A stretch of 61,971 nt of DNA, counting the filler, from Sphacelaria rigidula (taxonomy: Eukaryota), in NCBI GenBank assembly GCA_964200075.2. It is 7 parts of 7 records of this genome, joined end to end, with 100 filler letters (N's around TTAATTAATTAA, not from the genome) between each part and the next. Parts side by side here need not be neighbours in the genome. Positions count along the whole stretch, not along the records: positions 53,207 to 61,971 come from CAXNAA020010160.1; 6 more parts are not named here. One strand, given 5' to 3'. The notes beneath the pieces were generated by a model. The model worked only from the letters and a program-made list of their open reading frames with translations, was not told where the DNA came from and did not search any database. The position numbers were made by a program, and so were the translations under genes. How positions within the stretch are numbered: position 1 is the stretch's first letter; the number at the start of each line of letters is the position of its first letter. Positions 1 through 61,971 of the stretch are shown here, piece after piece.

Positions 1-401
1 AACTAAATCCGAAAAATGGACACAATCCCGAGGAGCGGTGAATTCTCATTTCAAAATACCTTCTCATTTTTCTGGCAACCCTGTGTAAAGAAGTATCCAC
101 GCGATCGAGGGGCATTAGGCCGACAAAACGTCATTGGGCACCATCGCTAAAAGTTTGGGGAAAGCACTATTTTAGGCTTGAACCTCATCTCGTAGGTAAA
201 CCTCAATTCGCACAATTTGTTGTCAACTATAGTCGGCAATATATGTTATACCTTGTGCAGTACATTTCTAACGACGTGTTTGTACCGTCTGTAGAATCTT
301 CGTCTAGGGTCTGGGAGATTTCAACATAACGCAGGATCTGATACATTTCCACAGCGTCCTGACTGATTCTATATGTTAGAGAGACCCTTTACAACAATGA
401 A

Positions 402-842
402 TACGGGATCTTACAAATTGGGGATGGATTTTTTATTTGGGGACGAGAAACCCGGAGAATTGAAATCTTCGTCTTCACACCGAAGCTTCGAAATATGGTT
501 CCATTTCTTCACCAACTGATAGCTATTGACAACTCCTACACGCCATAGAAAGTTGGATTTCGATCACCGAAATATTGAGGTCCTAGGTGAAAATCCAAAC
601 TTGGGGAATTCCGGGTGTCCGAACAGACGCCAAAATGGTTCTGAAAATGCTTTTGCACCAGGGACTCCAACACTTCGATGATCGAAATCCAAATTTCCAT
701 AACGTGTGGCAGTTGTCAACAGCTATCCGTAGGTGGAGAAATAGAACCATATCTCGAAGACGTGGTGTGGATACGAAGGTTTGAGTTCTCCGGGCTTCTC
801 ACCCCCAATAAAAGATCCATCTTCAATATGTAAGATCCCGTG
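402..842. mobile_element. Foldback/MITE-like non-autonomous element with ~190-bp imperfect inverted arms
   Basis: The left arm tacgggatcttacaaattggggatggat...ccggagaa...ttgacaact...ttggatttcgatca is the reverse complement of the right arm tgatcgaaatccaa...agttgtcaa...ttctccgg...atccatcttcaatatgtaagatcccgtg. Termini are (T/C)ACGG...CCGTG, flanked by TGAA/TTAA. Confidence 0.75.
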
Positions 843-2400
843 TTAATACAGCACATCAAGCGATCTCGGGGGAGACGAAACCGTTTTCGCAAGGCCTAAA
901 CACACCCCAGAACAGTGATAGCTACAGCACATGAGAGCGGAAGTGAGTGTGTTTGTGGTGCAGTACAGTCAGTCAAGACATGTCTCATGTTTTAGTTTTT
1001 CGGCTGATTTAAAACGAGCTCTCGGTGTTTGCAGGGTGCCGATCTTCAACGCTCGGACATAGCCGCTGTTTGCACAAATAATTTAATTTAGTACAAAATT
1101 GTCTTCATGTATGGGTCCTGTGCCATTAATTTCGCAACAAGAGAAGCTGATGCATACTGTATATAGTCCGTGTTTAGGTTCTAAAACTAAAAAGCACTGC
1201 AGAACTGCCGTGTTGTCTTGTGTTCTGTGCAGTACTCTGTACTCCATATATCGCTGCAGAAGTGTCTTGTGTTCAGTGTAGTACGCTGTGCTCCATAAAA
1301 TGGGGTCATGTTTTGAGAAGTTTTCGAAAAGTTCTGCTGTTTTTTTTCAAAAGTATCCCGAAAAACACGAGTGTTTTTTGTCACAAAAATCTAATGCCGA
1401 ATCTGGAATAGCCTGAGACAACAACTAATTTGAAAAGTTGGAATACGATGACTCTTGTTCGCGAGAATCGGCGCACATTTGACTTTTTTTTTTGCTTGGC
1501 GCAACACTGGTTCGTTTGGCTTGTTATTCCAACGAGAATTGCTTTGTGACGGTTACACAGCGGTGGAACATACAGGCGGTGCGTTTGGAGAATCCACGAT
1601 GTTCGCGTTGAGGACTTGTAGTGTGTTCCATGGACATTCCTACTTTATCGCCCTACCCCTCAGCTTACTTCAATGAAAGTCTATCCACACGACCTGCAGA
1701 GGACATGTCAACTAGGTCCCATCTGTACGAGATATCAGATAGACCAGAGTGAGGGTCCTATTTGTGTATACAATCATAAACATTTCTGGCGGGTGCGAAC
1801 GACACCTATACTGCTAGATTTTAGTCAACCACGTCTACACAAGGCATACCTAGTATGTGGTGTACATGACAGCAGCAAGTTGATTGCTACAACCTGGAAG
1901 CTAGCAGATTAATAGGGCAGGAAGCAGAGGACAGGCACTAGATTCAGCTATTTATAGCTTTTGTTGAGTTGATACTCATGGACTGCGGTAGCTGGTGCAA
2001 GCGTAGTATTTTCCCGATAAGAGTTGTGTAGATACTCCTAAAATGTCGCTGTTCCCGCACGTACAGCCTGGAGTCTCTGTATAGCTCTCTACTTCGGTAT
2101 ACCTCCGCGGGGGCGACGAAATAGCTAGAGTGTCCGTACAGGAATGTGAGACACTGCGTACGCTGTCGTTTGGGATACACATGCAGGCCACACCCGTATA
2201 AATCAAGGGTCCACGACACCCTGGTGGAACATAGCATTGGGGTATCAGGACCCCACAACCTCACGAGCTCCTCCGCATCGAGAGAGCAAACCAATCCGTA
2301 TCAGCCACTTTCCGTTTGAGTGGGCGGGTCGTGCAAGCTGGCGTCCAGCATATTCCCCGCGTAAACAAAACAAGATCAGTACAAAATACAGAATCATCCA

Positions 2401-4989
2401 TCATCTGTCGGACGCCTCCCCTAGTTCCAACTTCACGCTCGAACCCTCCAACGCCTGTGCTGATTTCACACCAACAAACCCGCCAACAGACCCACTTACA
2501 GTCGCCGACGAAACATACAGAGGTCCTGCACTCACACCACAACTGCTGCTGCTGGAGCTACTCCGACCACCTGCACTGCTAAAACCCCACAAAGGGCCAG
2601 TATGCTTGCTACGCTCTACCATTCCAGCGTCACTGTATATAGGAGAAGGAGCTTCCGCCTCTACCTTCATTCCAGCTCCTACCCTTGGCGCGGAAGACTC
2701 CTCAAGATCAGCCACTGAGGGTGGCTGGCCCGAAAGCAACAGTGGTGTTACACCACTACGCCTGGCAATAGGGCACACACTACCTTCAACACCAACAACG
2801 TCGCTTGTACCAGAACTCCAGCATGGTGCGCGCTTGCGTTTTGTTCCTCGAACGCCAGCAGCGCTTCCTCCACCGCCATCAGTTGTGCTACCGGTGGAGG
2901 TGGCCTTGCCAGTGCTGAGCTCTCCTGTGTCGTATACCGTAGCTGCGTCATGCGCAGTAGGATACTGTCGAAACAACTTTGCCTTATCTAGGACGTCAAT
3001 CTCGAGAATCTGCGGAATTGAGCATTCCCCTTTACTAGACTTGCATCTCACCGGATCCACCTTTCCCGCCATCGCAAGCTGAGGGGAGAAATCTGCGTTC
3101 TCGATTGCGCCAGCAGCATACGACGGTCTTTTCGAGCAGCTCTCATCGCCGCACTTCTCGCTCACCAGACTCGCCATTCCTGCCCTGGCATGCTGAGGGC
3201 AAAACTCCACCTTCTTGCTTCCCACTACACCACAGGACGGCTGCCTGGAGCAGCCCTCGTCGCCGCGCGTCTTTTTCACCACATCCACCATCCCCGCCCT
3301 GGCATGCTGAGAGCAGAATTCCGCCTTTTTGCTTCCCGCCACAACATACGACAGCGTATTCAAGCAGCCCTCGTGGCCGCAGGTCCTGTTCACCACATCC
3401 ACCATTCCAGCCCTCGCATGCTGAGAGCAGTACTCCGCCATCTTGCTCCCCGCTACACCATACGACGGCTTCTTCCAGCAGCCCTGCTCGCCGCATTTCT
3501 TTGTGACCACATTCACCATTCCCACCCTGGCATGCCGAGAGCAGAACTCCGCCTTCTTGCTACCCGCTACACCGTACGACGGCGTCTTGGGGCAGCCCTT
3601 GTCGCCGCACCTCTTCTTCAACACATTCACCATTCCAGCCCTCGCATGCCGAGAGCAGAACTCTGCCTTCTTGCTTCCCGGTACACCATACGACGGCATC
3701 TTGGAGCAACTCTTATCGCCGCACTTCTTGTACACCAGATCCACCATTCCCGCCCTGGCATGCCGAGAGCAGAACTCCGCCTTACTGCTTCCCACTACAC
3801 CATACGACCGCTGCCTGGAGCAGCCCTCGTCGCCGCATTTCTTGCTCAATACATTCACCATTGCCGTACTGGCATGCTGAGAGCAGAACTCCGCCTTCTT
3901 GCTCCCCGCTACACCATACGACGGCATCTTGGAGCAACTCTTATCGCCGCACTTCTTGTACACCACATCGACCATTCCCGCTCTGGCATGCTTCAAGCAG
4001 AACTCCGCCTTACTGCTTCCCGCTACACTATACGACGGCAACTTGGAGCAGCCCTCGTCGCCGCATTTCTTGTTCAATACATTCACCATTGCCGCACTGG
4101 CATGCCGAAAGCAGAACTCTGCCTTCTTGCTCCCCGCTACACCGTACGACGGCTGCCTGGAGCAGCCCTCGTCGCCGCACCTCTTCTTCAACACGTTCAC
4201 CATTCCAGCCCTCGCATGCTGAGAGCAGAACTCTGCCATCTTGGTTCCCGCTTCACCATAGGAAGGCGACTTGGAGCAGCCCTCATCGCCACATTTCTTG
4301 CCGATCACACTCACCATTCCCGCCATGGCATGCCGAGAGCAGAATTCCGCCTTCTTGCTTCCCGCTACACCAAACGATGGGTACTTGAGGCAGCCCTCGT
4401 CGCAGCACCTCTTCTTCAACACGTTCACCATTCCAGCCCTCGCATGCTTCAAGCAGAACTCTGCCATCTTGGTTCCCGCTTCACCATACGACGGCGACTT
4501 GGAGCAGCGCTCGTCACCACATTTCTTGCTCACCAAATCCACCATTCCAGCCCTCGCATGCTGAGAGCAGAACTCCGCCTTCTTGCTCCCCGCTACGCCA
4601 TAGGACCGCCGCGTGGAACAGCCCTCGTGGTAGCACTTCGTCTGCAACACACTCACCATTCCAGTCCTCGCATGCTGAGAGCAGAACTCTGCCTTCCTGC
4701 TTCCCGCTACACCATACGACGGTTTCTTGGAACAGCCCTCGTCGCTACATTTCTTGCTCACCACATCCTCCATTCCAGCCCTGGCATGCTGAGAGCAGAA
4801 CTCTGCCTTCTTGCTTCCCGCCACACCATACGACGGCCTTTTGGAGCAGCCTTCGTCACCGCACTTCTTGCCCGACACTTTCACCATTCCCGCCCTGGCA
4901 TGCTGAAAGCAGAACTCCGCCTTGTAGCCCGGTAAAGCGTACGATGGCCATTTCAAGCAGTCTTCGTTGATGCACTCCCTTTTCCACAT
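2401..4989 (-). CDS. EsV-1-7 cysteine-rich repeat protein (~16 full + 1 degenerate C-x4-C-x16-C-x2-H repeats, low-complexity C-terminal tail with a basic NLS-like motif)
   Basis: Uninterrupted ORF with 38-aa repeats KKCGDEGCSKxPSYGVAGSKKAEFCSQHARAGMVxVV. Likely ATG at 4989 (MWKREC). An upstream polypyrimidine tract plus CAG acceptor on the minus strand (exon starts at 5081) suggests a 5' intron. The tail contains GTKRKR. Confidence 0.88.
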   Translation of the reverse strand: MWKRECINEDCLKWPSYALPGYKAEFCFQHARAGMVKVSGKKCGDEGCSKRPSYGVAGSKKAEFCSQHARAGMEDVVSKKCSDEGCSKKPSYGVAGSRKAEFCSQHARTGMVSVLQTKCYHEGCSTRRSYGVAGSKKAEFCSQHARAGMVDLVSKKCGDERCSKSPSYGEAGTKMAEFCLKHARAGMVNVLKKRCCDEGCLKYPSFGVAGSKKAEFCSRHAMAGMVSVIGKKCGDEGCSKSPSYGEAGTKMAEFCSQHARAGMVNVLKKRCGDEGCSRQPSYGVAGSKKAEFCFRHASAAMVNVLNKKCGDEGCSKLPSYSVAGSSKAEFCLKHARAGMVDVVYKKCGDKSCSKMPSYGVAGSKKAEFCSQHASTAMVNVLSKKCGDEGCSRQRSYGVVGSSKAEFCSRHARAGMVDLVYKKCGDKSCSKMPSYGVPGSKKAEFCSRHARAGMVNVLKKRCGDKGCPKTPSYGVAGSKKAEFCSRHARVGMVNVVTKKCGEQGCWKKPSYGVAGSKMAEYCSQHARAGMVDVVNRTCGHEGCLNTLSYVVAGSKKAEFCSQHARAGMVDVVKKTRGDEGCSRQPSCGVVGSKKVEFCPQHARAGMASLVSEKCGDESCSKRPSYAAGAIENADFSPQLAMAGKVDPVRCKSSKGECSIPQILEIDVLDKAKLFRQYPTAHDAATVYDTGELSTGKATSTGSTTDGGGGSAAGVRGTKRKRAPCWSSGTSDVVGVEGSVCPIARRSGVTPLLLSGQPPSVADLEESSAPRVGAGMKVEAEAPSPIYSDAGMVERSKHTGPLWGFSSAGGRSSSSSSSCGVSAGPLYVSSATVSGSVGGFVGVKSAQALEGSSVKLELGEASDR
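3110..4980 (-). repeat. Coding tandem repeat, 114-bp unit (~17 copies)
   Basis: gcagaactc...accatacgacggc...cagccctcgtcgccgca...accattcc recurs every 114 nt. Confidence 0.95.
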
Positions 4990-6828
4990 TCTGGCGATCC
5001 GCTTTGTCGCGTGGTGTCGTGATGAGAAGTAACTGTTCGCGGTAACAGAATTGGCAGAACGCCGGAGGCTGCAACTGTCAACTGCAGGGGGAAAAGCGAC
5101 GAAAAAAAACACTATCGTCTCACATTAACGGGAAGAGAAGGAGCTACCTGCACCTCCTAAAATGACACTTTACATTAACTGATCGTCATGACTACAGCCC
5201 CGGTGCCCGGGGTAATTCGAGCGAATGGGACTTCCTCACCAGTATGGTAGTACGGATCTGAACTACATAAAGCATCGATATGGTACAAGAGGGTAACGAA
5301 AGCAGACAACCTTGAAGGTATGATCCCAAGTCGTGATTCACCGGGCATGATACATGCAGTGTTACAGAATTCAAGGCTTGTAAAACATTCGCCAACGTTT
5401 TGGACAGTTGCTCTACACTGGCAGTGTACCCGACAACGTTGTGGGAGATCAGTTATACCAACGAAGTCAGGAAAAATCGATCTGAACTCGAAGATACCGG
5501 ACAAGGTTCCGAACTACTGGCTTGGTTTGATCCTGTTTCATTTCACTGCTAGAAATACGACTAAGATAGGGATGTATTTTTGTTCTCAACAGTGGTGCAC
5601 GCGACCGTCGAAAGAAAATTATATCGAAAGCGAATCTGGTCTGTGCACACGCGCGAAAAAGTGTACATATCTGTCGAATCGCAATACACGCGCACATGTG
5701 CTCCCATGATCTCTTCTGTCATATCGGATACGGTCGGAACCAACTGTAATGTATTGTCCTAGTCCCCACTTCAACCACAAGAGAGTGTATATGTTGGGTT
5801 ACCTGATGTTTGCTGAAGTCACTTAAACCTCGGAATTTTCGGCTCGTATCGCGTCTACATGGTGTGCATGGTAGTACATGCTTGTTGTCGGCAGGGTCAG
5901 GGTGTCATGTTAGGAAAGCGCTGGAAGTTGAGCGGGGCGTGAAACTGTCGCTGGCCACAACGAGGCTTCCAGAAAAGTGCTTTGCACATCTGTTGAATGA
6001 GGATATCACGACTGTACAAGATTGGTGCGAACATACTAGATGTCAACATGGCCATAATCGTCGTGGTGAAGATCTATTCCTTTACAGCCCTTGTGAAAAA
6101 TGGCAAACGCCCAGTGAGGGTGAGATATTCGAAACGCACCGACATCTGATCAAATCTTGGGGAAACGTCTTCTAGACTATCAGAATGTCACCATTGTCGG
6201 ACGTACCTCTTAGCCTGATGAGGTGTCAACCCGCCCGTGTCGGACACACATTCTATGGTAAACATGTACCATTCCACCTGCATCCAACACATGCGTTCTA
6301 GAATGAACACGCATTTTACGTATACCACGCAAATAAATGCTACATGAACGGGTATGCTACGTTAGTTCGACACAAACATCTTGGAGGGAACAGGCATTGT
6401 ACATATGTGCGGCACATGCGCTCTCAAGTGAGGAGATGTTTTATGTTGTGTTTTGCCCAACTCGTGGTGTACTGCGGCGGTCGTGGTTCGAGATCAACTG
6501 TGAATGTCTCGTGCAAGTTGACGAAGGAAGTGCCTAAACGGATGGAGAAGGCCGCGCTTCGTCTGCGTTTACAGTGACATCTGATTCCATGCCATATTTA
6601 TGTGACATGTTGCACTTGTCTCCTCCATAATCTTACGAGCTGGTCCAGCTGACAGTGGTTTTTGAAAGTATCCTGGCGATGCGGTTGGTTTTTCGAAGAA
6701 TTAGGCGCTGAAATTTTGACACAAAATTTCACTAGTCGGACGAGTAATTACTCCTCGAAACGAGTGCACTCGTGGATGTTTTTTGAAAACATAACGAGCA
6801 TCGTGTGCTCGAGTCATTACTTTTGTTC

Positions 6829-6990
6829 ACAACGAGCAATGACTCGAGTGTTCGCCCAATTTATTTTTCCCACAACGAGCAATGACTCGTGTGCTCGCCC
6901 AATGAAATATTTTTCCACAACGAGCGATGACTCGAGTGCTCGTCCTATGATATTTTTCCAACAACGAGCAATGATTCGAGTGCTCGCCAT
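6829..6990. repeat. ~44-bp tandem repeat (acaacgagcaatgactcgagtgctcgccca + AT-rich linker), 4 copies
   Basis: Units are directly visible and have a palindromic actcgagt core. Confidence 0.85.
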
Positions 6991-8035
6991 ATGGAGCCTT
7001 TCGAGACCGACCCCCCACCAACACAGGGTTGACCATGTGTTGGTGGAATAATGAAAAAGAAGGGATTGACCTGCCTCATCACGGCGAGGCGAAATTTATC
7101 GACCAGATCCGAACGACCAGCGCGGGAACTGTTGCCGAGTGTGATGTCAGTGCAAAGATCGTGTGGGGGCCCTATCCCTGGCCCAGATAAGCCTTCCCAG
7201 GTATCTAAAGCCAGGACGCTCGGAGCATGGCTTATCGTATCACTTGCATTCAGTATACTGTAGCGTTCCCGGGGTTTTCCAGCAGTTTCCTTGGGTCGCC
7301 AGCCCATACTAAAACGCAATAATTACAATAACACCGGGTGGAGTGGGAAAATCGGTAAGGAGTGTGCATGTCGCGATGTGGTCATTTTCACGAGGCACTA
7401 CACCCAGGTGGGCTGTGGAAGGACAAAAGGAGCAACCGTCATGTATCCTGCTCACCCCTCTGCCGATGACTTGCAGAACACTGTGAACATATATGTAGTG
7501 GGCGACCATGAACAAGCTGTTTAAAGGCAGCTGATCTCCGGCGCTGAGAACTGCCGAGAACGGGCAAGGAAGTATGCAGGGGCAGCTGCTGCTGCAGTCG
7601 GAGAGGCGCACTGCACCGTAATGTACTGTATGTATATGCGCCGCAACGCCCATACCCTTCGAAGAGAATTCGTTGCATGCAACAAAGAAGTGAATGGCGG
7701 CCCACCTCGACCACAAACGGCTGTGTGGTAAGGTGATGGAGACAATAATATCATCCAAAGCCACAAGTGGTGGGCGGCCCGCCGGTCGCCGCATCGTGTT
7801 GGAAGCTCTCTGCGGCAACATATACTGCTTGCTAAATCAGATCTACACTACATCATGCGCACCCTGCACCTGAAAATAGATTGGATGGAACTTTCGGTGT
7901 TCCTCATAACCCTGCGGTTACATACGCGGATCTTCAGCAACATGCCACTGTTTCGTGCCGACGTCACACACGTCATTCCCAACCAGGCACATTGATCGTT
8001 CCGGAGGCCTGGTCCCAAAGGGGGTAATTTTTCCA

Positions 8036-8140
8036 ACAACGAGCAATGACTCGAGTGCTCGCCCAATAACTTTGTTTCCACAACGAGCGATGACTCGAGT
8101 GCTTGCCCAATTAATTTTCACGGCCAACGAGTAATGACCC
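8036..8140. repeat. Second block of the same ~44-bp repeat (2 copies + partial)
   Basis: Same unit as 6829-6990, about 1 kb downstream. Confidence 0.85.
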
Positions 8141-8769
8141 AAGTGATCGCTCTTCTAACTTCACGGTCAACGAGCAGCACAACGAGTGCGAGTGCCATGC
8201 GTCACACTCGTGCTCGTTCGATGTGTCCAACACGTTGATCATCACTGCGCACAACCTTCCTGGGGATGCGAGAAAGACAAAACGAGAAGTGAGAGCGATT
8301 TGAAGACTGCAAAAAAAGTAGGAAACTGCTTTAATTCCGTGATATATATATATATATAAAGGCCAATGGCCTAGAAAAGGTGAACCCTCTCGTTGTTTGC
8401 CCAGGAAATGTACGAAAAATGGCCAGAAGCGCAAAAACAGCCAAGCACGCCATTTTGACCGTTTTCGCTCCGGAGTTTTCACGCACATCGTTCGGGGGGG
8501 GGCATTGGCACCCGGGACTCGACACAAAACGGATAAAAAACATGTTCCTCGAGAGATATGGCCACGCGAAAACGGACATTTTGCCTCCAGAAACCGCTCA
8601 CCTTCTGTAGGCCACATTTCGCCGAGGTATACCTGATCCAGGAGCTCTTCTTCAATCGTACCTTATCAGGGCCACCAATGGGCCGAGAACGTACCTCTGC
8701 TAGGCCATCGCTCTCTACACTGTGCCAGGGGGTCTACGCGCCAACTTCAACCATGGCGCCCACACGTTC

Positions 8770-8869
8770 NNNNNNNNNNNNNNNNNNNNNNNNNNNNNNN
8801 NNNNNNNNNNNNNTTAATTAATTAANNNNNNNNNNNNNNNNNNNNNNNNNNNNNNNNNNNNNNNNNNNN
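8770..8869. other. Artificial 100-nt contig spacer
   Basis: N44-TTAATTAATTAA-N44 (stops in all six frames). Confidence 0.98.
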
Positions 8870-9044
8870 GACCACGCCCCTTTCCCCCGGGCATGGCACC
8901 CGAGTCTCTCCGCATCGACACGATTAACATGAGCTCAGCTCTTGCGAACTTATGCCAACGAGATGGGAAAATGTTCCAAAGCGTTTAGTAGTGACATGTT
9001 TTGTCCGCTGGATCCCCCGCTATTTTGCCTTTCGTTATAACCAG

Positions 9045-9740
9045 CTGTTCCTGACCGAGGGGGCGCTACAACTTCTCGTCGTAGACCTCGACAAGTATTT
9101 CCGGAAGCTGTCTTGTCGGGGAGACGCTGTGTACATCTGGCTGGATGCCCTGTTGTGTCGGTTGCCTGGGTGTGCAGTCTTGGTCGTCGCTACCCACACG
9201 GACCGTTTCGGCAAAAATCGAGGGCAAGTGAAAATTGCTTTGAGGGATCTACGGGATGACATCGATAATCACTTGACATGCAAACGTCGAGAGTGGGAGC
9301 GTGCCGCAGCATTCACGCAAACGGCCAATCAGGAGCGTGGCCGTCCAGCAAGGGAAGCACCTTCCGTCACGATTTGCGGCGTAGTGGAGGCTTCCGGCTG
9401 TGTCGATCATGATCTGAGCCGTATCCGGGATGAGATCTGCAGATTAGCTGGAGAAGGTGGCACAGATTCGAATGGCAAGCGGCTTTTCCCGAACGTCGGT
9501 CAGACGGTACCGGTGTCTTGGGTAAGGGTGTGGGCGATGACGGAGGCCTTGCTCCTGGGCGGTGAGCCCTCAACGGCGGCGAGGTCGATAGGTCGGCCAG
9601 TGGTCCCAATTGCATCCCGCGAAAAGCACAACTTCATCGCATGGGAGGTGATTCTGCAGGAGTGGTTGAAAATAGTGAGCGCCCTTAATCTGACGGCAGA
9701 GGTGGGGCGGACACCTCTCGACAAGGAGCAAGTTCTCAAG
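9045..9740 (+). CDS. ROCO-family GTPase, internal exon: C-terminal half of the Roc domain and start of COR
   Basis: ccag| acceptor and aag|gt donor, phase 0, 232 codons. LFLTEGALQLLVVDL...WLDAL...VLVVATHTD (G4-like T-H-x-D)...VGQTVPVSW (Roc-COR junction-like). Confidence 0.8.
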
Positions 9741-10004
9741 GTGAAAACATGATATGTGTATAAAGTTTGCGACAGACACGTATACCGACACTCGACTGTT
9801 GCGTGGGTGGACGCATCACCTATGCATGAGTGTTGCTCTGTCACAGTGACGGTAACAGTGAATGCTTCGAATTCCTTGTGATCCGAGTTACCGTCGGCGA
9901 TCCAGTCTATGTACATAATCGTACCCGTTGCTTTTTCGCCTTCACGTTATGGCAGTCAACCTTGCTGATCCCGTGCTGTGTGCCCACCCCGGTTGTTTTT
10001 GCAG

Positions 10005-10952
10005 GATGCTCTCAAGATGCGCCAAACGGGAGGCACGCTGTTGGTCGTCTGTGACCTTGTTCATCTTGACCCGTCGTGGATCAATGTACCCCTACAAGCG
10101 CTCCTTGATCACCGCCTAGCAGAAAAGCGGCAAGAGAGTGAATGGATTGAGCAGCTTGGAGGTTACAGCGCAAGTTGTGGAATCCTTCCCTCAGAGCTGA
10201 TGCGACTCCACAGGAACTTCATCAGAACGGGCCGGCTCACGGAAACGTACTTGCACTTTATATGGCGCGAGATTTCAGAGCTTAACTGCCCACGAGTGTT
10301 CGGCCGGATGATCGAGACGATGTCAACATTTGGTGCTATGTTCACGTGTGATCCTAGCCGGGGTGTGGAGAGGGAGCTTTTCTACCCAAGAGTTCTCGAC
10401 TGGATGATCGAGAAGATGCCAATTTTTGGTGCTATGTTCACATCTGATCCTAGCCGGGGTGTGGAGAGGGAGCTACTGGTGCCCGCCCGCCTACCGAGTG
10501 CAGTGGATGGTGACACTCTAGCAGAACTCGAGTCAGCAATTTCTAGAGGTGTCAGGATGCGGTTCGTGATTGAGATTTTTGCCGAGTACATACCCGCGGG
10601 GGTCATCGCCCAGTTCCTCGGGAGCTTTCGTAGGAGCAATCATATTTTGTTCCGCGCATGTTGGAGGCGGGGTGCAGCATTCATGATGAACGGTAGGGAG
10701 CATCTGGTTTGTCTTCACGAACCTACAGCAGAGCCTGTGGCGCGAATCGAGATTAGCATCGCAGGTAGCACCCGTGAGACTGTATCCGACCACGGCTTCG
10801 CTACCATGGAGGCGCTGAACAAGCTGCTGTCGGACAGGTACCCGGGGCTATTGTTTGATGCTTCCGGCGACCCTCAATTCCAGGAGGGCACCGAAGCGTG
10901 GAAGGATAGCTTGGATACCCTACAAGCGCATCTAAAACGTCGAGCGGACCAG
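10005..10952 (+). CDS. ROCO-family GTPase, COR-domain exon
   Basis: ttttgcag| acceptor and cag|gtat donor, phase 0, 316 codons. VHLDPSWI, LLVPARLP, YIPAGVIAQFL and CWRRGA are COR-like motifs. Confidence 0.8.
10287..10478 (+). repeat. In-frame 96-bp (32-aa) tandem duplication within the COR exon
   Basis: CPRVFGRMIETMSTFGAMFTCDPSRGVERELF / YPRVLDWMIEKMPIFGAMFTSDPSRGVERELL. Confidence 0.92.
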
Positions 10953-11397
10953 GTATACCGCATACGGCATATATCTAGTGTTGCCAATGTTTTTAACCTG
11001 TTGCATATGTCCCAATTCTCTCATTTTCGGGGAGTGCCGATCCAAGTTCGTATGGAGATTTAATTTCTCTCACTAAAGCAGGCAGCATTTCCTGCGAAGG
11101 ATGTGTGAACTCGATAATTTGTTTTTGTTTGTCGCGCACTGCGGTGAGGTGGTTGATGCGGACCGCTGTTTCTCGATCCATGTTCTCTCACGCTGTCCCC
11201 AAAGCGAGTGTGCATGTTCACACCATCGAAGTTTCTCTGGACAAAAGATGGCGTGTGATATGCTGTAGGTGGGTGGCAGTGTCGGTCCATGCTGTTTTGT
11301 TCACTATCCTCAGCGTATAGACTACATATGCCGAAACCGATCAAAGGTACCCTTCAACGAGAACATGCATTCGTTTTTTTACTGTTCCGCTACTCAG

Positions 11398-11976
11398 CTT
11401 GAAGCGAAGATAGACAGGGGTGGTCTGCGTGACACGGATCGTCAAATACTGCAGAACCTATCGGTGGATATGGCTCGCTCGAGGTGCCCCATCCCTCGCT
11501 TGGCGTGTCTCCTACCAAAACACGAGGGCACTCTCAGCGATAACGACAGAAGCTTGTCGAAGTGGTCTGACCGGCTACGGGCTTGGTGCGGCGACGGCAA
11601 GAGGGCTGGCAAAGGCATTGTCAGGCGGAAACTACGCCTGTTTTTCATCTGCGCTCATGACTATAGCCTAGCCGAGTGCGGACCTAATGGTCAAGGATAC
11701 AAGGTGAAACAGCTGAGGGAGTGGGCAGCGAAGGCAGTGCCGCTTGCAAAGGTGACCCTGGCCCTCGCGAGTATCACTCTCAAGGTATGCACTGGTTTGT
11801 CTATTCCGACGGATGACGTCGATGCTGCCTTCGGAGACTCCTTGGGGGGCGTAATATCGGATATCGTCGAGGAATCAGGGACTGCAGCTGTGGATGAGAT
11901 GACGACCATTGCGCGAGATGGTCTGGAGAGTGGCGCCGACGGACAGCAGCTGGAACACTTGAGCGAGGACCCAAAG
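11398..11976 (+). CDS. ROCO-family GTPase, C-terminal-region exon
   Basis: tactcag| acceptor and aag|gtgg donor, phase 0, 193 codons, in frame with the preceding exons. Contains PIPRLACLLP...LRLFFICAHDYSLAECGPNGQGYKV...W...A.P. The terminal exon is not resolved. Confidence 0.72.
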
Positions 11977-12472
11977 GTGGGCGTGTACTTCGAGCTGAAG
12001 CGGGTGACGGATATGCATCGAGTTCACGTATGGCCATACCCCCGTGATGACTCGCTAAAATCCAGACATTATCTCAGTAACCATCGATGTAAGTGTCGTG
12101 TCGGAGACGAATGGACCATATTCTGGCACGTGCGATGAAGGCCTTCAAATTTCGCTCCCTGAGCTATCTTGTACAGTTCATTGTGATCGTTTCAAGGTGT
12201 CTGCTCTTTTGGTGTACCCAAGTAGCATACACTGACGGAAGCGCTGGAGTTACAACCAGCACTTGAGATTGACCTGGCAACCACTACCGTTCAGAACTAC
12301 ACACATTAGAGCCGTGAAGTGCAGCTCTGGCCAGTTGATGTTTTTCCAGTTGATGGGAAACACATCAGTGGTGAGCGGCAAAGCCGCGAGCCCCAACGCC
12401 GAAGGCCAAAACAAAATGCGGTGTTTAGATTGTTTTCCCTTCAAAATGTAGATGTGAAAAATGTGACCTCTC

Positions 12473-13022
12473 ACATTGAGGAGCTAAGAGGCTTAGATGA
12501 CATCAAAGACGTATTGAACCAGTGAGCAATCCGAAGATCGTCCATCTGTAGTACGCAGCAGCAGAGGCTCTCCGTGAGGAGCGGAGGATGGGAATAAGGA
12601 AGCCAAGGCTGACAGCACGTGGGGATAAAAGTGCAAGATTATTCACGTACGGGCCGACAAAACGCATGTAGTCGAATAGCAAGCTCCGGTGCATATTGTA
12701 CCCTGTGGTCGCGGTTTACCGTTTGTCATTTTGTTTCGGATGTCGTTCAATGGAACGACAAACCTTGGCATGTATCCGCCGTCACCTCGCGGTGTAGTGA
12801 GAACGTGCTGCATCATTTTCGAAACACTGTTCATCATCCAATTGAGAGTTGTTGAGTGTTCGGCGTTCGGCAATTGCGGATCAAGCGTCCCGCCGTGTAA
12901 GTCACAACTTATTTTTCTTTCATCATTTTCGTTATTCGACGGACCAGCCGTTGACTTACACGCTTCCGCCGGAAATAACGAAGAACTGCTGAACCATAGG
13001 GTACCAAAGAAGCAAACGGGAC
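12473..13022 (+). repeat. Dispersed repeat, homologous to 55841-55856 + 56919-57441
   Basis: Shared blocks: cacattgaggagct, catctgtag..gcagc.gcagag, cagcacgtggggataaaag, gaatagcaagc, gaagcaa.cgggaca. Confidence 0.75.
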
Positions 13023-16000
13023 AAACAAAAATGGCACCATACACGATAAGGGTCACCATGGTGCTTCTGGAAACAAAAAAGCACGGGTCGGACGAAATAA
13101 TGATTCGTCTGGAAATTTCCTGATTCTAGCGTGATAGATTCGGTAACGGTACGAATCAATCCTTAGACAATGTTTTCAGCGTTGCAACCCAGGTACGCGC
13201 AGCCCAGGCACGTGGAATGGCGCAAAAATTGCGTGGAGACCTGTTCAACCACCGGTAAACGTTTTCTTCTTTGTTGAGTAATCAGGCCTGAAAAATTGTG
13301 GATTTGGTTATTCGAACCAGGGATGATTCGTCCGAACCGTGCAAAAAAAGGCAACTCATTTTCGGTTTGGGGCGAGGTGCTGCACGCGGACTGAACACCT
13401 CGATAAAACGTTCCAGCGCCTCAGCCCCACGCGCAAGGCGGCTGGGCAGCATGCCTGACTATTGTCTTTTTTTCACTAGTGTGACTACGCTCAACTACGG
13501 CGCGGAAAAGGACGACCTGTGTGAGTATCGTTTTTGGAACAAACGAGAAGGCGACACCCTGTTCTCTTCTTCAAAGTGATAGCTTACCCGTTTCAGCTCA
13601 CGTAAGGCCCTTTTCATGCTGAAGTGCATACCCTACTTTACCCTGCTATGTGAAGAAGTGGTGACCGAACAGTCACAGCTATGCCCATTTGGCGTATCGT
13701 CTGAGGAGCCAGCGTTACGATTACCACTTCCACACCGAACAGGGTGAACACGGGTGTGCACTTGAGCATTAACTTGGATGGGTACGGCTGTTACAGCTCG
13801 GCGTGCCCTCTGCGGAGCCGGCGGTATAGTCACCATTTCTCAAAGAAGGGTAGAGAAGGTATGCATATGAGGGTCCACACATGAACAATATTGGGAATTA
13901 CGCCCCGCCGAAAAGGCCGAAACCCAACGATCGAGAAATTGTACCTCCCTGCCGGTTGGCCCGCAGACATCCAGGACGCGAACGCTTGCATGTCGGAGCT
14001 TACGAAAGTCCAGCGAACATGTGTACTGCCTATCGGGCGTGCGTGTTGGAAAGTTTTTTCACGAATGTTCGTTTGATCTTCGTGAGCTCCGACACACGAG
14101 AGTTCGCGTCCTGGATATGTCGTCGGATCCTCGGGATCTGCGGGCCAACCAGCAGCGGTATACAATCTATCGCACTTTAGATTTCGGCCTTTTGAGCGGG
14201 ATTTTATTCACAAAAAAAAAAGAATCCGGTTGTGACTGTTCGGTGTATTTTCTGTAGATCCGGCGGTACGGTCACCAATTGACAAAAAATGGTGGGATAC
14301 CATTTTTCGCAGAGAGCCTCAGTGCAACGATTTACCATGTATTTCGATGTGTCTGGCTTAAAATGGCATGCCTTCCTTTCGGTTGCCCTCAGCAAACGAT
14401 GATGATTTGTTTAGCAGCCCCCCCTGTAGGCGGTTTCATGTGCACTCGTGTTGTCCAGCAGTCGCTGTTACCCTGAAATTGCAGACAAAAATCCAAACCC
14501 CCGTTTAGTCACCTCTACTTGGACAATACCGACCCACCGGTTCATGAGTGGAGTTTCGTGTCGCAAAATGCCGACAAGACGTTGCAGGGCGTTCTCTTCC
14601 AGAGGTAGGTGCACTCTATCGCGGGTAGGAATGGTCGCTAAAATTCGTCGTGTCTGCAATTTTATCCTACCCGCAGTTGTATTAGCAACGCCTTGCCCTC
14701 GCGCTCCGTTTACCCCGGCGTTGCCATATTTATTGATAGCCGCGGCCTGCTCCGCTTGACGGACTTCAGTATGACCAGTTCAAGGATGTGATCAAGCGCT
14801 TCGAGGTTGATGGAGTGAAGACGAGGAAGCGAGACACGCCATTCATCAGCTTCGAAGAGAGTATGAAGTTTGTCGACGAGCATGGCAAAGGGGTACAGTG
14901 GGCTTGGGTTAGAGTGAAAAACGTGGCCCTCTTCAGGAGCTGAGTACCTGCAGCATCCCACGGGCCTGATTCCCTGTTAGTGGCATGTTTGGCCCAGAAC
15001 TGATTTGGGTGCGCGATGATGTCGAAGATATCAAGAAGTGCTGGTGGACGTAGCTGTGCTATTGGTGTGTTTAGGCATGATGTTGTAGATCACTAGCAAC
15101 CCTTGTCAAGGGCTGAGTTGACTCCTGGTATTGGCGAGTGTAGATCGCCTCTCAGCCTATCTTATGATTTCGTACTATCGTTGAAGGTTTCTTGGCTTCA
15201 TCGTTTTTGATACTCCGAGTACATCTTCGTTGGTTCTACTCTGAGGTCGGTTGATCATATTGCTCTTACATAATAATTCATAATACAGAACGGCGTGTCT
15301 AAGTCAGGAAATCAGTCGATCGAATTTTCCTGCAAATTGCGTTCAAGTTACCACTCGAGCGTGCTAGCTTCTGGGGATTCTGGCACAAGAAGCAGGTGGT
15401 GCTCCGGAAAAAACAAACTGCATTTTTGTGGTGTTCGAACTATACGGCATGAACCTTCGTCTTCTGTTACCAGGCGCCCATATTTCATTTTCTCCACAAT
15501 ATAGTGTTGAAATATGTTTTATTTACCATAGAGTCAGAGTGCAGAGTGGAAGCTTCGAAACTTCACAGTGGACGTTGAAACGTTCATGGCGGAAGCTGAT
15601 GTGACGTGGCTTGACGTGATTGTTTTTGTCGTCGTGATTGGCCGCAGGTTGCCCCGTCAAATATACGATCGATCAGCGTCCACTTTAATTGAGGGACGAC
15701 AACACTTCGAAAGTACATAGGGTGGCACAACACTGACTGCACCGTACACAGCGATCGTACGCACTATACACTACGCTCTTTCACTGCACTTGCAGTACTT
15801 CAATCCACTACGGCGCACTATAAGACACTGCAGTGCTGTAGTGCTGTGCAGCGTGGAGTAGAGTGTAGCAGAGAGAGTGCAATACAGAACACTACAACAG
15901 TGCATTGCGATGCTGTGAACCATTATACTGTACAGCGATACCGTTCAGAGAGTCAGGTGTAGTACTGCTTGTGCGCTGTACACTACGAATCGTTCCCACC

Positions 16001-16958
16001 GTCTCCTTCCAGCTGAAGTAGGCAAGAGTGAGGAGCTGCACCCAACGCAACGTGTACCCGTTGAGCATTTGAATTTTCACCCTACACAACCAAGCGATGC
16101 TGATACCATGGCGGTGTCAGGGAGGTCTTCTGATCCCGATGCCAAGCTCTTCTTCTTCGTGAATGGCCTATTGTGATGAGTGTGGCAGTTTTGATGGATA
16201 ATGAATGCCCCACTTTGCTTGATAGGGTGTATTGACTTTGGGCTGGACGAGGGTGTATTGACTTTGGGCTGGACGTGATCATGGTGGTGAGGGTGGGCGT
16301 GGTCATTTTTCATTCCGCGATGAACTCTGAAGAGGAGACGGTTTTCAGAGTGAAGTGGTGCAAACGGCACTCTGGCCCTGAAAAATTCGCTCTGAAAAGT
16401 ACTTCATAGCGGAAGGTGCACCGTTACCGTCCAAAATTTGAAAAAAGGTTTCCGAAACTCTTTAATGAGTCAGAATTTTCATGCATGTCACGTATCAACT
16501 TGATGTTTCATCCTCCACAGGTGATTAATCACCTTCACTCGAAATATCGAGCGTTGGTGTTTGTTGGGAAAAAAGTAGGTCGCGCTCAGGACACACGTTC
16601 CAGTATTGTGATGTAGGTGCAATACGGATGAAAACCCCCCATCGTCCACGGGGTGCTATTGACCGTGTATGATCCCAAAACGTTTTATTTTGCTGTAGCG
16701 CAATACATGTCAAGATGAAAAAAACGACGGTCCATATAATTGTTTATTGTTCACAACAACGATCTGGATGGTTCCGGTCGAGCGAAGATACCAAAAAACA
16801 ATCACCGAGGGCTGTACAATCGTAGGGCCGCAACTACCGGTGAGCGCGCAACTTGTTCAAAAGTTCACTTCTCCGGTAGCACCTTGATCGGTAAAAAGTG
16901 AGGAAAAAAGACAAATCCATTTTCTCCACGGGATTGGTTCGATCGAGCAAAAGATTCA

Positions 16959-17195
16959 TGCCGAGATAGCCCCCCCACGAAGAATGCACGTGAGACGGTG
17001 CGACAAAACGGCTGCGATCCCACTATTGGGCTCGTTTGCAACAATTTCACCCACATGAGAAGCATGGAGCAGTTCGAAATGAGCTATTACACCCAAATAT
17101 GTCGCGTCGTGCAGCACGAAACCAGCTTTAACGGTATTTATGATCATCGCCTCCGTGCACTTTTTTGGCCGGTTCGGGGGGGGGCCATCTCGGCA
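16959..17195. mobile_element. Short element bounded by ~22-bp inverted repeats (MITE-like)
   Basis: tgccgagatagccccccc ... ggggggggccatctcggca. Confidence 0.5.
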
Positions 17196-17579
17196 GCAGT
17201 CAAAAATACCAAATGATGTGATCAGCGTGGGGTTGTGTAATTGCAGGCCCCCAATGACGGTTACCCCGTAAGTCTCCGTTAAATCATCATACTGATTGGG
17301 TACACCCTACATCCTAACAAGTTGGTGAAACCTCCTTGCAAATATATACGAGCTTGACCAGCCGAGAAGCGAACTTGTAATTCGCAGGCCCATTTACCGG
17401 CCAATATTTGGAGTTGGACCCTTAAATTTGATACTGTATGAGCGATGAATAGGGCATGGTGAAAACAAATACCAGTGCACACAAGGTTTTTTTTTGGCGT
17501 TGGTTCGGGGCTTTTTACTGATACTTGAAAACTGATTATTGCCCTTCACTCTTGGGGCAAAAACAAAACTTGTGCGCAC

Positions 17580-17638
17580 TTGTTGTTGTTGTTGTTGTTG
17601 TCTTCACATTAAAAGCCGTTCCGATATCTGCCCGGTAC
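17580..17638 (-). mobile_element. Probable retroposon (SINE/LINE) 3' end with a (CAA)n tail; second copy at ~30554-30603
   Basis: (ttg)n-tcttcacattaaaa.ccgttccgatatctgc.cggtac occurs on two different contigs. Confidence 0.55.
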
Positions 17639-17738
17639 NNNNNNNNNNNNNNNNNNNNNNNNNNNNNNNNNNNNNNNNNNNNTTAATTAATTAANNNNNN
17701 NNNNNNNNNNNNNNNNNNNNNNNNNNNNNNNNNNNNNN
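17639..17738. other. Artificial 100-nt contig spacer
   Basis: N44-TTAATTAATTAA-N44. Confidence 0.98.
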
Positions 17739-18665
17739 ACTCGACTGTTTATTTTCACATAAGCGATCGCTCAAGGTTGGTGCACAGCTAGGGGAATGAT
17801 CCCTACTCGCAGCACTATCCCGACGGTTAGACTTGAGTGTTGTGCTAGATCTCAACTCTAAGGCCCTGCTAGCACCTGCCTGCAATAATATGCCTGCAGA
17901 CTGGTTGACACTTCGATCTATACAGAGGTGTGGATCCTTGCTAAAAACCAAGCCCAAGGTTTCGCCTTTTTGTTAAATATATATAAAGAGACAAACGCAG
18001 CAGCACACACCTACAAACAACAATACAAGAGTCGGTAAAGAGGCACACATGAATCGTTTGGATAACGTCTTCCTCGTCTACTGACGTCAACAAGGCTCTA
18101 AAACACCCATTTCGTTTGGAACGTTTTTTACTCTTTTTTTCTGCCTGACGAGAAGGGGGAGAGGGGGGGGGCGTGTGGGTCTAGGAATATTTTTCTTGTG
18201 CCCTCCCGTCGATCCCAAGAGTTTTTTTTCATGAATTGAAGGCATTTTACTGATCGTTCATGCCCTGGACTGCTAGAAAAAACTATTTTGGCACGTCTAC
18301 GAAAAACATGTATAAATGAAGGCCCACTTGTTTCTTCATGCGCAACACTATCGTGGTTCTCCGTGCCAAGTTTCGAATCACAATCATAATCCTAAAAGTT
18401 GAGCCAAAACATCGAGATAAGTCTAAGAGTAACGTAAAATATCTGCCTCTGCTCTTTTCGGATTTTTCACCTTACTCTGTTTCGGATTTTTGAACGATAT
18501 CTGTCTCAGAGATAAGATCAATTTCTCTCAAGAAAGCTGACAAAAAAAATCATGGTATTTCATCATCATGTCCTCTGGGGAGGAGGGGGGGGGGGGTATG
18601 TGTCCGAGACATTTCTCCGCGCTGCCCCCTTGGCTGCACATGAATATATTACACTAGTATACCAC

Positions 18666-19533
18666 CGCAAAAAGTATATCCACCTATATAGGCAGATCCT
18701 TATTTCCACCGTGATCTTCTATCATGACCGATCCCGCGTTGTTTCTTCTAATTCGGGAGCCCACATTTTTTCAATGAGCTGCCCGTTACCGATGTTTTCC
18801 AACAAACTAGGTTCGGGTTACGAGCACAACCAGAGCCAAGTTTTTTTTAATTTGAGAGCGCCACTAGTAGCCTGCCACTGAGCTCCTTGATACCCCTGAC
18901 TAGGATGTTGACGTGTAGCTGTAAGCACACGATTGATGCGAAGAAAAGCACACACGGAATGGAAATTGGCGAAGTTACAGCGAATCATCCAAGCCACTCA
19001 GTCAGCGCTCTACTCTCAATCTCACGAAAACGTTGTTAGGAGTACAATGCGGTGCCACAATACAGGCTGCGGATTTTGCGAACAGTACGACATCACAAGT
19101 ATAGGCTATGCTTTGCAAACACGGCACAGCTGTAAGTAGCCTATATTTTCTATCTTGAACTACTCCATGTCCGAGTACAGGCTGTACTCTGCCAGGTTGC
19201 GAGCACGGGCTGTACTCGGGAGCACAGTAGACAGCTGTGCTTTGCCAATACAGTACAGTACTATACCGTCTTCACTGTAGGGTTCGAGGTCACATACATG
19301 CAGATGCACGTCCATGGCAGTGGATGCAAGTGCAGAGGGTATGACTATTGACTACAGCCTGCACTACGGTACTACACGTGAAGGCTTTACTTTGTTCGAA
19401 AACATCAGTAACGGGCAGTTGATGAAAAAAATGTGGGCTCCCGAGCTTAAAAAACAACAACGCGTAGTCGGTCGTGATACAAGGTCACGGGGGAGATGAG
19501 GATCCACCTATATAGGTGGATATACTTTTTGCG
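18666..19533. mobile_element. Non-autonomous TIR element with ~140-bp inverted arms
   Basis: cgcaaaaagtatatccacctatatagg...cgggagcccacatttttt...ctgcccgttac.gatgttttc is mirrored at ~19390-19533. Confidence 0.8.
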
Positions 19534-22500
19534 CGCAGACCACACCCTCAGGGTACATCTGTATAATGTGGGCAGAGTTTTTGGCCCACGGGTTGTTCGC
19601 TTCTGGTACGTTTGACCCACCGCTTGACCCTCAATCCAAGAAAACCGCCAACACACGTCTTGGACACGTTGCATCACCCCACAGAGAGGAGCCTGGCCTG
19701 TTTTTCAGATTCGCTTGGCTCTGGGGTTTGAAATTGGCCACGAAATAAAAAATTTGCTCGCAAACTTCTGTGCTTGCCGATCTCCGCCAGATTAGGATGT
19801 GAAGATTACATATCCTCGCTACCTAACAAAAATCCATATGAAACCTACTATCGATACATTCAGCGGGTGACGATGATTTTTGGCGTGTACAATTCATGGA
19901 GCACGGAGATATGATAGATACACTCACCTTCACCTTATTCGTAATATGTGTAGTTCGCTCGCGGTCGGAATCTTGCCTCGCCCGACAGCCGCCGCGATCC
20001 CTGAGATATGCAATGTCGAAATAGGCGCATCGGCACGCATCACGCTCAACTAAAGCTACCAACTAACCAAGGGTTTGAGCCATTTTTTTTTACGTTTTGA
20101 CCTACCTTCGTAAACTCCTCTGCAGTCGTAACTGCTCCGACGTTTTCTTTTTTCGTACGATCTCCGGACTTTCTGCTGGGTACGTTGTCGATCGCCTGCA
20201 GGGGTGGAGTGTTCCGCGACACGCGCGAGGGCAGAGGCCAGCTGGCTTCAGTCAAGGGCATGGGATGGCGGGTGAAGTCTGCTGTTGTTTGTGAAGCGGA
20301 TGGAAGGAGAGTGGCGAAGGTGGTACTGGCGTCAGAGGAGCCGGCACCAGTCGTGAGTCGAAGCGAGCGCCAGCGCAAGCCGGTACTACGATGCGCACAA
20401 AAATCTGAGGTTGCGCTATCGAGTACTTGTCACAGGCATACGGGCATAGGTACAGCATCGATCGAAACTCCCTTCATGAGTTTCACAGGCGTAGGGGCAT
20501 ATACACGCCAAAACACTCATCAGAGATGGACAAAGCAAGTTCGGGTTCAAATCTGTACTGTGTTCACTTCGCGGCGCAAATGTTGTTTCAACACCGTCCC
20601 ACGTACATGAATTGTCTTTGGGCAGGTTGCATCGCCAGCATTCCTCGGCAATGTTCCTCATGATGAGGATTGAAGGCAACAGTATGCACGAGACAGTTGC
20701 AAAAGCAGCTTGTCTCGTCCGTGTTGTCGTGTATGTCACGGCCCGTATCTCGCCGCGACCTTCCCGTTTGCAAACACAAACAGCGCACGGGCGAACTCGG
20801 GTATACCCACTTGTTTCGTGGAGTACCTGCACACCGCCCCTGAAAAGTAGAGCTTGAAGATACCTCAAGTGCAAGTGCTTTCGCGAGACGAAAAAAACAT
20901 GATGACCGCACATCACCCACCCCGCCTCTCCAGCGCCCCACCTAGATCACACTTCGCAGTCGTTTCCTCAAGGTGGAAGATCACAGCAATCGGATGCGAA
21001 TGCAGAGGAGTTCACGGAGGTGAGTAGGAACCAGCCTTGCTCCGTTTGCTGGATGTACACTTGCTGGAGCGGGCTTGCACAGTCTTGAACTCTGATTGAA
21101 CTTATTGTAATTGTCTTCCGGGTCGACCTCCTTCACACTTGCGGTATTTCGTTCGAGACGACAAACGTGGATTGTGAGAACAACCGACCTCGCCCCTCTT
21201 GAGCGGGACAGTAGAGTCTGCCTGTACTGTATCGAGTCGCTCGTGAGGCCGCTCCGTGTAAGAGACATAAATAAAACCGCAAAAAAGCTGCTCACCTCCC
21301 ACAGGTAGGGGTGACTCAAAGTGAAGTAAAGCATTCTCGCGGCAATCCGGAGTATGGCCGAGCATTTGAAAATCGCCACTGGGCAAATCGAGGACCCACC
21401 TGAAATCAGGGCCAGGACTATCGAATGGGGCATGCGCTGTATGACTGTGCTGTAGCACAGACACACTCATGGTCTGTCTTGTGCGTTGCAGGTGTCGCTG
21501 CACTGTACGGCGTCTTGAGGCCTTTGTGGAGACAGTTTGATCTCCGGTGGGAGTGCCTGATTTGCTCAAAATATTGTTGACACGCAGTGCTCTTTACACA
21601 CAGTTGAAACTTTCATGGGGTGTTGGCTGTTTCGTCTCGAGTCACAGGAATGAGGCGCTCCCCAAACCCATCACCTTCCCCCTCAGACGGGCTTCGTGAA
21701 ATATCTCTGGAAGGATTAAAAAATTCTGGTGGGTTTTGCGGGGTTCGTGAAATATCTGCCTCTGCTCCTTGCATCCTATATCCCGACGAATTCAGGCATG
21801 AGGAAAATACAAAAGAGTGACGCTTTTCCCCTTCATTTTAACATCTTTTTTTGGTGTTTTTAGTGGAGTTTGGGGGGAAACGAACGTTGCTCTTGGGCCT
21901 CATCTCGATGTTTTGGCTCAACATTTAGAATTATGACTTGAAACCTGGCACGGGGAACCACAACAGTGTTGCGAGTAAAAAACAAGTGGGCCTTCATTTT
22001 CCAAGATTTTTTCGTAGAGGTTACGTTGTTCACGTGAAGAAATGGTCTTCACCGTACTAGAACGCCCTAACCTGTGAAAAAAGTAATTAAAGAACTGATC
22101 TGCTTTGTTCTGTTGATTTTTCCTTGGAGAGCGCCCACGCAACATTTCAATAGACGAAAACCACACGCCGGCTGGTGGGTGGCTTTCGGAATACTGTTCC
22201 GAATTTTGACTGATCCTGTTTTCCGAAGGCCCATGCTCCCGCCGATATTTTGACTTGGATCCTAAAATTTGGTATGCACAACAAATGGGGCATGGAACTA
22301 AATTACCTCGGTGCCAAAATAGTTTTTTAAACAGTCCGGGGCAATAGTCAGTTTTTGGCTTTCAGGAAAATGCCTTCCACTCATGAAGAAAAATATGGTA
22401 CCGACGTCATTTTTTCTTTCATGCCCTTTTCATTGTAAATACTAAATTTCAGGGTCCAACTCCAAATATTGGCGGGAGCATGGGCCTGCAAACTTCAAAT

Positions 22501-23539
22501 CCCCCTCCAGGCTGGCCGAGCTCGTAGGAAGCGGTGTGAGTGGCGTGCTAGAGTAGGTCGGAGGATATCGTAAGACGGTCAACCGTAAACGTTGCGGGAC
22601 ATATGACTGACTAAGTCCCGAGCCCAACCGCCGACACTGCTGCTGTACGAGCTGGGCCAGCCTTAAAACGGATTTGAGCTGTATAAGTAATGTCTCATCG
22701 ACATGAACGAGTTGGGCCGTGATCCACATATCGCATCAATCGTCTAACCAAGGGCAAGGTGCCCGTCTGCTCAAAAGTTTGGTCTCATATTTTCTCGTTG
22801 GTTGAACCCCATGTCAGGAAACTCCCATACCTGAGGGGGATAGTGCCAAAACTAGAATCTTTATGACACCCCCGATCGACGCATTTAGCGCTTGGCGACG
22901 AATTTTGGTGGGGAGAACCACAAAAGAGCGCCGAATGAAGAACAAAATGGGCCTGAAATTTTTTTCGTGGAGGTCAAGGCGTTCTCGTGAAGAAATGGTC
23001 TTTACCATAGAAGAACGCCCTAAACCAGTGGACACAAATGAAGAAAATCAAATACTTGCTCGAGGTATCGCGATCCTTAGCCCGCGTCTTTGGCCGACGT
23101 GCAGGTACTGGATCGGATTTGATCACTCGCGACTTATATCTGATGTGCCAGGTGTAGCTTACACCAATGACTCCGACCTCGCGTGTGCTCATGTGCCACC
23201 TTTGCCGGCAGTATGATATCAGTCGGCGAGGTGTACGTGGGGCCGACACCACTCCCATCCGCGCTGCCCACGGACACGGGAGGATTGCTCGTTCGGGGTC
23301 CAGGCGACACGACCGAAAAGATCATGACGGGTGCTTCACAGACTTTCGGCTACAAGCTGGAGGTGAGAACAGCGCTGCATGGGGGGCGATGAAGACTCTG
23401 TGACCCCGTAGTCCTCTCTCCCCTCGCCCTTTACCGCCGTTTGCGTCCTGATATGTACGCGACTGTCTCACGATTTGAAGGGATGTCGGGGGTGCACGAA
23501 AAAAACAAAACGCACACCTATGAACCCTTCCCCCCCTAC

Positions 23540-23800
23540 CCGAACGGGACGGCGCGGGACGTGCTAGAGGGGGAAATCCGGGACGTGAACGAAGGTGGTA
23601 TGCAATCGTTTGATGCATTAAGCAGTAGGGAGAAGACGATATCTATACTAGGAGATAGTGGCCAGAGACGGCGAAACAGATCGGGGAGAAGATATGCAAC
23701 AGGTTTTTGTGTAATGTATCGAAAAATCGTAGTGAGCTGCTGAAGGAACGTAATGAGCGCCGGAATGTTGGAGGTGTCTTTGTTAGGAGTAGGAACGGTG
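23540..23800 (+). mobile_element. Possible decayed 3' fragment of a non-LTR retrotransposon ORF
   Basis: The peptide RDVLEGEIRDVNEGGMQSFDALSSREKTISILGD looks coding and is followed by a frameshift. The family assignment is from recollection of brown-algal LINE C-termini only. Confidence 0.3.
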
Positions 23801-23937
23801 CTCCGTCTCGAAAAATATGCGTGGTCAATGGTCAAACGACCAAGGAAAGTAGCGAACGAGTACACCCCACCCCCCTACCCCCCTGAGAGGTCCAAATAAA
23901 AAGTGGGACATGGGTGCGCGTTTTTGTTTTTTCGTGC

Positions 23938-24021
23938 ACCGTTGGAGATGTAGTGTTTACCGTTGGAGATGTAGTGTTTACCGTTGGAGATGTAGTGTTT
24001 ACCGTTGGAGATGTAGTGTTT
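23938..24021. repeat. Perfect 21-bp minisatellite x4 (accgttggagatgtagtgttt)
   Basis: Four identical adjacent copies. Confidence 0.95.
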
Positions 24022-24306
24022 GTTTTACTGCGTGGTATCGACTTTTTTTCCCTCCCGCTTTACCTCACTTCGTAAAAAAACAGTTTTTTTCGGGTCCGTT
24101 TATGGGCGCGTCCACATCGCGATGCCCGGGGGACATGCGGTTTCGGGAACAACTACACATCGTGGTTTTGATACCCCTGTCTGACCGCTGATTCTAACCA
24201 CCGCCCCTCTTCCGTATCCCGATTTGACTTTCTCACGTTCGTTGCCGCCGGCCGTCTCTACCTTGTCCACCGTTGATTTCGGTCGCAGCGTTCGACGTTC
24301 AATCAG

Positions 24307-24951
24307 ATGAACGAGCTGTTCCTCATCACGAAGCCCGGCCAGCAGAAGATCGTATACCCTGAAATTCCCTTGTGGGGAAAGTACAGGGTATACAACACGC
24401 CTAGAGAGGCTGTGCATTCGATACCTCAAGAAATCCTGCATCAGCAATGTATTCGCATGGTCTTGGTCGCATCGAACAGACAACTCAGGCGCCTCGTAGA
24501 ACCCGGCAGGGAAGCCTGCCAGCCGGAAGCGGCCCTGTAGTTGGAGGTCTCAGACACGTGCCCATTCTACCATTTGGAATGGGATACGGGCGGGGAGGGT
24601 ATCGTGATGGGGATCAGGTCGAAAATACCGCACAACGGCCCCAGAGACTCGTACATTACCGCTGCGATAGGCGGCGCAGATGGTACGCAGCATGTTGTTG
24701 TAATAGACAGTGTGCTAGAGAGTCGAGAGAGGAAAGGGAGGCTCACCGCGAAGCAGCCTATCGCGGTCACTCTCGGGGATCTGGTCGTAAGTGCATCGGG
24801 ATTCGAGCAAACGTGGCTGAGGGCCAGACGCGACACGGGTCGAGAGGGGTTGAGGGACGAGGTAGCCCCCGATGATGGCCATGATGACTGTGATACTGGA
24901 AGTGATGGCGATGGAGATGATGGTGGTGGTGATGGCAATAGCAACTGGTGA
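24307..24951 (+). pseudogene. Exon-like reading frame (~214 codons) broken by one in-frame TAG; product unknown
   Basis: Preceded by aatcag|. ORFs 24307-24540 and 24541-24951 are in the same frame. The composition is protein-like, with an acidic Gly/Asp tail. Confidence 0.4.
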
Positions 24952-26506
24952 TGACGCTGGAGTCTCGAGTTGTAGTGGCGCAGTTGGAGAGTGAAAGCAA
25001 TAGGCTCACGTACAGGTCGGGATGCGGGCGCGAACGTACGGTTCAGGGCGGGGTCGAGATTCTGTCATGTAGCATGATGCGGTGTTGCGATGGTGTGTAT
25101 GGCGGGGCCGTACGAAGCGATCTCGGGGATGGATGCCAACGATTTCCCTTTCGACAGAGACATTGCCGCCTCATATATGCTCGAACCGGATTGGAAAGCT
25201 CGACGGATATTTGCAGTACGGTTAAGTCGTGTAATAAACCATTCACGTTGTGCATCGGCCGTCGATTCTGTTACGGCGGATATCGACTGTATGTGTAGTA
25301 GGCGTTTTGCAGTACGCGTGGCAAGTGCAGTAGGTCTTATTCCATTCGTATGTTGGTGTTGTATTCCAATCGGGCGTCCTTGACCGGAGCCCACCGCCCT
25401 CAGAACTTCCATCACCAAGCAACTCTCGTCTAGCTACCTAGCTATGACTAATTACTAACAGAGCTATCAGCCACCACTTGGAGACATCTCGCGTGCAAGT
25501 AAGTCAAGAGCACCTCTTCTGCACGTGAATGTGAGTCCCTGCTTGGCCTTGCGATGCAGTGCTTGTCAGACTCGATGGTCTGTTACTCACGAGCTCAAGG
25601 GTCATTCCTCTCGACTGCGATTGTTCGATGTGGCCAGCCGCTGACCTCGTGTCACCCCGGGCCGGGTGTGTTCTTTGAGAGTGACGCCAGTATCACCTCG
25701 TGATCAAACCACGACATGGTGACCAATCGAGAATGTAAGCAGTACTGCATAGTTGCATCGCTGTAGAGCTGCACTATTTCGCGTTGTGTTTGCATACGGT
25801 GTACAGTAGTGCTCAATCGTGCTTTCTGTTCAGCGTGGGGTCTTCTGAGTAACGATCACGTGTTTAGGTGCCAGAATCTTACATGCCTGTTGGTTACTCG
25901 AAGAGACCATCAGCTGGGCAGAACGGAGCTGGGACACCTGGCTGCAGCGTATGCTTGCCACCTTCCTTCCTAACACGACAGCACAGGTACGTCCTGTGAT
26001 TCATCATTTCACTGTCACCTTCCGTGCTTACACGACAGCATAGGTACGTCCTGTGATTCATCATTTCACGTGCGCCTGCTTCCGTGTACGAGGACTGTTT
26101 TTTCACAATTTCAAAATTGAAAATTCAAAAAGTCCAGGTCGGGATCTTACATTACCGCACGTTCGATCAATGTGTCCCATACAGTACCCACAGCGGGCAC
26201 GCTGTGTACGAAGTGCTCCGTAGGCAGGAGGTAAGTGCTTTTGATCCGCTCCTAGAGAGTGAAGTGTCCCGAGACTGAAACGAACATGCGTGCGCAAAGT
26301 ACACATGGGCGGCGGTTGTTGGGGCTGTGCACCTGAAGGGATTGCGAGACGGTAACCCACGTTCATCATTCAGGTGTAGTGTGACAGAAAACAGCTCCTG
26401 TTAGATCTGGTGCCCAGGTACCTACCATGTTGGCCAGGTACGTGTTAGCATGGTGTTTGCACCATATTAGCCAGGTACGTGATCGCATGGTGTTTGCACT
26501 GTACTG

Positions 26507-26606
26507 NNNNNNNNNNNNNNNNNNNNNNNNNNNNNNNNNNNNNNNNNNNNTTAATTAATTAANNNNNNNNNNNNNNNNNNNNNNNNNNNNNNNNNNNNNN
26601 NNNNNN
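26507..26606. other. Artificial 100-nt contig spacer
   Basis: N44-TTAATTAATTAA-N44. Confidence 0.98.
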
Positions 26607-27627
26607 GCGGACCCTCCCGGGGTTTGAGGTTTTTTTTCAAAGTTTTTTCCAGGCCGCCCCCAAAACCTAAAGAAGAGTTTTCCGGGGGGGGGGGGGAATG
26701 CTGGAGGTATCTCAAACTCGGGGTTCCCGGCATGTTTGACGGCAAATTACTGTGAATCATAACGCGAACCTCGAGTTTGAGATAGCCCCCTGCTGATTAT
26801 ATACATGAAAGCCACACGTCATTAGTTTAGGTCGGGAAACCATTGTTCTGAAGTTGATCCTAATTTTAATGTTCAACCCCATTTCAGGATCCTCCGTCAA
26901 GAGTGGTCTCTGGGCGGTGACGTGTGGTAGAACACCTCACACACTTTCCGGGGGATAACACCCCCCCCGTTCAGCATCCCCAACGGTCACGCTTACTTTC
27001 TTTCGTAGTACTCACGTAATTTTCTGCTTAGATCTCCCCTTCGACGTTTTTTCCCCAGTTCCCTCCGTCTGTGTCATTTTCCATTTGCTTTGATTCAGTT
27101 ATATTGGGGGAGAGATGGGTTGATCCCTCGAGACCACGGACTCATCCCGAGAAAGGGGGGGAGTTCAAAGTGCGACGAAAAAAACAATGAGGGCGGCGAA
27201 GTGTAGCCTTTCTCAGGGCACGTCCCGCGGGCATTGAAACAAATCGGGAACGTACTTTTTTCTTCAACTCTTTTGCGGGGTTTCAAGGGTAAGCCTGAAA
27301 CACATTCGAAAAAAAAGTGAAATCACGGGATGTGTCAGCTGCGTGAAGGTGTATGTGGCATCTGAATAGGGAGGGCCTGGCTTCAACGCACGATTTCTCC
27401 GTGCCAAGGATGTAGTTTGAATCGAGCGTATCCAAAGAAAGGAAGAAACGTGGTCTATGGCCGATAAAATGTCCTCGGACAGCCCGGACACTTTTCGGAG
27501 TTTAGCACCCCTCCAACTAGCACCTCATCTTGGGGTTGAAAGTTTTTATCTGCTGATACCAATGAATTGGTTGAGGTCAGGGTCGCTTTTTGGTCTTGGT
27601 CATTTTAGTTCAAAGCCTCCACGTGTT

Positions 27628-27800
27628 TGAGACCTGTCGTGTTGATACCTGCCGCACTGCTGCCACGCGCGTTAGCCGTGGCTTACCACTAGTCAATTTA
27701 TTATGAGCCTAAATGTTTCGCCGCTCCATACTGAAATCAAATAATTCGTGCCCGCTTTGGGTCTATACTCTACCCGAATCAAAAGGATCATTTTCGGAAC
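27628..27800 (+). repeat. Dispersed repeat, 3 copies in contig 4 (also ~32776-32890 and ~34787-34990)
   Basis: Shared gagac...gttg.tacctg..gc.ctgctg.cacg.gcgt.agc.gtggcttaccacta ... tagcct.aatgt. Confidence 0.75.
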
Positions 27801-29356
27801 TGTGCTCAACGCTAAACGCTCCGACTGTTCCAGAGTCTACCAGTGCCATTTTTCAATCCACCCTCGATTTTTTCACGTGTCTTCATTTCAAGGCCTGGCA
27901 TCACTCTTGCGTGCTTGGCGAATACAAAACAGCGCAGGGAAATAGCAGTCTTCAATACCCGTAAGATGGGTTCAACGGCAGTCATAGTTTTTCGGGTGAT
28001 TTGGTGGGGGCTAACGCGGCATCACTCTTGCATGCTTGGCGAAACACAACCGCGCGAGGAAATTGGAGATCACATCGGGAGATTGCCGACGAAAGCTGTG
28101 TCATTCCAGATTCAGAAAGCGGAACAGTATCTCACGCACACCACACAGAAATGACGGGAAGTTCTAACGTTCCGTTGCCGAGGAAAAGTTTGCCGTTAAT
28201 TTCAAAGCTTTTCAGATGTCGAAAATTCAACATGCGGACACTATCCCACTCACAGTTAGAGTGATGCCATGCCCGCGACAGGCTGCACGTCTTCTTTACC
28301 GGCTTCCGGCGACGTTTTATCAACGCGTACGGAGAACCAACCCTCCGGCGAGGGACTGATATTCAGTACCTGCGCACTCAGCGCTAATCCATACACCGTG
28401 ATCGGTGTTTGTCACCAACCCGTGTTGTACTACGTTGTACTGCTGACTGTTTCGTGCGTGTCAGTGAGGCGGCAATGCACCACTATACTACAATGGTACT
28501 GTCTGCCGATCGATGTGCTTTCGCACATTACTGTGGAATCAAGACAGTCGGGGCAGGTGTTTCCACCAACGATTTGGCTCGACATATGGTGACATACATG
28601 CACGGTTGGGACGAATCAAATGGTGATTCCAAATACGTTCATCAATTCAACGAATAAACTATACGATTCGTACATCATTTGTAATTTATCAAGTTTTGAG
28701 CTCTTGAGTCGTGCAGTATCCCGTCAACGGTACCTGTTTCGTACCTTCCGTTCATACGGGGTAAACCATGGCCACGTATTCATCCCTCGTATGAAAATGT
28801 GGAATGAATCGATTGTACACGCCACCCACGCTTAATTTCATTAGGCGTGAATGGCATGTACGTATTTACCATACGTGATTCGTGCAGGACGAAGAGTCGG
28901 CGCAAGGTTGAATCCTATCATTTCATTGGCCTTGAATCAGGCATACTTTTTCCTCATCTGTAATGCGGTTGAGATGACTCCCCTGCATATGTTATTCACC
29001 CTCGGGTTCATGCGGGACCAACAGTTGACATATGGTTGAATCTTGTCATTTCATAGGGAGTCAACTCGTATGAACTCTGATTCGTCCTAATCGTGATATA
29101 TGCGACACGAGACACGAGGGCTCACCGTACTGCCTTGCTCCATACCCTCGCAACACGCTCCCGGACGTCGCAATTTCTTTTTCGGCAAACGATGGTGTTC
29201 ACTAAACACCGAGGTTTGATTTCACGGCTTCCCGAGTCATAAATTCCACGCTGGCTCTGTTGTGCGTGGTGCATTGAAAAAGTGAGTGGTGTTCGTTGGA
29301 CCCTATGCACCAATGTGCAGTGGAACTGGTTGTACTTTGCCATCAGGTTCTCCAAA

Positions 29357-29640
29357 CCCTTAGACCGCGAGAGTAAGTCACCTGCTGAATCGGCATCAAT
29401 ATTCACTTAACAAAATTACGCGTGATCCAGATGAACTATGCGCACCGCGGTCTAGGGGTTAATCTGCCTACACCTTTTAAGTGAAAACTGATGGCGATAC
29501 AGCAGGTGACCTACCCTCCTCGCGGTCCAAGGGTTAATCCTTAGACCGCGATGCTGTTAATTCACCTGGATTACGCATACTTATTTTCAAGTGAAAGTGA
29601 TGCCGATTCCACTGGTGACCTACCCTCGCGGTGGAAGGAT
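29357..29640. mobile_element. Cluster of three ~100-bp piggyBac-type MITEs separated by TTAA
   Basis: Termini ccct(t)agaccgcg ... cgcggtc(t/c)a(g/a)ggg, with TTAA at 29459-29462 and 29534-29537. Confidence 0.65.
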
Positions 29641-30382
29641 CATGTACATCACCGTTCTGCTGAAATCGGGACACTCCCGCATCTCCCCCGAAGTGTCTCG
29701 ATTTGGGCAGAAAACGTCAACGTCCATAGAATCGGAGACTTGATCTGGATTGCTTACAGCTAGCCGAAAAAATTACCCAACGGACTGGGGTCCGAAAAAT
29801 CAATCCACGGGAGGAATCGCCTGTAGATGGGCTGAAATCCGCATATTTGTAAAAATCGGGATTCGTTGCCATAAACGCTGCCTCACGGGTGTCTCACCAT
29901 TTGACCACCACGTAATGGGTCCTTCTTATCGAAACGGTCTTTCCTCTTCTTCGACATTGCCTTTTTAAAAGGGGGTTACTCTCGAAACGACAACGTAGCC
30001 CCCCCCCCCTCCCCCGCTCCGCCCCCCATGTAGGGGGGCACATTCTCGGAAAATGCTATGATTTTTGGGTTAGGGTTACTTAAATATTGTTGAAGAAATC
30101 CATCAAGGAACACAGACAAAAGACGAAAATTCTGACAGGCTATGCGAGGTTTGTATACTCCTGCTCCTTGCCCGCTATGTGACGATGGCCTCGGATGACG
30201 GCCACGCTCACACACATGAGTGCACTCGAGCGCACAGTATCAACAGCCAGTAGCCAAAAGAGCCACCATATCTCATGCCTTGCAAAACTTACCCGGGCTG
30301 CTGGTAGGTACTCGAGACACTCATTACGAAACCGGTGCCCTCCAAGTAGTATTTCAAGACACCTTATACCCTATGGCATTAA

Positions 30383-30481
30383 CCCTTAGACGGCGAGAGT
30401 AGGTCACCTGTTGAATCGGCATCAATTCCACTTGAAAGAGTATGCGTGCTCCAGTTGGACGACCGCATAGCGGTCCAAGGG
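30383..30481 (+). mobile_element. piggyBac-type MITE of the same family (further fragments at ~30700-30800, 33115-33420, 35480-35548)
   Basis: TTAA|cccttagac...gcggtccaaggg|TTGA, with the shared core gtaggtcacctg.tgaatcggcatcaat. Confidence 0.7.
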
Positions 30482-33400
30482 TTGAAAAAACAATGCCACT
30501 TACAAAAGGTAGAATCGGTTGCATTTCGACTTTGACTCAGAGGTATCTCAAACTTGTTGTTGTTGTCTTCACATTAAAAACCGTTCCGATATCTGCGCGG
30601 TACATTCGTACTGGGCATCTGATGCGGACGCCTCCCGTGGTCACAGGCTAGCAAAAAAAACAAAAGAGACACTCGGTTCCCGGTTTCCTGGATTGTTTTG
30701 TTGTATATTTTCAAGTCAAAGCGATGGCGATTCATCGGATGATGAGACTCTTTGACCGCGAGGTCAGGTCCTCCTTTGAATCGCCATCAATTTCACTTGA
30801 AAAAATAGTATAATCCCCAGAGCCAGCGAATAAACCAGGAAACCGGGAACCGAGTTCGAGATATCTCCATCAAGTGAGAGAGAACACTCCGATGCAGATT
30901 TGCCGGTGGCGGGTGCAGTACCGACACCACGAGTGACCGCGCCACTCATGGTGTGGAGTTACGTGTAACCCTAAGCGTAGGATTTTACTGCTGTGCTGTG
31001 TGGCGTGCGGTCTGTTGTTAACTGCTACTGCCATGTGTGGACAATGCGATGCGTATCTGCTGTAGTCGTGTATCGTCGACTTGAGAAGGTCCATAATTTG
31101 CTCCCACACGCCGCAGGCAAAAGATGGCGTTACACGACCAAAGCGCCTCATTTATTTTCGGAAATATAGCTCACCAATGCTTCTGTCTTGAAAATATTGG
31201 CTCGTGTTGTATGGTACTGTCCTTAAGACAGACCGACCACCGTCAAGCAGACAGTGGTATGTGGCAGAGGTTGTACCGTGGCGGTTAGACCACTTGCTTC
31301 TGCAACAGAAGATCGAAAAGACGAATGGTGTTTGGGGCTTTTCACTTGACCGAACAAAATTAAGCAGCCTCTTTTAAGAGCAGAGGACTGAGGAAACAGA
31401 GGAGAGTGATTGCGTTGGCGGCCGAGGTGGCTGAGTCCAAGCATCCTCAAAGCTGGAACAAAAAACAAAGTTCTCTACACGTACGTGAGATCAAATCGTG
31501 TAATGCAAGTCAACCTTGCTACTGCTGACGCGGTAGCCTTGCCAGCTCTTTAGCATAGATCAACTGGAATCTTGCACTGTTGGAAGGAATCACAATTTAT
31601 ACAAGTTGACTCCTCATAAAATGACAGGAGTCAACCAGTATGAACCGGTGGTCCCGCATGCCTCCGACCGTGGATAACATATGGAGTGCAGTTACCTCAA
31701 CCGCTTAGAGATTGGGACAAAAGTACGACTGATGATAGGCCCATGAGATGAGAGGATTCAACGATGTGCCAACTCTTCGTCCCGTACGAGTCATACGCAT
31801 GGCATAGATGTAGATGCCATTCACGCCTCATGGTGAGTGTGGGTGGCGTGTACAATCGATTAATCCCGCATTTTTCAACAGTGGATTAGATGTGCCCATG
31901 ATCAACCCCTCATGACCTGAAGATAGGAAACAGGTACCGTTGACGGTGTACTGCACGACACAAAGCTCAAAACCTGTATACATTACAAATGAATGAATCG
32001 TATGATTTATTCGTTGAAATAATGAACATGAGTTGAAGCACGATCTCATTTGTCCTAACCGTGGAATCTTGCATGCAAGATATCTTTCAGCTCATGTGGC
32101 CTAAATACTTTACCAGAGTATCCAGCTTTGACAAATTATGGCAACACACTTCTTACTGTAGTATCCTAGGTGCTCATGTGACTACACGTGTAAATACATA
32201 TATATTAGAGGTACCAATGAAACGGTACTACATGGTTCGTAGTTTTGTTGAACCGCAACAGGTTGAACTGCCTATCTTTGTTGCAACGACTTCATTTAAA
32301 CGCAATGAATATAGACTGTATCATCTAGATTTGCAAGGCAATGATGGTGTGCAACCCCAATCTGGACAAAAATGCTTCTCGATGAGACTGGAAACGGGTC
32401 GTTGTTGGGGCGATCAATTTTCAAAAATGACTTTGATCTATCGGTGTGTCGTGGCAAACGAGCGGTGGGGAGAAGAAAAGATTTGATGAGTGGTCACCTC
32501 AACGTAAGTGGTCCGGGGCACACCTTGAGAAGATACCAAGTCACCTCCGATGGGGGGGCTAGATGAGAGACGGCCCGCCATCCTACTCGGTTTGGCCCTG
32601 AATTTTTTGGGATAGCTAGGTTTTCAATGAATGTAGCGCTGTCGGGTTGGCGCTAACACAGCCAGGCCTTCTTCCTTCTTTCGTAGTGGTTACGGTCAGC
32701 CGTGGGGTTCGGAGTTCTTGTCTGCTTTTACCGATGAATTATGGTGAATTTCAGGGTAACATTTTGACAAAGTGCGAGACCTGTGCCGTTGATACCTGCA
32801 GCACTGCTGCCACGCGCGTCAGCTGTGGCTTACCACTAGTCCTCAAATATACTATTAGCCTAAATGTCTCGCCACTCCATACATAAAATCAAATGCACAG
32901 GAGGAACAACGGCTGCTTCCCGACTGCCTCTCATCTCGCGACCTACGCACCAACGCTTACCGACTCGACACACTTTATTTTCGGTTAAAAGTGGTGCTGT
33001 GGTGTTGAGTAAACACCAAACCGTCAGACCGTCCAGCAGAAGCACCGTGGGGGCGGCGGGGTCGAAATGTCTTCGCGGGCCTTTATTTCCTCAGTCATCC
33101 AGGGCGTTACTAGTTTGACCGCGAGGGTTGTCCATCTGGATCATGCATTTTTTTGACCGCGAGGGTTGTCCATCTGGATCATGTCGATTCAATAGATGGT
33201 CTACTTTCGCTGTACGAGGGTCAGCCCGTTGACCGCAAGGGTAGGTCATTTCGCCATGCGCTCATTCTTCAAGTGAAGTTGATGCTGATTCAACAGATGA
33301 CCCATGTTAACTGTCGAAGCGTTAACCCCTTGACGCGCGAGGGTAGGTTATCTGGGTCATACATTATTTTTCCAAGTGACATGGGTACCAATTCAACAAA

Positions 33401-33912
33401 TTACCTACGCTCGCCGTCAAAGCGTTATGTGAAGTGTGCATAGTCACCTCTCCCCAGCACACAGCACGCGCACCCTAACGTCACAGCTTACACGCACACA
33501 TATACAGACGGAGCACCGCTAGCGGCAAAAGCCGAGAGATCATTCAGCGGAAAGACAAAGTCCGTCGCTCCTGCTCGACGAACGGATGGAAGAGGAATAC
33601 TGACCCGAGTATCCTCCTTAAAGGGGAGGGGGGGGGGGGTACTCATTTGTTGCTTGCCTCGGTCGTTTAACCATTGACCACGCATCTCTTTCGCGACGGA
33701 GGAGGAAAAAATATCAAAAATTGAACGGCTCTTGGTATTATTTTCACATCTACTATGTGGCCGGAGCGTATTCGTTACTTCATGCGTGGTATGCTTCGAA
33801 CCCGAATGCACCCACCGGATTGTAGCCGTTTCCACGGTACGTTCTGCGCTCAGCGGAAAGAGTCGAGAAATTACCTATTTCTGCGGGATTTGAGCGTAAG
33901 TTTGACAAGCAC

Positions 33913-34433
33913 TTCAAGGGCAGGTCGAGCAGGGTATATAGCGCTCTCGGTATTTCCGATAAGCCATACACTTAGTAGCCAAGCATTTGGGTAGATAATT
34001 GAAATCGTACCCAAACTATAAAAAAAGTCGATGTAATATTTTCATCGCACCTAAGTTTTGCTGAGAGTGCTTCACCCAATATTTGGGTAAACTATTTGAG
34101 GCCGTACTCAATCTACCCAAAAATTGGGTAGAGTATTTGACGCCGTGCTCAACCTACCCAATATTTGGGTACAGTATTTGAGGCCGTACCCAACCTGCCC
34201 AAAACGCAGGTATTCCTGAAAGTGCTCACGCAATATTTAGGCGGCGTGTTCGAGGCCGTACCCAATCTATCCAAAACACGGGTAGAGTATTTGACGCCGT
34301 ACTCAAATCTACCCAAAATTTGGGTACAGTATCTGAGGCAGTACCGAACCTAGCCAAACCTTGGGTGGAGTAAATGCCCGAGTTTTCTACCGGAGTATTC
34401 AACAGTACATACCCAACCCGACCTGCCCTTGTA
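33913..34433. mobile_element. MITE-like element with ~27-bp TIRs and an internal ~42-bp tandem repeat
   Basis: caagggcaggtcgagcagggtat ... atacccaacccgacctgcccttg. aagcact occurs on both flanks (TSD-like). Internal units are gtatttga(g/c)gccgtac(c/t)caa(t/c)ctacccaaa. Confidence 0.7.
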
Positions 34434-35374
34434 AGCACTCGAAAATAAGGTTGAACGCCGGAACGTCTCTGGTGTGGAAGTATATGTGGCGTCTGAATCG
34501 GGAGGGTGTCACCTTGACGCTCGATTTCATTTCGAGGATTCAGTCTAAAATCAAGTGTATACGAAGAAAAGAAGGAAACTGGGGAATCTAGAGAAAACTG
34601 TCGTTGAACAGTGCGGACATTTTTCTGAGGCTAACACTCTCCACCTCCACTTCACGCGCCTATCGGTCAGGCTAGCCGTGGGGCTGGAAGCCCGCATTAT
34701 TTGCTTCTACTGTATACTTATACATCATGGTTCACGTCGGGGTCGTTCTTCGTTTTTCGCAGTCTCGTTCAATACCACAACGCGTGCGAGACTCGTGGCG
34801 TTGGTACCTGTGGCGCTGCTGTCACGTGCGTCAGCCGTGGCTTACCACTATTCGTCATCATCATTAAATCAAATCAAATAAATCAAATCAAATGTATTAT
34901 TAGCCTTAATGTCTTGCCGCTCTATACATGAATCAAGTAATTCGTGACCGCTTTGGGCCCATACTTTATCTAAATCAAACATGATCCTTCTCGGGACAGT
35001 AATGTACACTTCCCAACCGCAAGCACGCCGAAATATCGCCAGTGAGATCGGATGTTATGGCAAACAGATTTTTGGCCCCAAAACAGGGAAAATCGCCAAC
35101 GCACATCTTGCACATTTCGTATCACCCCACAGACAGGAGCCTAGTCTGCTTTTCAGATTTGCTTGGCTCCGAGGTCTCGAGATTGGTCGCTGGACACCAA
35201 TGTCGTGTGCAAAAATCTGTGCTTGCCGACCCCCGCCAGTTTGCCCAATAATCTGTGAAAATCGCCGTAGATATCATTGCACACGGATTATTGTTCAGCG
35301 GCCGCTCTCGAAACCTTGGAGCCAAGCGAATGTGAAAAGTGGGCTGGGCTCCTCTCTGTGGGGTGATGCAAAGT

Positions 35375-35474
35375 NNNNNNNNNNNNNNNNNNNNNNNNNN
35401 NNNNNNNNNNNNNNNNNNTTAATTAATTAANNNNNNNNNNNNNNNNNNNNNNNNNNNNNNNNNNNNNNNNNNNN
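35375..35474. other. Artificial 100-nt contig spacer
   Basis: N44-TTAATTAATTAA-N44. Confidence 0.98.
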
Positions 35475-37755
35475 TGTGGACCACGCGTGTACTTTTCACG
35501 AGTGAATATTGATGCCGATTCAGCAGGTGACCTACTCTCGCGGTCTGACGGTCAGTCCTCCTGCGGAGTTTGGGGGGGGAAGATACTTTCGCTTTGTGTT
35601 ACTCTTTTGTATCTTCCCTGCAATAGAGAAATGCGACCTCAGCCCCGTTTTAGTGTTGAACCCCAAAATTTCGAAATCGGCTGTTAAGTGGTTATTTGTA
35701 GAGCACTTCAACTTGATGGGGGATCCATGCATTAGATCTCCTAATTTGGAGTAAAAGCGCAGCAATTTGACTACTGCTTTGGGCGCGCCTAACCCCCCCA
35801 AAAGAGCAAAAAACGTATCACCGACCAAAAGCACGAACAGGCCGCAGATCTTGTTCATCCCCTGAATATGCACGCCGTAAAATCATCCAAAGCACTTCCG
35901 TTTTGAGTGGGGGTTCCATTTCACAGTTTTGAAGTTTTCTCGTCCCGGAGTACGAACCACGGCGTGGCTTGGCTACTCACCGGCGTGTATTTGTGTCAGC
36001 TACGATGTTGGTGCGCAGTTTAGCGAAAGAAGTTATGGTGATCGAGGAAAACCTCTATATTTTTTCACTTTATTCGTTATAAAACTCGGATGCTGGTGAA
36101 TAAAAAATTCCAAGGACAAAAGTTGCAGCCGTGGTTTTGGCGCAGGTGATGCAAATATTTGTTTTCCAATCGATAATCTTCGTCAGGAGTATTTTCTGAG
36201 ACAGATTGGGCTATCAGCCCCAAACAAGCGCCTCCAACACTCGCCAGTTTCCACGACATGCGAAAACCTCACCCCTGTCCAAGGGCCTCAGAGTAGATTA
36301 TACCCATGAATGACTCTTGATAGCGCAGATGGTTGATACACCGCATGTGTGGAATGTTCGACAAGTGTAGAATTTGAACGTCCTACCCAACCCCTAGAGG
36401 CTTCCGTGTTTGCGGATATTTACCCCCATCTTTGCATTGCTTGTGATGGTGCCAACAGTCGCGCTCGTTCTCCTGCCCCCGGTGCCATCACCACGCCACC
36501 ATCCATAGCGTAGATTAGATGGCGGCAAGTGTGGACAAACTCTGAACTGAAAGAGAAAAGAAAGCCGCAGAGCAAGCTGGCGTTCAAGAAGAGAGAGCAG
36601 TATCCACAATGGCAACACACTCCAACAGCCGTTATAGACATGATCATGAGTCGCACGAACGAAAGCAAAAACCATCTTTGCGACCTTGCAGCAGCGAAGC
36701 GAACAAATTGTAAAACCGAACCTAACCCTAACCACAACAAGGGCATACCGAGAATCCTCGGGCAAGACGGGTGCAACGTGTTCCCTAGGCGAAGTGTGCA
36801 TTGCCAGATCTCAAATCGGTGCCCCAGGCCCCGATTCAGACAAAATCGCGTTGTGGGCATACTAGGAGCTCAGCTCCCATGAAAAGATCCGGATTTCCGT
36901 ATTCACACTCAAATCAAGATGGACCAACTTGTCCTCCCGAACGGTCAACTATACTGCGTCAAGACGACGCAAGAGACAGCATAAAGTCGTCGGCCCACTT
37001 TTGCCGAAGGCACGTGGCACCGAAGCCTCATTCATGTCTTTCGGTGCACCAAACCGTTTTAAGACACGCGTCCGTTGTATCGGCAGTGGTGGGTGACGGC
37101 CGACGGTTTGTTTTCATTCCCTCTCGGAACACGATATCTTGGGAGTCCGATGAAAATCATGCATATTCATGAAATGAAAAGGCATACCCACGGAACAACA
37201 AATACACTTGCACAGGGCGAGTCATTCATCCGCTAAAATTGTAGAGCGATGGCATCCGACAAATCAAACTCCTCAAAACATGACGAGGAAGCTGACCAAC
37301 ATCCGCCCAGCCTACATGACACACCCGGTGTAAGGGCCGTCCTCGTTGAAGCTCGTCAGTACTTATGGTTCTGTTGCATATTGAGCATATGAGTTTGCCC
37401 CAACTTTCGATCCGCGTTCCATAAAATAAGTGGTCCAGCGTTCCGGTGTCAGTTTCTGTACCAGCGCTGGGCTACAAATGTTCATGGTTGATATTACTTG
37501 GTTTGAGTGTGTACAACGAGAATCGGAATTCAAGTAGGACTGACAGTCCCGTGGGCTTTTCGTTTGAGCAGAACGTGTTTTCGTTAAAATCGGCGCCACA
37601 GGCGCAGATTTGGGGTCCACCAAGGCCTCACTTTGTTTATAGAATGTATGTACCGTCCTTGCCCGAGAGTTCTCGGTGTGCGTTGGGTTGGGTCAACCCA
37701 ACTAGCCTCCTGGCATTCCGGCGTATCGCAAGTGCGGACGAAAAGCGACGCAGAG

Positions 37756-38107
37756 TGTGTTGTGTGTTGTCGTCCCATTTATTCTGGGCGCCAGTCTACC
37801 CCTTTCGGGATATGTGGGCGCATCAGCCGGGGTCCCACAGGAGGAAGGTCAACACAGGAGCTTTTCATTTTTTTATTTATGTTTAGCACCCCACCTTCCT
37901 TCTGCGGTGCTTGCCTTTTATTTGTTATCGCGAGAGGGGTTCAGCAGTCCTTTTCCCTCGTCGACCGTTAGGTCGAATTTTGTGCACCCACGACATAGTC
38001 GCTCTCCACTGTTGAGCATGGTATAAAAGAAATCCCAGATCGGTCCGGGAATCGAACCCCACAACTCGACTATAAGAACGTTACGAGGTTACCAACTGAG
38101 CCACCGG
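37756..38107 (-). mobile_element. tRNA-derived SINE
   Basis: The minus strand begins ccggTGGCTCAGTTGGtaacc...gGGTTCGATTCCcgg (Pol III A and B boxes), followed by a ~250-nt body and a (ca/caa)-rich tail. There is no complete cloverleaf. A degenerate similar head lies at ~54390-54470. Confidence 0.7.
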
Positions 38108-39666
38108 AAAATCAACGGAAGTAACATTAGGGTTCTGTATATGAATTTCGGATTCATGTCGTTCTCTTCCGATGACGTAAGGCGTATTTTACCCGACGGG
38201 CCTAGATAAGCCCCAAAAGTCGATATGTTCGTGTCATTTCGTGGATTCGGTCGGTGACACTTTTTTTGCCCATTTTGGGAGGTCAGGCGCGCCCATAACT
38301 GTCCGAATGCAGTGATTTGACTAAGTGGACATCATATCTGCAACAGCGATTGGGATGCACGACAAGGATTTGCTTGATCCTGGGCGGGGATATTGCGCCT
38401 TGTAGTGTATCATGCATTTCACCACAGTTCGATTTGAAGGCGGTTGTTGTTATCCACTCTCGGGTTTTTTTCACATTATCACCGAGATGACGACATGATG
38501 GGAACTCTCCCTTCATGTGAGAGCGATCTTTGACATGAAATTCAGATGTTTCCAAGCATGTGCTGTCGCCACGAAAAAGGTCAAGGGCCGGATAGATATA
38601 CAAACATTTATCTTTCATGGATCATGGCATACGACGGGTTCTATTTGGTAGTTTATTTTCTTGATCTTGGATATCCGGCCATATGTTCATGAGATACTTT
38701 TGAAAAACATGTCTCAAGTTTTGACATTTTGTGCTCCCGAATATGGCGAGATTATATGGGGTCAGGGGGGCAAATCATGTCGGAAGTGATTTTCCTTTAT
38801 TACTTTTTAATTTTCTTGCTGAGTCCCCCATGTTCTCCGGCACTTCCATCGTGAGATAAGTATGTTTTTCTTGGGAGATTTTGGGAAAATACGTGGAGAG
38901 ATTTGATACTTTATGCTCCCGAAAATAGTGAGATCATGTGGGGTCAGGAGGGCACATGATTCAGGAGGCAATGCTCCTTGATGATTTTATTTTTTATTGC
39001 TGAATCTTCCATGTGTCGCGGCATTTGTGTTTTTAATTTGCCTGATCTCATGGGATGGAACTACGACGTTTTTGTGTGATATGAGTAAGTTTCAGCCTCA
39101 ACGTGGGGGGCTAATTGACCATCGTCGAGCTGTTCAATAGTGCGTGTGTACGTGGATTCATTCGGGTACATGCGGTGCAGATTGACGTAATATCATGTGT
39201 ACCGGATTCGGAGTGTGTTATGACCTGATGTGTTTCACATGAGATAACCCGGCTTGCGGTCCTACCTCACACGGTCAGTTGTGTTTTAGGGTGCATTTAA
39301 GGCATTACATTTCGGGTGGAGAGAGCAGCTCGGGTGGAGCGTGCACGGTTGATGTTTGGTGAGTGAAGGCTGTAAGGGTTTAACACAAGAAGAAGGTATA
39401 CACATTCCCCTGTCCAGAGGGCGTCCCCTACGGGATAGTCCCTTTATCAAATTTGAGTAGCCGAGCAGCCTAGACCCCGACAGCACAGCAGCAGCATGCT
39501 ATTCGATACCTCGTACAGATGGGACCTAGTTGACGTTGTTTCCTCTGCAGGTCATGTAGTTTGATAGACGGTGAGGCAATGAAGAAGGAGTGTCCGGGGA
39601 GCACACCGCCAGTCCTCGACGCAAACATAATTGGTTTCTCAAATTGCACCGCCCCTAGGTTCCACC

Positions 39667-39877
39667 TGTCATGCGTGAGAGGACCGCGTGCTTAGGCGAC
39701 CGCGCCGTAGTTCAAAACACCTCAGGATCGATGTTTTTCGAAACCAATCGGGTCAGTCCGTGGAGGTACCACGCCCCTGACCATAACCCTAACGCTAACC
39801 CTGACCCTAACCCTAACCATAGGGACGTTCAAATTCCGATGCGGTCCTCTAAGCACGCGGTCCTCTCACGCACTACA
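39667..39877 (+). mobile_element. 211-bp MITE with ~37-bp TIRs, 5-bp TSD CCACC and internal (CCCTAA)-like repeats, copy 1
   Basis: ccacc|TGTcatgcgtgagaggaccgcgtgcttag...ctaagcacgcggtcctctcacgcactACA|ccacc. Confidence 0.92.
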
Positions 39878-40232
39878 CCACCGCTGTGTAACGGTCACAA
39901 AGCAATGTTTGTTGCATATAACAAGCCAAACAAACACTCTCGCTGGTTTTTCTTCATCTCCAACAAGCCATTAATACTTGAACATCGCAAACACAAAAGT
40001 ACCCAACCAATCACAACTTTTCAGAAATATTACGGTGACATCCATTTTTTGGGATGAAAAAGCGAAATATTCCCAATCAAGGGAGTATGTGTTTCGTGGA
40101 TGCGAAATAATTTCTAATCGCATCATTGAATTAAATTGAACCACACATGAATCATGTTACATGTGTAATGACGAGCACCGAACAGAAACGGAATGGATCA
40201 GGACTCGAGACGTCTGTACTGCTGATACCGAA

Positions 40233-40410
40233 CATCGAAGTGATTGTCATTTAACACGCTGAGAGGGTGGTAGGCAGACGTAGTAGCAGGCGTGCAGAAC
40301 GGCGGCCTGAACACCTAGCCATCTCACTGTTCGATTGCAGGCAGAGCGAGTGTTGAAGGTGGTACACCTGGAACACGTACTTTGCGCTATGAGCAGTCGG
40401 AGAGAGGTCG
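40233..40410 (+). repeat. ~178-bp direct repeat, second copy at 41041-41218
   Basis: catcgaag.gattgtcatttaacacgctgagag.gt.gtaggcagacgtagtagcaggcgtgcagaacggc ... gagcagtcggagagaggtcg occurs in both copies. Confidence 0.9.
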
Positions 40411-41263
40411 AATCGCTTATGGTTAGCGAGGGCTGGCGCATCTTGCGGTACAGATACAGCCCGTACGATAACAGAAATTTGTTTGGGTACAACGGTGGAG
40501 ACAACCAGGCAAAGGACAACAGACAGCTGACATAGACGTTCACTTATCTCACCTGCGGGTGCGATCCTGTGCGTTTGAGCGCCGCCTCCTTGGGAAGATA
40601 CACGAGTACAGTTGGTGCTTATGAAAATGCCGATCGATGCTGAGTACATACATTTTTCTAGCTCCACTGCTGCTACTGTACTTTGCGGTAGCAGTCAAAC
40701 GAAGGGAAATTAAGCCTAGACCAGATCCGGACAACGAATACCCTAGTGGAATCTTGTTGAACCATCCGCGCGGAAGAGTCTCGGGTACAAGTAGCGCAGG
40801 TGTACCACAGTACACTATCCACCAAAACCCCAGAATAAATCACGTCGAAGAATGATAACTCAGAAGAAATAGTTCACCTCAGTTTCACTATATAACGACC
40901 AGCACCGATGAACTCGGTGCCCACGGATTTGAGCTGAAGCAAAGCACACATTGCCTAGAGAAACCCGTCTGTCTTCTTAGAGAAACCTGTCTGTCTTGGG
41001 TTGCGGTTGGGGTTTCCCTTAGGTTGGGGTTGGGGTTGACCATCGAAGCGATTGTCATTTAACACGCTGAGAGAGTAGTAGGCAGACGTAGTAGCAGGCG
41101 TGCAGAACGGCAGCCTGAACATCCAGCCATCTTACAGTTCGATTGCAGGAAGTACGAGTGTTGGAAGTGGTACATCTGAAACACGTACTTTGCGCTGTGA
41201 GCAGTCGGAGAGAGGTCGCATCGTTCTTCTAAGTTTATACCGTACTTTGTACTGGGCCGTGAC

Positions 41264-41474
41264 TGTAATGCGTGAGAGGACCGCGGGCTTAGAGGACCGC
41301 ATCGGAATTTGAACATCCCTATGGTTAGGGTTAGGGTCAGGGTTAGTGTTGGGGTTATAGTCAGGGACGTGGTACGTGCAGGGACTGGCCCGATTGGTTT
41401 CCAAAAACCTCGATCCTGAGGTGTTTTGAACTACGGCGCGGTCCTCTAAGCACGCGGTCTTCTCACGCATTACA
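41264..41474 (-). mobile_element. 211-bp MITE, copy 2, TSD GTGAC
   Basis: gtgac|TGTaatgcgtgagagg...cacgcattACA|gtgac, internal ggttagggttagggtcagggttag. Confidence 0.93.
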
Positions 41475-41861
41475 GTGACCGTGAGCAGGTATCGTTTGTC
41501 TACATTTATACTGTACTTTGTACTGGGAGCAGTCTGCGTACTGATTGAAGAACAGGCTGACGCCCTGAGCACCGGCGGCACCGGTGCCCTTGATGACATC
41601 GCGGGCCAGGAAGAGTACGAACGAGAACAAGAGGAAGTCGCACCGGATGTGGATACAGTCGCCAGGCGACAGATAGAGGAGCTCAGCCGCAAAGTGCGCA
41701 CCATACGGGGCGAGAACGATCAAGAGATGTCAGTTTGCGCAACGGAAACCGACAGTCTTTAGCACAGGTCCTGAAACAGCTGTCCGGATTGAAGGACGCC
41801 CCCCCCCAACCATCACACCGCTGCGCCGCCGCAATCGTCGGCGGCTGCCTGGTAGCAGCAT

Positions 41862-42090
41862 TGTAATGCGTGAGAGGATCGCGTGCTTAGAGGACCGCAT
41901 TGGAATTTGAACATCCCTATGGTTAGGGATAGGGTTAGGGTTAGGGTTAGGGTAGGGGTTAGTGTTGGGGTTAGGGTCAGGGGCGTGGTACCTGCAGGGA
42001 CTGACCCGATTAGTTTTCAAAAACGTCGATCCTAAGGTATTTTGAACTACGACGCGGTCCTCTAGGCACGCGGTCCCCTCACGCATTACA
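41862..42090 (-). mobile_element. 229-bp MITE, copy 3 (three extra telomere-like hexamers), TSD AGCAT/AGCAC
   Basis: agcat|TGTaatgcgtgagagg...cacgcattACA|agcac, with a longer ttaggg tract. Confidence 0.92.
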
Positions 42091-43078
42091 AGCACAACCC
42101 ATTCGTGCAACAGTTCCCATCGCCCGAGCAGCAGCCAGCATACAGCCCCTTCACCATGCCAGCTGCCTTCGCCGTAGTCGCGGGATCATTCGTCGGGAGT
42201 AGACGTCACCAGCCCGCATTCGCGACCGGGCTACTGGCATCATCATCATCATCATCTCCGTACTCTGCTGCTGGTCCTCCACACTCGGGTTTCGAGGGTG
42301 TCGAGGGGAATTGACGGAGGAATTACGCCTCCAGAGAAAAGCCCAGCACAGGACACGAGTGGACGCTTGGAAGAAAAGACAAACGCGGATGATATAGGCG
42401 TTGCGCGGGAGAATGCCACACGCAATGACGAAGAGCGAACTGCAGGGCCTTATGGGCGACATCCTTCTCGTTACTACCAACGCTTCACCGCCCTGTTGGA
42501 AATGGGTGGGTTCAACGTGATGAATTTTGCTTCGCGTAGCTGATATTACTCGTCAATGCCTATCTCGATCGTCGACCGCCTGGCGCTGGTGAAGCACGGA
42601 ATAGCAAAACTGTTACGTGCCGGCCTTGAGGCTAGCCACCCTCAGGCTGAAGGAGGGTCGGCTACATGCAACCAGAGCATATCCCAGCTGGAAGCGGCGT
42701 TTGACAAGGTATTGCAGACATTTCGCATGTATACGATGACCCGCGCTGCGCTGGTCGAAGAAACATCTGCAATATTCCAGAAAATGATCAACACGGACCT
42801 GCGGGGATGGACAGAGGCCATGACCAACGAGTCCAATTTTTTCCTGGCTCAACACGACTCGCCCCCGCCATCAGCAGCAAATATCCCTATGATGCTAATC
42901 CCAACCTTCCCGACTCTGCAACTTTGTCTTAATTCTGGACATATGTTGGTGGAGGAGAATGTCGAGCAAGACCGCAGAGAACGGAGTGCCCCAACTGGCG
43001 GTGGGACTGGCCCAAGAAAACGGACGGCGACAACACCGGCCGCAAAGCGGGACCTCACTTGTTTCAAGTGGTTGGACG

Positions 43079-43289
43079 TGTAATGCGTGAGAGGATCGCG
43101 TGCTTAGAGGACCGCATGAGAATTTGAACATCATTATGGTGAGGGTTAGGGTTAGGGTCAGTGTTAGGGTTTCGGTCAGGGGCGTGGTACCTCAAGGGAT
43201 TGACCCGATTGGTGTTGAAAAACGTCGACCCTGAGGTGTTTTGAATCACGACGCGGTCGTTCAAGCACACGGTCCTCTCAAGCATTACA
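43079..43289 (-). mobile_element. 211-bp MITE, copy 4, TSD GGACG
   Basis: ggacg|TGTaatgcgtgagagg...caagcattACA|ggacg. Confidence 0.92.
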
Positions 43290-44240
43290 GGACGGAAAAT
43301 GCGGGCTCACCGAGGAGCAGTGTAAATACCGCCACGTCGAAGGTTTGGTCCAGACAGAGGGGGCCCGTCGTTCGGCACCAGCGAGGGCCGGAGCCAGTAA
43401 TAGTGGACGAGGGGACGGTACTCAGGATCGTGATGCACAGGCGGGTAGGGGTGCGGGAACGACGAGCCAAACTTCCGCGGCACGTACGTCCCCCGGAGGT
43501 CGGGGTACCGCCCGTGGAGGAGGACCAACGGCAGCGACCGGTGGGAATGCACCGCCGACATCTGGATAGGGGTGCGGGCTCCACCGAGGATCGATGGGGC
43601 CAACGGTGTCGGATGCGGGGCGCCGCGTTACGGATAGACGTCGAGAGGGCTTGAGGGAGCTAGCTCGAGACGCGTTGGCGCAAGCAGACCACACTATTGG
43701 CGAACGCGAGCCGCTTGTGCCAGGATCATTGGGGATGCAAAACTCTGGTGTGTGTTGTTCGAATACTATCCCATTGCCAGACGACTATTCCGCGGATAAC
43801 GCAGTTTCGGCTGAGATTCTTGACTTGATTGCACAATGGAAGCACCAAGTTGGTTGATTGCAGGGATGATCGGTATGGTTTAAAACAATTGCGAGTGATA
43901 GCACGTATGGGGTCTGAACTCTTAGCAATAACGGGGTGAAATATTGGTGATTCGGCGAATATCACTGGGTTTTCGCAACTTGCACCGCATAGAGGGAGGA
44001 GTACCAATTAAGGTACAGAGCCAATTAAGATACAAGTGTTTTTAATCGTTCATATCTCCGTGAAACATTAACCGTTTTCCGTTCTGTTTTTTTCTGCGTG
44101 TGCACAAGAGCACGGCGCTTTGTTTGAGCTATTGTATGTGTCTCAAGCATCCGATTACGTAGTCTTACATCACTGCGAGTAAGCGCGTATGTGTCATCCT
44201 CCAAAATCAGCTTTTTGGTCGATCGGCTGCTAAGCATGCA

Positions 44241-44340
44241 NNNNNNNNNNNNNNNNNNNNNNNNNNNNNNNNNNNNNNNNNNNNTTAATTAATTAANNNN
44301 NNNNNNNNNNNNNNNNNNNNNNNNNNNNNNNNNNNNNNNN
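44241..44340. other. Artificial 100-nt contig spacer
   Basis: N44-TTAATTAATTAA-N44. Confidence 0.98.
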
Positions 44341-44359
44341 CCCCCCCCGCTATCGTAGG

Positions 44360-47300
44360 ATGACTCCTGATTTGAACTTGACCACATCGGATCATGTAAT
44401 TCTCAATCAGTTGGATCGAGCTCCTTCCCCGCGATTTTCAACACGCACGGACCTACCTTCGGCCGGTTCTAATAGCAACCGCCCCAACATATTTTTGGCT
44501 ATGACCCAACAGCCAAGCTTGCCTACGGAAAGCAGCCCACAACTTTCGCTCCATCATGCCCCGATGCTGACCCCATCCACGCAACTGGACGCAGTTGTGG
44601 TTTCATCCCAAAATGTTTTGGAAGTTCCCCGACCTTTGTCACGGCGAAAGAGAAAGCCCCGTAAGCATGCCCCCCAAGGACGCGCGCGCATCATTACGTA
44701 CACCTCTTTCAAGCGGAAATCCTCGACCTCAATCTCTCCAAAATGCGACGACTTTGAGTTCGACGGCTCTATTAAGTATCCCGGAAGAAACAAAATCAAC
44801 TAATTCTGACGGCACTACTTCATCAATCGACGACTACAGCCCCGCACATTCTGGATCCCCCTTGGACGGTGATCTCTGTCAACCAAGGACGATCATTTAC
44901 GAAATCGCCAATGGTCACTCTGATCGTGCCACACCTGGAGACAATATACCGTCCACCCCCTTCTCTGGTGAGACATCTGACCCAACGGCGGATCACCTGC
45001 CGTGCGTTTTTGCTGTCAGCCCCGCTGATCCTGACCAGTTTACCTTGCCGGAACACGGTCCGGATCTTGTCGGCGGTAAAGTGTCTGTAGATCCGGCCAC
45101 TTTTACTACTCGCGTTGCGATCCATTCCGGTCCAAACGCTACCACGCCTACGAAATGCGTATCCTTCTTGGACAGCAGCAGCCCGCGAACATTTACTCGA
45201 GAATCAACATGGAAACACATGAAACAAACTGGCACTGCTACTGCAGCTTGCGAAACCACCACCAAACCTCGCGTGTGGGGCGGTTTCGGTGATTCTGCCG
45301 CACCACTGACGACACGTAAATCCGTACGTCTCAGTGTACAATTTTTCCACAAAACCACTCGATCTGCCAGCCTGGCAGTCTGGGCATACATTGTCCCCGA
45401 CAGCACAATGTATCACGCCATATTATTGGGCAGAGATAGCTGTATGCGGTTTAATAAACGCACCTACCGCACACGCGTCCACCACTAACGCCACATTCCA
45501 AGCCTTGTGGAGAATTCAACCTCGAGCACTTCGGTACTCTCCACGGCGCCCTGGCCTACCAGAAGAATCCTCAAGCAACCGGGGCTGCTTACCACCTACG
45601 ATACAACGGTAGCGTTGGTATTACACTCTCCGACGACCCCCAACTTTTAGAAGTTGCACTAGTTCGCCGAAATGGCATGCCAGCACTTATGGACCATTAT
45701 CTTGCCGAAATTGTTACCCCGTATTGGCGCACCAGCCGACACAGAACATTTTTGTGTCGGCGGGACAACAACTCCTCCCTCTTACGGGTCATGCTAACTT
45801 GGAACCCGGCGATGGTTTTAGGAATCGCCGCTGCTCCCCTGATGCACATCCCACTCGAGACGTGCGAAACAGAGCCTGCCGCGCCAAACGCCACATATAC
45901 GGCGGAGTCAGTCCATTGTCTCGATGAACCCTATTTCGACCTCGCCTCCGCGACTCCACCCCAGGTCCAGACCGTGGATCCTGCCCAGTCAAATTCCGAT
46001 CCTCCTGCTGAGGTGCTTCAACGCTCATCACCAGATTCTCGGAATAGTTTATCGCACATGTGGAACCAACTGCCGCCACACATGCGCGACATCAATTTTG
46101 ACCTTTATGGGCCCGGCTGGGAACCGGCAGTCATCCGAGAACTCAGTGATGTTCTGCTATAGTACCAAGACCGATTTTCCAGATCCAAGACGGATCTTGG
46201 GCATTGCAAAAGACTACCCTTTGAGGTTACCCTTCAACCCGGCGTCTCACCGATTTCTTCTCCGCCATACCGCACAAACCCAATCCTTACCGAAAAAGTT
46301 AACTCCATCTTGGATGCGTATTTGCGAGCGGGATTAATACAACATTCCTCCTCCCCTTGGGCCTCGCCCCTTGTGGTCGTCCCCCAAAAGGATGGAAACA
46401 TACGCATAACCGTGAATTATCAACGGTTGAAACGCGTCACTGTAGTCGGCATACTTCCGATTCCCCGCATTGATGAAGTCTTCGACTCCTTGGGCGAGGG
46501 CAAAGTATTCAGCACCTTCGACCCTGACACAGTCCCACTGACGGCTTCTTGTACCTCGTCCGGACTCTATGAGTGACTTCGGGTGCCACAAGGCGCCGCC
46601 ACTGCCCCGGGATGCTTCCAACGCTTAATGCAATGAGTCACCGTGGGCCTCGAGTACATCATCATGTACCTGGATGACGCCATCGCTTTCGATGCCTCAC
46701 CCATTGCACATATCTGCACTCTACGAGAATTTCTCTCTCGCCTACGCACGCACGATTTGAAACTGTCTCCATCCAAAGCTCGCCTTGGTGCGACTGACTT
46801 GGATTTTGGGGGGAATTCCATTTCGCCATCAGGCCTGCATCTGGATACAAACAAAGCCAAGGCCATGACTGATTTGCCGATGCCAACTAACATTTCTCAA
46901 CTTCACTTATTGTTGAGCGGGCTATCCCACTACCGCAAAATTTTGCCGCACTTACCTAAACGGATTCGCCCCCTTACTGAGTTACTCAAGGAAGGAGCTG
47001 TGGTTTCCTTCACAACCGAAATGGAGAATATGACCCGCGAAATACTCAAGACGCTTACCGAGAAGCCGGTACTCTGCTTTCCTGATTGGGAGGCAGTACA
47101 AGATGGCTCCCGCCTTTTCCAACCCCACACTGACGCCAGCACAAACGGATTTGGAGGAGTTTTGAATCAATCTTAGCTTGATGTCTCCGTCCGACCCATC
47201 CTCTATATCAGCCGCGCTATCGTGCCCAACGAGCCCGCTAGAACTGGAAGGCGGAGTAATCACTTGGACCATCAAGCGCCTTCGACAATACCTGTTTCAC

Positions 47301-50270
47301 GTGCCCTTTGAGATCTACACGGATCACGGAGCACTCTAACAACTCGCCAAGGTTGGCGACCACAACCCGCGTGTACAACGATGGTTGGAGTTTCGAACAG
47401 CATAGCAGTATACCATTAAGTACCGTCCAGGAAAAACCAACGGAAACGCTGATCTTCTTTCTCGCCTACCTCTGTCGCCTACGGCCGCAGATTGCAGCTT
47501 GGCTTGCCGTTGAACGGAACCCGACAAACCTGGAATTCACGCGATTAGACGATTTTCAACGCCCGTTTACGCCCTCGACCTCCAGTGCCCGGAAACTGGT
47601 ATGCATATGGGAGGACCTCGCCTTCTACCATATGACGCCGTCTTCGATGGGTTAAAGCCCCCCACTTTCGATTTGTCGATTTCCGCACTTTCGTTACTCG
47701 CGCGAAACTCTTCGCGAAGACACCTCCAGTCACCCACCTTGTCTCCGACAACATGCGCTCCCGGTCTGCCGCCCGCACAACACCGTGTGCCCCGCCGCCA
47801 CGGATAACACCTGCAACCCCTACGAGCTACCCAGCACAACTTCAACGGACCAACACGCAACGCTCCGCGACAACTTCTGCACCGTGCACCACGCGCCGCG
47901 GACAATCTTCGCCGCGCACTAATACAGCCCCGCCGCCCACCACGGCGCCGCCAACATTTACCGCTCCCGAGCACGGCACTGACGACTTAGCTCCGGCCTC
48001 CGGGACAGATATTGACGTCGGCATTCCTGCCCCGTCGCCTATTCCCCCGCCGCCTGCCCCGCCATGTTTGGTTGGCTCGCCAGCGGAAGGTTAACTACGC
48101 GAGTTTCTCGCCAGCTACTCCCACCGTGATTGGGCTCGCGAACAAAACGCAGAACCGATATGTCGCGCAGCCATCTGGTACTTACAACTCGACTGTCCAG
48201 TCCCTTTTCCATCCACACTTCTGGCCCCGGTTGGCACACTGCCACCACCAGTTATTTCTGACGTATACGAGCTCGTGCGTAAAGGCACCCTTTTTACTAC
48301 GGATGAAGATGTGCAACAACTCGTGCGTCGGCCCACGTTTTTGACAGGCGCAATTGCCGCCTCAACCACGGGACGCACCGCATGACTACTCAATGACGAA
48401 CCAACGCGCATATATGTGCCATTATTAATGCGCCCCTGGGTCATGAAAGGCTGCCACACAGACTTGTCATGTCACCTTGGCGTCATCCGCACTCTCGCGC
48501 TCTTCGAACGCTTCTACTGGTGGGTTCGCATGGAAATTTCAACCCGCTTCTGGATTCGGCGATGCTTCCAATGCCAAGCTCGAAAATATTCACGACAGAC
48601 AGTACGCTGGCCCGTCATCTCTATGAAACTCCCCAACGAGCCCAGCCACTTTGTTGTGTCCTTTGATTACTTTGGCGTTCTACCGACCACAGGTCGCGGC
48701 AACACCTACATCTTACTCTTCACTGACCGCTTCAGCCGCCACGCGTCCATGTACGCGGTAACCGCCGCGGATTTCACTGCCGGCGGAACGGCCGACATAC
48801 TGGTTCACGATTACATCAAGCATTACGGTTGCCCAAAGCGACTACTTTCAGACAATGGTCAGTAATTTTGCTCAGATTTCTCTGATGAGATTTACAAGCT
48901 CCTGGGCATCCGCAAAATTGCCACGAGCGCCTACCACCCGAACGGTAATGGTGGTACCGAAAGAGTGAATCACACCATGGCCCAGATGCTCTCTATGGTT
49001 GTCAATGACCGCCAAAATGACTGGGACTTACATCTCTCGCACATCATGTTGTCCTACAACAACTCGGTTGATGCCGCCACAGGCCTTTCTCCGAACGAAC
49101 TTCATCTTGGACGTTACCCTCGGCTGCCTATCACCGTGTTTGAGCGACACACGTTCGACGGCCACCAAGGATTGAATCAGGATCAGATATCCTACCACGA
49201 GCTAGCGCACGCGCGACAACGCAAAGCGTTTACCCTCGTGCGCGAACAACACGCTACCAACGCCTCGCGCCTAGAGATATCTAACACTGCTCTCTACAAC
49301 CTCATGCACAAATGCCCTGACTGGAAAGTTGGTAATTGGGTTTGGATCTACAATAGTTTGTCGACCATCCGCCAAGGCACCTGCAAGGCAGCCAACGAAA
49401 CAATTTTGAAGACAAAACTGTGCCTCAATTGGACAGGACCATTCAAGATCCTGACAGTCGGACCTCGTCATCATCACCGGATGAAAAACCCGTTGGTGAC
49501 AAACTGCTCTATCTCAACTTGCCTCGTGACTTCCAGGGCAAGAACACCAAACCCCACGTCTCCGTGCATAGATGTAAACCCTGCACGGACCCGCATGATA
49601 CAAGTGACATGCCCAAGTACCTGCCTGCCGGACTCACACAGTATGTTCTCAATAGCTACTCGACCAAGTCCCCGTCCTACCACGTTACAACCGACGACGT
49701 GACGGAACAGCCCCTTCGATTGAAAGTGTCCTCCAGCTCCGACTACCAGATAACCCGTGGCTGAGGAGGCAAAATCGCTGTCATGTATAAGACACACTGG
49801 CACGGTTCTTGGAGAGCGTCTTGGGAACGCGAATCCGACCTGCAATCGCACCGCCGTGCAATCCTCCTTTACTGGACGCGATCCCAACATCAGCATCTTG
49901 CTCACAACGAGAAATATCGCAACATGCGCCGTGGCGCAGCAGCCCGCAAACTTCACCGCAATCAGGGACTACGCTTCGTCGCAGATGGTTACAAACTTGT
50001 ACCCACCAAGACTTGTAAGACGAAGTTCTTCGCGAACCAGCGACTCACGCCCAAGGGCAGCTACCTTTGGTTCAAAGGCAGCGACAACCTCTGGTAGTTG
50101 GGTCAGACCCACTCCGATAACCTGGTTTCCGCCGACACATACATCGCGCGCTTCATCGATGACCCTGAACCCATACAGCTCAAGCTTCGGCCAGCACTTT
50201 ACACCACCAGCCCATCTGCGCCACGCGGATCCTGGTGCCTCTAGCGCCTCAAGTCGAAAGGACTTTGCCG
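44360..50270 (+). mobile_element. Degenerate Ty3/Gypsy LTR retrotransposon pol (PR-RT-RNaseH-IN-chromo-like), with many stops and frameshifts
   Basis: Protease: FLDSSS...ILLGRD. RT: SPWASPLVVV, PIPRIDE, YLDD. RNase H: HTDAS..GFGGVL. Integrase: H...HLG, CFQCQ, DRFS, SDNG, NGGTERVN, WTGPF. Chromo-like: YKTHWHG...SWERESDL. The domain order RT-RH-IN is Ty3/Gypsy. Confidence 0.95.
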
Positions 50271-53106
50271 CGGTCTGCAGCGCAACATCGACCACGCCCA
50301 CGACGTCCACGCCCCGCTTTGAACCACGCTTCCTTGTCGCAACTGTTGCCCCACTCCCAGTTTTTCCGTAAGCGTTGTCTGCCCTCCCTTCTCCACCAGG
50401 ACCCTCTTCGACGACACCACAACAGCGCGACCTACATCGGACGACGATCAAGAATTACTGAGACGACCACCACCTACGACTACTGGAGCTATAGTATCCC
50501 CTTGCGACTGGCGCTCGATCCCGTTGGATCACCGATTTTCAGATTTCTGATCTTGCAGTTTTTAGCACCTTTTGATTCCCCCAGGTTGAAGCTCTGCTCC
50601 CTGTTGTACCTTTGGTTTCCCCCAGGTTAGAGCTATGCTCCCTGTTGTACCTCCCTGTTTTCCCCCCCTTAATCTTTGGTAGGACGCCGAAGCAATTTGT
50701 GCTTCTTCGTTGATCTCTAGCACGCAGAAGCAGTTTGTGCTTCCGCGTTTCGGCGCAGTTTTTCTGCTCCTCGAAGCAGTTTATGCTTCCCTTCTTTTGA
50801 GGTGTGGGAGTGGGTACAGGATTGTTGGTACGGGAGTGTTGGGTACGCGAGTGTTTTCTTAGGTATGCTTTATTAGCCGCTCATGACTTTATGGGTAAAG
50901 AAAAACCTTAGTTTTCGCTGCTTCGAGGATAAAATCGTCGCAGCTGTAATAATGGTTTGTCTGGGTGGGTTAGTGTCATGAAGATGCATATTAGCCTGCT
51001 GCCATGCCGCTTCAGACCCGTTGTCGAGTCTGGCTTTCGGTATTTCGGGCATTCCGGTATTCAAGACTGCAGGTCTGTTCAGAGTTGGTCGGGTACGAAT
51101 ATGAACCTGTATATGGTAAGAGATGGTAACAGCTAGATCTGCAGAATTGCAGATCTGGCACGCCTACCGTCTTACTACCTACTGGTCCCCTACCCCTTTC
51201 CAGCAAAATAAGTCTAAGTATCGGTGAGACGTATTGGCTGGTTTGGGTTGGATTGATTGATTGGATCCTGAAAGTTAGAGACAAGATAATCAAGAAGAAG
51301 TGAAGAACCATCGCGTGAGAACTCGTCCTGACATATTGTGCTGAGCTGTGTTGAGCAGTGTGCTGGGCTGTGCCAGCTCGACTGTTGTTAACTTGCCTTG
51401 TGAGCTTGTGTACTTGGACTGCAAGCTGTGCCTTGCAATAGTAGCTACACAGCCTCATTACACTAGCATTTGCACATACGTATCCATGCGGGTCAACATT
51501 TGTTCCAGGTCAGTCTAGACTCGATCACGATTGTCAAGTTGACAGTACAGTATAAACATGGTGCGATAGATGAATATTCCTTGTCTGGCTGCATTGCTTA
51601 CTACAATACGTAGTGTGTTGAGTACACGACTTTTTTTGGTAGCAACATACATAACTCATTCATAGCGAGGTGTTGCAAATAATGTAGACGGTACAGTCTA
51701 CACGCATTGTCTCTTGGATTGAGTTGTTGCAACTACAGAAAATAGCGGCACGACCTGTTGCGGCTCAATGAAACTCCGAACATTGTAGTACAGTTACATT
51801 GTCTCTTTATACGGAGAGTACCTCTTCTATGTGGATGGGACCTCGAGTAGGATATTACTTCGAGTAGTCGTATTGCTATGATTTGTCGATACTCTAGCGA
51901 GTATCTAGACCACGTAAGTTGTAGAACATCTTGTGTAGAATGTTGCAGTTGATCTAAGCTGACAAGGCTACGGCGTCAGTAATAGAGAGGTCAAATTGAA
52001 TTATACGATTAGAACCTACGTACGTGTAACGTCTTGCGATCCTTCTTCTAGGATTGAGCATGCTTGTAATTGGTGGTTCTTACCGCCCTTACAATTACTC
52101 TCCTTCACTACCCCCAGCTCTCTGCTTCAAGAGGAGGCTGTGTGTTCTGTTTCTCTTGGCCAGATGAAGAGCCCATCAACCATTTTGTCTCTCTGATTTT
52201 ATTCTGAGCTGCAGAAGCAAGCGGTCTAAACACCACTGTGCACTCTCTGCTATACTACTGTCTTCGGGACAGTAGTCGTGTCTTCGGGACACTAGTCAGT
52301 CTGTTTCGAGAACATCACCAACAGCCACGAGCCACACAATATTTTCAACAAATGCGGGTGGCTTCGACAAGATCGTCACACGGCACCACGGTACTGTACA
52401 GTTTCTTCCCGCACTCGGCGCTGGTTACACCCGAACATTGCACTTCGCAGGCTGTACAACACTCTGTGCTGCACTACACTTCACTCAACGAAGTTACGCG
52501 GTTCTACGATACACTAGGGTGCATGGTGTTGTGCTGCACGCGCATGCACTGTACTGGGGTGAACAGCTCGTGGAGCAGGAAGGGGGCTCTCTACTGCACC
52601 CATGTGCTGGTGCGGAGCAAAATCTATTTGTTTTCGAATTCAGTCTAGTCGTTAACTTTGAAACACAGATGGATTTCGGTGGAACCTTTTGCAACAGAAA
52701 GTTTTCGTTGTCCACATGGTGAAACATTCCTCTGTATCTCTCCTGGTCGTGTAGGTCGAGAGTCATATTCTCCCATGACACCGGAGGTCAGGTTTCAACG
52801 AGCGGGGTGATGTTCACCCTGAGATGCACGGATTCTGCCCTAACTCGTTGCATACAGCACTGTTGCCATTGCAACTTGCGAGAGGAGCTGTCTGTCTATA
52901 TATGAACGCACCTTAGTTCTTCATGCGTCTCCTCCTCCCTTTTGGGCGATGCTGTCTGGGCCGCTCTTGAATGCGCAGCAGGTCCGGACCGTGCTTGCGA
53001 AATCGGGATATTTGGCATCATCCAACGCTTTTCACCGTTTTTCGCGGAGGCGTTTAAAAGACTAATTAGAAAAGAAAACAAAATCCCCGGCGTGACACTA
53101 GGAGGG

Positions 53107-53206
53107 NNNNNNNNNNNNNNNNNNNNNNNNNNNNNNNNNNNNNNNNNNNNTTAATTAATTAANNNNNNNNNNNNNNNNNNNNNNNNNNNNNNNNNNNNNN
53201 NNNNNN
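53107..53206. other. Artificial 100-nt contig spacer
   Basis: N44-TTAATTAATTAA-N44. Confidence 0.98.
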
Positions 53207-55013
53207 CAGGCAGAAGAAATCGTGAATTTGGTGATTTTGAGTCGTGATGATTTGTCCTAACCGTGGATTTTTCGCCAACTTCGGTTCTTACTTTTCCATT
53301 CTCTTTTTTTGTTACGACCTAGTCTGCTATGTCGTTCTGTTCGACTTTTTTTTTCTGTTCCTTTTTTTCTTCGGAGCGTGTTTCAGTTTCGTTTTTCTTG
53401 GGTACGTCTATCCTGAGACCACGGCTGGACCCCTGGGGGGTCAGTTGAAGTGCGACAATCAATCAATCAATCAAATCGCTCCGCAACAACGCACAACATG
53501 GAACTTCTGTCGCCGTGAGCTGCATCTTGCTAGTGCAGCATTGCAGACCCACACTACACCGCAAGCGAGCGCTAAACGACGTATGTGGTAGATCAATACG
53601 CGGGGCAATGACCTGGGGCAGCGTTCAGTGCTCTGCTGATATCGTGATAAAATTCAAAATGGGCTCCATTCTCTTTTGCTTTTCCACCTGTTACCCTGGA
53701 AAATTGAATGCGAAAGTCGAAGTTGGGAACAACCGGTAGAACACGTGAACTGCGGTGCTCACAGCGCTGGCTGTTCGGCTGCGCATGATCTGCGCAAACT
53801 CGTTGAGGGCCTATGCACATGGCTCATGTTCTGCGACGTGATGTTAGTAGTACAGTATAGGCAGGGCGGCGCAGTCACTGAAGACAGTACAGAACGTGTG
53901 CACAGTAAAGTCAGTACAGCCACGAATCCACGAGTAAAACCGTGTTCACCCACCCCCCCCCCCTCCAACGCCCCCCCCACCCCCTTCTCCACCCCNNNNN
54001 NNNNNACAAGAACAACAGAGTTGCACGACAACACCCCCCACACCCCCCAAACCCGTAAAAACCACGCTTCCCCCCCCCCCCCCCCCCCCCCCCAACTGGT
54101 TTTGAACGCACATGCCACACGGCGAGACAACCGTCAGTGACGCTCATCTTGGAGGAATGGTAGAAACAGCACATTGCACCCGCGCCAATATTTCGGCCAG
54201 CATTACAGTGCGTCGAACGGAATCAGTACAACGTTTCATACGGGAAAACGAGGACATCTAGAAGTCTTTCCAGAATCTGTGCAAGGGGTATTTTTTCCCC
54301 TTTTTTCTCCGGATTGCAACACAGGTGTGTTGTGAACATCTGTCCAACTTGCTTCGTCTCCGATGTATCATGTCTACTATTCAGCCGCGCTCCGGCAGGG
54401 TAGCGGTGCAACTGACACCGTAAAGAACGCGGGTTTGATTCCCGTCGGATGCGTCTGGGGTTTTTCTTAATTCTGATTTCCCTCCTTGAAAGCGTGAGTG
54501 CATGGATAGCGGAAAGAGTTGACTGAGTTTGCTTGACGTCAGTCGACACGGTGCGGGAAAGCTAATCCAATGACCAAAATGCGAAGCGTGTTCCGGGGAA
54601 GAGATGAATGAGTGGGTGAATCCTTTGAGGCCAAGGGCTCGTCCCGAGGAGGGGTGTACTCATGATCATGCATGCCATAGTCATCAGACTATTGACCTCG
54701 CATCCCTACAAAGCCAGGACGGAGCACGCCGGGTTTTCGCCGGACCAGGCTCCCGAGGAGGGGGAGGGGGGGGGAGGGGTGAGAGTATGATGAAAAATAA
54801 CTGTGAGCCACATCTCTACCAAAAAATATTTACCATACAGTTCGAGTGTATGCTAGAGCGATATCCTTGCAGGAACCCCTTGGTCCGAAGCATCACCGTT
54901 TCGCCGTATGGTTCAACAAACAAGATCGGTAGTCTAAAACTTGTTTTCACGATAAGCCAAATCTGACCTGGACTGATCTTCACGACTGTGTCTCGCTGTC
55001 ATGTCTTTTCCAG

Positions 55014-55139
55014 GGCAAGTACGCTGAGGCTGAGTCACTCTACGAGCGGTGCCAGGCGATCGAGGAGAAGATTCTTGGCCCGGAGCACCCAAGCTTTGCC
55101 GAAGCGATGGAAAGCCGCGCGGTGTTGTTGAGAGCTCAG
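55014..55139 (+). CDS. TPR array exon 1 (42-aa TPR, probably part of an NB-ARC-TPR-type gene)
   Basis: cag|...|gtga, 126 nt, phase 0. GKYAEAESLYERCQAIEEKILGPEHPSFAEAMESRAVLLRAQ. Confidence 0.92.
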
Positions 55140-55242
55140 GTGAGAGCAAATGGAATATCCTCGTTGTCCGGTGACGGCGTTTAGAAGACATCGTGCGGTG
55201 TTGATTTTGTCCGCTGGTCCTGTTGGCCAACGTTATAGCTGA

Positions 55243-55365
55243 GGTCAGTGCGGCGAAGCCAGCCTGTTGTACCTTTGAGCGGTCGAGATCGGCCATAGTA
55301 CCGTCGGCCCTGTACACATGGTGCTCGCCGGCTGCACACCTAGGCGGGGCGGCGGCGCGAGCTTT
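55243..55365 (+). pseudogene. Intronic decayed TPR pseudo-exon (counterparts in the other introns of the array)
   Basis: Translates GQCGEASLLYL*AVEIGHSTVGPVHMVLA, in register with GKYAEAESLYERCQAIEEKILGPEHPSFA. A frameshift follows and splice sites are lacking. Confidence 0.75.
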
Positions 55366-55431
55366 TCACCACCGTTGTGGGCCCGACGTCAACTGTTATA
55401 CGCTGCTTTTGCGTCGTATACTACATTTCAG

Positions 55432-55557
55432 GGCAAGTACGCCGAGGCCAAGCCACTCTTCGAGCGGTGCCAGGCAATACAGGAGAAAGTTCTTGGCCCG
55501 AATCATCCTGATTTGGCCGTGACGATGGGCAGCCGTGCGCGGTTGTTGCAATCTCAG
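55432..55557 (+). CDS. TPR array exon 2
   Basis: cag|...|gtga, 126 nt. GKYAEAKPLFERCQAIQEKVLGPNHPDLAVTMGSRARLLQSQ. Confidence 0.92.
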
Positions 55558-55614
55558 GTGAGAGCCTACATGCCCTCCTCGTAGTCGTGTGTCGACTCGT
55601 GAACGACATCGTGT

Positions 55615-57880
55615 TGGGGCTGTGGACTGGCAGCTCTGGGCAGGAAAGTTTATACTGGCCGCGTCATGTTTTTCGATTTCACCCGGGAAGCGCCAGTGAT
55701 ACAGGCAAAGAAAAGCACCAATGAAATATAGAATTGGTCAAGTTGAAGCGAATGATAAAAACCTACTCTCAATCAGCGCTCTACTCTCAACATTACGGAA
55801 ACATTGTTGAATGCAGACAGTTGTACAAATTTTGACCCCTCACATTGAGGAGCTGAGATCGACTCTAATGGGAGCCGTTCAGGTTTTATTCCAAAATGTT
55901 TGAACGAGTGGTCACAAAGACACTTGATATGGAACAAAATCGCCAAGATTTAGACCCCCAAAAGTTTGAACGGACCAAGAAAATACTAAATTCCGGCCAA
56001 GCGCTCAGAATCAGGAGACGATTCAAAGCGTTTGAGGGCCTGTTGAAAAATTGGCACAAAAAGTATAATGACACTTGTAATATTTTTTTGTACTACATCA
56101 CACACCGGTGGCTCCTTCATGTGCTGCACCTTTCACTGCACAGTCGTGAGTTTAGACCTTGCCAAAACTGTGTGGTCTCTGCTGGGATTACCAGAGCAGC
56201 TGTACTGCTATTACATTCCGAACAACTGCGGTCGGCAGACGGTGCTGTCTTGTCGAAGTTGAAAATACTCTACAGCATTTGTTTGTTGGATATCGTGTCC
56301 TTCGCAAAGAACAAGGTCCTTGATGCGCAGACCCAGCGTTACTGTCCTGTAGCTGACAGGTAGTGCGGTGCCCTGCAAATACGGTTTGATCTGCGCTGAG
56401 GATTGCATGAAGTGCCGTACTGTTGTTGTGTCGCGGTCGGTACACAAGTCTAGACACTGCGAAAGCGCCACCATCATGGCGTATTGGATGCGTTGGGCCG
56501 TTTATAAAACCAATCAATGACGCAATAATTCATGCCCACGTTACTTATTGTTATGCTGCAGTTGTTGTTCTGACTGTAGTGCGTTTAAATCCTTCGAATA
56601 CGGTTTGATCTTCGCTGGAGATTGTCCGAGATGCTGAACTGCCGCTGGTCCGGTCTGTACAGATGGGTGGGAACGAAACCCTGTTCGCATGAAGTTGAAA
56701 ACGTTACGTTATGGGTGTACAGCTGCCATGTCTTCTACAGGTGCTGTTGTACAAGTGCACAACGCCTAGGTCACGCCAATTTCATCATCTATGTGCAACT
56801 CCAGCGTCATGCCGTAATAGTGTTTTTTTTTTGTCCCAGTTCAGAATCGTGGCAGAAAACAAACTCGTTTGAAATGTAAAACAAACAAACGTTTGAACGG
56901 CTCCCATGAGAGTTGGCCTAAGAGGCTTCAAAAACATTAAAATCCCATTCAAAGCAATGAGCGACTCGACAATCATTCATCTGTAGCATGCAGCCGCAGA
57001 GACTCTTCTGGAGGAGTGGAGGGTGGGAACATGGAAGCCAAGACTCGCAGCACGTGGGGATAAAAGCGCAAAGTTATTGACGTCCGGGCAGACAAACACG
57101 CATGCCGTTGAATAGCAAGCCATGGTGTATTTTGTATTTTGTGGTCGTGGGTTACCGTTTTTTATTTGTGTCGGCTGTCGTGCAATGAAACGACAATAAG
57201 TGTGCCCGCTCTATCACTTCAAGGTGTAGTGAGCATGTGCTGCGTCATGTTCAACGTTCATCATGCACTTAGCGTTTGAGATTCGGCAGTTCCGCATCAA
57301 GCGCCCCGCCGTATATAAGTAACTCACAACTCCTTTTTCTTTCTACAGCTTAGTTTTCTTTCTTCATTTTCGACCTACACGCTACAGCCGAAAAAGCGGA
57401 AAACTGCAGAACCACGAGGGACCAACGAAGCAACCGGGACAGAAACACCTGAAGTAGTCAAGTAGTGATCGGCATAGGGCAAACCCGTTCTGAATGTGCT
57501 ACGGAACTACAACAGGATGTCAGACCTATACTGTACAAGTCGACCGAACCGCGGAAGACGTAGTATAAAGCTGTGCACCGCTGCTTCACGCGTCATCGAC
57601 GCAAGCAATTTCTGTCAACGCCTTCGAAGCGCCCTCCGTCTTAACTGATACCCCCACATTCCTCTGCAATTGTAAAGTGCAGGCCTCAGTTGTACAGTCA
57701 CATCGTATATAACTGTTTCATAAGCTTTGTCATAAACTCACTATACTAAAATTAATATACATATTGCCGGTAACGGTAAACCTCGAATAAACTGGATAAA
57801 CTGGCACCCTCGTCGCCAGTTCCAGTTTAACTCCAGTTCTGGTCCAATCGACAGTATAAACGGTCCGGTTCACAGCCCTA
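55615..57880. mobile_element. Non-autonomous hAT-like element in TPR intron 2
   Basis: TIRs tggggctgtggactgg / ccggttcacagcccta and an 8-bp TSD CATCGTGT/CATCCTGT. The paralogous intron 6 lacks the insertion. Confidence 0.75.
55857..56918. mobile_element. Nested PIF/Harbinger-like non-autonomous element
   Basis: TIRs gatcgactctaatgggagccgttca / tgaacggctcccatgagagttggcc and a 3-bp TSD TGA/TAA. The empty site gaggagcTAAgaggctt is visible at ~12478-12494. Confidence 0.7.
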
Positions 57881-58121
57881 CATCCTGTGGTGTTGGTGAT
57901 GCTCGCTTGTCCTCTGGATCAACGTTGCCTGAGAGGGTGCGGCTAGGTCAACCCGTTATACCTCTGTGCTGTCGACATCGAATACACTGCTCCTGATCCT
58001 GTGCACACCGCAATCGCCGGCTGCACACCTGGGCGGGGCGGTGGCGCGAGCGTCTCCCCACCGTTGTAGGTCCGACGTTGGCCCTCATTGGCTTGCCTCT
58101 GCGTCGTGTACTACATGTCAG

Positions 58122-58247
58122 GGCAAGTACAACGAGGCTGAGCGACTCTACGAGCGATGCCAAGCGATCGAGGAGAAGGCTCTCGGCCCGGAGCACCCAA
58201 GCTTCGCCACAACGCTTCACAACCGTGCGGGTTTGTTTCAAGATCAG
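58122..58247 (+). CDS. TPR array exon 3
   Basis: cag|...|gtga, 126 nt. GKYNEAERLYERCQAIEEKALGPEHPSFATTLHNRAGLFQDQ. Confidence 0.92.
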
Positions 58248-58569
58248 GTGAGAGCCGATGGAGCTTTGTAGTGGTAGTGTCTCGACGTGTGAATGAATTT
58301 ATGTTGTGTTGATGTTGGTCACTGATCCTGTCGGCCGACGTAGACTGAGAGGATGCGGCAATGCCAGACCGTCGTACCTCTGCGCCATCGGTATCGGGCA
58401 TATTACCCTCGGCCCTTCAGATGTAGCGCTCATCGGCTGCACACCAGGGGGGGGGCGGTAGCGCAGCGTCTCCCCGAAGTTGTAGGTCCGAAGTTGACTG
58501 TTATGGGTTGCTTCTACTTCGTTGCCTGCGCTTTGACTGTTGGCCTACGGCACACTGTGCTATATTCAG

Positions 58570-58695
58570 GGCAAGTACGACGAGGCCGAGACACTCTACG
58601 AGCGGTGCCAAGTGATCAGGGAGAAGATTCTCGGCCCGGATCATCTAGTATTCGCCGCCACGCTTCACCGCCGTGGGACGTTGTTGCAAGCCCGG
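58570..58695 (+). CDS. TPR array exon 4
   Basis: cag|...|gtga, 126 nt. GKYDEAETLYERCQVIREKILGPDHLVFAATLHRRGTLLQAR. Confidence 0.9.
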
Positions 58696-58981
58696 GTGAG
58701 AGCCGGTATAACATTGTCGTAGTCGTTTGCTGATGCGTGGACGAGATTGCGAGGGGTTGACGTTGTTCGCTGGCCCTGGGGGGGCAACGTTGACTGACAG
58801 GATTACTGCTGCGAGGCCAATTCGGTGTACGTCTGAGTCATGGTTACCGGGTACAGCACAGACCTTGTACACACATCGCTCGCCGGCCTCACACGTGGGC
58901 GGGGGAGTGGCGCGAGCGTCTTGTCGCCGTTGCAGGCGCGACGTTAACTATTATAGACTTCTTCTGCGTCGCGTACTACAT

Positions 58982-60705
58982 TGCACGGTCCGCACGAATT
59001 ATACCGTAATTCGGCTGATATTCAGCATTCGTACGAATCAACGATACGATTCGTACACAAGTTGTGATTCGTACGTGATTTCGGTTCGCGATTCGCGCAA
59101 CATCACTTGGATTGTACACATCCCCAGTTCGTGATTTGTGCGGTACACTGACGAATGTTCATGTTCCATACGTTCCATTCGTATCGGATAAATCGTAGGT
59201 ACATGTTCTCCACCTTCCGCTCTCGTAAGAGCGAATCAAGCGTACATGTTTCGCGCCTTCTGTTCGCATAACACAATCATGAGAGCACGTTGTTTCCCAT
59301 CCGGTATTTCATGGGGCGCGACTCTCCGGTGGCATGGCCGTTTTACAGGTGGGGTATGCAAGTAGGACCGTACAGGTGGCCAACCCCTCGAACTCTAAAT
59401 CCGCAATAACCCAAAATTCAAATATTGTACTGAAATGTTACACATGAAATATAGTACAGCACACGCGTTTGCGTGCCCACAGCGGTTCTTCTCGCCAGGC
59501 ATTTTCCCGAGCTATGCTATTAGCAGCATTTTTTATTTCATTTGTAGTTTCAGGATGTGTTGCGTGGTACAGTTGAGCTGAATGTACTGTATCTAATACC
59601 GCAGACACTTTCTGAAAAAACATCAGCACGGGTCGTCCTCGTATGTTCGCGGGACGTTTTGGGAAACCTCCGGCGGCGTACACGGCAGTCCGTAGAGAGT
59701 GCGGTATAAGATAGCACACCATGCATCTGCGCGCCTAGAGCGATTCGTCTAGCTTATTTTTTTCCCGGGCAATTGCTGTCGACGACCCTCCTGCGGTTTC
59801 ATGTTTTGTTCTGCGGTATAGTTGGCCTGGCTATATAAAACAGTACAAAGACATCTGCAGACAGCATCAGCACTGCAAGAGTCGTTCCTGGATGTTCGCG
59901 TGAGTTTTCGGAAACACTCCGGCAGCACTGCAATCAGTGGGCAGTACAGTACAGTACAGCACAGCATAGTGTTGTGCAATCTGTACACCGGACAACAGGC
60001 AACAGTAGTACGAAGCCTTCACAATAATCCGGCATGATACATTCCGTATTTCTCCCCTTGATTATGCAGCATCAATCACGTCATTCATGTACATGTTTTC
60101 CGCCTTGCTCTCGTTCAGCATGAACCATGGGTGCATGTTCCCCACCTTTCATTAACACGAGGTGAATCAAGCGTACATACTTTCAATTTTCATGCACCCA
60201 GCACAAGTCATAAGTGCATGTTCCTTATCTTCCATTCATACGAGGTGAATCAAGCGTACATGTTTTCCAATTTCCATTCGTACAGCATGAGTCATACGCA
60301 CATGTTCTCCGCCTTCCATCCATACGAGGTGAATCAAGCGTACATGTTTTCCAATTTCCATTCGTACAGCATGAGTCATACGCACATCTTCTCCGCCTTC
60401 CATCATACGAGGTGAATCAAGCGTACATGTTTTCCAATTTCCATTCATGGAGCATGAGCCATACGTACATGTTCCCCAATCAATTATTCATACAGAAAGT
60501 GTGATTGGTACATATTTTCCACCTCTTGATTCGTGTGACACTACTGGGGATGTACACATTCCCAGTTCGTGATTCGTGCAATATGGCCTTGAACGTACAA
60601 CTTTACTGTCCGTGATTGATACCGGATGACTCTTTGATACATGTTGTGCATTCAACATTCATGAGGAGTCAATCCGCATGAGCTCTGATTATTCCGAACC
60701 GTGCA
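58982..60705. mobile_element. 1.7-kb non-autonomous TIR element inserted just upstream of the exon-5 splice acceptor
   Basis: ACAT|tgcacggtccgca...tccgaaccgtgca|ACATgcag. It interrupts the conserved gcgtcg.gtactacat..cag acceptor motif and carries many gattcgt/acgaatc subterminal motifs. Confidence 0.75.
60150..60480. repeat. ~84-bp tandem repeat (~3-4 copies) inside the 1.7-kb element
   Basis: acgaggtgaatcaagcgtacatgttttccaatttccattcgtacagcatgagtcatacgcacat... is repeated. Confidence 0.9.
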
Positions 60706-60713
60706 ACATGCAG

Positions 60714-60839
60714 GGCAAGTACGCCGAGGCCGAGTCATACTACGAGCGGTCCCACGCGATAAACGAGAAGCTTCTTGGTACGGAGCACCCAGCGGTGGCG
60801 GCAACGCTGGGAAGCCGTGCGGAGTTGTTTCGGGCTCAG
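60714..60839 (+). CDS. TPR array exon 5
   Basis: cag|...|gtga, 126 nt. GKYAEAESYYERSHAINEKLLGTEHPAVAATLGSRAELFRAQ. Confidence 0.88.
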
Positions 60840-61102
60840 GTGAGAGGCGGTGGAACTTCCTCGTACTGCCAGATGTCGGCGTGCGACGGACGTGGTGCGG
60901 CGTTGATATCGTTCGCTGGTCCTGTGGGCCAATGTTGAGTTTGGGTCAGTGCGGCGAAGCCCGCCCGTTGTGCCTCTGGTCGAGATCGGGCATAGTATCC
61001 TCGACCCTGAACCCATGGCGCTCAACGACTGCACACCTGGGCGGGGTGGCGGTGCGAGCTTAACTGTTGTGCGCTGCTTCTGCGTCGTGTACTACATTGC
61101 AG

Positions 61103-61228
61103 GGTAAGTACGCTGAGGCTGCGGCACTGTACGAGCGGTGCCAGGCGATGCAGGAGAAGCTCCTCGGCCCGGATCATCCTGAGTTGGCCGTAGTGATGGG
61201 GAGCCATGCGTGGTTGTTGCAAGCTCAG
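61103..61228 (+). CDS. TPR array exon 6
   Basis: cag|...|gtaa, 126 nt. GKYAEAAALYERCQAMQEKLLGPDHPELAVVMGSHAWLLQAQ. Confidence 0.92.
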
Positions 61229-61497
61229 GTAAGAACCGATGTGCCTTCCTCGTAGTCGTGTGTCGACTTGTGAACAACACATTGTGATGTTGGTGTTGCT
61301 CGCTGGCCCCGAGGGCCAACGTTGACTGAAAGGCTGCGGCTAGGTCAACCCGTGATACCTCTGTGCTGTCGATATCGAATACACTACTCTTGACCCTGTG
61401 CACACCGCAATCGCCGGCTGCACACCTGGGCGGGGCGGTGGTTGTTGGTCCGACGTTGACCCTTATGCGCTGATTTGCGACGTGTACTACATGTCAG

Positions 61498-61623
61498 GGC
61501 AAGTACAACGAGGCCGAGCGACTCTACGAGCGATGCCAAGCGATCGAGGAGAAGGCTCTCGGCCCGGAGCACCCAAGCTTCGCCACAACGCTTCACGACC
61601 GTGCGAGTTTGTGTCATGTTCAG
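61498..61623 (+). CDS. TPR array exon 7
   Basis: cag|...|gtga, 126 nt. GKYNEAERLYERCQAIEEKALGPEHPSFATTLHDRASLCHVQ. Confidence 0.92.
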
Positions 61624-61945
61624 GTGAGAGCCGATGGAGCTTTGTAGTGGTAGTGTCTCGACGTGTGAATGAATTTATGTTGTGTTGATGTTGGTCACTG
61701 ATCCTGTCGGCCGACGCAGACTGAGAGGATGCGGCAATGCCAGACCGTCGTACCTCTGCGCCATCGGTATCGGGCATATTACCCTCGGCCCTTCAGATGT
61801 AGCGCTCATCGGCTGCACACCAGGGGGGGGGCGGTAGCGCAGCATCTCCCCGAAGTTGTAGGTCCGAAGTTGACTGTTATGGGTTGCTTCTACTTCGTTG
61901 CCTGCGCTTTGACTGTTGGCCTACGGCACACTGTGCTATATTCAG

Positions 61946-61971
61946 GGCAAGTACGACGAGGCCGAGACACT
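61946..61971 (+). CDS. TPR array exon 8 (truncated by the window end)
   Basis: ttcag|ggc aag tac gac gag gcc gag aca (GKYDEAET), identical to the start of exon 4. Confidence 0.85.

What the first reader, a model, noticed from the sequence alone, without database searches (positions are those of the whole stretch)
2401..4989. EsV-1-7 repeat array with a fixed scaffold and hypervariable positions: candidate modular (TALE/ZF-like) recognition protein
Seen: ~17 tandem 38-aa C3H units in one exon. The scaffold (SYG.AG..KAEFC..HA..GMV) is nearly constant. The two residues before the P/R-S-Y motif vary from unit to unit (KW, KR, KK, TR, KS, KY, KS, RQ, KL, KM, RQ, KM, KT, KK, NT, RQ, KR), as do the linker residues. 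The units are basic, and the tail has a GTKRKR NLS-like motif. Known: EsV-1-7 repeats are shared by brown algae and their phaeoviruses (for example the Ectocarpus IMM protein), and their ligand is not established. Inference: a zinc-finger-like array whose variable residues could form a per-repeat nucleic-acid or protein recognition code.
Basis: partly seen in the sequence, partly recalled or inferred. Interest (0 to 1): 0.72.

Follow-up and report, generated by a model that had tools for sequence, protein, structure and literature searches.

The report
Fast-evolving brown algal zinc-repeat array gene
This brown seaweed gene is one of more than a hundred copies that string together small cysteine-rich repeats, with one position in each repeat changing faster than neutral drift allows, which makes it a likely but untested DNA-reading regulator built much like the zinc-finger repressors of animals.

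Summary
4989-2401 (-) encodes 862 aa with 17 tandem 38-aa EsV-1-7 units (PF19114); 15 keep all four Cys/His ligands.

The gene belongs to a large, young family: its tail matches 106 contigs, and the 61 loci studied carry 6-24 units each.

Across 703 units, position 10 (just before P-S-Y) is positively selected (omega 2.0-2.7, p<=1.5e-5). Position 9 is purified. Linker position 37 is fast, but passes only two of three tests. So the signal is one clear variable residue, not a TALE-like pair.

The tail evolves neutrally except for an NLS-like motif and two psi-K-x-E SUMO-type motifs (48 of 56 tails have two or more; shuffles average 0.15).

In 64 of 120 listed homologues, probably mostly giant-viral, the same repeats sit directly before a Vsr/PD-(D/E)xK-like nuclease motif. 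This points to DNA as the ligand.

Best reading: a nuclear, modular DNA-binding regulator family, analogous to KRAB zinc-finger proteins. Binding, any code and the targets are untested. The orthologue-conservation test for a code was mostly negative.

The parts
2401..4989 (-). Coding sequence, 862 aa, in one exon
   Evidence: paralogues have Met at about the same place
4867..4977 (-). Unit 1, 37 aa (C-x4-C-x15-C-x2-H)
3271..4866 (-). Units 2-15: fourteen canonical 38-aa EsV-1-7 units (C-x4-C-x16-C-x2-H). Position-10 residues R K R S Y S Q L M Q M T K T
3043..3270 (-). Units 16 and 17, degenerate (metal ligands partly lost)
2404..3042 (-). Low-complexity C-terminal tail; the part outside the three motifs evolves neutrally (pN/pS 1.04)
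2830..2847 (-). GTKRKR, NLS-like motif (aa 715-720)
   Evidence: NLS function inferred
2659..2670 (-). MKVE, psi-K-x-E SUMO-type motif 1 (aa 774-777)
   Evidence: consensus as in PMC7915335
2425..2436 (-). VKLE, psi-K-x-E SUMO-type motif 2 (aa 852-855)
5033..5034 (-). Probable splice acceptor AG (exon from 5032); a second candidate AG lies at 5083-5082
   Evidence: One contig of run X1 (RNA by guess only) leaves the window at 5034 with 28 unmatched letters, where DNA-like runs X5 and X7 go on; weak
5035..6634 (-). Upstream non-coding region (intron/promoter) shared at 75-86% identity with 10-17 of 60 paralogues; duplicated together with the gene

Best explanation
The gene encodes a nuclear, modular, sequence-selective DNA-binding protein of a lineage-expanded brown algal family. 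The family works like tandem zinc-finger regulators (KRAB-ZFP, ZAD-ZNF) but uses a different module. SHOWN: array anatomy, family expansion, per-gene unique arrays, positive selection at position 10, conserved NLS-like and psi-K-x-E motifs in an otherwise neutral tail, and nuclease-motif fusion in homologues. INFERRED: each unit binds one Zn through C2/C7/C24/H27 and forms a small beta-hairpin module. The basic array (+3.3 per unit) lies along DNA. Position 10, possibly with position 37 of the preceding linker as its cross-strand neighbour, touches bases, while K9/P11/S12/Y13 make constant contacts. The tail brings the protein to the nucleus, and its SUMOylation recruits SIM-bearing chromatin cofactors. 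MORE SPECULATIVE (about 0.3): the targets are fast-changing transposons or integrated viruses, which would explain the selection.
For: Selection at position 10: MST pN/pS 1.96; 2.06 [1.82-2.30] on close edges and 2.07 after re-phasing. Neutral simulations with and without conversion never exceeded 1.56 in 6 runs. FEL-like omega 2.0, p=1.5e-5, the only significant positive column of 33 tested; 2.69 with the column left out of the tree. Single-nucleotide changes only: 173 nonsynonymous vs 23 synonymous, p=2e-7. Position-10 residues are R29 K19 Q17 H13% here and R24 Q18 T15 I12 K10% in nuclease-fused homologues. 64 of 120 listed homologues end in an RPD..E-x-D-E-x-Q-H domain. Fold hits include giant-virus proteins labelled 'Endonuclease'. 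That domain's nearest named clusters are PvuRts1I-like and DUF559 nucleases (leads, score below 0.9), and the same domain occurs in clusters bearing Zf_WRKY19 (55% of members) or zf-C2H2 (16%). An Ectocarpus Mariner transposase has an N-terminal EsV-1-7 domain (PMC12477816). Two or more psi-K-x-E motifs in 48 of 56 tails vs a shuffle mean of 0.15. Coupling of 1-8 and p37-10 fits one hairpin register (p37-10 ranks 32 of 1081).
Against: No binding data exist, and no solved structure resembles the unit. Orthologue conservation of positions 10+37 was not above other variable columns in the unfiltered tests. In one viral group of 14, positions 9, 11 and 12 were better conserved per repeat than position 10. 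Position 37 is not significant in the FEL-like test (omega 1.0-1.2). The nuclease identity rests on a motif and on leads: Pfam, PHROGs and NCBIfam gave only weak hits (Hjc E about 0.007-0.009 in one protein), and there was no PDB hit. AlphaFold pTM is 0.35, so the arrangement of units is unknown, and I could not inspect coordinates. Diversifying selection also marks brown algal protein-ligand receptors (PMC3341825 abstract). Units share history, so the p-values are optimistic.
Confidence: 0.55

Rival explanations
1. Protein-recognition array: an intracellular immune-like receptor or adaptor whose variable residues track pathogen or viral proteins, like brown algal ROCO-LRR and NB-ARC-TPR repeats.
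For: Birth-and-death and diversifying selection are described for those families (PMC3341825 abstract). An earlier scan note reports one unit fused to a viral RPB2 (not tested here). The ligand of IMM is unknown.
Against: No signalling domain is present. The units are basic (+3.3). Position-10 residues are mostly R/K/Q/H/N and only 10% hydrophobic. The repeat occurs fused to a nuclease motif and to a transposase. The tail motifs are of nuclear type.
Confidence: 0.17
2. RNA-binding array read one unit per nucleotide (PPR/PUF-like), acting on nuclear transcripts.
For: Basic C3H units with one dominant variable residue. CCCH-type fingers often bind RNA (recalled).
Against: The fusion partners are DNA enzymes: a Vsr/PD-(D/E)xK-like domain and a transposase. 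No transit peptide precedes the array; unit 1 starts at residue 5.
Confidence: 0.12
3. Largely dispensable array: non-specific DNA binding or little function, with copy number and arrays driven by duplication, unequal crossing-over and conversion, and variability at positions 10/37 due to relaxed constraint or a local mutational hot spot.
For: The tail is neutral outside its motifs (pN/pS 1.04). 3 of 61 loci are split across frames, and 10 of 110 tail matches contain stops. 240 of 702 edges differ by 2-3 nucleotides at position 10. EsV-1-7 genes are mostly peripheral in co-expression networks.
Against: Relaxed constraint gives omega of 1, not 2-2.7. The excess persists with single-nucleotide changes only and is not produced by conversion simulations (max 1.35). 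Metal ligands are kept in 98-99% of 770 in-register units (the walk starts from intact units, so this is biased upward).
Confidence: 0.16

Closest known systems
EsV-1-7 domain family (Pfam PF19114 / IPR043822; Ectocarpus IMMEDIATE UPRIGHT; EsV-1 gene 7)
   Same: Same 38-aa Cys/His repeat. The family is known to be expanded (31-335 members per species, tandem clusters) and has been hypothesised to be zinc-finger transcription factors.
   Different: IMM has five repeats plus a unique N-terminal domain and is conserved across orders. This subfamily has 6-24 units, no other domain, a motif-bearing tail and a positively selected position. I found none of this described in the passages read.
KRAB (and ZAD) tandem C2H2 zinc-finger proteins
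   Same: Long array in one exon, lineage-specific birth and death, diversifying selection at a fixed within-repeat position, degenerate end units (KZFP features recalled), and a link to SUMO-dependent repression (PMC7915335).
   Different: Different module (C3H, 38 aa, no recognition helix in the model). No KRAB domain. The putative effector is a disordered C-terminal tail with its own psi-K-x-E sites. Ectocarpus lacks H3K9me and H3K27me3.
TAL effectors
   Same: Near-identical tandem units with variation concentrated at a fixed position.
   Different: TALE units are 33-35-aa helical hairpins with an adjacent residue pair (recalled). Here the units bear metal ligands, are beta/loop, and only one of the two adjacent residues varies.
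EDxHD homing endonucleases (I-Bth0305I) and giant-virus EsV-1-7-nuclease fusions
   Same: Repeated N-terminal DNA-binding modules plus a C-terminal Vsr-like nuclease; the viral homologues use this repeat in that place.
   Different: The window gene has no nuclease domain; a viral nuclease query found nothing in G000 (one query only).
Brown algal ROCO-LRR and NB-ARC-TPR candidate immune receptors
   Same: Birth-and-death and diversifying selection on repeats (abstract).
   Different: Those have one exon per repeat, exon shuffling and signalling domains. Here all units lie in one exon and no such domain is present.

Membership tests
EsV-1-7 (PF19114) | Profile match above the gathering score | tested here: met
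   788 bits vs cut-off 25, 16 stretches
EsV-1-7 (PF19114) | C-x4-C-x16-C-x2-H units in tandem at about 38 aa | tested here: met
   14 exact units, one x15 unit, two degenerate
EsV-1-7 (PF19114) | Zinc binding by the four ligands | not testable with these tools
   Ligands retained in 98-99% of in-register units; metal not measured
IMM orthologues | Unique N-terminal domain plus five repeats | tested here: not met
   The array starts at residue 5 and has 17 units; definition
KRAB/C2H2 tandem zinc-finger proteins | C2H2 28-aa finger with recognition helix | tested here: not met
   C3H, 38 aa; no helix of 4 or more residues in the model; no zf-C2H2 Pfam hit
KRAB/C2H2 tandem zinc-finger proteins | KRAB or another folded effector domain | tested here: not met
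   No such Pfam hit; tail neutral apart from short motifs
KRAB/C2H2 tandem zinc-finger proteins (works-like) | Lineage-specific expansion with positive selection at fixed within-repeat positions | tested here: met
   106 contigs; position 10 omega 2.0-2.7
TAL effectors | 33-35-aa helical repeats with an adjacent variable di-residue | tested here: not met
   38-aa non-helical units; position 9 omega 0.45
Code-bearing repeat proteins (TALE/PPR/ZF) | Code residues differ within an array but are conserved between orthologous units | tested here: inconclusive
   Negative in 8 algal-like and 10 nuclease-fused pairs; position 10 at 30/33, p=0.035, in 5 of those 8 pairs chosen afterwards for equal unit number
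Code-bearing repeat proteins (TALE/PPR/ZF) | Sequence-specific binding that changes on repeat swap | not testable with these tools
   needs experiment
EDxHD/Vsr-like homing endonucleases | C-terminal nuclease domain | tested here: not met
   Absent from the window protein; present as a motif in 64 of 120 homologues
Transposon-borne gene | Fixed element ends shared by copies | tested here: inconclusive
   Flank homology fades at different places among paralogues and no common termini were seen; contigs are short

The most novel reading that the evidence does not exclude
EsV-1-7 repeats are a further programmable nucleic-acid-reading scaffold, shared with giant-virus repeat-guided nucleases. Brown algae expanded it into a KRAB-ZFP-like surveillance system of over a hundred SUMO-tailed readers. 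In these readers position 10 (with linker position 37) sets base preference unit by unit, and they guide silencing of transposons and endogenous viruses in a lineage that lacks DNA methylation, H3K9me and H3K27me3.
Probability: 0.25. Interest if true: 0.92.

Novelty: new variant of a known kind. Interest (0 to 1): 0.7.

Why it matters
EsV-1-7 genes form the largest orthogroup in brown algae and include a developmental regulator, yet their ligand is unknown. How brown algae silence transposons is described as largely unknown (PMC12477816).

This analysis names one residue per repeat (position 10), a second candidate (37) and two tail lysines (K775, K853) to mutate. It also supplies hundreds of natural unit variants, which makes the question directly testable. 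A convergent KZFP-like system in a stramenopile would be a strong case of parallel evolution, and a decodable 38-aa DNA-binding unit would be a new engineering scaffold.

Tried and rejected
Single-sequence AlphaFold failed (pLDDT 38). The alignment-based model (pLDDT 85, pTM 0.35) matched nothing in the PDB by Foldseek (best E 0.95) or VIA-align (0 chains at Z>=2). A multi-repeat query with uncertain unit arrangement weakens these searches, so a new fold is not shown.

Sequence profiles of the array and of the nuclease-fused proteins found no solved relative. tblastn of one nuclease-fused protein against phage records gave no match. A viral nuclease query gave no match in G000 ('not found with this query'). 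The viral-contig scan returned one locus from 9 candidates.

No listed run is on record as RNA. Coverage of 2323-5034 by X1 and X4, with little or none at 1466-2051 and 5275-6446, is only a hint: both runs are from one study, and holders cover the gene they were found with.

Rejected: a two-residue RVD at positions 9-10; IMM orthology; a transposon with defined ends (not seen). The Phe_ZIP Pfam hit (0 stretches) was treated as a repeat artefact. 633 code 4-mers with only 1 shared between genes shows individuality, but is expected from 122 pair types and is no evidence of a code.

The original family paper (Macaisne et al. 2017) was not held, so I saw it only through citing papers. Supplements of the bioRxiv papers were not seen; they may already list this gene or discuss variable positions.

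Full report
1. Observation. The minus-strand ORF 4989-2401 gives 862 aa, with a 114-bp tandem period and PF19114 at E 4.6e-244. I number each unit K1 C2 x4 C7 S8 K9 X10 P11 S12 Y13 ... C24 x2 H27 ... M32 V33 x V35 x X37 K38. Units 2-15 are canonical, unit 1 is one residue short, and units 16-17 have lost ligands. In units 2-16 only positions 10 (2.92 bits) and 37 (2.57 bits) are highly variable; position 9 has 1.38 bits. The host is a brown alga by inference: the closest named proteins are labelled Sphacelaria rigidula and Ectocarpus.

2. Gene structure. The coding region has no intron. One contig of run X1 matches 4894-5034 and carries 28 further letters where DNA-like runs continue, at an AG (5034-5033). 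It differs from the window by one substitution and one gap, so it may be an allele or a close paralogue. X1 is RNA by guess only, so splicing and expression are hints. About 1.8 kb upstream is shared with 10-17 paralogues, and homology among paralogues fades at different points. This fits whole-gene duplication rather than retroposition or an element with fixed ends.

3. Family. A four-unit query gave 213 matches from 150 scored of 1930 candidates. The tail gave 110 matches on 106 contigs, 10 with stops. A second tail type seen is mostly not among these, so 106 is a lower bound. I fetched 60 of the 69 other contigs in the 150 rows listed. With the window these 61 loci hold 6-24 intact units each, and 3 are split across frames. 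Even the closest paralogue (L032, 86% identical over 3.2 kb upstream) has a different unit number and order.

4. Selection. Of 829 intact units I used the 703 that are followed by another intact unit at 38 aa. Ligand columns are invariant by this filter and were not tested. Positions 10 or 37 were the most variable column in 33 of 45 arrays with 8 or more units. On leave-column-out spanning trees, pN/pS against the global synonymous rate was 1.96 for position 10 and 1.79 for 37; all other columns were 1.24 or less, and position 9 was 0.63. This held for close, distant, within-gene and between-gene edges and after re-phasing the unit (2.07 and 1.63). Six neutral simulations, three with conversion, gave column maxima of 1.28-1.56. 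A per-column codon likelihood test on 33 columns found one significantly positive column, position 10 (omega 2.0, p=1.5e-5; 2.69 with the column left out of the tree). Position 37 gave 1.19 and 1.02 (not significant), and position 9 gave 0.45. Counting only single-nucleotide codon changes in 9 columns, positions 10 (173:23) and 37 (212:26) exceeded neutral expectation at p about 2-5e-7; positions 6 and 26 did so weakly (0.007, 0.047). Position 10 thus passes three tests and position 37 two. Units are not independent and these are my own implementations, so the p-values are indicative.

5. Tail. In 48 of 56 tails the last 190 aa hold two or more psi-K-x-E motifs; 500 shuffles gave a mean of 0.15 and a maximum of 2. 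Their K and E are the best-conserved tail columns. In 33 other non-nuclease homologues picked by hand, 16 have at least one such motif (shuffle mean 3.0, maximum 8). For the window against 14 close paralogues, pN/pS was 0.23 in the three motifs (chosen for their conservation, so partly circular) and 1.04 in the rest. psi-K-x-E is the SUMO consensus, and SUMO links KRAB-ZFPs to heterochromatin (PMC7915335, passages). SUMOylation here is inferred, not shown.

6. Homologues. Of 145 hits, 120 were listed, and 64 of these end in an RPD-x-E-x-D-E-x-Q-H domain directly after 4-14 repeats. 9 of 54 further hits also have it. Their viral origin is inferred from Atlas clusters (mostly Nucleocytoviricota) and fold hits labelled 'Endonuclease' from Faunusvirus, cedratvirus and pithoviruses. 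The domain's nearest named clusters are PvuRts1I-like (0.89) and DUF559 (0.86), which are leads only. Structurally similar domains sit in clusters with Zf_WRKY19 (55% of members) or zf-C2H2 (16%). Family libraries gave only weak Hjc hits and a weak 'homing endonuclease' PHROG in 2 of 48. The layout parallels I-Bth0305I: N-terminal DNA-binding repeats plus a Vsr-like nuclease (PMC3239194, passages). Residue spectra at positions 10 and 37 are alike in the alga and in these proteins. I found this fusion before seeing that earlier scan notes had reported it; those notes are not independent support.

7. Structure. With a 110-row alignment, eight units model at pLDDT 85 with short strands at positions 13-15 and 32-34 and no helix of 4 or more residues. 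pTM is 0.35, so the superstructure is undetermined. There is no PDB match. Coupling analysis on 432 diverse windows put 1-8 and p37-10 among the top 32 of 1081 pairs (p37-10 rank 50 when own-genome units were added). This fits one hairpin register around the C2-C7 knuckle, so the two variable residues may be neighbours (weak, z about 2). I could not inspect coordinates.

8. Tests against a code. Between putative orthologous units, positions 10+37 were not more conserved than twelve other variable columns: 66/92 vs 394/552 in 8 non-nuclease pairs and 49/118 vs 298/708 in 10 nuclease-fused pairs. Keeping the 5 of 8 pairs with equal unit number, a filter chosen afterwards, position 10 was identical in 30 of 33 units against 11% within arrays (p=0.035 uncorrected), while position 37 was not special. 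In one group of 14 nuclease-fused proteins, positions 9, 11, 12 and 37 were better conserved per repeat than 10. A simple one-to-one code is therefore not established; recognition may use the whole 9-13 segment.

9. Mechanism and rivals. Most likely (0.55): a nuclear modular DNA reader with a SUMO-modified tail, analogous to tandem zinc-finger regulators. A transposon or virus target is the natural reason for positive selection but has no direct evidence here (about 0.3). Rivals: protein-ligand receptor (0.17), largely dispensable array (0.16), RNA reader (0.12).

10. Literature. [quoted passage not shown] Seen as abstract and outline: PMC3341825. Not seen: Macaisne et al. 2017 and all supplements. 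Searches showed no paper on site-specific selection, SUMO motifs or nuclease fusion for this repeat. The library lacks most subscription journals, and I read only passages, so absence from print is not proven.

11. Verdict. A real, intact member of a known family. The family-level evidence newly points to DNA recognition centred on one selected residue per unit, with a regulator-type tail. New variant of a known kind; interest 0.70.

Noticed in passing
window 8928-12138 (+): Three open exon-like frames that look like the Roc-COR part of a ROCO gene; only a weak LRRK2 Roc hit (E 0.7) and no Pfam hit. The label is partly recalled. They lie on a different contig from the array gene.
   Followed up: partly
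window 44571-49702 (+): Fragmented LTR-retrotransposon pol: RT, RNase H-like, integrase zinc-binding (E 4e-12) and core domains.
   Followed up: partly
window 1-1465 and 6740-8769: Very high-copy repeats flank the gene (depth table), with 43-45-bp tandem units at 6828-6988 and 8036-8150. Homology with most paralogues stops at about 6634, probably at an insertion shared with L032.
   Followed up: partly
window 39775-39818, 41921-41982, 43134-43181: Short telomere-like CCCTAA / GGTTAG runs inside the scaffold.
   Followed up: no
window 4524-4183 and 3954-3613: Internal duplications in the array: units 5 and 7 differ by 9 of 114 nt, units 10 and 12 by 10, against about 20 for typical pairs.
   Followed up: partly
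window 5016: A 1-base insertion upstream of the ATG in contigs of runs X1 and X7 fits this stretch being untranslated. Many paralogues have their Met three codons further upstream.
   Followed up: partly
L051, L056, L067, L070, L072, L073, L075-L078, L082, L088, L089: A second subfamily with a different tail (basic KKR motif late, psi-K-x-E motifs such as VKxE and LKME) but the same overall layout.
   Followed up: partly
L091:2575-3927: Viral gene with shortened C-x-C ... CxxC versions of the repeat (PF19114, 8 stretches) before a divergent nuclease-like domain, next to an ABC-type ATPase gene resembling eEF3 (the eEF3 label is recalled).
   Followed up: no
P0109: EsV-1-7 repeats in one predicted Ectocarpus protein with a copia gag domain; may be a gene-model fusion.
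   Followed up: no

Follow-up and report, generated by a model that had tools for sequence, protein, structure and literature searches.

An array of short TPR exons at the end of a stretch of Sphacelaria rigidula DNA (61,971 nt, analysed as a whole and hereafter called the window) raises the question of whether it is the sensor domain of an NB-ARC-TPR-type gene, as the first-pass annotation had proposed, and of how its units came to differ. Multicellularity in brown algae represents a lineage of its own, and the leading candidates for their pathogen receptors are the NB-ARC-TPR and ROCO cassette genes. Taken as a whole, the locus is probably best explained as a brown-algal sensor-type TPR repeat domain that has grown by tandem duplication, is expressed if two of the runs examined are RNA as presumed, and would have been diversified mainly in the germ line.

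The window was scanned along its whole length and on both strands with a pattern consisting of AG, then GGNAARTAY and 117 further nucleotides, then GY. There were exactly seven matches, all on the plus strand (Table 1). Each of these seven complete exons measures 126 nt, has one open frame and is in phase 0 on both sides, running from a first codon base to a third; the donors that follow read GTGAGA in six cases and GTAAGA in one. The canonical AG/GT borders reported initially were thus borne out at all seven complete exons, and the statement that exons can be skipped or swapped without a frameshift follows arithmetically from symmetric phase-0 exons of this length. The initial count of at least eight exons of identical length held for seven: since only 27 nt of the eighth precede the window end, its length cannot be checked, and the count becomes seven verified exons plus one that is cut. 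Over its first 26 nt this last exon matches the beginning of exon 4 exactly (repeat family D11).

Table 1. Features of the TPR array, in window positions (X5 and X6 are sequencing runs described in the text).
Feature	Position	Strand	Description and evidence
Degenerate TPR exon relic	54858..54915	+	about 100 nt upstream of exon 1; out of phase with exon 1
TPR exon 1	55014..55139	+	126 nt, phase 0; pattern scan, Pfam; spliced to exon 2 in X5 and X6 contigs
Intron 1	55140..55431	+	292 nt; homologous to other introns; removed exactly, GT..AG ends, in X5 and X6
TPR exon 2	55432..55557	+	pattern scan, Pfam, contigs
Intron 2	55558..58121	+	2564 nt; homologous intron interrupted by ~2.26-kb insertion (about 55617-57878)
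TPR exon 3	58122..58247	+	near-duplicate of exon 7; joined to exon 4 in X6 contig with 0 differing letters
Intron 3	58248..58569	+	322 nt; 99% identical to intron 7; removed exactly, GT..AG ends, in X6
TPR exon 4	58570..58695	+	last residue R, not Q; pattern scan, Pfam, contigs
Intron 4	58696..60713	+	2018 nt; full homologous intron (58696-58985) plus 1.72-kb insertion (58982-60705)
TPR exon 5	60714..60839	+	pattern scan, Pfam
Intron 5	60840..61102	+	263 nt; intron profile
TPR exon 6	61103..61228	+	donor GTAAGA; pattern scan, Pfam
Intron 6	61229..61497	+	269 nt; intron profile
TPR exon 7	61498..61623	+	near-duplicate of exon 3, with 5 nonsynonymous changes, all in the last 9 codons; seen in X5 contig 19
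Intron 7	61624..61944	+	321 nt; intron profile
TPR exon 8, first 27 nt	61945..61971	+	behind TTCAG; interrupted by window end

All seven complete exons match Pfam TPR_12 (E 1.4e-09 to 9.3e-07); six pass its gathering score of 30.1 bits (30.7-38.5 bits), and exon 1 scores 29.4 bits. TPR_10 was matched as well as TPR_12 by all seven. A profile built from the exons aligned unit by unit, across positions 1-42, with TPR structures of kinesin light chain (E 2.7e-32); matches to KLC1 and KLC2 ranged from E 1e-29 to 3e-32, and 4Y6C, a fungal NLR TPR structure, was matched as well (E 6.5e-11). By these profile matches, each exon encodes one 42-residue TPR unit of the kinesin-light-chain type. The best protein matches were brown-algal NB-ARC-TPR proteins, the top named or eukprot matches coming from Scytosiphon, Ectocarpus, Sphacelaria and Choristocarpus. 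The best identity of any exon to a database protein was only 67-81%, so the locus is distinct from those named in the database, and the species probably is too.

Passages of Zambounis et al. 2012 (PMC3341825) describe Ectocarpus NB-ARC-TPR genes with 126-nt TPR exons of 42 residues, exon shuffling, diversifying selection, and the signature GKYxEA[E/D]PL[Y/F] ... AxxLxNxAxLLxxQ. Counting by eye in the seven peptides, we found GKY, E5, A6, [Y/F]10, A29 and L38 in all of them, L9, A36 and Q42 in six, E7 in five, and L32 and L39 in four. Signature residues P8 and N34 were mostly replaced (each kept in one of seven), and the motif frame was retained. The array thus resembles the Ectocarpus genes, as far as those passages go, in having one such exon per TPR unit, the GKYxEA start and the Q end, traces of unit shuffling and amino-acid diversification, and decayed TPR exons on the coding strand only (here one); it differs in the rarity of P8 and N34 and in that the window has no NB-ARC exon. 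Judged by sequence, the architecture appears to be the same as in these published candidate receptors.

Contigs were examined from runs X5 and X6, which are RNA by guess only, and from the DNA runs X1 and X3. The joint of exons 1 and 2 (55139/55432) was present in contigs of X5 and X6, and that of exons 3 and 4 (58247/58570) in a contig of X6, both exactly at the predicted GT..AG borders; neither was found in X1 or X3. Depth in X5 and X6 was 0 in the fully intronic bins 58262-58527, 58794-59059, 59060-59325 and 59326-59591. Provided that X5 and X6 are indeed RNA, these contigs show transcription of the exons and splicing at the expected borders. As regards Dscam-like alternative splicing, in which transcripts would carry different subsets or orders of the cassettes, the unambiguous joints connect adjacent exons only (1-2 and 3-4). 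Contig 19 of X5 runs through exon 1, exon 2 and an exon of the exon-7 type into the head of exon 4 or 8. Exons 3 and 7 are identical over their first 99 nt except for one base, and given this shared head and the identical 26 nt of exons 4 and 8, a de Bruijn contig may run from exon 2 into the tail of exon 7 without such a transcript. Contigs also lose rare variants, and thus cannot reveal somatic rearrangement.

The introns were found to be homologous over their whole length, as first suggested: an intron profile recovers all seven, and a 20-nt intron block occurs seven times at no more than 3 mismatches, with 0.01 occurrences expected from shuffles. Intron blocks are as well conserved as the best exon blocks. 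The excess length of introns 2 and 4 consists of insertions bounded by inverted repeats. Profile matches in intron 2 are limited to 55558-55618 and 57880-58120, and its insertion has imperfect terminal inverted repeats (I2, I7) and elevated word depth in DNA run X1. The insertion in intron 4 has 19-nt terminal inverted repeats, is flanked on either side by ACAT and contains a 42/84-nt tandem array; it leaves the acceptor AG intact.

The array is a duplicated four-unit block, with units U1-4 paired with U5-8. Intron identity is 80% for U1/U5, 87% for U2/U6 and 99% for U3/U7, and 59-70% for other pairs. Identity between the block copies jumps at about 58105: by our own count on the alignment, the upstream side (57886-58104) has 26 substitutions and two indels, and the downstream side (58105-58595) 8 differences in 491 nt. 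This mosaic identity bears out the suggested diversification by recombination, for past events among units only. The array thus grew as complete exon-plus-intron units, each about 390-450 nt long, were duplicated in tandem, and next by duplication of the four-unit block, units 1-4 corresponding to units 5-8. Later recombination or conversion made units 3 and 7, and those that follow, near-identical from about 17 nt upstream of the exon, and the two inverted-repeat-bounded elements inserted into introns 2 and 4 leaving splice sites unharmed.

The described pattern of a conserved N-terminal half and a variable C-terminal half in each exon is also found in our measurements. Residues 1-21 have a mean column entropy of 0.58 bits and residues 22-42 one of 1.06 bits, and pooled pairwise dN/dS is 0.39 for codons 1-27 versus 1.20 for codons 28-42, values that are descriptive only, since they come from 7 short sequences forming 21 non-independent pairs. 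In the youngest pair, units 3 and 7, exon divergence exceeds intron divergence: the exons have 5 nonsynonymous and 1 synonymous differences, and the introns 2 differences in 321 aligned nucleotides (Fisher p 0.0004 for exon tail versus intron). Five of the 8 block differences fall within 27 nt (binomial 2.4e-05, for an interval picked after looking). Exon and intron divergence did not differ significantly in the two older unit pairs (p 0.79 and 0.23), and the variable positions had no significant bias towards one helix face, the observed moment being reached by 1250 of 10000 shuffles.

The protein would form a TPR superhelix. Its fold may be maintained by the conserved first half encoded by each exon, which comprises helix B and the LGPxHP loop, and its binding specificity may lie in the final ~15 residues, which are variable and correspond to helix A of the repeat that follows. 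The variable half was placed on helix A and in the binding groove from the kinesin light chain alignment and the general structure of TPRs, not from a model of the protein itself. Diversity would arise mainly in the germ line, where units are duplicated and undergo unequal crossing-over or conversion, and where amino-acid change is selected for.

The flank upstream of exon 1 has a decayed look, with a decayed TPR exon and a very high-copy element of about 100 nt; a 10-N assembly gap is located 1 kb upstream of the array, and a decayed retroelement lies at window positions 44-50 kb. In nhmmer the exon DNA profile hit the decayed exon at E 0.0015, over profile positions 43-97, and the protein profile hit it at E 0.047; by our reading of the sequence, its sole nearby GT would leave a split codon. 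DNA and protein profile searches detected no TPR relics on the minus strand or inside introns. Among the algal or eukprot homologues, 27 have sequence ahead of the TPRs, and none of their N-terminal domains, whether NB-ARC, TIR or other, was found in the 54 kb upstream. Searches of the window with tblastn using 17 whole homologues gave 0 matches outside the array at E 1e-3, and the N-terminal parts of 14 NB-ARC-bearing homologues and of 13 homologues without NB-ARC gave best E values of 0.022 and 0.12. The initial remark that no NB-ARC exon is visible therefore extends to the whole window (tblastn, Pfam). Since the 5' end is not in the window, the 10-N gap intervenes and the window ends inside the gene, NB-ARC is missing from the window, which is not to say that it is missing from the gene; we give an NB-ARC module upstream of the array an even chance. 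An EsV-1-7 repeat frame is also present in the window; this family is expanded in brown algae, according to part of a preprint (bioRxiv 10.1101/2024.02.19.579948).

The proposed assignment to the sensor domain of an NB-ARC-TPR-type gene stands as to class, given the 126-nt/42-residue exons, the GKYxEA signature and the best matches. As to NB-ARC membership it is a candidate assignment only: the 5' part is outside the window, and PF00931 (NB-ARC) is present in 14 of the 28 algal or eukprot matches and absent from the other 14. We consider it possible, if doubtful, that the gene to which the array belongs is a brown-algal TPR gene that lacks NB-ARC, having another N-terminal region of ~340 residues or little but repeats, and thus not NLR-type though built from cassettes in the same way. 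The 14 matches without PF00931 have the same 42-residue units, the first mostly at about residue 340; per-exon best identities are about equal in both classes (e.g., 81% vs 81% for exon 3), and passages of Zambounis et al. (PMC3341825) include "other repetitive TPR loci" among phase-0 exon-shuffling candidates. However, the N-terminal regions of such proteins are also missing from the window, 5 of the 14 carry the label "partial" and gene models at loci of this kind are frequently split, and the NB-ARC protein P0003 is best or tied best for all seven exons. It is unlikely that the array is a detached 3' fragment, either a dying gene or a silent TPR-cassette reservoir, severed from its promoter and N-terminal module by transposon insertions and rearrangement. 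Given the out-of-phase relic, the high-copy element, the gap and the decayed retroelement upstream, it could be detached from its 5' part, consistent with the kilobase insertions in two introns and the lack of an N-terminal domain in 54 kb; repeat-only loci are suggested as LRR-shuffling reservoirs in passages of Teng et al. 2024 (PMC11378527). Yet each of the seven complete exons has an open frame and intact splice sites of uniform type, contigs from two runs show exons 1-2 and 3-4 spliced together, purifying constraint acts on the N-terminal half of the exons (dN/dS 0.39), and the true upstream neighbour may just be missing from the assembly at the 10-N gap.

Active diversification within the individual, producing many receptor variants by combinatorial (cassette) splicing or by somatic recombination or hypermutation at helix-A codons, appears to us improbable. 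Such a process would be consistent with symmetric phase-0 exons with near-identical donors and acceptors, with contig 19, with five nonsynonymous changes clustered in 8 tail codons of an otherwise ~99% identical duplicate, and with the conservation of intron blocks; the hypothesis is raised in passages of Zambounis et al. (PMC3341825), and Teng et al. 2023 (Plant J) claim in their title that NB-ARC-TPR genes are alternatively spliced. However, the shared exon heads let a contig mimic skipping, and among the joints listed for X1 and X3 none removes a whole unit, all having sides of at most 26 nt inside repeats. Furthermore, according to passages of Teng et al. 2024 (PMC11378527), there had been no report of somatic recombinant loci, and differences fixed between two copies in the genome belong by definition to the germ line. 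There is likewise little likelihood that contig 19 represents a real transcript skipping four cassettes, combined with targeted tail diversification (local hypermutation or conversion over a short tract, for which the conserved intron blocks may act as guides). If that were true, a single locus would yield a repertoire of binding surfaces, as speculated for brown algae in Zambounis et al. (PMC3341825, in part).

The TPR array, which we regard as diversified mainly in the germ line, can be compared with other repeat systems. ROCO LRR cassette arrays also have a short symmetric exon per repeat, exon shuffling and a proposed role as immune receptors, and alternative splicing is reported there (passages of Zambounis 2012 and of Teng et al. 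2024, PMC11378527); unlike the array, they have 72-nt LRR exons with introns in phase 2 and frequent LRR relics on the non-coding strand (PMC11378527, in part). Kinesin light chains (3NF1, 3ZFW, 7AI4) share the 42-residue TPR unit end to end and bind cargo peptides according to the entry titles, but they are animal motor adaptors whose six repeats are fixed and are not encoded by a homogeneous array of single-repeat exons, and they have no sign of diversification. Podospora fungal NLRs (TPR/ANK/WD) have kinesin-light-chain-like TPRs in the sensor domain (PDB 4Y6C; PMC13449251), and passages of the latter describe highly similar internal repeats, reshuffled by recombination, with hypervariable positions; in contrast to the array, those repeats lie within one exon and diversify by repeat recombination without introns.

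The architecture and the exon-shuffling idea have been in print since 2012 (PMC3341825, in part), and the Sphacelaria rigidula array is a further example; the locus alone leaves existing knowledge unchanged. It is a clean and compact example, with an ancestral unit of about 400 nt and a four-unit block duplication, and it also offers a conversion boundary of recent date shortly before an exon and an exon tail that diverges faster than the intron. Being of amplicon size, the locus could serve to test whether diversification takes place in the germ line, somatically or through splicing.

The pattern AG/GGNAARTAY + 117 nt/GY, scanned over both strands of the whole window, matched exactly seven times, always on the plus strand. 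All seven matches are stop-free exons of 126 nt that run from a first codon base to a third codon base, followed by the donor GTGAGA (six exons) or GTAAGA (one exon). The first-pass annotation had counted at least eight exons of identical length; since the end of the window truncates the eighth after 27 nt, leaving its length uncheckable, the count becomes seven verified exons and one cut exon. The encoded peptides share the consensus GKYxEAExLYERCQAIxEKxLGPEHPxFAxTLxSRAxLLQAQ, in which 14 columns are invariant among the seven. Exon 6 opens with GGTAAGT (61103-61109), and therefore has a perfect donor-like GTAAGT one base inside the exon, right after the acceptor; no use of this internal site was seen.

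Features of the TPR array, its introns and its surroundings in the window
Feature	Position	Strand	Description
EsV-1-7 repeat frame	2401-5124	-	907 residues; Pfam E 1.2e-243, 16 stretches
10-N run	53996-54005		1 kb upstream of exon 1
High-copy element	54651-54752		about 100 nt; just upstream of exon 1
Decayed TPR exon	54858-54915		out of phase; just upstream of exon 1
TPR exon 1	55014-55139	+	pattern scan, 126 nt
GGCTGCACACCTGGGCGGGG copy	55330-55349
TPR exon 2	55432-55557	+	pattern scan, 126 nt
Insertion splitting intron 2	about 55617-57878		2.26 kb; imperfect terminal inverted repeats, ends about 25-40 nt
GGCTGCACACCTGGGCGGGG copy	58019-58038
TPR exon 3	58122-58247	+	pattern scan, 126 nt
GGCTGCACACCTGGGCGGGG copy	58435-58454
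TPR exon 4	58570-58695	+	pattern scan, 126 nt
GGCTGCACACCTGGGCGGGG copy	58885-58904
Insertion at very 3' end of intron 4	58982-60705		1.72 kb; terminal inverted repeats of 19 nt, flanked on each side by ACAT
TPR exon 5	60714-60839	+	pattern scan, 126 nt
GGCTGCACACCTGGGCGGGG copy	61027-61046
TPR exon 6	61103-61228	+	pattern scan, 126 nt
GGCTGCACACCTGGGCGGGG copy	61416-61435
TPR exon 7	61498-61623	+	pattern scan, 126 nt
GGCTGCACACCTGGGCGGGG copy	61811-61830
TPR exon 8, cut	starts 61945	+	TTCAG before start; 27 nt, then window end

Every complete exon matches the Pfam families TPR_10 and TPR_12 (the latter at E 1.4e-09 to 9.3e-07, with the gathering score exceeded in six of seven). A seven-exon profile aligned unit for unit with kinesin light chain TPR structures over positions 1-42 (E 2.7e-32), and also matched a Podospora kinesin-light-chain-like TPR protein. 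The kinesin light chain alignment places in order, within each exon, a GKY turn, a helix ending ..EK.LG, the loop G.(D/E)HP and the next helix (A..L....L...Q); in terms of TPR structure, each exon would encode the B helix of a repeat together with the A helix of the repeat that follows, and the exon period is thus one repeat, in a register offset by half a repeat. The proposed division into a conserved N-half and a variable C-half was borne out by mean column entropy, 0.58 bits for residues 1-21 versus 1.06 bits for residues 22-42, and position 37 of the unit carries a different residue in each of the seven exons. Pooled Nei-Gojobori dN/dS rose from 0.39 in codons 1-27 to 1.20 in codons 28-42, figures that are descriptive only, coming from 21 non-independent pairs. 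Variable positions did not cluster significantly on one face of a helix (a moment of 0.25 for helix A, which 1250 of 10000 shuffles reached, and of 0.05 for helix B).

The introns, too, are homologous, as had been claimed: they align end to end, and an intron profile recovers all seven. Five are 263-322 nt long, while insertions account for the length of the other two, so that the ancestral exon-plus-intron unit measured about 390-450 nt. In intron 2 the profile matches are confined to 55558-55618 and 57880-58120, on either side of an insertion that has, in most bins of the DNA run X1, a word depth above the value of about 27 for single-copy pieces, and that is therefore repeated in the genome. 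Intron 4 consists of a complete intron copy (58696-58985) followed by what looks like a non-autonomous DNA transposon, with an internal 42/84-nt tandem array (60134-60478); despite this 1.72-kb insertion the acceptor AG is intact. All seven introns retain the block GGCTGCACACCTGGGCGGGG with at most 3 mismatches (0.01 expected by chance), at a mean pairwise identity of 0.87, the level of the best exon blocks. GGCTGCACACCTGGG and TTGTTGGTCCGACGT are intron blocks of the array, and TTGTTGGTCCGACGT, a second block beside GGCTGCACACCTGGGCGGGG, scores 0.84. Conservation of GGCTGCACACCTGGGCGGGG could reflect a splicing signal, a recombination signal or mere recent common descent. Rfam gave no match on 54006-61971 at E up to 0.1. 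Related loci were also sought with an intron 20-mer, but none of its 28 exact matches in metagenome contigs had exon or intron homology, and they are therefore chance matches.

Comparison of the exon-plus-intron units (U1-U8) paired U1 with U5, U2 with U6 and U3 with U7: their introns are 80, 87 and 99% identical, respectively, where every other pair lies at 59-70%. Exon 8 begins like exon 4, and a four-unit block was thus duplicated. From about 58105, which is 17 nt ahead of exon 3 (and of exon 7 in the other copy), the two block copies become more alike in one step: the stretch before the step (57886-58104) has 26 substitutions and two indels, counted by hand, and the stretch past it (58105-58595) has 8 differences in 491 nt. 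This step is the trace that a later crossover or conversion left on top of an older duplication, and represents germ-line shuffling of exon units as meant by Zambounis et al. The suggestion that the array could diversify by recombination is accordingly supported as to past germ-line recombination among units.

Of the 8 differences that separate the young block copies, five fall within the final 27 nt of exons 3 and 7, and all five alter the amino acid (N/D, G/S, F/C, Q/H, D/V); the others are one synonymous change in the exon head and two changes in 321 aligned intron nt. For this pair, tail and intron differ in rate (Fisher p = 0.0004), and for 5 of 8 differences to fall in 27 of 491 nt the binomial probability is 2.4e-05, those 27 nt having been picked after looking. 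The two older unit pairs showed no difference between exon and intron divergence (p 0.79 and 0.23), and the rates for all three pairs together were 0.178 in tails, 0.132 in heads and 0.106 in introns. Fast change in the tail agrees, at few sites, with the diversifying selection on TPR exons described in PMC3341825.

A search for sequencing runs returned none on record as RNA; X1-X4 are DNA runs with the same organism label, and X5 and X6 are runs guessed to be RNA. Contigs of X1, X3, X5 and X6 were compared with 54006-61971. A joint at 55139/55432, skipping 292 nt with GT..AG ends and corresponding exactly to intron 1, was present in X5 and X6, and a joint at 58247/58570, skipping 322 nt with GT..AG ends and corresponding exactly to intron 3, was present in X6; neither occurred in the DNA runs X1 and X3. 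Depth in X5 and X6 was zero at the wholly intronic bins 58262-58527, 58794-59059, 59060-59325 and 59326-59591, and one X6 contig, free of differing letters, leads from the tail of exon 3 into exon 4. If X5 and X6 are RNA, as guessed, the exons are transcribed, with conventional splicing at the readable junctions.

Combinatorial splicing or somatic diversification is, by our estimate, unlikely. Contig 19 of X5 passes from exon 1 to exon 2, then to an exon of the exon-7 type with one differing letter, and into the head of exon 4 or 8; if a real transcript, it would have skipped four cassettes. However, the first 99 nt of exons 3 and 7 differ at a single base, and exons 4 and 8 have the same head over the part that is visible, so that a de Bruijn assembler could take such a path with no transcript behind it; the contig is given no weight as evidence of skipping. 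Near-zero cover of the exon 5 bin in X5 and X6 is likewise no evidence that this exon is skipped. Another X5 contig has two exon-2-like heads 126 nt apart, with differing letters in the first, presumably from exons beyond the window or from a paralogue, and the exon-1 pieces of X5 record 19 and X6 record 23 have three unplaced differing letters at the 5' end. Among the joints listed for X1 and X3, the sides are at most 26 nt and lie within repeats, and these joints were therefore not taken for DNA rearrangements. The mechanism with the best support is that exon-intron units were duplicated in tandem and recombined in the germ line, while the tail that encodes helix A changed fast.

The array had been proposed as the sensor domain of an NB-ARC-TPR gene. 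Its repeat architecture fits that family, and linkage to an NB-ARC domain could go either way. Among the best 120 proteins in a profile search, 28 were named brown-algal proteins (Scytosiphon, Ectocarpus, Sphacelaria, Choristocarpus) or eukprot entries, and the remaining 92 were for the most part TPR and CHAT-TPR proteins of metagenomic or bacterial origin. NB-ARC (PF00931) occurs in 14 of the 28, two of them also with TIR and two with ankyrin repeats. NB-ARC is lacking from the other 14, which are built of the same units; the array could instead belong to a TPR gene of this second kind. Best identity per exon (67-81%) was about equal for the two classes among the matches listed.

The absence of a visible NB-ARC exon was upheld throughout the window. 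Tblastn with 17 whole homologues gave no match outside the array at E 1e-3. The pre-TPR parts of the 14 NB-ARC-bearing homologues gave 53 matches at E up to 10, the best at 0.022; this best match recurs at 596-739 (-), in a frame for which Pfam gave nothing at E up to 1, and was rejected as chance. Those of 13 NB-ARC-less homologues reached E 0.12 at best. Pfam on 20 open frames chosen by size or position returned nothing relevant to an N-terminal domain, only weak reverse-transcriptase remnants and an EsV-1-7 protein, whose frame consists almost throughout of cysteine-rich EsV-1-7 motifs. The family has expanded in brown algae and also occurs in phaeoviruses, and the frame thus supports a brown-algal source of the window.

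Between exon 1 and upstream sequence lie the decayed exon, the high-copy element and the 10-N run, which is taken for an assembly gap. In each of the four runs compared, guessed-RNA runs included, the word depth of the element sums to 2e5 to 1.7e6, and contigs break off on either side of it into many flanks that differ from one another; it is a short interspersed repeat of very high copy number. Together with the absence of the homologues' N-terminal parts, these features place the 5' part of the gene out of view, through either an assembly gap or a real disruption; the latter would make the array a detached 3' fragment. Farther upstream, 44000-50000 (+) has a C-rich plus strand (GC skew about -0.2) and weak reverse-transcriptase and RNase H remnants at 46637-47176, and is thus probably a decayed retroelement between the array and upstream sequence. 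Six pairs of 44-nt N runs, spaced about 8868 nt (8770-53206), were taken for masking.

Zambounis et al. 2012 (PMC3341825) describe 13 Ectocarpus NB-ARC loci with TPR domains of 42-residue exons (124 exons of 126 nt), searched with the signature GKYxEA[E/D]PL[Y/F]...AxxLxNxAxLLxxQ. That account includes inactivated TPR exons confined to the coding strand, exon shuffling, diversifying selection (positively selected sites being assigned to supplementary table 4) and a somatic-recombination hypothesis; somatic recombinant loci were unreported according to Teng et al. 2024 (PMC11378527). Alternative splicing of NB-ARC-TPR genes is the title claim of Teng et al. 2023 (Plant J 114:246), cited in PMC11378527, PMC12879055 and PMC13449251. 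Every element of the first-pass interpretation is thus already in print for this family. The repeat architecture is common to the array and the Ectocarpus genes, of whose NB-ARC-bearing kind the array is a candidate member. The array is real, its anatomy is well resolved, and it is another locus of the type of the published gene family: the exon design, shuffling and selection that NB-ARC-TPR genes show in brown algae were already known, and S. rigidula adds a further locus.

What the first reader, a model, noticed from the sequence alone, without database searches (positions are those of the whole stretch)
55243..61850. The introns of the TPR array hide decayed TPR pseudo-exons of a second subtype
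Seen: intron 1 reads GQCGEASLLYL*AVEIGHSTVGPVHMVLA. It matches the real exons at G1, E5, A6, L9, Y10, I16, G22, P23, H25 and A29, with TGA at the R12 position. Equivalents occur at ~57935 (GCG*VNPLYLCAVDIE...PVH), ~58351 and ~61727 (GCGNARPSYLCAIGIGHITLGP), ~58804 (EANSVYV*), ~60944 (GQCGEARPL) and ~61332. The most conserved intron motif, cggctgcacacc(t/a)gg(g)cgggg, corresponds to the exon's 'LHNRAG' segment. Inference: the amplified unit is live exon + dead exon. The relics could simply be fossils, or could serve as homology or donor tracts for shuffling and gene conversion.
Basis: partly seen in the sequence, partly recalled or inferred. Interest (0 to 1): 0.8.

Follow-up and report, generated by a model that had tools for sequence, protein, structure and literature searches.

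The report
Dead TPR exons fossilised inside introns
Each intron of this brown-alga-type immune-receptor-like repeat gene carries the decayed remains of a second kind of repeat exon that is still in use in related genes, a real but largely expected fossil of how such repeat arrays grow.

Summary
The window ends in an array of seven complete 126-nt, one-repeat TPR exons. Each of the seven homologous introns holds, at the same position, a 117-122-nt stretch collinear with a TPR exon. Exon-versus-intron consensus alignment beats 2000 of 2000 shuffles and all 1104 real-sequence chunks.

The "second subtype" is real. The relics resemble an LYLRAIEIGEKTLGP-type repeat that is still spliced in many brown-algal NB-ARC-TPR proteins (19.8 bits, iE 1.6e-7; BLASTP E 2e-8). 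They resemble the neighbouring RCQAI-type exons less.

All seven relics share a 4-nt frameshifting deletion and lack a GT donor, so the exon died once, before the live-plus-dead unit was amplified.

The relics' first 87 nt drift at intron speed. Intron-less contigs from runs guessed to be RNA join the live exons directly. No relic-derived tracts are seen in exons. They are therefore fossils, not donors.

The kind is already published: inactivated TPR exons in introns of Ectocarpus NB-ARC-TPR genes (PMC3341825). New here are the regular one-relic-per-intron unit and the subtype assignment. One 21-nt core in the relic tail is unusually conserved and remains unexplained. Modest interest.

The parts
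54822..54929 (+). Extra, shorter decayed TPR exon upstream of the array. It has a TAG after codon 36 and no GT donor, and it resembles the ..RAIAIGEKTLGP..LAVWLNNRA repeat type.
   Evidence: nhmmer exon HMM hit at 54858-54915, E 0.0015. Cluster-22 HMM gives 5.6 bits, iE 0.0049. Translation. Pfam gives 0 families.
55014..55139 (+). Live TPR exon E1 (126 nt, 42 aa, RCQAI type).
   Evidence: Pfam TPR_12 E 9.3e-7. Joined directly to E2 in contigs of runs X5 and X7.
55243..55364 (+). Relic r1, the best-preserved dead type-II exon. TGA at codon 12, shared 4-nt deletion, acceptor GA, no GT donor.
   Evidence: 19.8 bits; BLASTP E 2e-8 to P0007 residues 973-1009.
55432..55557 (+). Live exon E2.
55618..57879 (.). 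About 2.26 kb of repetitive DNA inserted into intron 2, upstream of relic r2.
   Evidence: The intron HMM matches 55558-55617 and resumes at 57880. DNA-run depth is 170-4222 in the bins wholly inside the insertion.
57932..58053 (+). Relic r2. TAG at codon 5, shared 4-nt deletion.
58122..58247 (+). Live exon E3.
   Evidence: E3-E4 joint 58243->58566 with GT..AG ends in run X5.
58348..58469 (+). Relic r3. No stop in the first 29 codons, shared 4-nt deletion, then a TAG.
   Evidence: 4.1 bits, iE 0.014.
58570..58695 (+). Live exon E4.
58801..58919 (+). Relic r4, the most decayed. TGA at codon 12, an extra 3-nt deletion, and the only relic with AG at the aligned acceptor.
58986..60690 (.). Repetitive insertion in intron 4. 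It includes an 84-nt minisatellite at 60134-60478. The unit's usual 3' ...CAG reads ...CAC just before it.
   Evidence: DNA depth reaches 5669.
60714..60839 (+). Live exon E5.
60944..61061 (+). Relic r5. An extra 4-nt deletion at codons 12-13, plus the shared 4-nt deletion.
61103..61228 (+). Live exon E6.
61329..61445 (+). Relic r6. TAG at codon 5, TGA at codon 9, shared 4-nt deletion, tail partly deleted.
61498..61623 (+). Live exon E7, a near copy of E3.
61724..61845 (+). Relic r7, a near copy of r3.
61946..61971 (+). Start of live exon E8, cut by the window end.
58018..58038 (+). One of seven copies of the 21-nt core CGGCTGCACACCTGGGCGGGG, the most conserved piece of the intron. It lies in the relic tail. 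The other copies are at 55329, 58434, 58884, 61026, 61415 and 61810.

Best explanation
The stretches are fossil exons.

An ancestral piece of a brown-alga-type TPR array (the type found in NB-ARC-TPR genes) had two neighbouring one-repeat exons. One was an RCQAI-type ('type I') exon and the other an LYLRAIEIGEKTLGP-type ('type II') exon. The type II exon was inactivated once, by a 4-nt frameshifting deletion and loss of its splice signals. A CGA>TGA stop at codon 12 probably also occurred at that stage. The dead exon became part of a roughly 290-nt intron.

The resulting unit of about 418 nt (live type I exon plus intron with dead type II exon) was then copied in tandem. A four-unit block was duplicated again (E1-E4 resemble E5-E8).

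Shown here: the homology, the subtype, the shared lesions, an intron-like substitution rate over the first 87 nt, and direct exon-to-exon joining in intron-less contigs.

Inferred: the order of events, the ancestral TGA, and that the relics have no present function beyond being intron sequence that adds homology between units.
For: Homology:
- Consensus alignment covers exon nt 5-118. It scores 164 against a null of 94 +/- 12, with 0 of 2000 shuffles reaching it.
- None of 1104 real-sequence chunks reach the scores of 4 of 7 introns.
- MAFFT places all 7 relics in register with the 7 exons, ungapped over the first 87 nt apart from private deletions in r4 (3 nt) and r5 (4 nt).
- Consensus-to-consensus identity is 68/122, higher than the per-copy mean of 45%.
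- The half-unit alignment extends past the exon end into the intron. It scores 200 against 114 +/- 16, with 0 of 2000 shuffles reaching it.

Subtype:
-.
- At the 7 scorable positions that separate the two types, relic 1 has the type II residue at 5 (L11, A13, E15, G17, T20) and the type I residue at 0.
- An intact type II exon with AG and GT signals sits 64 nt downstream of a type I exon in the related metagenome contig L054.

Single death before amplification:
- The 4-nt deletion is present in 7 of 7 relics. GT at the aligned donor is present in 0 of 7, and AG at the aligned acceptor in 1 of 7.
- The introns are homologous over their full length.

Neutrality (mean pairwise identity between copies):
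- Relic first 87 nt: 0.660.
- Intron 5' part: 0.662.
- Exon third codon positions: 0.684.
- Exon first and second positions: 0.790 and 0.784.

Not spliced in:
- An X5 contig joins 55046-55135 directly to 55428-55553.
- An X7 contig chains four exons.
- A GT..AG joint 58243->58566 is seen.
- Contigs of run X1 (kind not on record, read as DNA) run straight through the introns.
Against: - Standard tools do not see the relics. nhmmer found no hit. Pfam gave 0 families for the 5 of 7 relic read-throughs sent.
- Individually, 4 of 7 introns are not significant in the ungapped shuffle test.
- The seven relics are copies of one ancestor, so they amount to roughly one independent observation.
- At nucleotide level the subtype call is undecided. 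At 44 sites that separate L054's type II exon from the window's exon consensus, the relic consensus follows type II at 15, type I at 15 and neither at 14. L054 comes from another organism, which confounds this comparison.
- The relic tail is more conserved than the rest (0.79 identity; 21-nt core 0.889; 12 of 2000 permutations reach it). Pure neutral decay does not predict this.
- Runs X5 and X7 are only guessed to be RNA.
- The intron pieces on either side of the relic are not significantly alike on their own (257 of 3000 shuffles).
Confidence: 0.85

Rival explanations
1. Exapted element. The relics began as dead exons, but their 21-nt G-rich core is now kept by selection. It could act as an intronic splicing signal for these short exons, or as a pairing or recombination signal that helps the units duplicate and shuffle.
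For: The 21-column window holding the core is the most conserved of the intron alignment. Its identity is 0.889 against an overall 0.684, and 12 of 2000 column permutations reach it. The core is present in 7 of 7 introns with at most 3 mismatches, and nowhere else in the 62 kb window.
Against: - Only six related copies were used, so the excess may reflect shared ancestry or a local low mutation rate.
- A 35-column window is not exceptional (634 of 2000).
- No match was found in the metagenome contig scan.
- No functional data exist.
Confidence: 0.08
2. Donor reservoir. The dead exons serve as templates for gene conversion or exon shuffling into the live exons, in the way pseudogene V segments do in birds. 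The bird comparison is recalled, not from a call.
For: - Exon variants equal the relic base at 28 of 58 informative sites, against 19.3 expected (binomial p 0.013).
- Exons diverge faster than their introns between young duplicates. E3/E7 differ at 6 of 126 exon sites and 2 of 322 intron sites (Fisher p 0.0075).
- Exon shuffling has been proposed for this gene family (PMC3341825, passages read).
Against: - The 28 matches are scattered. The longest run is two adjacent sites, and several are shared by duplicate exons, so they are not independent.
- Every relic carries the same frameshift, and most carry stops, so a tract of any length would disable an exon. None of the 7 exons is disabled.
- The first 87 nt of the relics drift at intron rate.
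- The E7-specific cluster does not resemble the relic tail (by eye).
Confidence: 0.04
3. Chance or compositional resemblance between GC-rich intron sequence and a GC-rich exon.
For: - No hit with nhmmer or Pfam.
- Per-copy nucleotide identity is only about 45%.
- There is no codon-position pattern in the matches (17, 14 and 15 of 29).
Against: - Dinucleotide-preserving shuffles and real-sequence controls are both exceeded.
- The reverse strand scores like the null.
- An HMM built only from other species' proteins finds relic 1 at iE 1.6e-7 in the six-frame translation of the window.
- BLASTP gives E 2e-8.
- The relic consensus scores higher than any single copy (32.8 against 19.8 bits).
Confidence: 0.02
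4. Separate insertions. Dead type II exons were shuffled independently into each intron, rather than being copied together with the unit.
For: Scattered inactivated TPR exons in introns are reported for Ectocarpus (PMC3341825). Contig L054 shows many exon-tail fragments scattered in one intron.
Against: - The relic sits at the same aligned position in all 7 introns.
- Both flanks are homologous between introns.
- The 4-nt deletion is identical in all 7.
Confidence: 0.02

Closest known systems
Inactivated TPR exons in introns of Ectocarpus NB-ARC-TPR loci (Zambounis et al. 2012, PMC3341825; passages read, supplements not seen)
   Same: - 42-aa (126-nt) exons, each coding one TPR plus linker.
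- The signature GKYxEA[E/D]PL[Y/F].
- Inactivated TPR exons lie in the intervening introns. They are judged inactive by stops, lost splice sites or truncation, and almost all are on the coding strand.
- The best protein hits of the window's exons are brown-algal NB-ARC+TPR proteins.
   Different: - Here the dead exon is regular: one per intron, at the same place, with the same lesions. It is part of the amplified unit, and it is old (about 45-56% nucleotide identity to live exons).
- It belongs to a different repeat subtype from its live neighbours.
- Whether that paper's supplementary table lists such regular units could not be checked.
- No NB-ARC part lies in the window.
[quoted passage not shown]
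   Same: - Relic 1 shares 19-20 of 35 compared residues with such repeats.
- HMM score 19.8 bits, BLASTP E 2e-8.
- Type II residues are present at 5 of 7 discriminating positions.
   Different: The live repeats are strongly conserved, with 13 of 42 positions invariant in 25 repeats, and they are spliced. The window's copies have stops, a frameshift and no donor, and are skipped in the contigs.
Teng et al. 2023, Plant J 114:246 (NB-ARC-TPR exon shuffling and alternative splicing in brown algae). Not held; known only from its citation and a summary sentence in PMC11378527.
   Same: Same gene family and the same one-repeat exons.
   Different: Its content could not be read. It may already describe intronic relics or repeat subtypes.
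Pseudogene donors for gene conversion in immune receptor diversification (recalled general knowledge, not from a call)
   Same: Non-functional copies of a receptor module lie next to functional ones.
   Different: No relic-derived tracts are seen in the exons here, and all relics share disabling lesions. This is a resemblance of layout only.

Membership tests
Brown-algal NB-ARC-TPR genes with repetitive TPR exons (as defined in PMC3341825) | TPR domain built of 126-nt (42-aa) exons, one repeat each | tested here: met
   Seven exons of exactly 126 nt, flanked by AG and GT. Exon-exon joints are seen in contigs.
Brown-algal NB-ARC-TPR genes with repetitive TPR exons (as defined in PMC3341825) | Repeat signature GKYxEA[E/D]PL[Y/F]....G.[D/E]...[V/I]A..L.N.A.LL..Q | tested here: met
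   The translations follow it with a few substitutions. The signature itself is taken from the paper passage.
Brown-algal NB-ARC-TPR genes with repetitive TPR exons (as defined in PMC3341825) | NB-ARC domain encoded upstream in the same gene | tested here: inconclusive
   tblastn of five NB-ARC+TPR proteins gives no hit below 54800. Upstream lie assembly gaps and a broken retroelement, so the 5' part of the gene may lie outside the window.
Brown-algal NB-ARC-TPR genes with repetitive TPR exons (as defined in PMC3341825) | Closest proteins are brown-algal NB-ARC+TPR proteins | tested here: met
   Top named hits are from Scytosiphon, Sphacelaria, Ectocarpus and Pylaiella, at 76-81% identity per repeat, and most of them carry PF00931.
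Inactivated intronic TPR exon (PMC3341825) | TPR-exon-like sequence in an intron of the array, on the coding strand, disabled by a stop, a frameshift or loss of splice sites | tested here: met
TPR repeat (Pfam TPR_12 / TPR_10) | Significant match of the relic read-through to the Pfam models | tested here: not met
   0 families for the 5 of 7 relic read-throughs sent, at E<=10. The live exons match TPR_12 at E 2e-7 to 9e-7. The relics are recognised only by lineage-specific repeat HMMs and BLASTP.
Type II (LYLRAIEIGEKTLGP) repeat subtype | Type II rather than type I residues at positions 7, 11, 13, 14, 15, 17 and 20 | tested here: met
   Relic 1 has L11, A13, E15, G17 and T20 as type II, and V14 and S7 as neither. 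It has no type I state. HMM 32.8 against 14.0 bits for the relic consensus. The nucleotide-level comparison is undecided, 15 to 15.

The most novel reading that the evidence does not exclude
The dead type II exons are not inert. Their 21-nt G-rich core, the best-kept part of every intron, has been taken over as a cis-signal. It would either guide splicing of these one-repeat exons or act as the pairing and breakage site that lets units duplicate and shuffle. That would give the long-proposed 'targeted exon shuffling' of brown-algal receptor candidates a concrete sequence handle.
Probability: 0.07. Interest if true: 0.6.

Novelty: new member of a known kind. Interest (0 to 1): 0.3.

Why it matters
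It shows how one of these candidate immune-receptor repeat arrays grew. A two-exon segment lost one exon, and the half-dead unit was then amplified. Array growth here therefore copied introns and fossils along with exons.

It also shows that deep exon relics, invisible to Pfam and nhmmer, can be recovered and typed with lineage-specific repeat profiles. That is useful when annotating such genes and when dating array expansions.

It gives no support to the idea that intronic relics feed diversity back into the exons.

Tried and rejected
- nhmmer with a 7-exon DNA HMM against the introns gave no hit at E<=10. A looser rerun failed on an option clash inside the script.
- Strict local alignment (2/-3) was no better than shuffles.
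- A profile-profile Smith-Waterman with harsh scoring was reached by 94 of 300 permutations.
- Pfam on 5 of the 7 relics, sent as read-throughs, gave 0 families. Pfam on the upstream relic also gave 0 families.
- The intron piece before the relic against the piece after it was not significant (257, 458 and 356 of 3000 shuffles). A by-eye resemblance of GGCCAACGTTGACTG and GGTCCGACGTTGACTG was therefore dropped.
- Codon-position periodicity of relic-exon matches was absent.
- Typing the relic at nucleotide level against L054's type II exon was undecided, 15:15:14.
- No whole genome is held for this window. Paralogous arrays and the spread of the unit in this species could not be surveyed.
- A scan of metagenome contigs for the 21-nt core found 0 matches.
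- The look-up of sequencing runs listed no RNA holder. The intron bins without cover in X5, X7 and X8 are not used as evidence.
- The X7 contig that follows E2 with an E7-like exon could be exon skipping or an assembly path through identical sequence. It is not interpreted.
- The scan's earlier notes gave nothing on this genome or sequence. The one listed note, on a human gene, was not used.
- Teng et al. 2023 is not held.
- Searches for prior description: terms 'exon shuffling, TPR, brown alga, NB-ARC', 'NB-ARC-TPR, inactivated, exon', and 'NB-ARC-TPR, brown alga, alternative splicing'. Only PMC3341825 describes intronic inactivated TPR exons.
- No structure or complex prediction was run. It would not bear on a dead exon.

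Full report
**Anatomy**

The last 7 kb of the window hold an array of seven complete 126-nt exons and the start of an eighth. The complete exons are at 55014, 55432, 58122, 58570, 60714, 61103 and 61498, and the eighth starts at 61946. Each is bounded by AG and GT and codes one 42-residue TPR of the GKY.EAE.LYERCQAI.EK.LGP.HP type. Pfam reads the live exons as TPR_12 and TPR_10.

The seven introns align with each other over their whole length, about 263-322 nt, at 71% mean column identity. Intron 2 and intron 4 are swollen by repetitive insertions. Units 1-4 pair with units 5-8, so a four-unit block was duplicated.

The closest proteins are brown-algal NB-ARC+TPR proteins from Scytosiphon, Sphacelaria, Ectocarpus and Pylaiella. 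The window is therefore from a brown alga or a close relative. No NB-ARC coding part lies in the window. Upstream lie assembly gaps and a broken LTR-retroelement pol.

Standard detectors miss them:
- nhmmer with the exon HMM finds nothing in the introns.
- Pfam finds nothing in the five relic read-throughs I sent (r1, r2, r3, r4, r6).
- Strict local scoring is no better than shuffles.

Tests suited to about 50% identity do see them:
- Sliding the exon consensus without gaps puts the best offset exactly at the relic in 5 of 7 introns.
- Dinucleotide shuffles reach the observed value in 0, 1 and 3 of 2000 for introns 1, 2 and 6. They reach it in 184 to 1801 of 2000 for the other four.
- Consensus exon against consensus intron gives a collinear alignment of exon nt 5-118. 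No shuffle out of 2000 reaches its score in four scoring schemes, and 16 of 2000 do in a fifth. The reverse strand scores like the null.
- Against 1104 real chunks of the same window, none reaches introns 1, 2, 5 and 6. Four reach introns 3 and 7, and 13 reach intron 4.
- MAFFT, given exons and relics together, puts all seven relics in register with the exons.
- The consensus pair is 68/122 identical, whereas single copies average 45%. That is what common descent predicts.

**Which kind of TPR?**

I cut 127 live 42-residue repeats out of 15 brown-algal proteins and clustered them without reference to the relics. One small cluster has the consensus ..DPLYLRAIEIGEKTLGPDHPDLATRLNNRAG... It hits relic 1 in the six-frame translation of the whole window at 19.8 bits (iE 1.6e-7), and relics 3, 7 and 6 at about 4 bits. 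The dominant RCQAI cluster (60 repeats) hits no relic.

BLASTP of relic 1 against one such protein gives E 2e-8 to an LRAIEIG repeat, and only E 0.003-0.006 to RCQAI repeats in the same protein. Against an all-RCQAI protein it gives E 0.002.

The relic consensus, read in exon register, scores 32.8 bits on the type II cluster and 14.0 on the type I cluster.

A second search, seeded with a type II repeat, shows the subtype in Ectocarpus, Pylaiella, Laminaria and Scytosiphon proteins. In 30 proteins, 25 of 252 repeats are type II, spread over 17 proteins. One protein reads I-II-I-II. Eighteen of those 30 proteins were picked by the type II query, so the frequency is biased upward.

A metagenome contig, L054, shows an intact type II exon with AG and GT signals 64 nt after a type I exon.

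At nucleotide level the typing is undecided, 15:15:14 informative sites. This is probably because L054 is another species with different codon choice.

**When did it die?**

All seven relics share a 4-nt deletion after codon 29-30. None has GT at the aligned donor, and only r4 has AG at the aligned acceptor.

Codon 12, which is R in live repeats, reads TGA in r1 and r4 and TGY in r2, r3, r6 and r7. It is hit by a deletion in r5. An early CGA>TGA change is a fair inference, no more.

Shared lesions plus fully homologous flanks mean one inactivation, followed by amplification of the live-plus-dead unit.

**Is it used?**

- Contigs from runs guessed to be RNA join E1 to E2 and E3 to E4 directly, and one chains four exons. 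Contigs of run X1 (kind not on record, read as DNA) run through the introns.
- Between copies, the first 87 nt of the relic are 0.660 identical. The intron before it is 0.662, exon third positions 0.684, and exon first and second positions 0.79 and 0.78.
- Exon variants match the relic base at 28 of 58 informative sites, against 19.3 expected. They are scattered and partly shared by duplicate exons. No exon carries a relic-like run.
- The relics therefore look like fossils.
- One thing does not fit pure decay. The 21-nt core CGGCTGCACACCTGGGCGGGG is the best-conserved stretch of the intron (0.889; 12 of 2000 permutations reach it). It is found in all seven introns and nowhere else in the window.

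**What is known**

Zambounis et al. 2012 (PMC3341825; passages read) describe the same exon type in Ectocarpus. [quoted passage not shown]

The kind is therefore known. The regular one-relic-per-intron unit, its age and its subtype are additions.

Their supplementary table and Teng et al. 2023 could not be read, so these additions may also be in print.

**Caveats**

- The seven relics are one evolutionary event.
- No genome is held.
- The RNA status of the runs is a guess.

Noticed in passing
window 58122-58569 vs 61498-61945: In the youngest duplicate pair the exon has changed more than its intron: 6 of 126 exon sites against 2 of 322 intron sites (Fisher p 0.0075). Five of the six changes are amino-acid replacements packed into the last 9 codons (N34D, G37S, F39C, Q40H, D41V). 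This fits diversifying selection or a short conversion tract from an unseen paralogue.
   Followed up: partly
window E1/E5 and E2/E6 with their introns: In the older duplicate pairs the exons are also less alike than the relics beside them. E1/E5 exons are 99/126 identical and their relics 99/116. E2/E6 exons are 103/126 identical and their relics 105/112.
   Followed up: no
window 54822-54929: A further decayed, shorter TPR exon lies just upstream of the first live exon. It reads ..VYARAISLQEPLGPKHHRFAVWFNKQDR then TAG, has no GT donor, and is nearest to the ..LAVWLNNRA repeat type.
   Followed up: partly
window 58975-58990: Unit 4's intron ends ...CTACATTGCAC where the other units have ...CAG followed by an exon. 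Repetitive DNA follows instead, so one exon seems to have been lost or displaced here.
   Followed up: no
window 55606-55617 and 57880-57896: The 2.26-kb insertion in intron 2 is flanked by ACATCGTGT and ACATCCTGT. The intron model positions 49-60 are present on both sides, which suggests a target-site duplication. DNA depth shows the insert is highly repeated in the genome.
   Followed up: no
window 60134-60478: An 84-nt minisatellite, 4.1 copies at 86% match, lies inside the intron 4 insertion.
   Followed up: no
window 46637-49702: A broken LTR-retrotransposon pol lies upstream of the array, with frames split. It gives Integrase_H2C2 at E 4e-12 and weak RVT_1, RT_RNaseH_2 and rve matches.
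   Followed up: partly
L054:1-1350: This metagenome contig is a collapsed 1290-nt repeat unit of a related array. It holds a type I-like exon whose 3' end and donor are missing, an intact type II exon, and a 974-nt intron. The intron contains six further 'exon tail + GTGAGAG donor' fragments, five on the plus strand and one on the minus strand.
   Followed up: partly
window 55428-55553 joined to 61494-61618 in a contig of run X7: One intron-less contig follows E2 with an E7-like exon rather than E3. This is either skipping of four exons or an assembly path through the 81 nt that E3 and E7 share.
   Followed up: no

Follow-up and report, generated by a model that had tools for sequence, protein, structure and literature searches.

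A possible divergence peak at the predicted binding surface of a homogenised TPR exon unit in Sphacelaria rigidula

Exons 3 and 7 of a TPR exon array in Sphacelaria rigidula differ by five amino acids within eight codons, while the introns that follow them are almost identical, and the question is how such a patch of divergence came to lie in an otherwise nearly uniform unit. The array is found in the last part (positions 53,207 to 61,971, from CAXNAA020010160.1) of a 61,971-nt stretch of DNA joined from seven parts of the genome (GenBank assembly GCA_964200075.2); this whole stretch is hereafter called the window, and all coordinates refer to it. Brown-algal NB-ARC-TPR and ROCO genes have since 2012 been proposed as a possible non-vertebrate receptor diversification system, a proposal that rests on exon shuffling and whole-family codon models. 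For the Ectocarpus NB-ARC-TPR receptors, a 2023 study by Teng and colleagues in Plant J is reportedly a source alongside that of Zambounis and colleagues. The exon 3/exon 7 pair provides a small and concrete locus in which homogenised exon-plus-intron units lie beside divergence at predicted ligand-contact residues, and its exact coordinates offer a starting point for tests, in populations and in single individuals, that could tell preserved, selected and generated divergence apart.

Exon array and gene family

Exons were sought by a scan for an AG, a 126-nt open frame, a GT and a TPR signature. Seven complete exons were recovered, all on the + strand: exon 1 at 55014-55139 (126 nt, 42 aa, phase 0), exon 2 at 55432-55557, exon 3 at 58122-58247, exon 4 at 58570-58695, exon 5 at 60714-60839, exon 6 at 61103-61228 and exon 7 at 61498-61623. 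An eighth exon, beginning at 61946, runs into the end of the window and is incomplete, and the numbers 3 and 7 that an earlier, sequence-only reading had given to the pair are correct. The 126-nt length and the AG/GT borders are shared by 7/7 complete exons, and the translations match GKYxEA[E/D]PL[Y/F]x8Gx[D/E]xxx[V/I]AxxLxNxAxLLxxQ with some positions substituted; N34 of the family motif is replaced by S, R or D in six of the seven. Exon 3 ends in a tail of the family-common type (HNRAGLFQDQ), exon 4 carries unusual residues at conserved positions (HL for HP, G36 and R42), and exon 7 has the tail HDRASLCHVQ, with residues seldom or never seen in the family. Upstream of exon 1, on the same strand, lies a TPR-like, degenerate and truncated pseudo-exon (54843-54930) that is without a GKY start and has a stop at its end (translation ...YARAISLQEPLGPKHHRFAVWFNKQDR, followed by the stop).

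The ORF with exon 3 scored 35.5 bits against the Pfam family TPR_12 (cut-off 30.1) and 30.8 bits against TPR_10 (cut-off 27.5), and exon 7 by itself scored 30.7 bits against TPR_12. The best protein matches were NB-ARC+TPR proteins (PF00931 plus TPR families), and of 57 candidates 53 had E<=0.001; the top matches, 76-86% identical to the exon, have as their named sources Scytosiphon promiscuus, Sphacelaria rigidula, Ectocarpus spp. and Pylaiella littoralis. To judge from sequence similarity, the array likely belongs to the brown-algal NB-ARC-TPR gene family. A tblastn search of the 62-kb window with seven NB-ARC+TPR homologues found no NB-ARC domain; its 589 HSPs were all TPR, fell within 54819-61792 on the + strand and extended upstream to 54819-54846, at the pseudo-exon. 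A 10-N scaffold gap (53996-54005) and a degenerate retroelement are present upstream of the array. The 5' part of the array with the NB-ARC domain may sit beyond the window, or the array may be a gene fragment, given the window free of NB-ARC and the gap and retroelement upstream.

The Ectocarpus NB-ARC-TPR candidate immune receptors encode one TPR per 126-nt exon, and exon shuffling and site-wise positive selection have been reported for them (Zambounis et al., 2012; PMC3341825). As far as the available text of that paper describes these genes, the array shares with them the 126-nt/42-aa exons, the motif GKYxEA..L[Y/F]...G..H...A..L.N.A.LL..Q, the repeated intron-exon units and an inactivated exon on the coding strand, and its best homologues are brown-algal NB-ARC+TPR proteins; unlike them, it shows no NB-ARC domain in the 62 kb searched. 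The same text describes no divergence island in a homogenised exon-intron unit.

Duplication, homogenised tract and divergent patch

Exons 1-4 and 5-8 are collinear duplicates, in which exons 5 and 6 are the positional homologues of exons 1 and 2, and the part of exon 8 inside the window (61946-61971, + strand) matches the opening 26 nt of exon 4 without a difference. The duplicate blocks show 74-89% identity up to about 58107 and then jump to about 99%; in the block alignment, identity is 0.74-0.89 until 58093 and 0.98 across the next 500 bp. Intron identities are 0.80 for introns 1 and 5, 0.83 for introns 2 and 6 and 0.99 for introns 3 and 7, with every other pair at 0.61-0.70, while over codons 1-33 the nucleotide identity is 0.99 for exons 3 and 7 and 0.68-0.83 for all other exon pairs. 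The 3' part of intron 2 (57886-58107, + strand) is an older-divergence homologue of intron 6 (61283-61483), with 84-89% identity and a 19-bp indel. The high-identity tract (about 99%) follows at 58108-58595 on the + strand and matches 61484-61971, where the window ends.

This abrupt identity step, at about 58096-58107, would be the junction of a later homogenising recombination. Because units 1-2 and 5-6 stand at 74-89% identity and the step is abrupt, the near-identity of the introns probably reflects such a later event, either gene conversion or unequal crossing-over. The sequence-only reading had treated the near-identical intron as a clock; this premise fails, and with it the extraordinary rate of amino-acid change that had been deduced from it.

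The differences themselves were found as they had been described. By local alignment exons 3 and 7 differ at exactly 6 nt, of which one is synonymous (codon 6, 58139/61515 T/C) and five are non-synonymous in codons 34-41: 58221 A/G (codon 34, N34D), 58230 G/A (codon 37, G37S), 58237 T/G (codon 39, F39C), 58241 A/T (codon 40, Q40H) and 58243 A/T (codon 41, D41V), all given from exon 3 to exon 7. The following 322-bp introns, intron 3 (58248-58569) and intron 7 (61624-61945), both on the + strand, differ at only two positions (58341 T/C and 58468 G/A). The five differences of the divergent patch thus span 23 nt, in codons for the C-terminal half of helix A (58221-58243 in exon 3 and 61597-61619 in exon 7, both on the + strand), and each of its codon differences is a single-nucleotide step, as in the positional homologues, exons 1 and 5 and exons 2 and 6.

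The clustering of the differences is also beyond chance (P about 7e-4 with random placement). The probability that at least five of the eight differences of the 491-bp high-identity tract fall inside some 23-bp span is P = 0.00069; it is P = 0.00115 for five amino-acid changes within any 8-codon span when codons are weighted by family-wide variability, and P = 0.016 for the exon by itself (six differences in 126 nt), all of these values being for a single exon pair chosen post hoc out of a large scan. A two-state HMM assigned 55011-58107 to the state OLD, 58108-58217 to NEW, 58218-58246 again to OLD and 58247-58595 to NEW, with a posterior of 0.86-0.998 for the short OLD segment when tested at three switch rates. 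The divergence of the patch (5/23) equals the old baseline level; the tails of the older pairs differ at 5/27 (exons 1 and 5) and 3/27 (exons 2 and 6).

Binding-surface positions and family variability

The premise that helix A lines the binding groove holds, based on a gap-free alignment to the KLC1 TPR and on the KLC1 literature. The homologue P0030 aligns to the TPR of kinesin light chain 1 with E = 2e-45 and no gaps in the repeat. In KLC1 the groove is lined by the inner helix A (PMC3314626), and N344/N302/N386, V305/L347, R266 and K309/N351 are cargo-contact residues (PMC6214655), to which unit positions 34, 37, 40 and 41, respectively, correspond. Mapped by homology in this way, 4/5 of the changes lie at KLC1 ligand-contact positions as given in the available text, while position 39 (C349) is not among the contacts listed there. 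The KLC1/2 TPR domain has the same 42-residue period and the same NN/A/L helix-A pattern as the array, but its function and partners are unrelated, and the KLC contacts serve as a positional guide only.

Strong diversifying selection, one of the two explanations offered by the sequence-only reading, is still plausible for the putative binding surface (codons 34-41), although the argument from an extraordinary rate falls with the clock. For the 20 non-sister exon pairs of the window, codons 34-41 have a dN/dS of 1.42, vs 0.49 for codons 1-33. In a set of 147 unique repeats from 15 brown-algal proteins, positions 37, 40 and 41 rank with the most variable ones (3.0-3.3 bits); two of the patch changes, at N34 and L/F39, affect otherwise conserved positions. 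The residues of exon 7 are scarce in these 147 repeats (D 7, S 4, C 0, H 1 and V 0), and its five-site profile score is equalled or undercut by 1/147 repeats, with the other six window exons at ranks 18-58 of 147. When random single-nucleotide changes from exon 3 were simulated, the median score was -26.2 against the observed -32.8, and 6.9% of the sets were as low, so that the exon 7 residues fit an unfiltered mutation cluster as well as they fit selection. The ratio of non-synonymous to synonymous differences in the patch is uninformative as evidence of selection: with no synonymous difference at about five synonymous sites, five non-synonymous and no synonymous differences have P about 0.31 under random placement.

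Origin of the patch

We tentatively prefer to read the patch as a divergence peak at the predicted binding surface within a homogenised unit. A four-unit block (exons 1-4 and their introns) would have been duplicated long ago to give exons 5-8, after which units 1/5 and 2/6 would have diverged to 74-89% identity. A later homologous recombination, by gene conversion or unequal crossing-over, would then have replaced unit 7, together with the beginning of unit 8 or more of it, by unit 3/4 sequence, or the reverse, with a 5' junction at about 58096-58107/61472-61483. Within the homogenised tract, the 23-bp island of codons 34-41, predicted to encode the groove-facing half of helix A, would have retained baseline divergence, and its differences may have been shielded from homogenisation, or favoured afterwards, via selection for two distinct binding surfaces. 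We infer that the island is older than the recombination or was shielded from it, with selection as the reason.

Such a peak is expected where sites are under selection in gene-converting duplicates, with divergent functional sites in the exon and little divergence in the flanking introns, as in opsin exon 5 (Teshima and Innan, 2008; reviewed by Fawcett and Innan, 2011; PMC3924837). The array resembles the opsin case, as far as it is described in the available text of the review, in the low divergence of its flanking introns and in the high divergence of a few putatively functional exon codons, and the homogenised flank has an abrupt boundary, at which identity rises from 0.74-0.89 to 0.98-0.99 at about 58096-58107. 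It differs from the opsin case in that its duplicates are repeat units within one gene, in that conversion is deduced from one identity step rather than from a comparison of paralogues and orthologues, and in that selection is here no more than a plausible cause. A related pattern is known from the HIC (highly internally conserved) repeats of fungal NB-ARC-TPR NLRs, which are near-identical save for a few positions, placed on the concave face by models based on KLC2 (3EDT), and for which concerted evolution together with diversifying selection has been proposed (Dyrka et al., 2014; PMC4986451; PMC13449251). According to the available texts, both HIC repeats and the array consist of KLC-type TPR repeats, the HIC ones in NB-ARC receptors. 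The fungal repeats lack introns and stay above 85% identity along the whole array, whereas the homogenised brown-algal unit includes an intron; HIC is defined by >85% identity across at least 100 aa, and the window holds one near-identical pair, with the other exons at 68-83% nucleotide identity. A 2026 paper (PMC13449251) reports 'weak HIC' in brown-algal receptors. The exon 3/exon 7 pair thus adds one example to a pattern that other duplicated genes and fungal NLR repeats have already shown.

Against the divergence peak as the preferred reading are the single, post hoc pair on which it is built and the distribution of the changes between the two copies. Exon 3 retains a family-typical tail, and the changes are therefore concentrated on exon 7; 4-5/5 of them probably arose on the exon 7 lineage, while an old island should show changes on both lineages. 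An unequal crossover that made exon 7 de novo would also have left no older tail to preserve.

The same asymmetry favours recent positive selection, in which exon 7 would have been made or homogenised recently and five new substitutions in helix A fixed for a new specificity. Such a course seems unlikely to us. It accords with the single-nucleotide steps from exon 3 codons, with the HNRAG... tail of exon 3, which many relatives and the ENA-derived ORF P0047 also have, with 4/5 changes on KLC1-homologous ligand-contact positions, with the patch being without synonymous change, and with rare exon 7 residues that are compatible with a novel specificity. However, if the flank is used as the clock, 2/322 = 0.006 stands against a patch pN of 0.263, a roughly 40-fold excess (by hand division) that is far above the mean omega of 3.49 given in the available text for selected Ectocarpus TPR sites (PMC3341825). 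Moreover, the other hypervariable positions (4, 8, 17, 20, 27, 30 and 31) are all unchanged, and the exon 7 residues are no better than random.

Mutagenic gene conversion of the repair-synthesis type is known from work in yeast. One untemplated mutation cluster, made by repair-synthesis errors in the homogenising recombination event and free of selection, would account for five changes packed into 23 bp of a recombination tract, for residues that look like random single-nucleotide changes and for the placement of all or most changes in a single copy. We nevertheless regard it as quite unlikely: the cluster coincides exactly with the half of helix A that faces the groove, for which the chance is about 27/491 = 5% (by hand, random tract placement), its spectrum is mixed without a recognisable signature, and five changes are many for one event.

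An artefact or a mis-joined allele, in which the last 500 bp would have arisen during assembly or polishing, or would represent the second haplotype of unit 3 placed behind intron 6, is very improbable in our estimation. The second copy does lie at the very window end, with the identity step about 500 bp before it, the window contains the 10-N scaffold gap, and contigs typically break at near-identical repeats. Substitution errors, however, rarely cluster at five in 23 bp with the open frame and splice sites kept, both copies have distinct, collinear and older-diverged upstream introns, and, were the differences allelic, the cluster would remain real and need explanation.

For the other explanation offered by the sequence-only reading, micro-conversion, the window was searched for a donor, and none was found there. 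A third TPR exon or pseudo-exon, located elsewhere in the genome, would have been the template for a short tract copied to exon 7. Such copying, following the reservoir idea of Zambounis et al., would agree with the exon shuffling and the inactivated exons, as a possible reservoir, reported for the family (PMC3341825). Short tracts could be anchored by the invariant codons 35, 36, 38 and 42 and by the splice donor, between which the variable codons lie, and rare residues fit an unconstrained donor. Such a conversion is highly improbable all the same. With up to three mismatches and on both strands, each patch 24-mer matched only itself in the window, and the exact exon 7 24-mer had 0 matches in public metagenome contigs. 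There was also no exon-7-type tail in the 57 candidate proteins: the words DRAS, LCHV and CHVQ occurred in none of them, and ASLC and SLCH in one bacterial-type JGI protein only. Exons 3 and 7 furthermore share window-unique states (codon 34 position 2 A, codon 37 position 3 T), which together with the single-nucleotide steps means that a donor must be a close relative of exon 3. Template switching from a nearby repeat was likewise rejected: direct or inverted templates within the unit were limited to 6-7-mers over one or two variant sites, no more than in the exon-3-state control, and the window-wide k-mers (three 10-mers covering three sites vs one 9-mer for the control) were unconvincing.

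It is highly doubtful that the exon 7 patch was written by a dedicated diversification process, either short templated conversion from a reservoir of relaxed pseudo-exons or locally targeted mutagenesis of the groove-facing half of helix A; if true, it would give the cassette-type diversification of receptors, as put forward by Zambounis et al. for brown algae, its first trace at the sequence level. As for base-specific hypermutation, the changed exon 3 bases are A, G, T, A and A, and the spectrum of A>G, G>A, T>G, A>T and A>T is neither all adenines, as for DGR-like adenine mutagenesis, nor C/G transitions, as for AID-like C deamination.

The TPR exon array

Over its final 7 kb, on the + strand, the window carries an array of open 126-nt TPR exons with AG/GT borders. 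The exon scan placed the starts of the complete exons at 55014, 55432, 58122, 58570, 60714, 61103 and 61498, while an eighth runs from 61946 and the window ends within it; the same scan found no exon of this kind on the – strand of the window. Each exon encodes the motif GKYxEA...LGPxHP...A..L..RA.L...Q. Pfam TPR_12 is matched by exon 3 (58122–58247) within its surrounding ORF and by exon 7 (61498–61623) alone, and for TPR_10 the exon-3 ORF is above the cut-off and exon 7 alone below it (26.0 vs. 27.5 bits). With exon 3 as query, 53 proteins among 57 candidates matched at E ≤ 0.001; the best matches are NB-ARC (PF00931) plus TPR-family proteins, whose named sources are the brown algae Scytosiphon, Sphacelaria, Ectocarpus and Pylaiella and whose identity to exon 3 is at most 86%. 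The NB-ARC-TPR genes of Ectocarpus, as described in an excerpt of PMC3341825, have one TPR per 126-nt exon, this motif and inactivated exons on the coding strand, and the present array is like them in each respect. Assignment of the array to such a gene is limited by the lack of an NB-ARC domain in the window (the 589 HSPs from tblastn with seven homologues are all TPR and lie within 54819–61792) and by what lies 5' of exon 1, namely a truncated TPR-like pseudo-exon, a 10-N gap and a frame-broken retroelement. Exon 4 (58570–58695) is altered at conserved positions, with L26 for P (P in 131/147 family repeats), G36 for A (A in 139/147) and R42 for Q (Q in 124/147), and these residues may reflect decay of this unit.

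A divergent patch in a high-identity tract

Exons 3 and 7 differ at six nucleotides, which on alignment agree in every detail with the sequence-only reading: one synonymous difference in codon 6 (58139) and five non-synonymous ones at 58221, 58230, 58237, 58241 and 58243 (N34D, G37S, F39C, Q40H and D41V). The 322-bp introns that follow them (introns 3 and 7) differ at two sites (58341 and 58468), again as read before. The clustering exceeds chance under three tests, with P = 0.00069 for at least five of the eight differences of the 491-bp tract falling inside some 23-bp span, P = 0.016 inside the exon alone and P = 0.00115 for five changes inside any 8-codon span when codons are weighted by family variability, all of these values being uncorrected for the choice of this single pair from a very large scan.

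Each intron of the array is homologous to the others, at a mean column identity of 71%, so the array consists of exon-plus-intron units. Intron identity is 0.80 between introns 1 and 5, 0.83 between 2 and 6 and 0.99 between 3 and 7, against 0.61–0.70 for all other pairs, which identifies units 1–4 and 5–8 as collinear duplicates. In their collinear alignment, identity up to 58093 takes the values 0.79, 0.74, 0.80, 0.85, 0.83, 0.89 and 0.84, and in the last 500 bp it is 0.98. A two-state HMM (17% vs. 0.6% divergence) places the step at 58107/58108 and, at three switch rates, assigns 58218–58246 to the old divergence with posteriors of 0.86–0.998 and both flanks to the new. From the identity step and the HMM we infer that the near-identity of introns 3 and 7 was laid over the older duplication by later homologous recombination, probably gene conversion or unequal crossover. 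The near-identical intron, which had been read as a clock, consequently gives no measure of the time since exons 3 and 7 separated. The divergence of the patch (58221–58243 and 61597–61619; 5/23) is ordinary for the array, matching that in the tails of the positional homologues exons 1 and 5 (5/27) and exons 2 and 6 (3/27), and in all three pairs each differing codon is a single-nucleotide step.

Insertions of about 2 kb lie in intron 2 (55608–57885) and intron 4 (~58986–60700). The conserved acceptor region of intron 4 has CAC rather than CAG at its end (~58985), and the insertion, which contains a 42/84-bp tandem repeat at 60134–60478, takes the place of the expected exon. Common to all array introns is a G-rich element near the 3' part (...GCTGCACACCTGGGCGGGGCGG...GTTGTAGGTCCGACGTTGAC..., for instance at 57970–58094, 58386–58510, 61367–61491 and 61762–61886), which in translation also precedes a TPR exon of P0047, an ORF on an unrelated ENA contig; intron sequence is thus conserved beyond this locus.

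The predicted ligand-binding groove and possible origins of the patch

A family homologue aligned with the TPR domain of human kinesin light chain 1 (KLC1) at E = 2e-45, gap-free within the repeat, with unit positions 33–34 on the 'NN' of helix A. The KLC1 groove is lined by the inner helices A, with N343/N344, N301/N302, N386 and K340 as a polar clamp (PMC3314626, consulted in part), so alignment and literature bear out the earlier placing of the changes on the groove-lining helix. The KLC1–JIP1 tyrosine pocket is formed by V305, K309, Y313, N344, L347, L348 and N351, with R266 in a salt bridge (PMC6214655, from an extract). On the 42-residue period these map to positions 37 (V305), 41 (K309), 3' (Y313), 34 (N344), 37 (L347), 38 (L348), 41 (N351) and 40 (R266), so that of the five positions that changed, four (34, 37, 40 and 41) are homologous to ligand contacts; the fifth, position 39 (C349 in KLC1), is not among the contacts listed in that extract. 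By hand calculation, with 8 contact positions in 42, the probability that at least four of five codons drawn at random are contacts is P = 2436/850668 = 0.003, vs. P = 16/56 = 0.29 once the five are confined to codons 34–41; what is informative is therefore the position of the cluster rather than the choice of codons within it. For a patch placed at random in the 491-bp tract, the chance of hitting this 27-nt segment is ~5% (also by hand).

Fifteen brown-algal or brown-alga-like proteins supplied 148 repeats in exact 42-aa register, of which 147 are unique. In this set the entropies at positions 37, 40 and 41 are 3.0–3.3 bits, among the highest, with 17, 27, 31 and 4 similarly high; position 34, with N in 110/147, and position 39, with L in 122/147, are conserved. 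The dN/dS is 1.42 for codons 34–41 vs. 0.49 for codons 1–33 (20 non-independent, non-sister exon pairs of the window); in this small sample the value for codons 34–41 is nominally above 1, the level at or below which a family-wide dN/dS would tell against the sequence-only reading. Exon 3 has the common family states (N 110, G 60, Q 26, F 5 and D 5 of 147) and a tail similar to the HNRAGLLQ.Q tails of other species, and P0047, whose tail reads HNRAGL, matches unit 3 across the exon and into both intron flanks. The states of exon 7 are rare (D 7, S 4, C 0, H 1 and V 0 of 147): one family repeat of 147 has a five-site score as low, and the other six window exons rank 18–58 of 147. When random single-nucleotide non-synonymous changes were simulated at these five exon 3 codons, the median score was -26.2 and 6.9% of sets were as low as the observed -32.8, so that the exon 7 tail looks like the exon 3 tail plus five unfiltered point changes.

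We tentatively prefer, at a little short of an even chance, to read the patch as a peak of divergence at the ligand-contact half of helix A: recombination would have homogenised the unit, and this half would have stayed, or become, different because, we propose, different binding surfaces were favoured. Published work on duplicates undergoing gene conversion predicts such a peak at selected sites, with opsin exon 5 as an example (PMC3924837, in part). A parallel exists in fungal NB-ARC-TPR proteins, where near-identical KLC-type repeats show few differences, on the concave face (extract of PMC4986451), and a 2026 paper likens brown-algal receptors to the fungal repeats as 'weak HIC', i.e., weakly highly internally conserved (PMC13449251, in part).

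Were the intron a clock, the non-synonymous excess would be ~40-fold (0.263/0.006, hand calculation), which is an artefact of that assumption unless the changes are younger than the homogenisation. We consider it unlikely that five new substitutions were fixed by positive selection after that event. Less likely again is one untemplated mutation cluster made in repair. The profile of the exon 7 tail does not discriminate between a mutation cluster and selection for a novel specificity, and it argues against a donor or remnant from ordinary functional exons. Slightly less probable than a mutation cluster is that the assembly is at fault at the window end, through an artefact or a mis-joined allele. 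Micro-conversion, proposed at the outset and here requiring an unseen donor, is the least probable account; the window holds no donor for the patch, and the exon 7 patch 24-mer had no match in metagenome contigs.

The architecture of NB-ARC-TPR genes, their exon shuffling and diversifying selection on them are already published, and somatic recombination is proposed and not observed according to part of Teng et al. 2024 (PMC11378527). [quoted passage not shown] 2023 (Plant J) and the supplements of Zambounis et al. may bear; the chief value of the pair is as a precisely located test case.

Other features of the window

A 907-aa open frame at 2401–5124 (–) has 16 EsV-1-7 cysteine-rich repeats (PF19114, E = 1e-243) and, as DNA, forms a tandem array with a 114-bp period, 16.4 copies and 78% matches; strong amplification of this family has been reported for brown algae (preprint 10.1101/2024.02.19.579948, in part), and the frame fits such an origin. 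The region 44500–49700 (+) is frame-broken and LTR-retroelement-like, with Integrase_H2C2 at E = 4e-12 and weak matches to RVT_1, RT_RNaseH_2 and rve; of the five ORF pieces tested, three had no Pfam match. Pairs of 44-N runs with 12 bases between them recur every ~8868 bp (8770–8869, 17639–17738, 26507–26606, 35375–35474, 44241–44340 and 53107–53206) and look like a masking or data-handling artefact, not assembly gaps; a separate 10-N run at 53996–54005, flanked by poly-C, looks like a scaffold gap. Two telomere-like interstitial arrays lie in opposite orientation ~2.1 kb apart, (CCCTAA)x7 at 39775–39818 and (GGTTAG)x10 at 41921–41982, and a related TTACGGTCAGGGTTAGGG repeat is found at 43134–43181.
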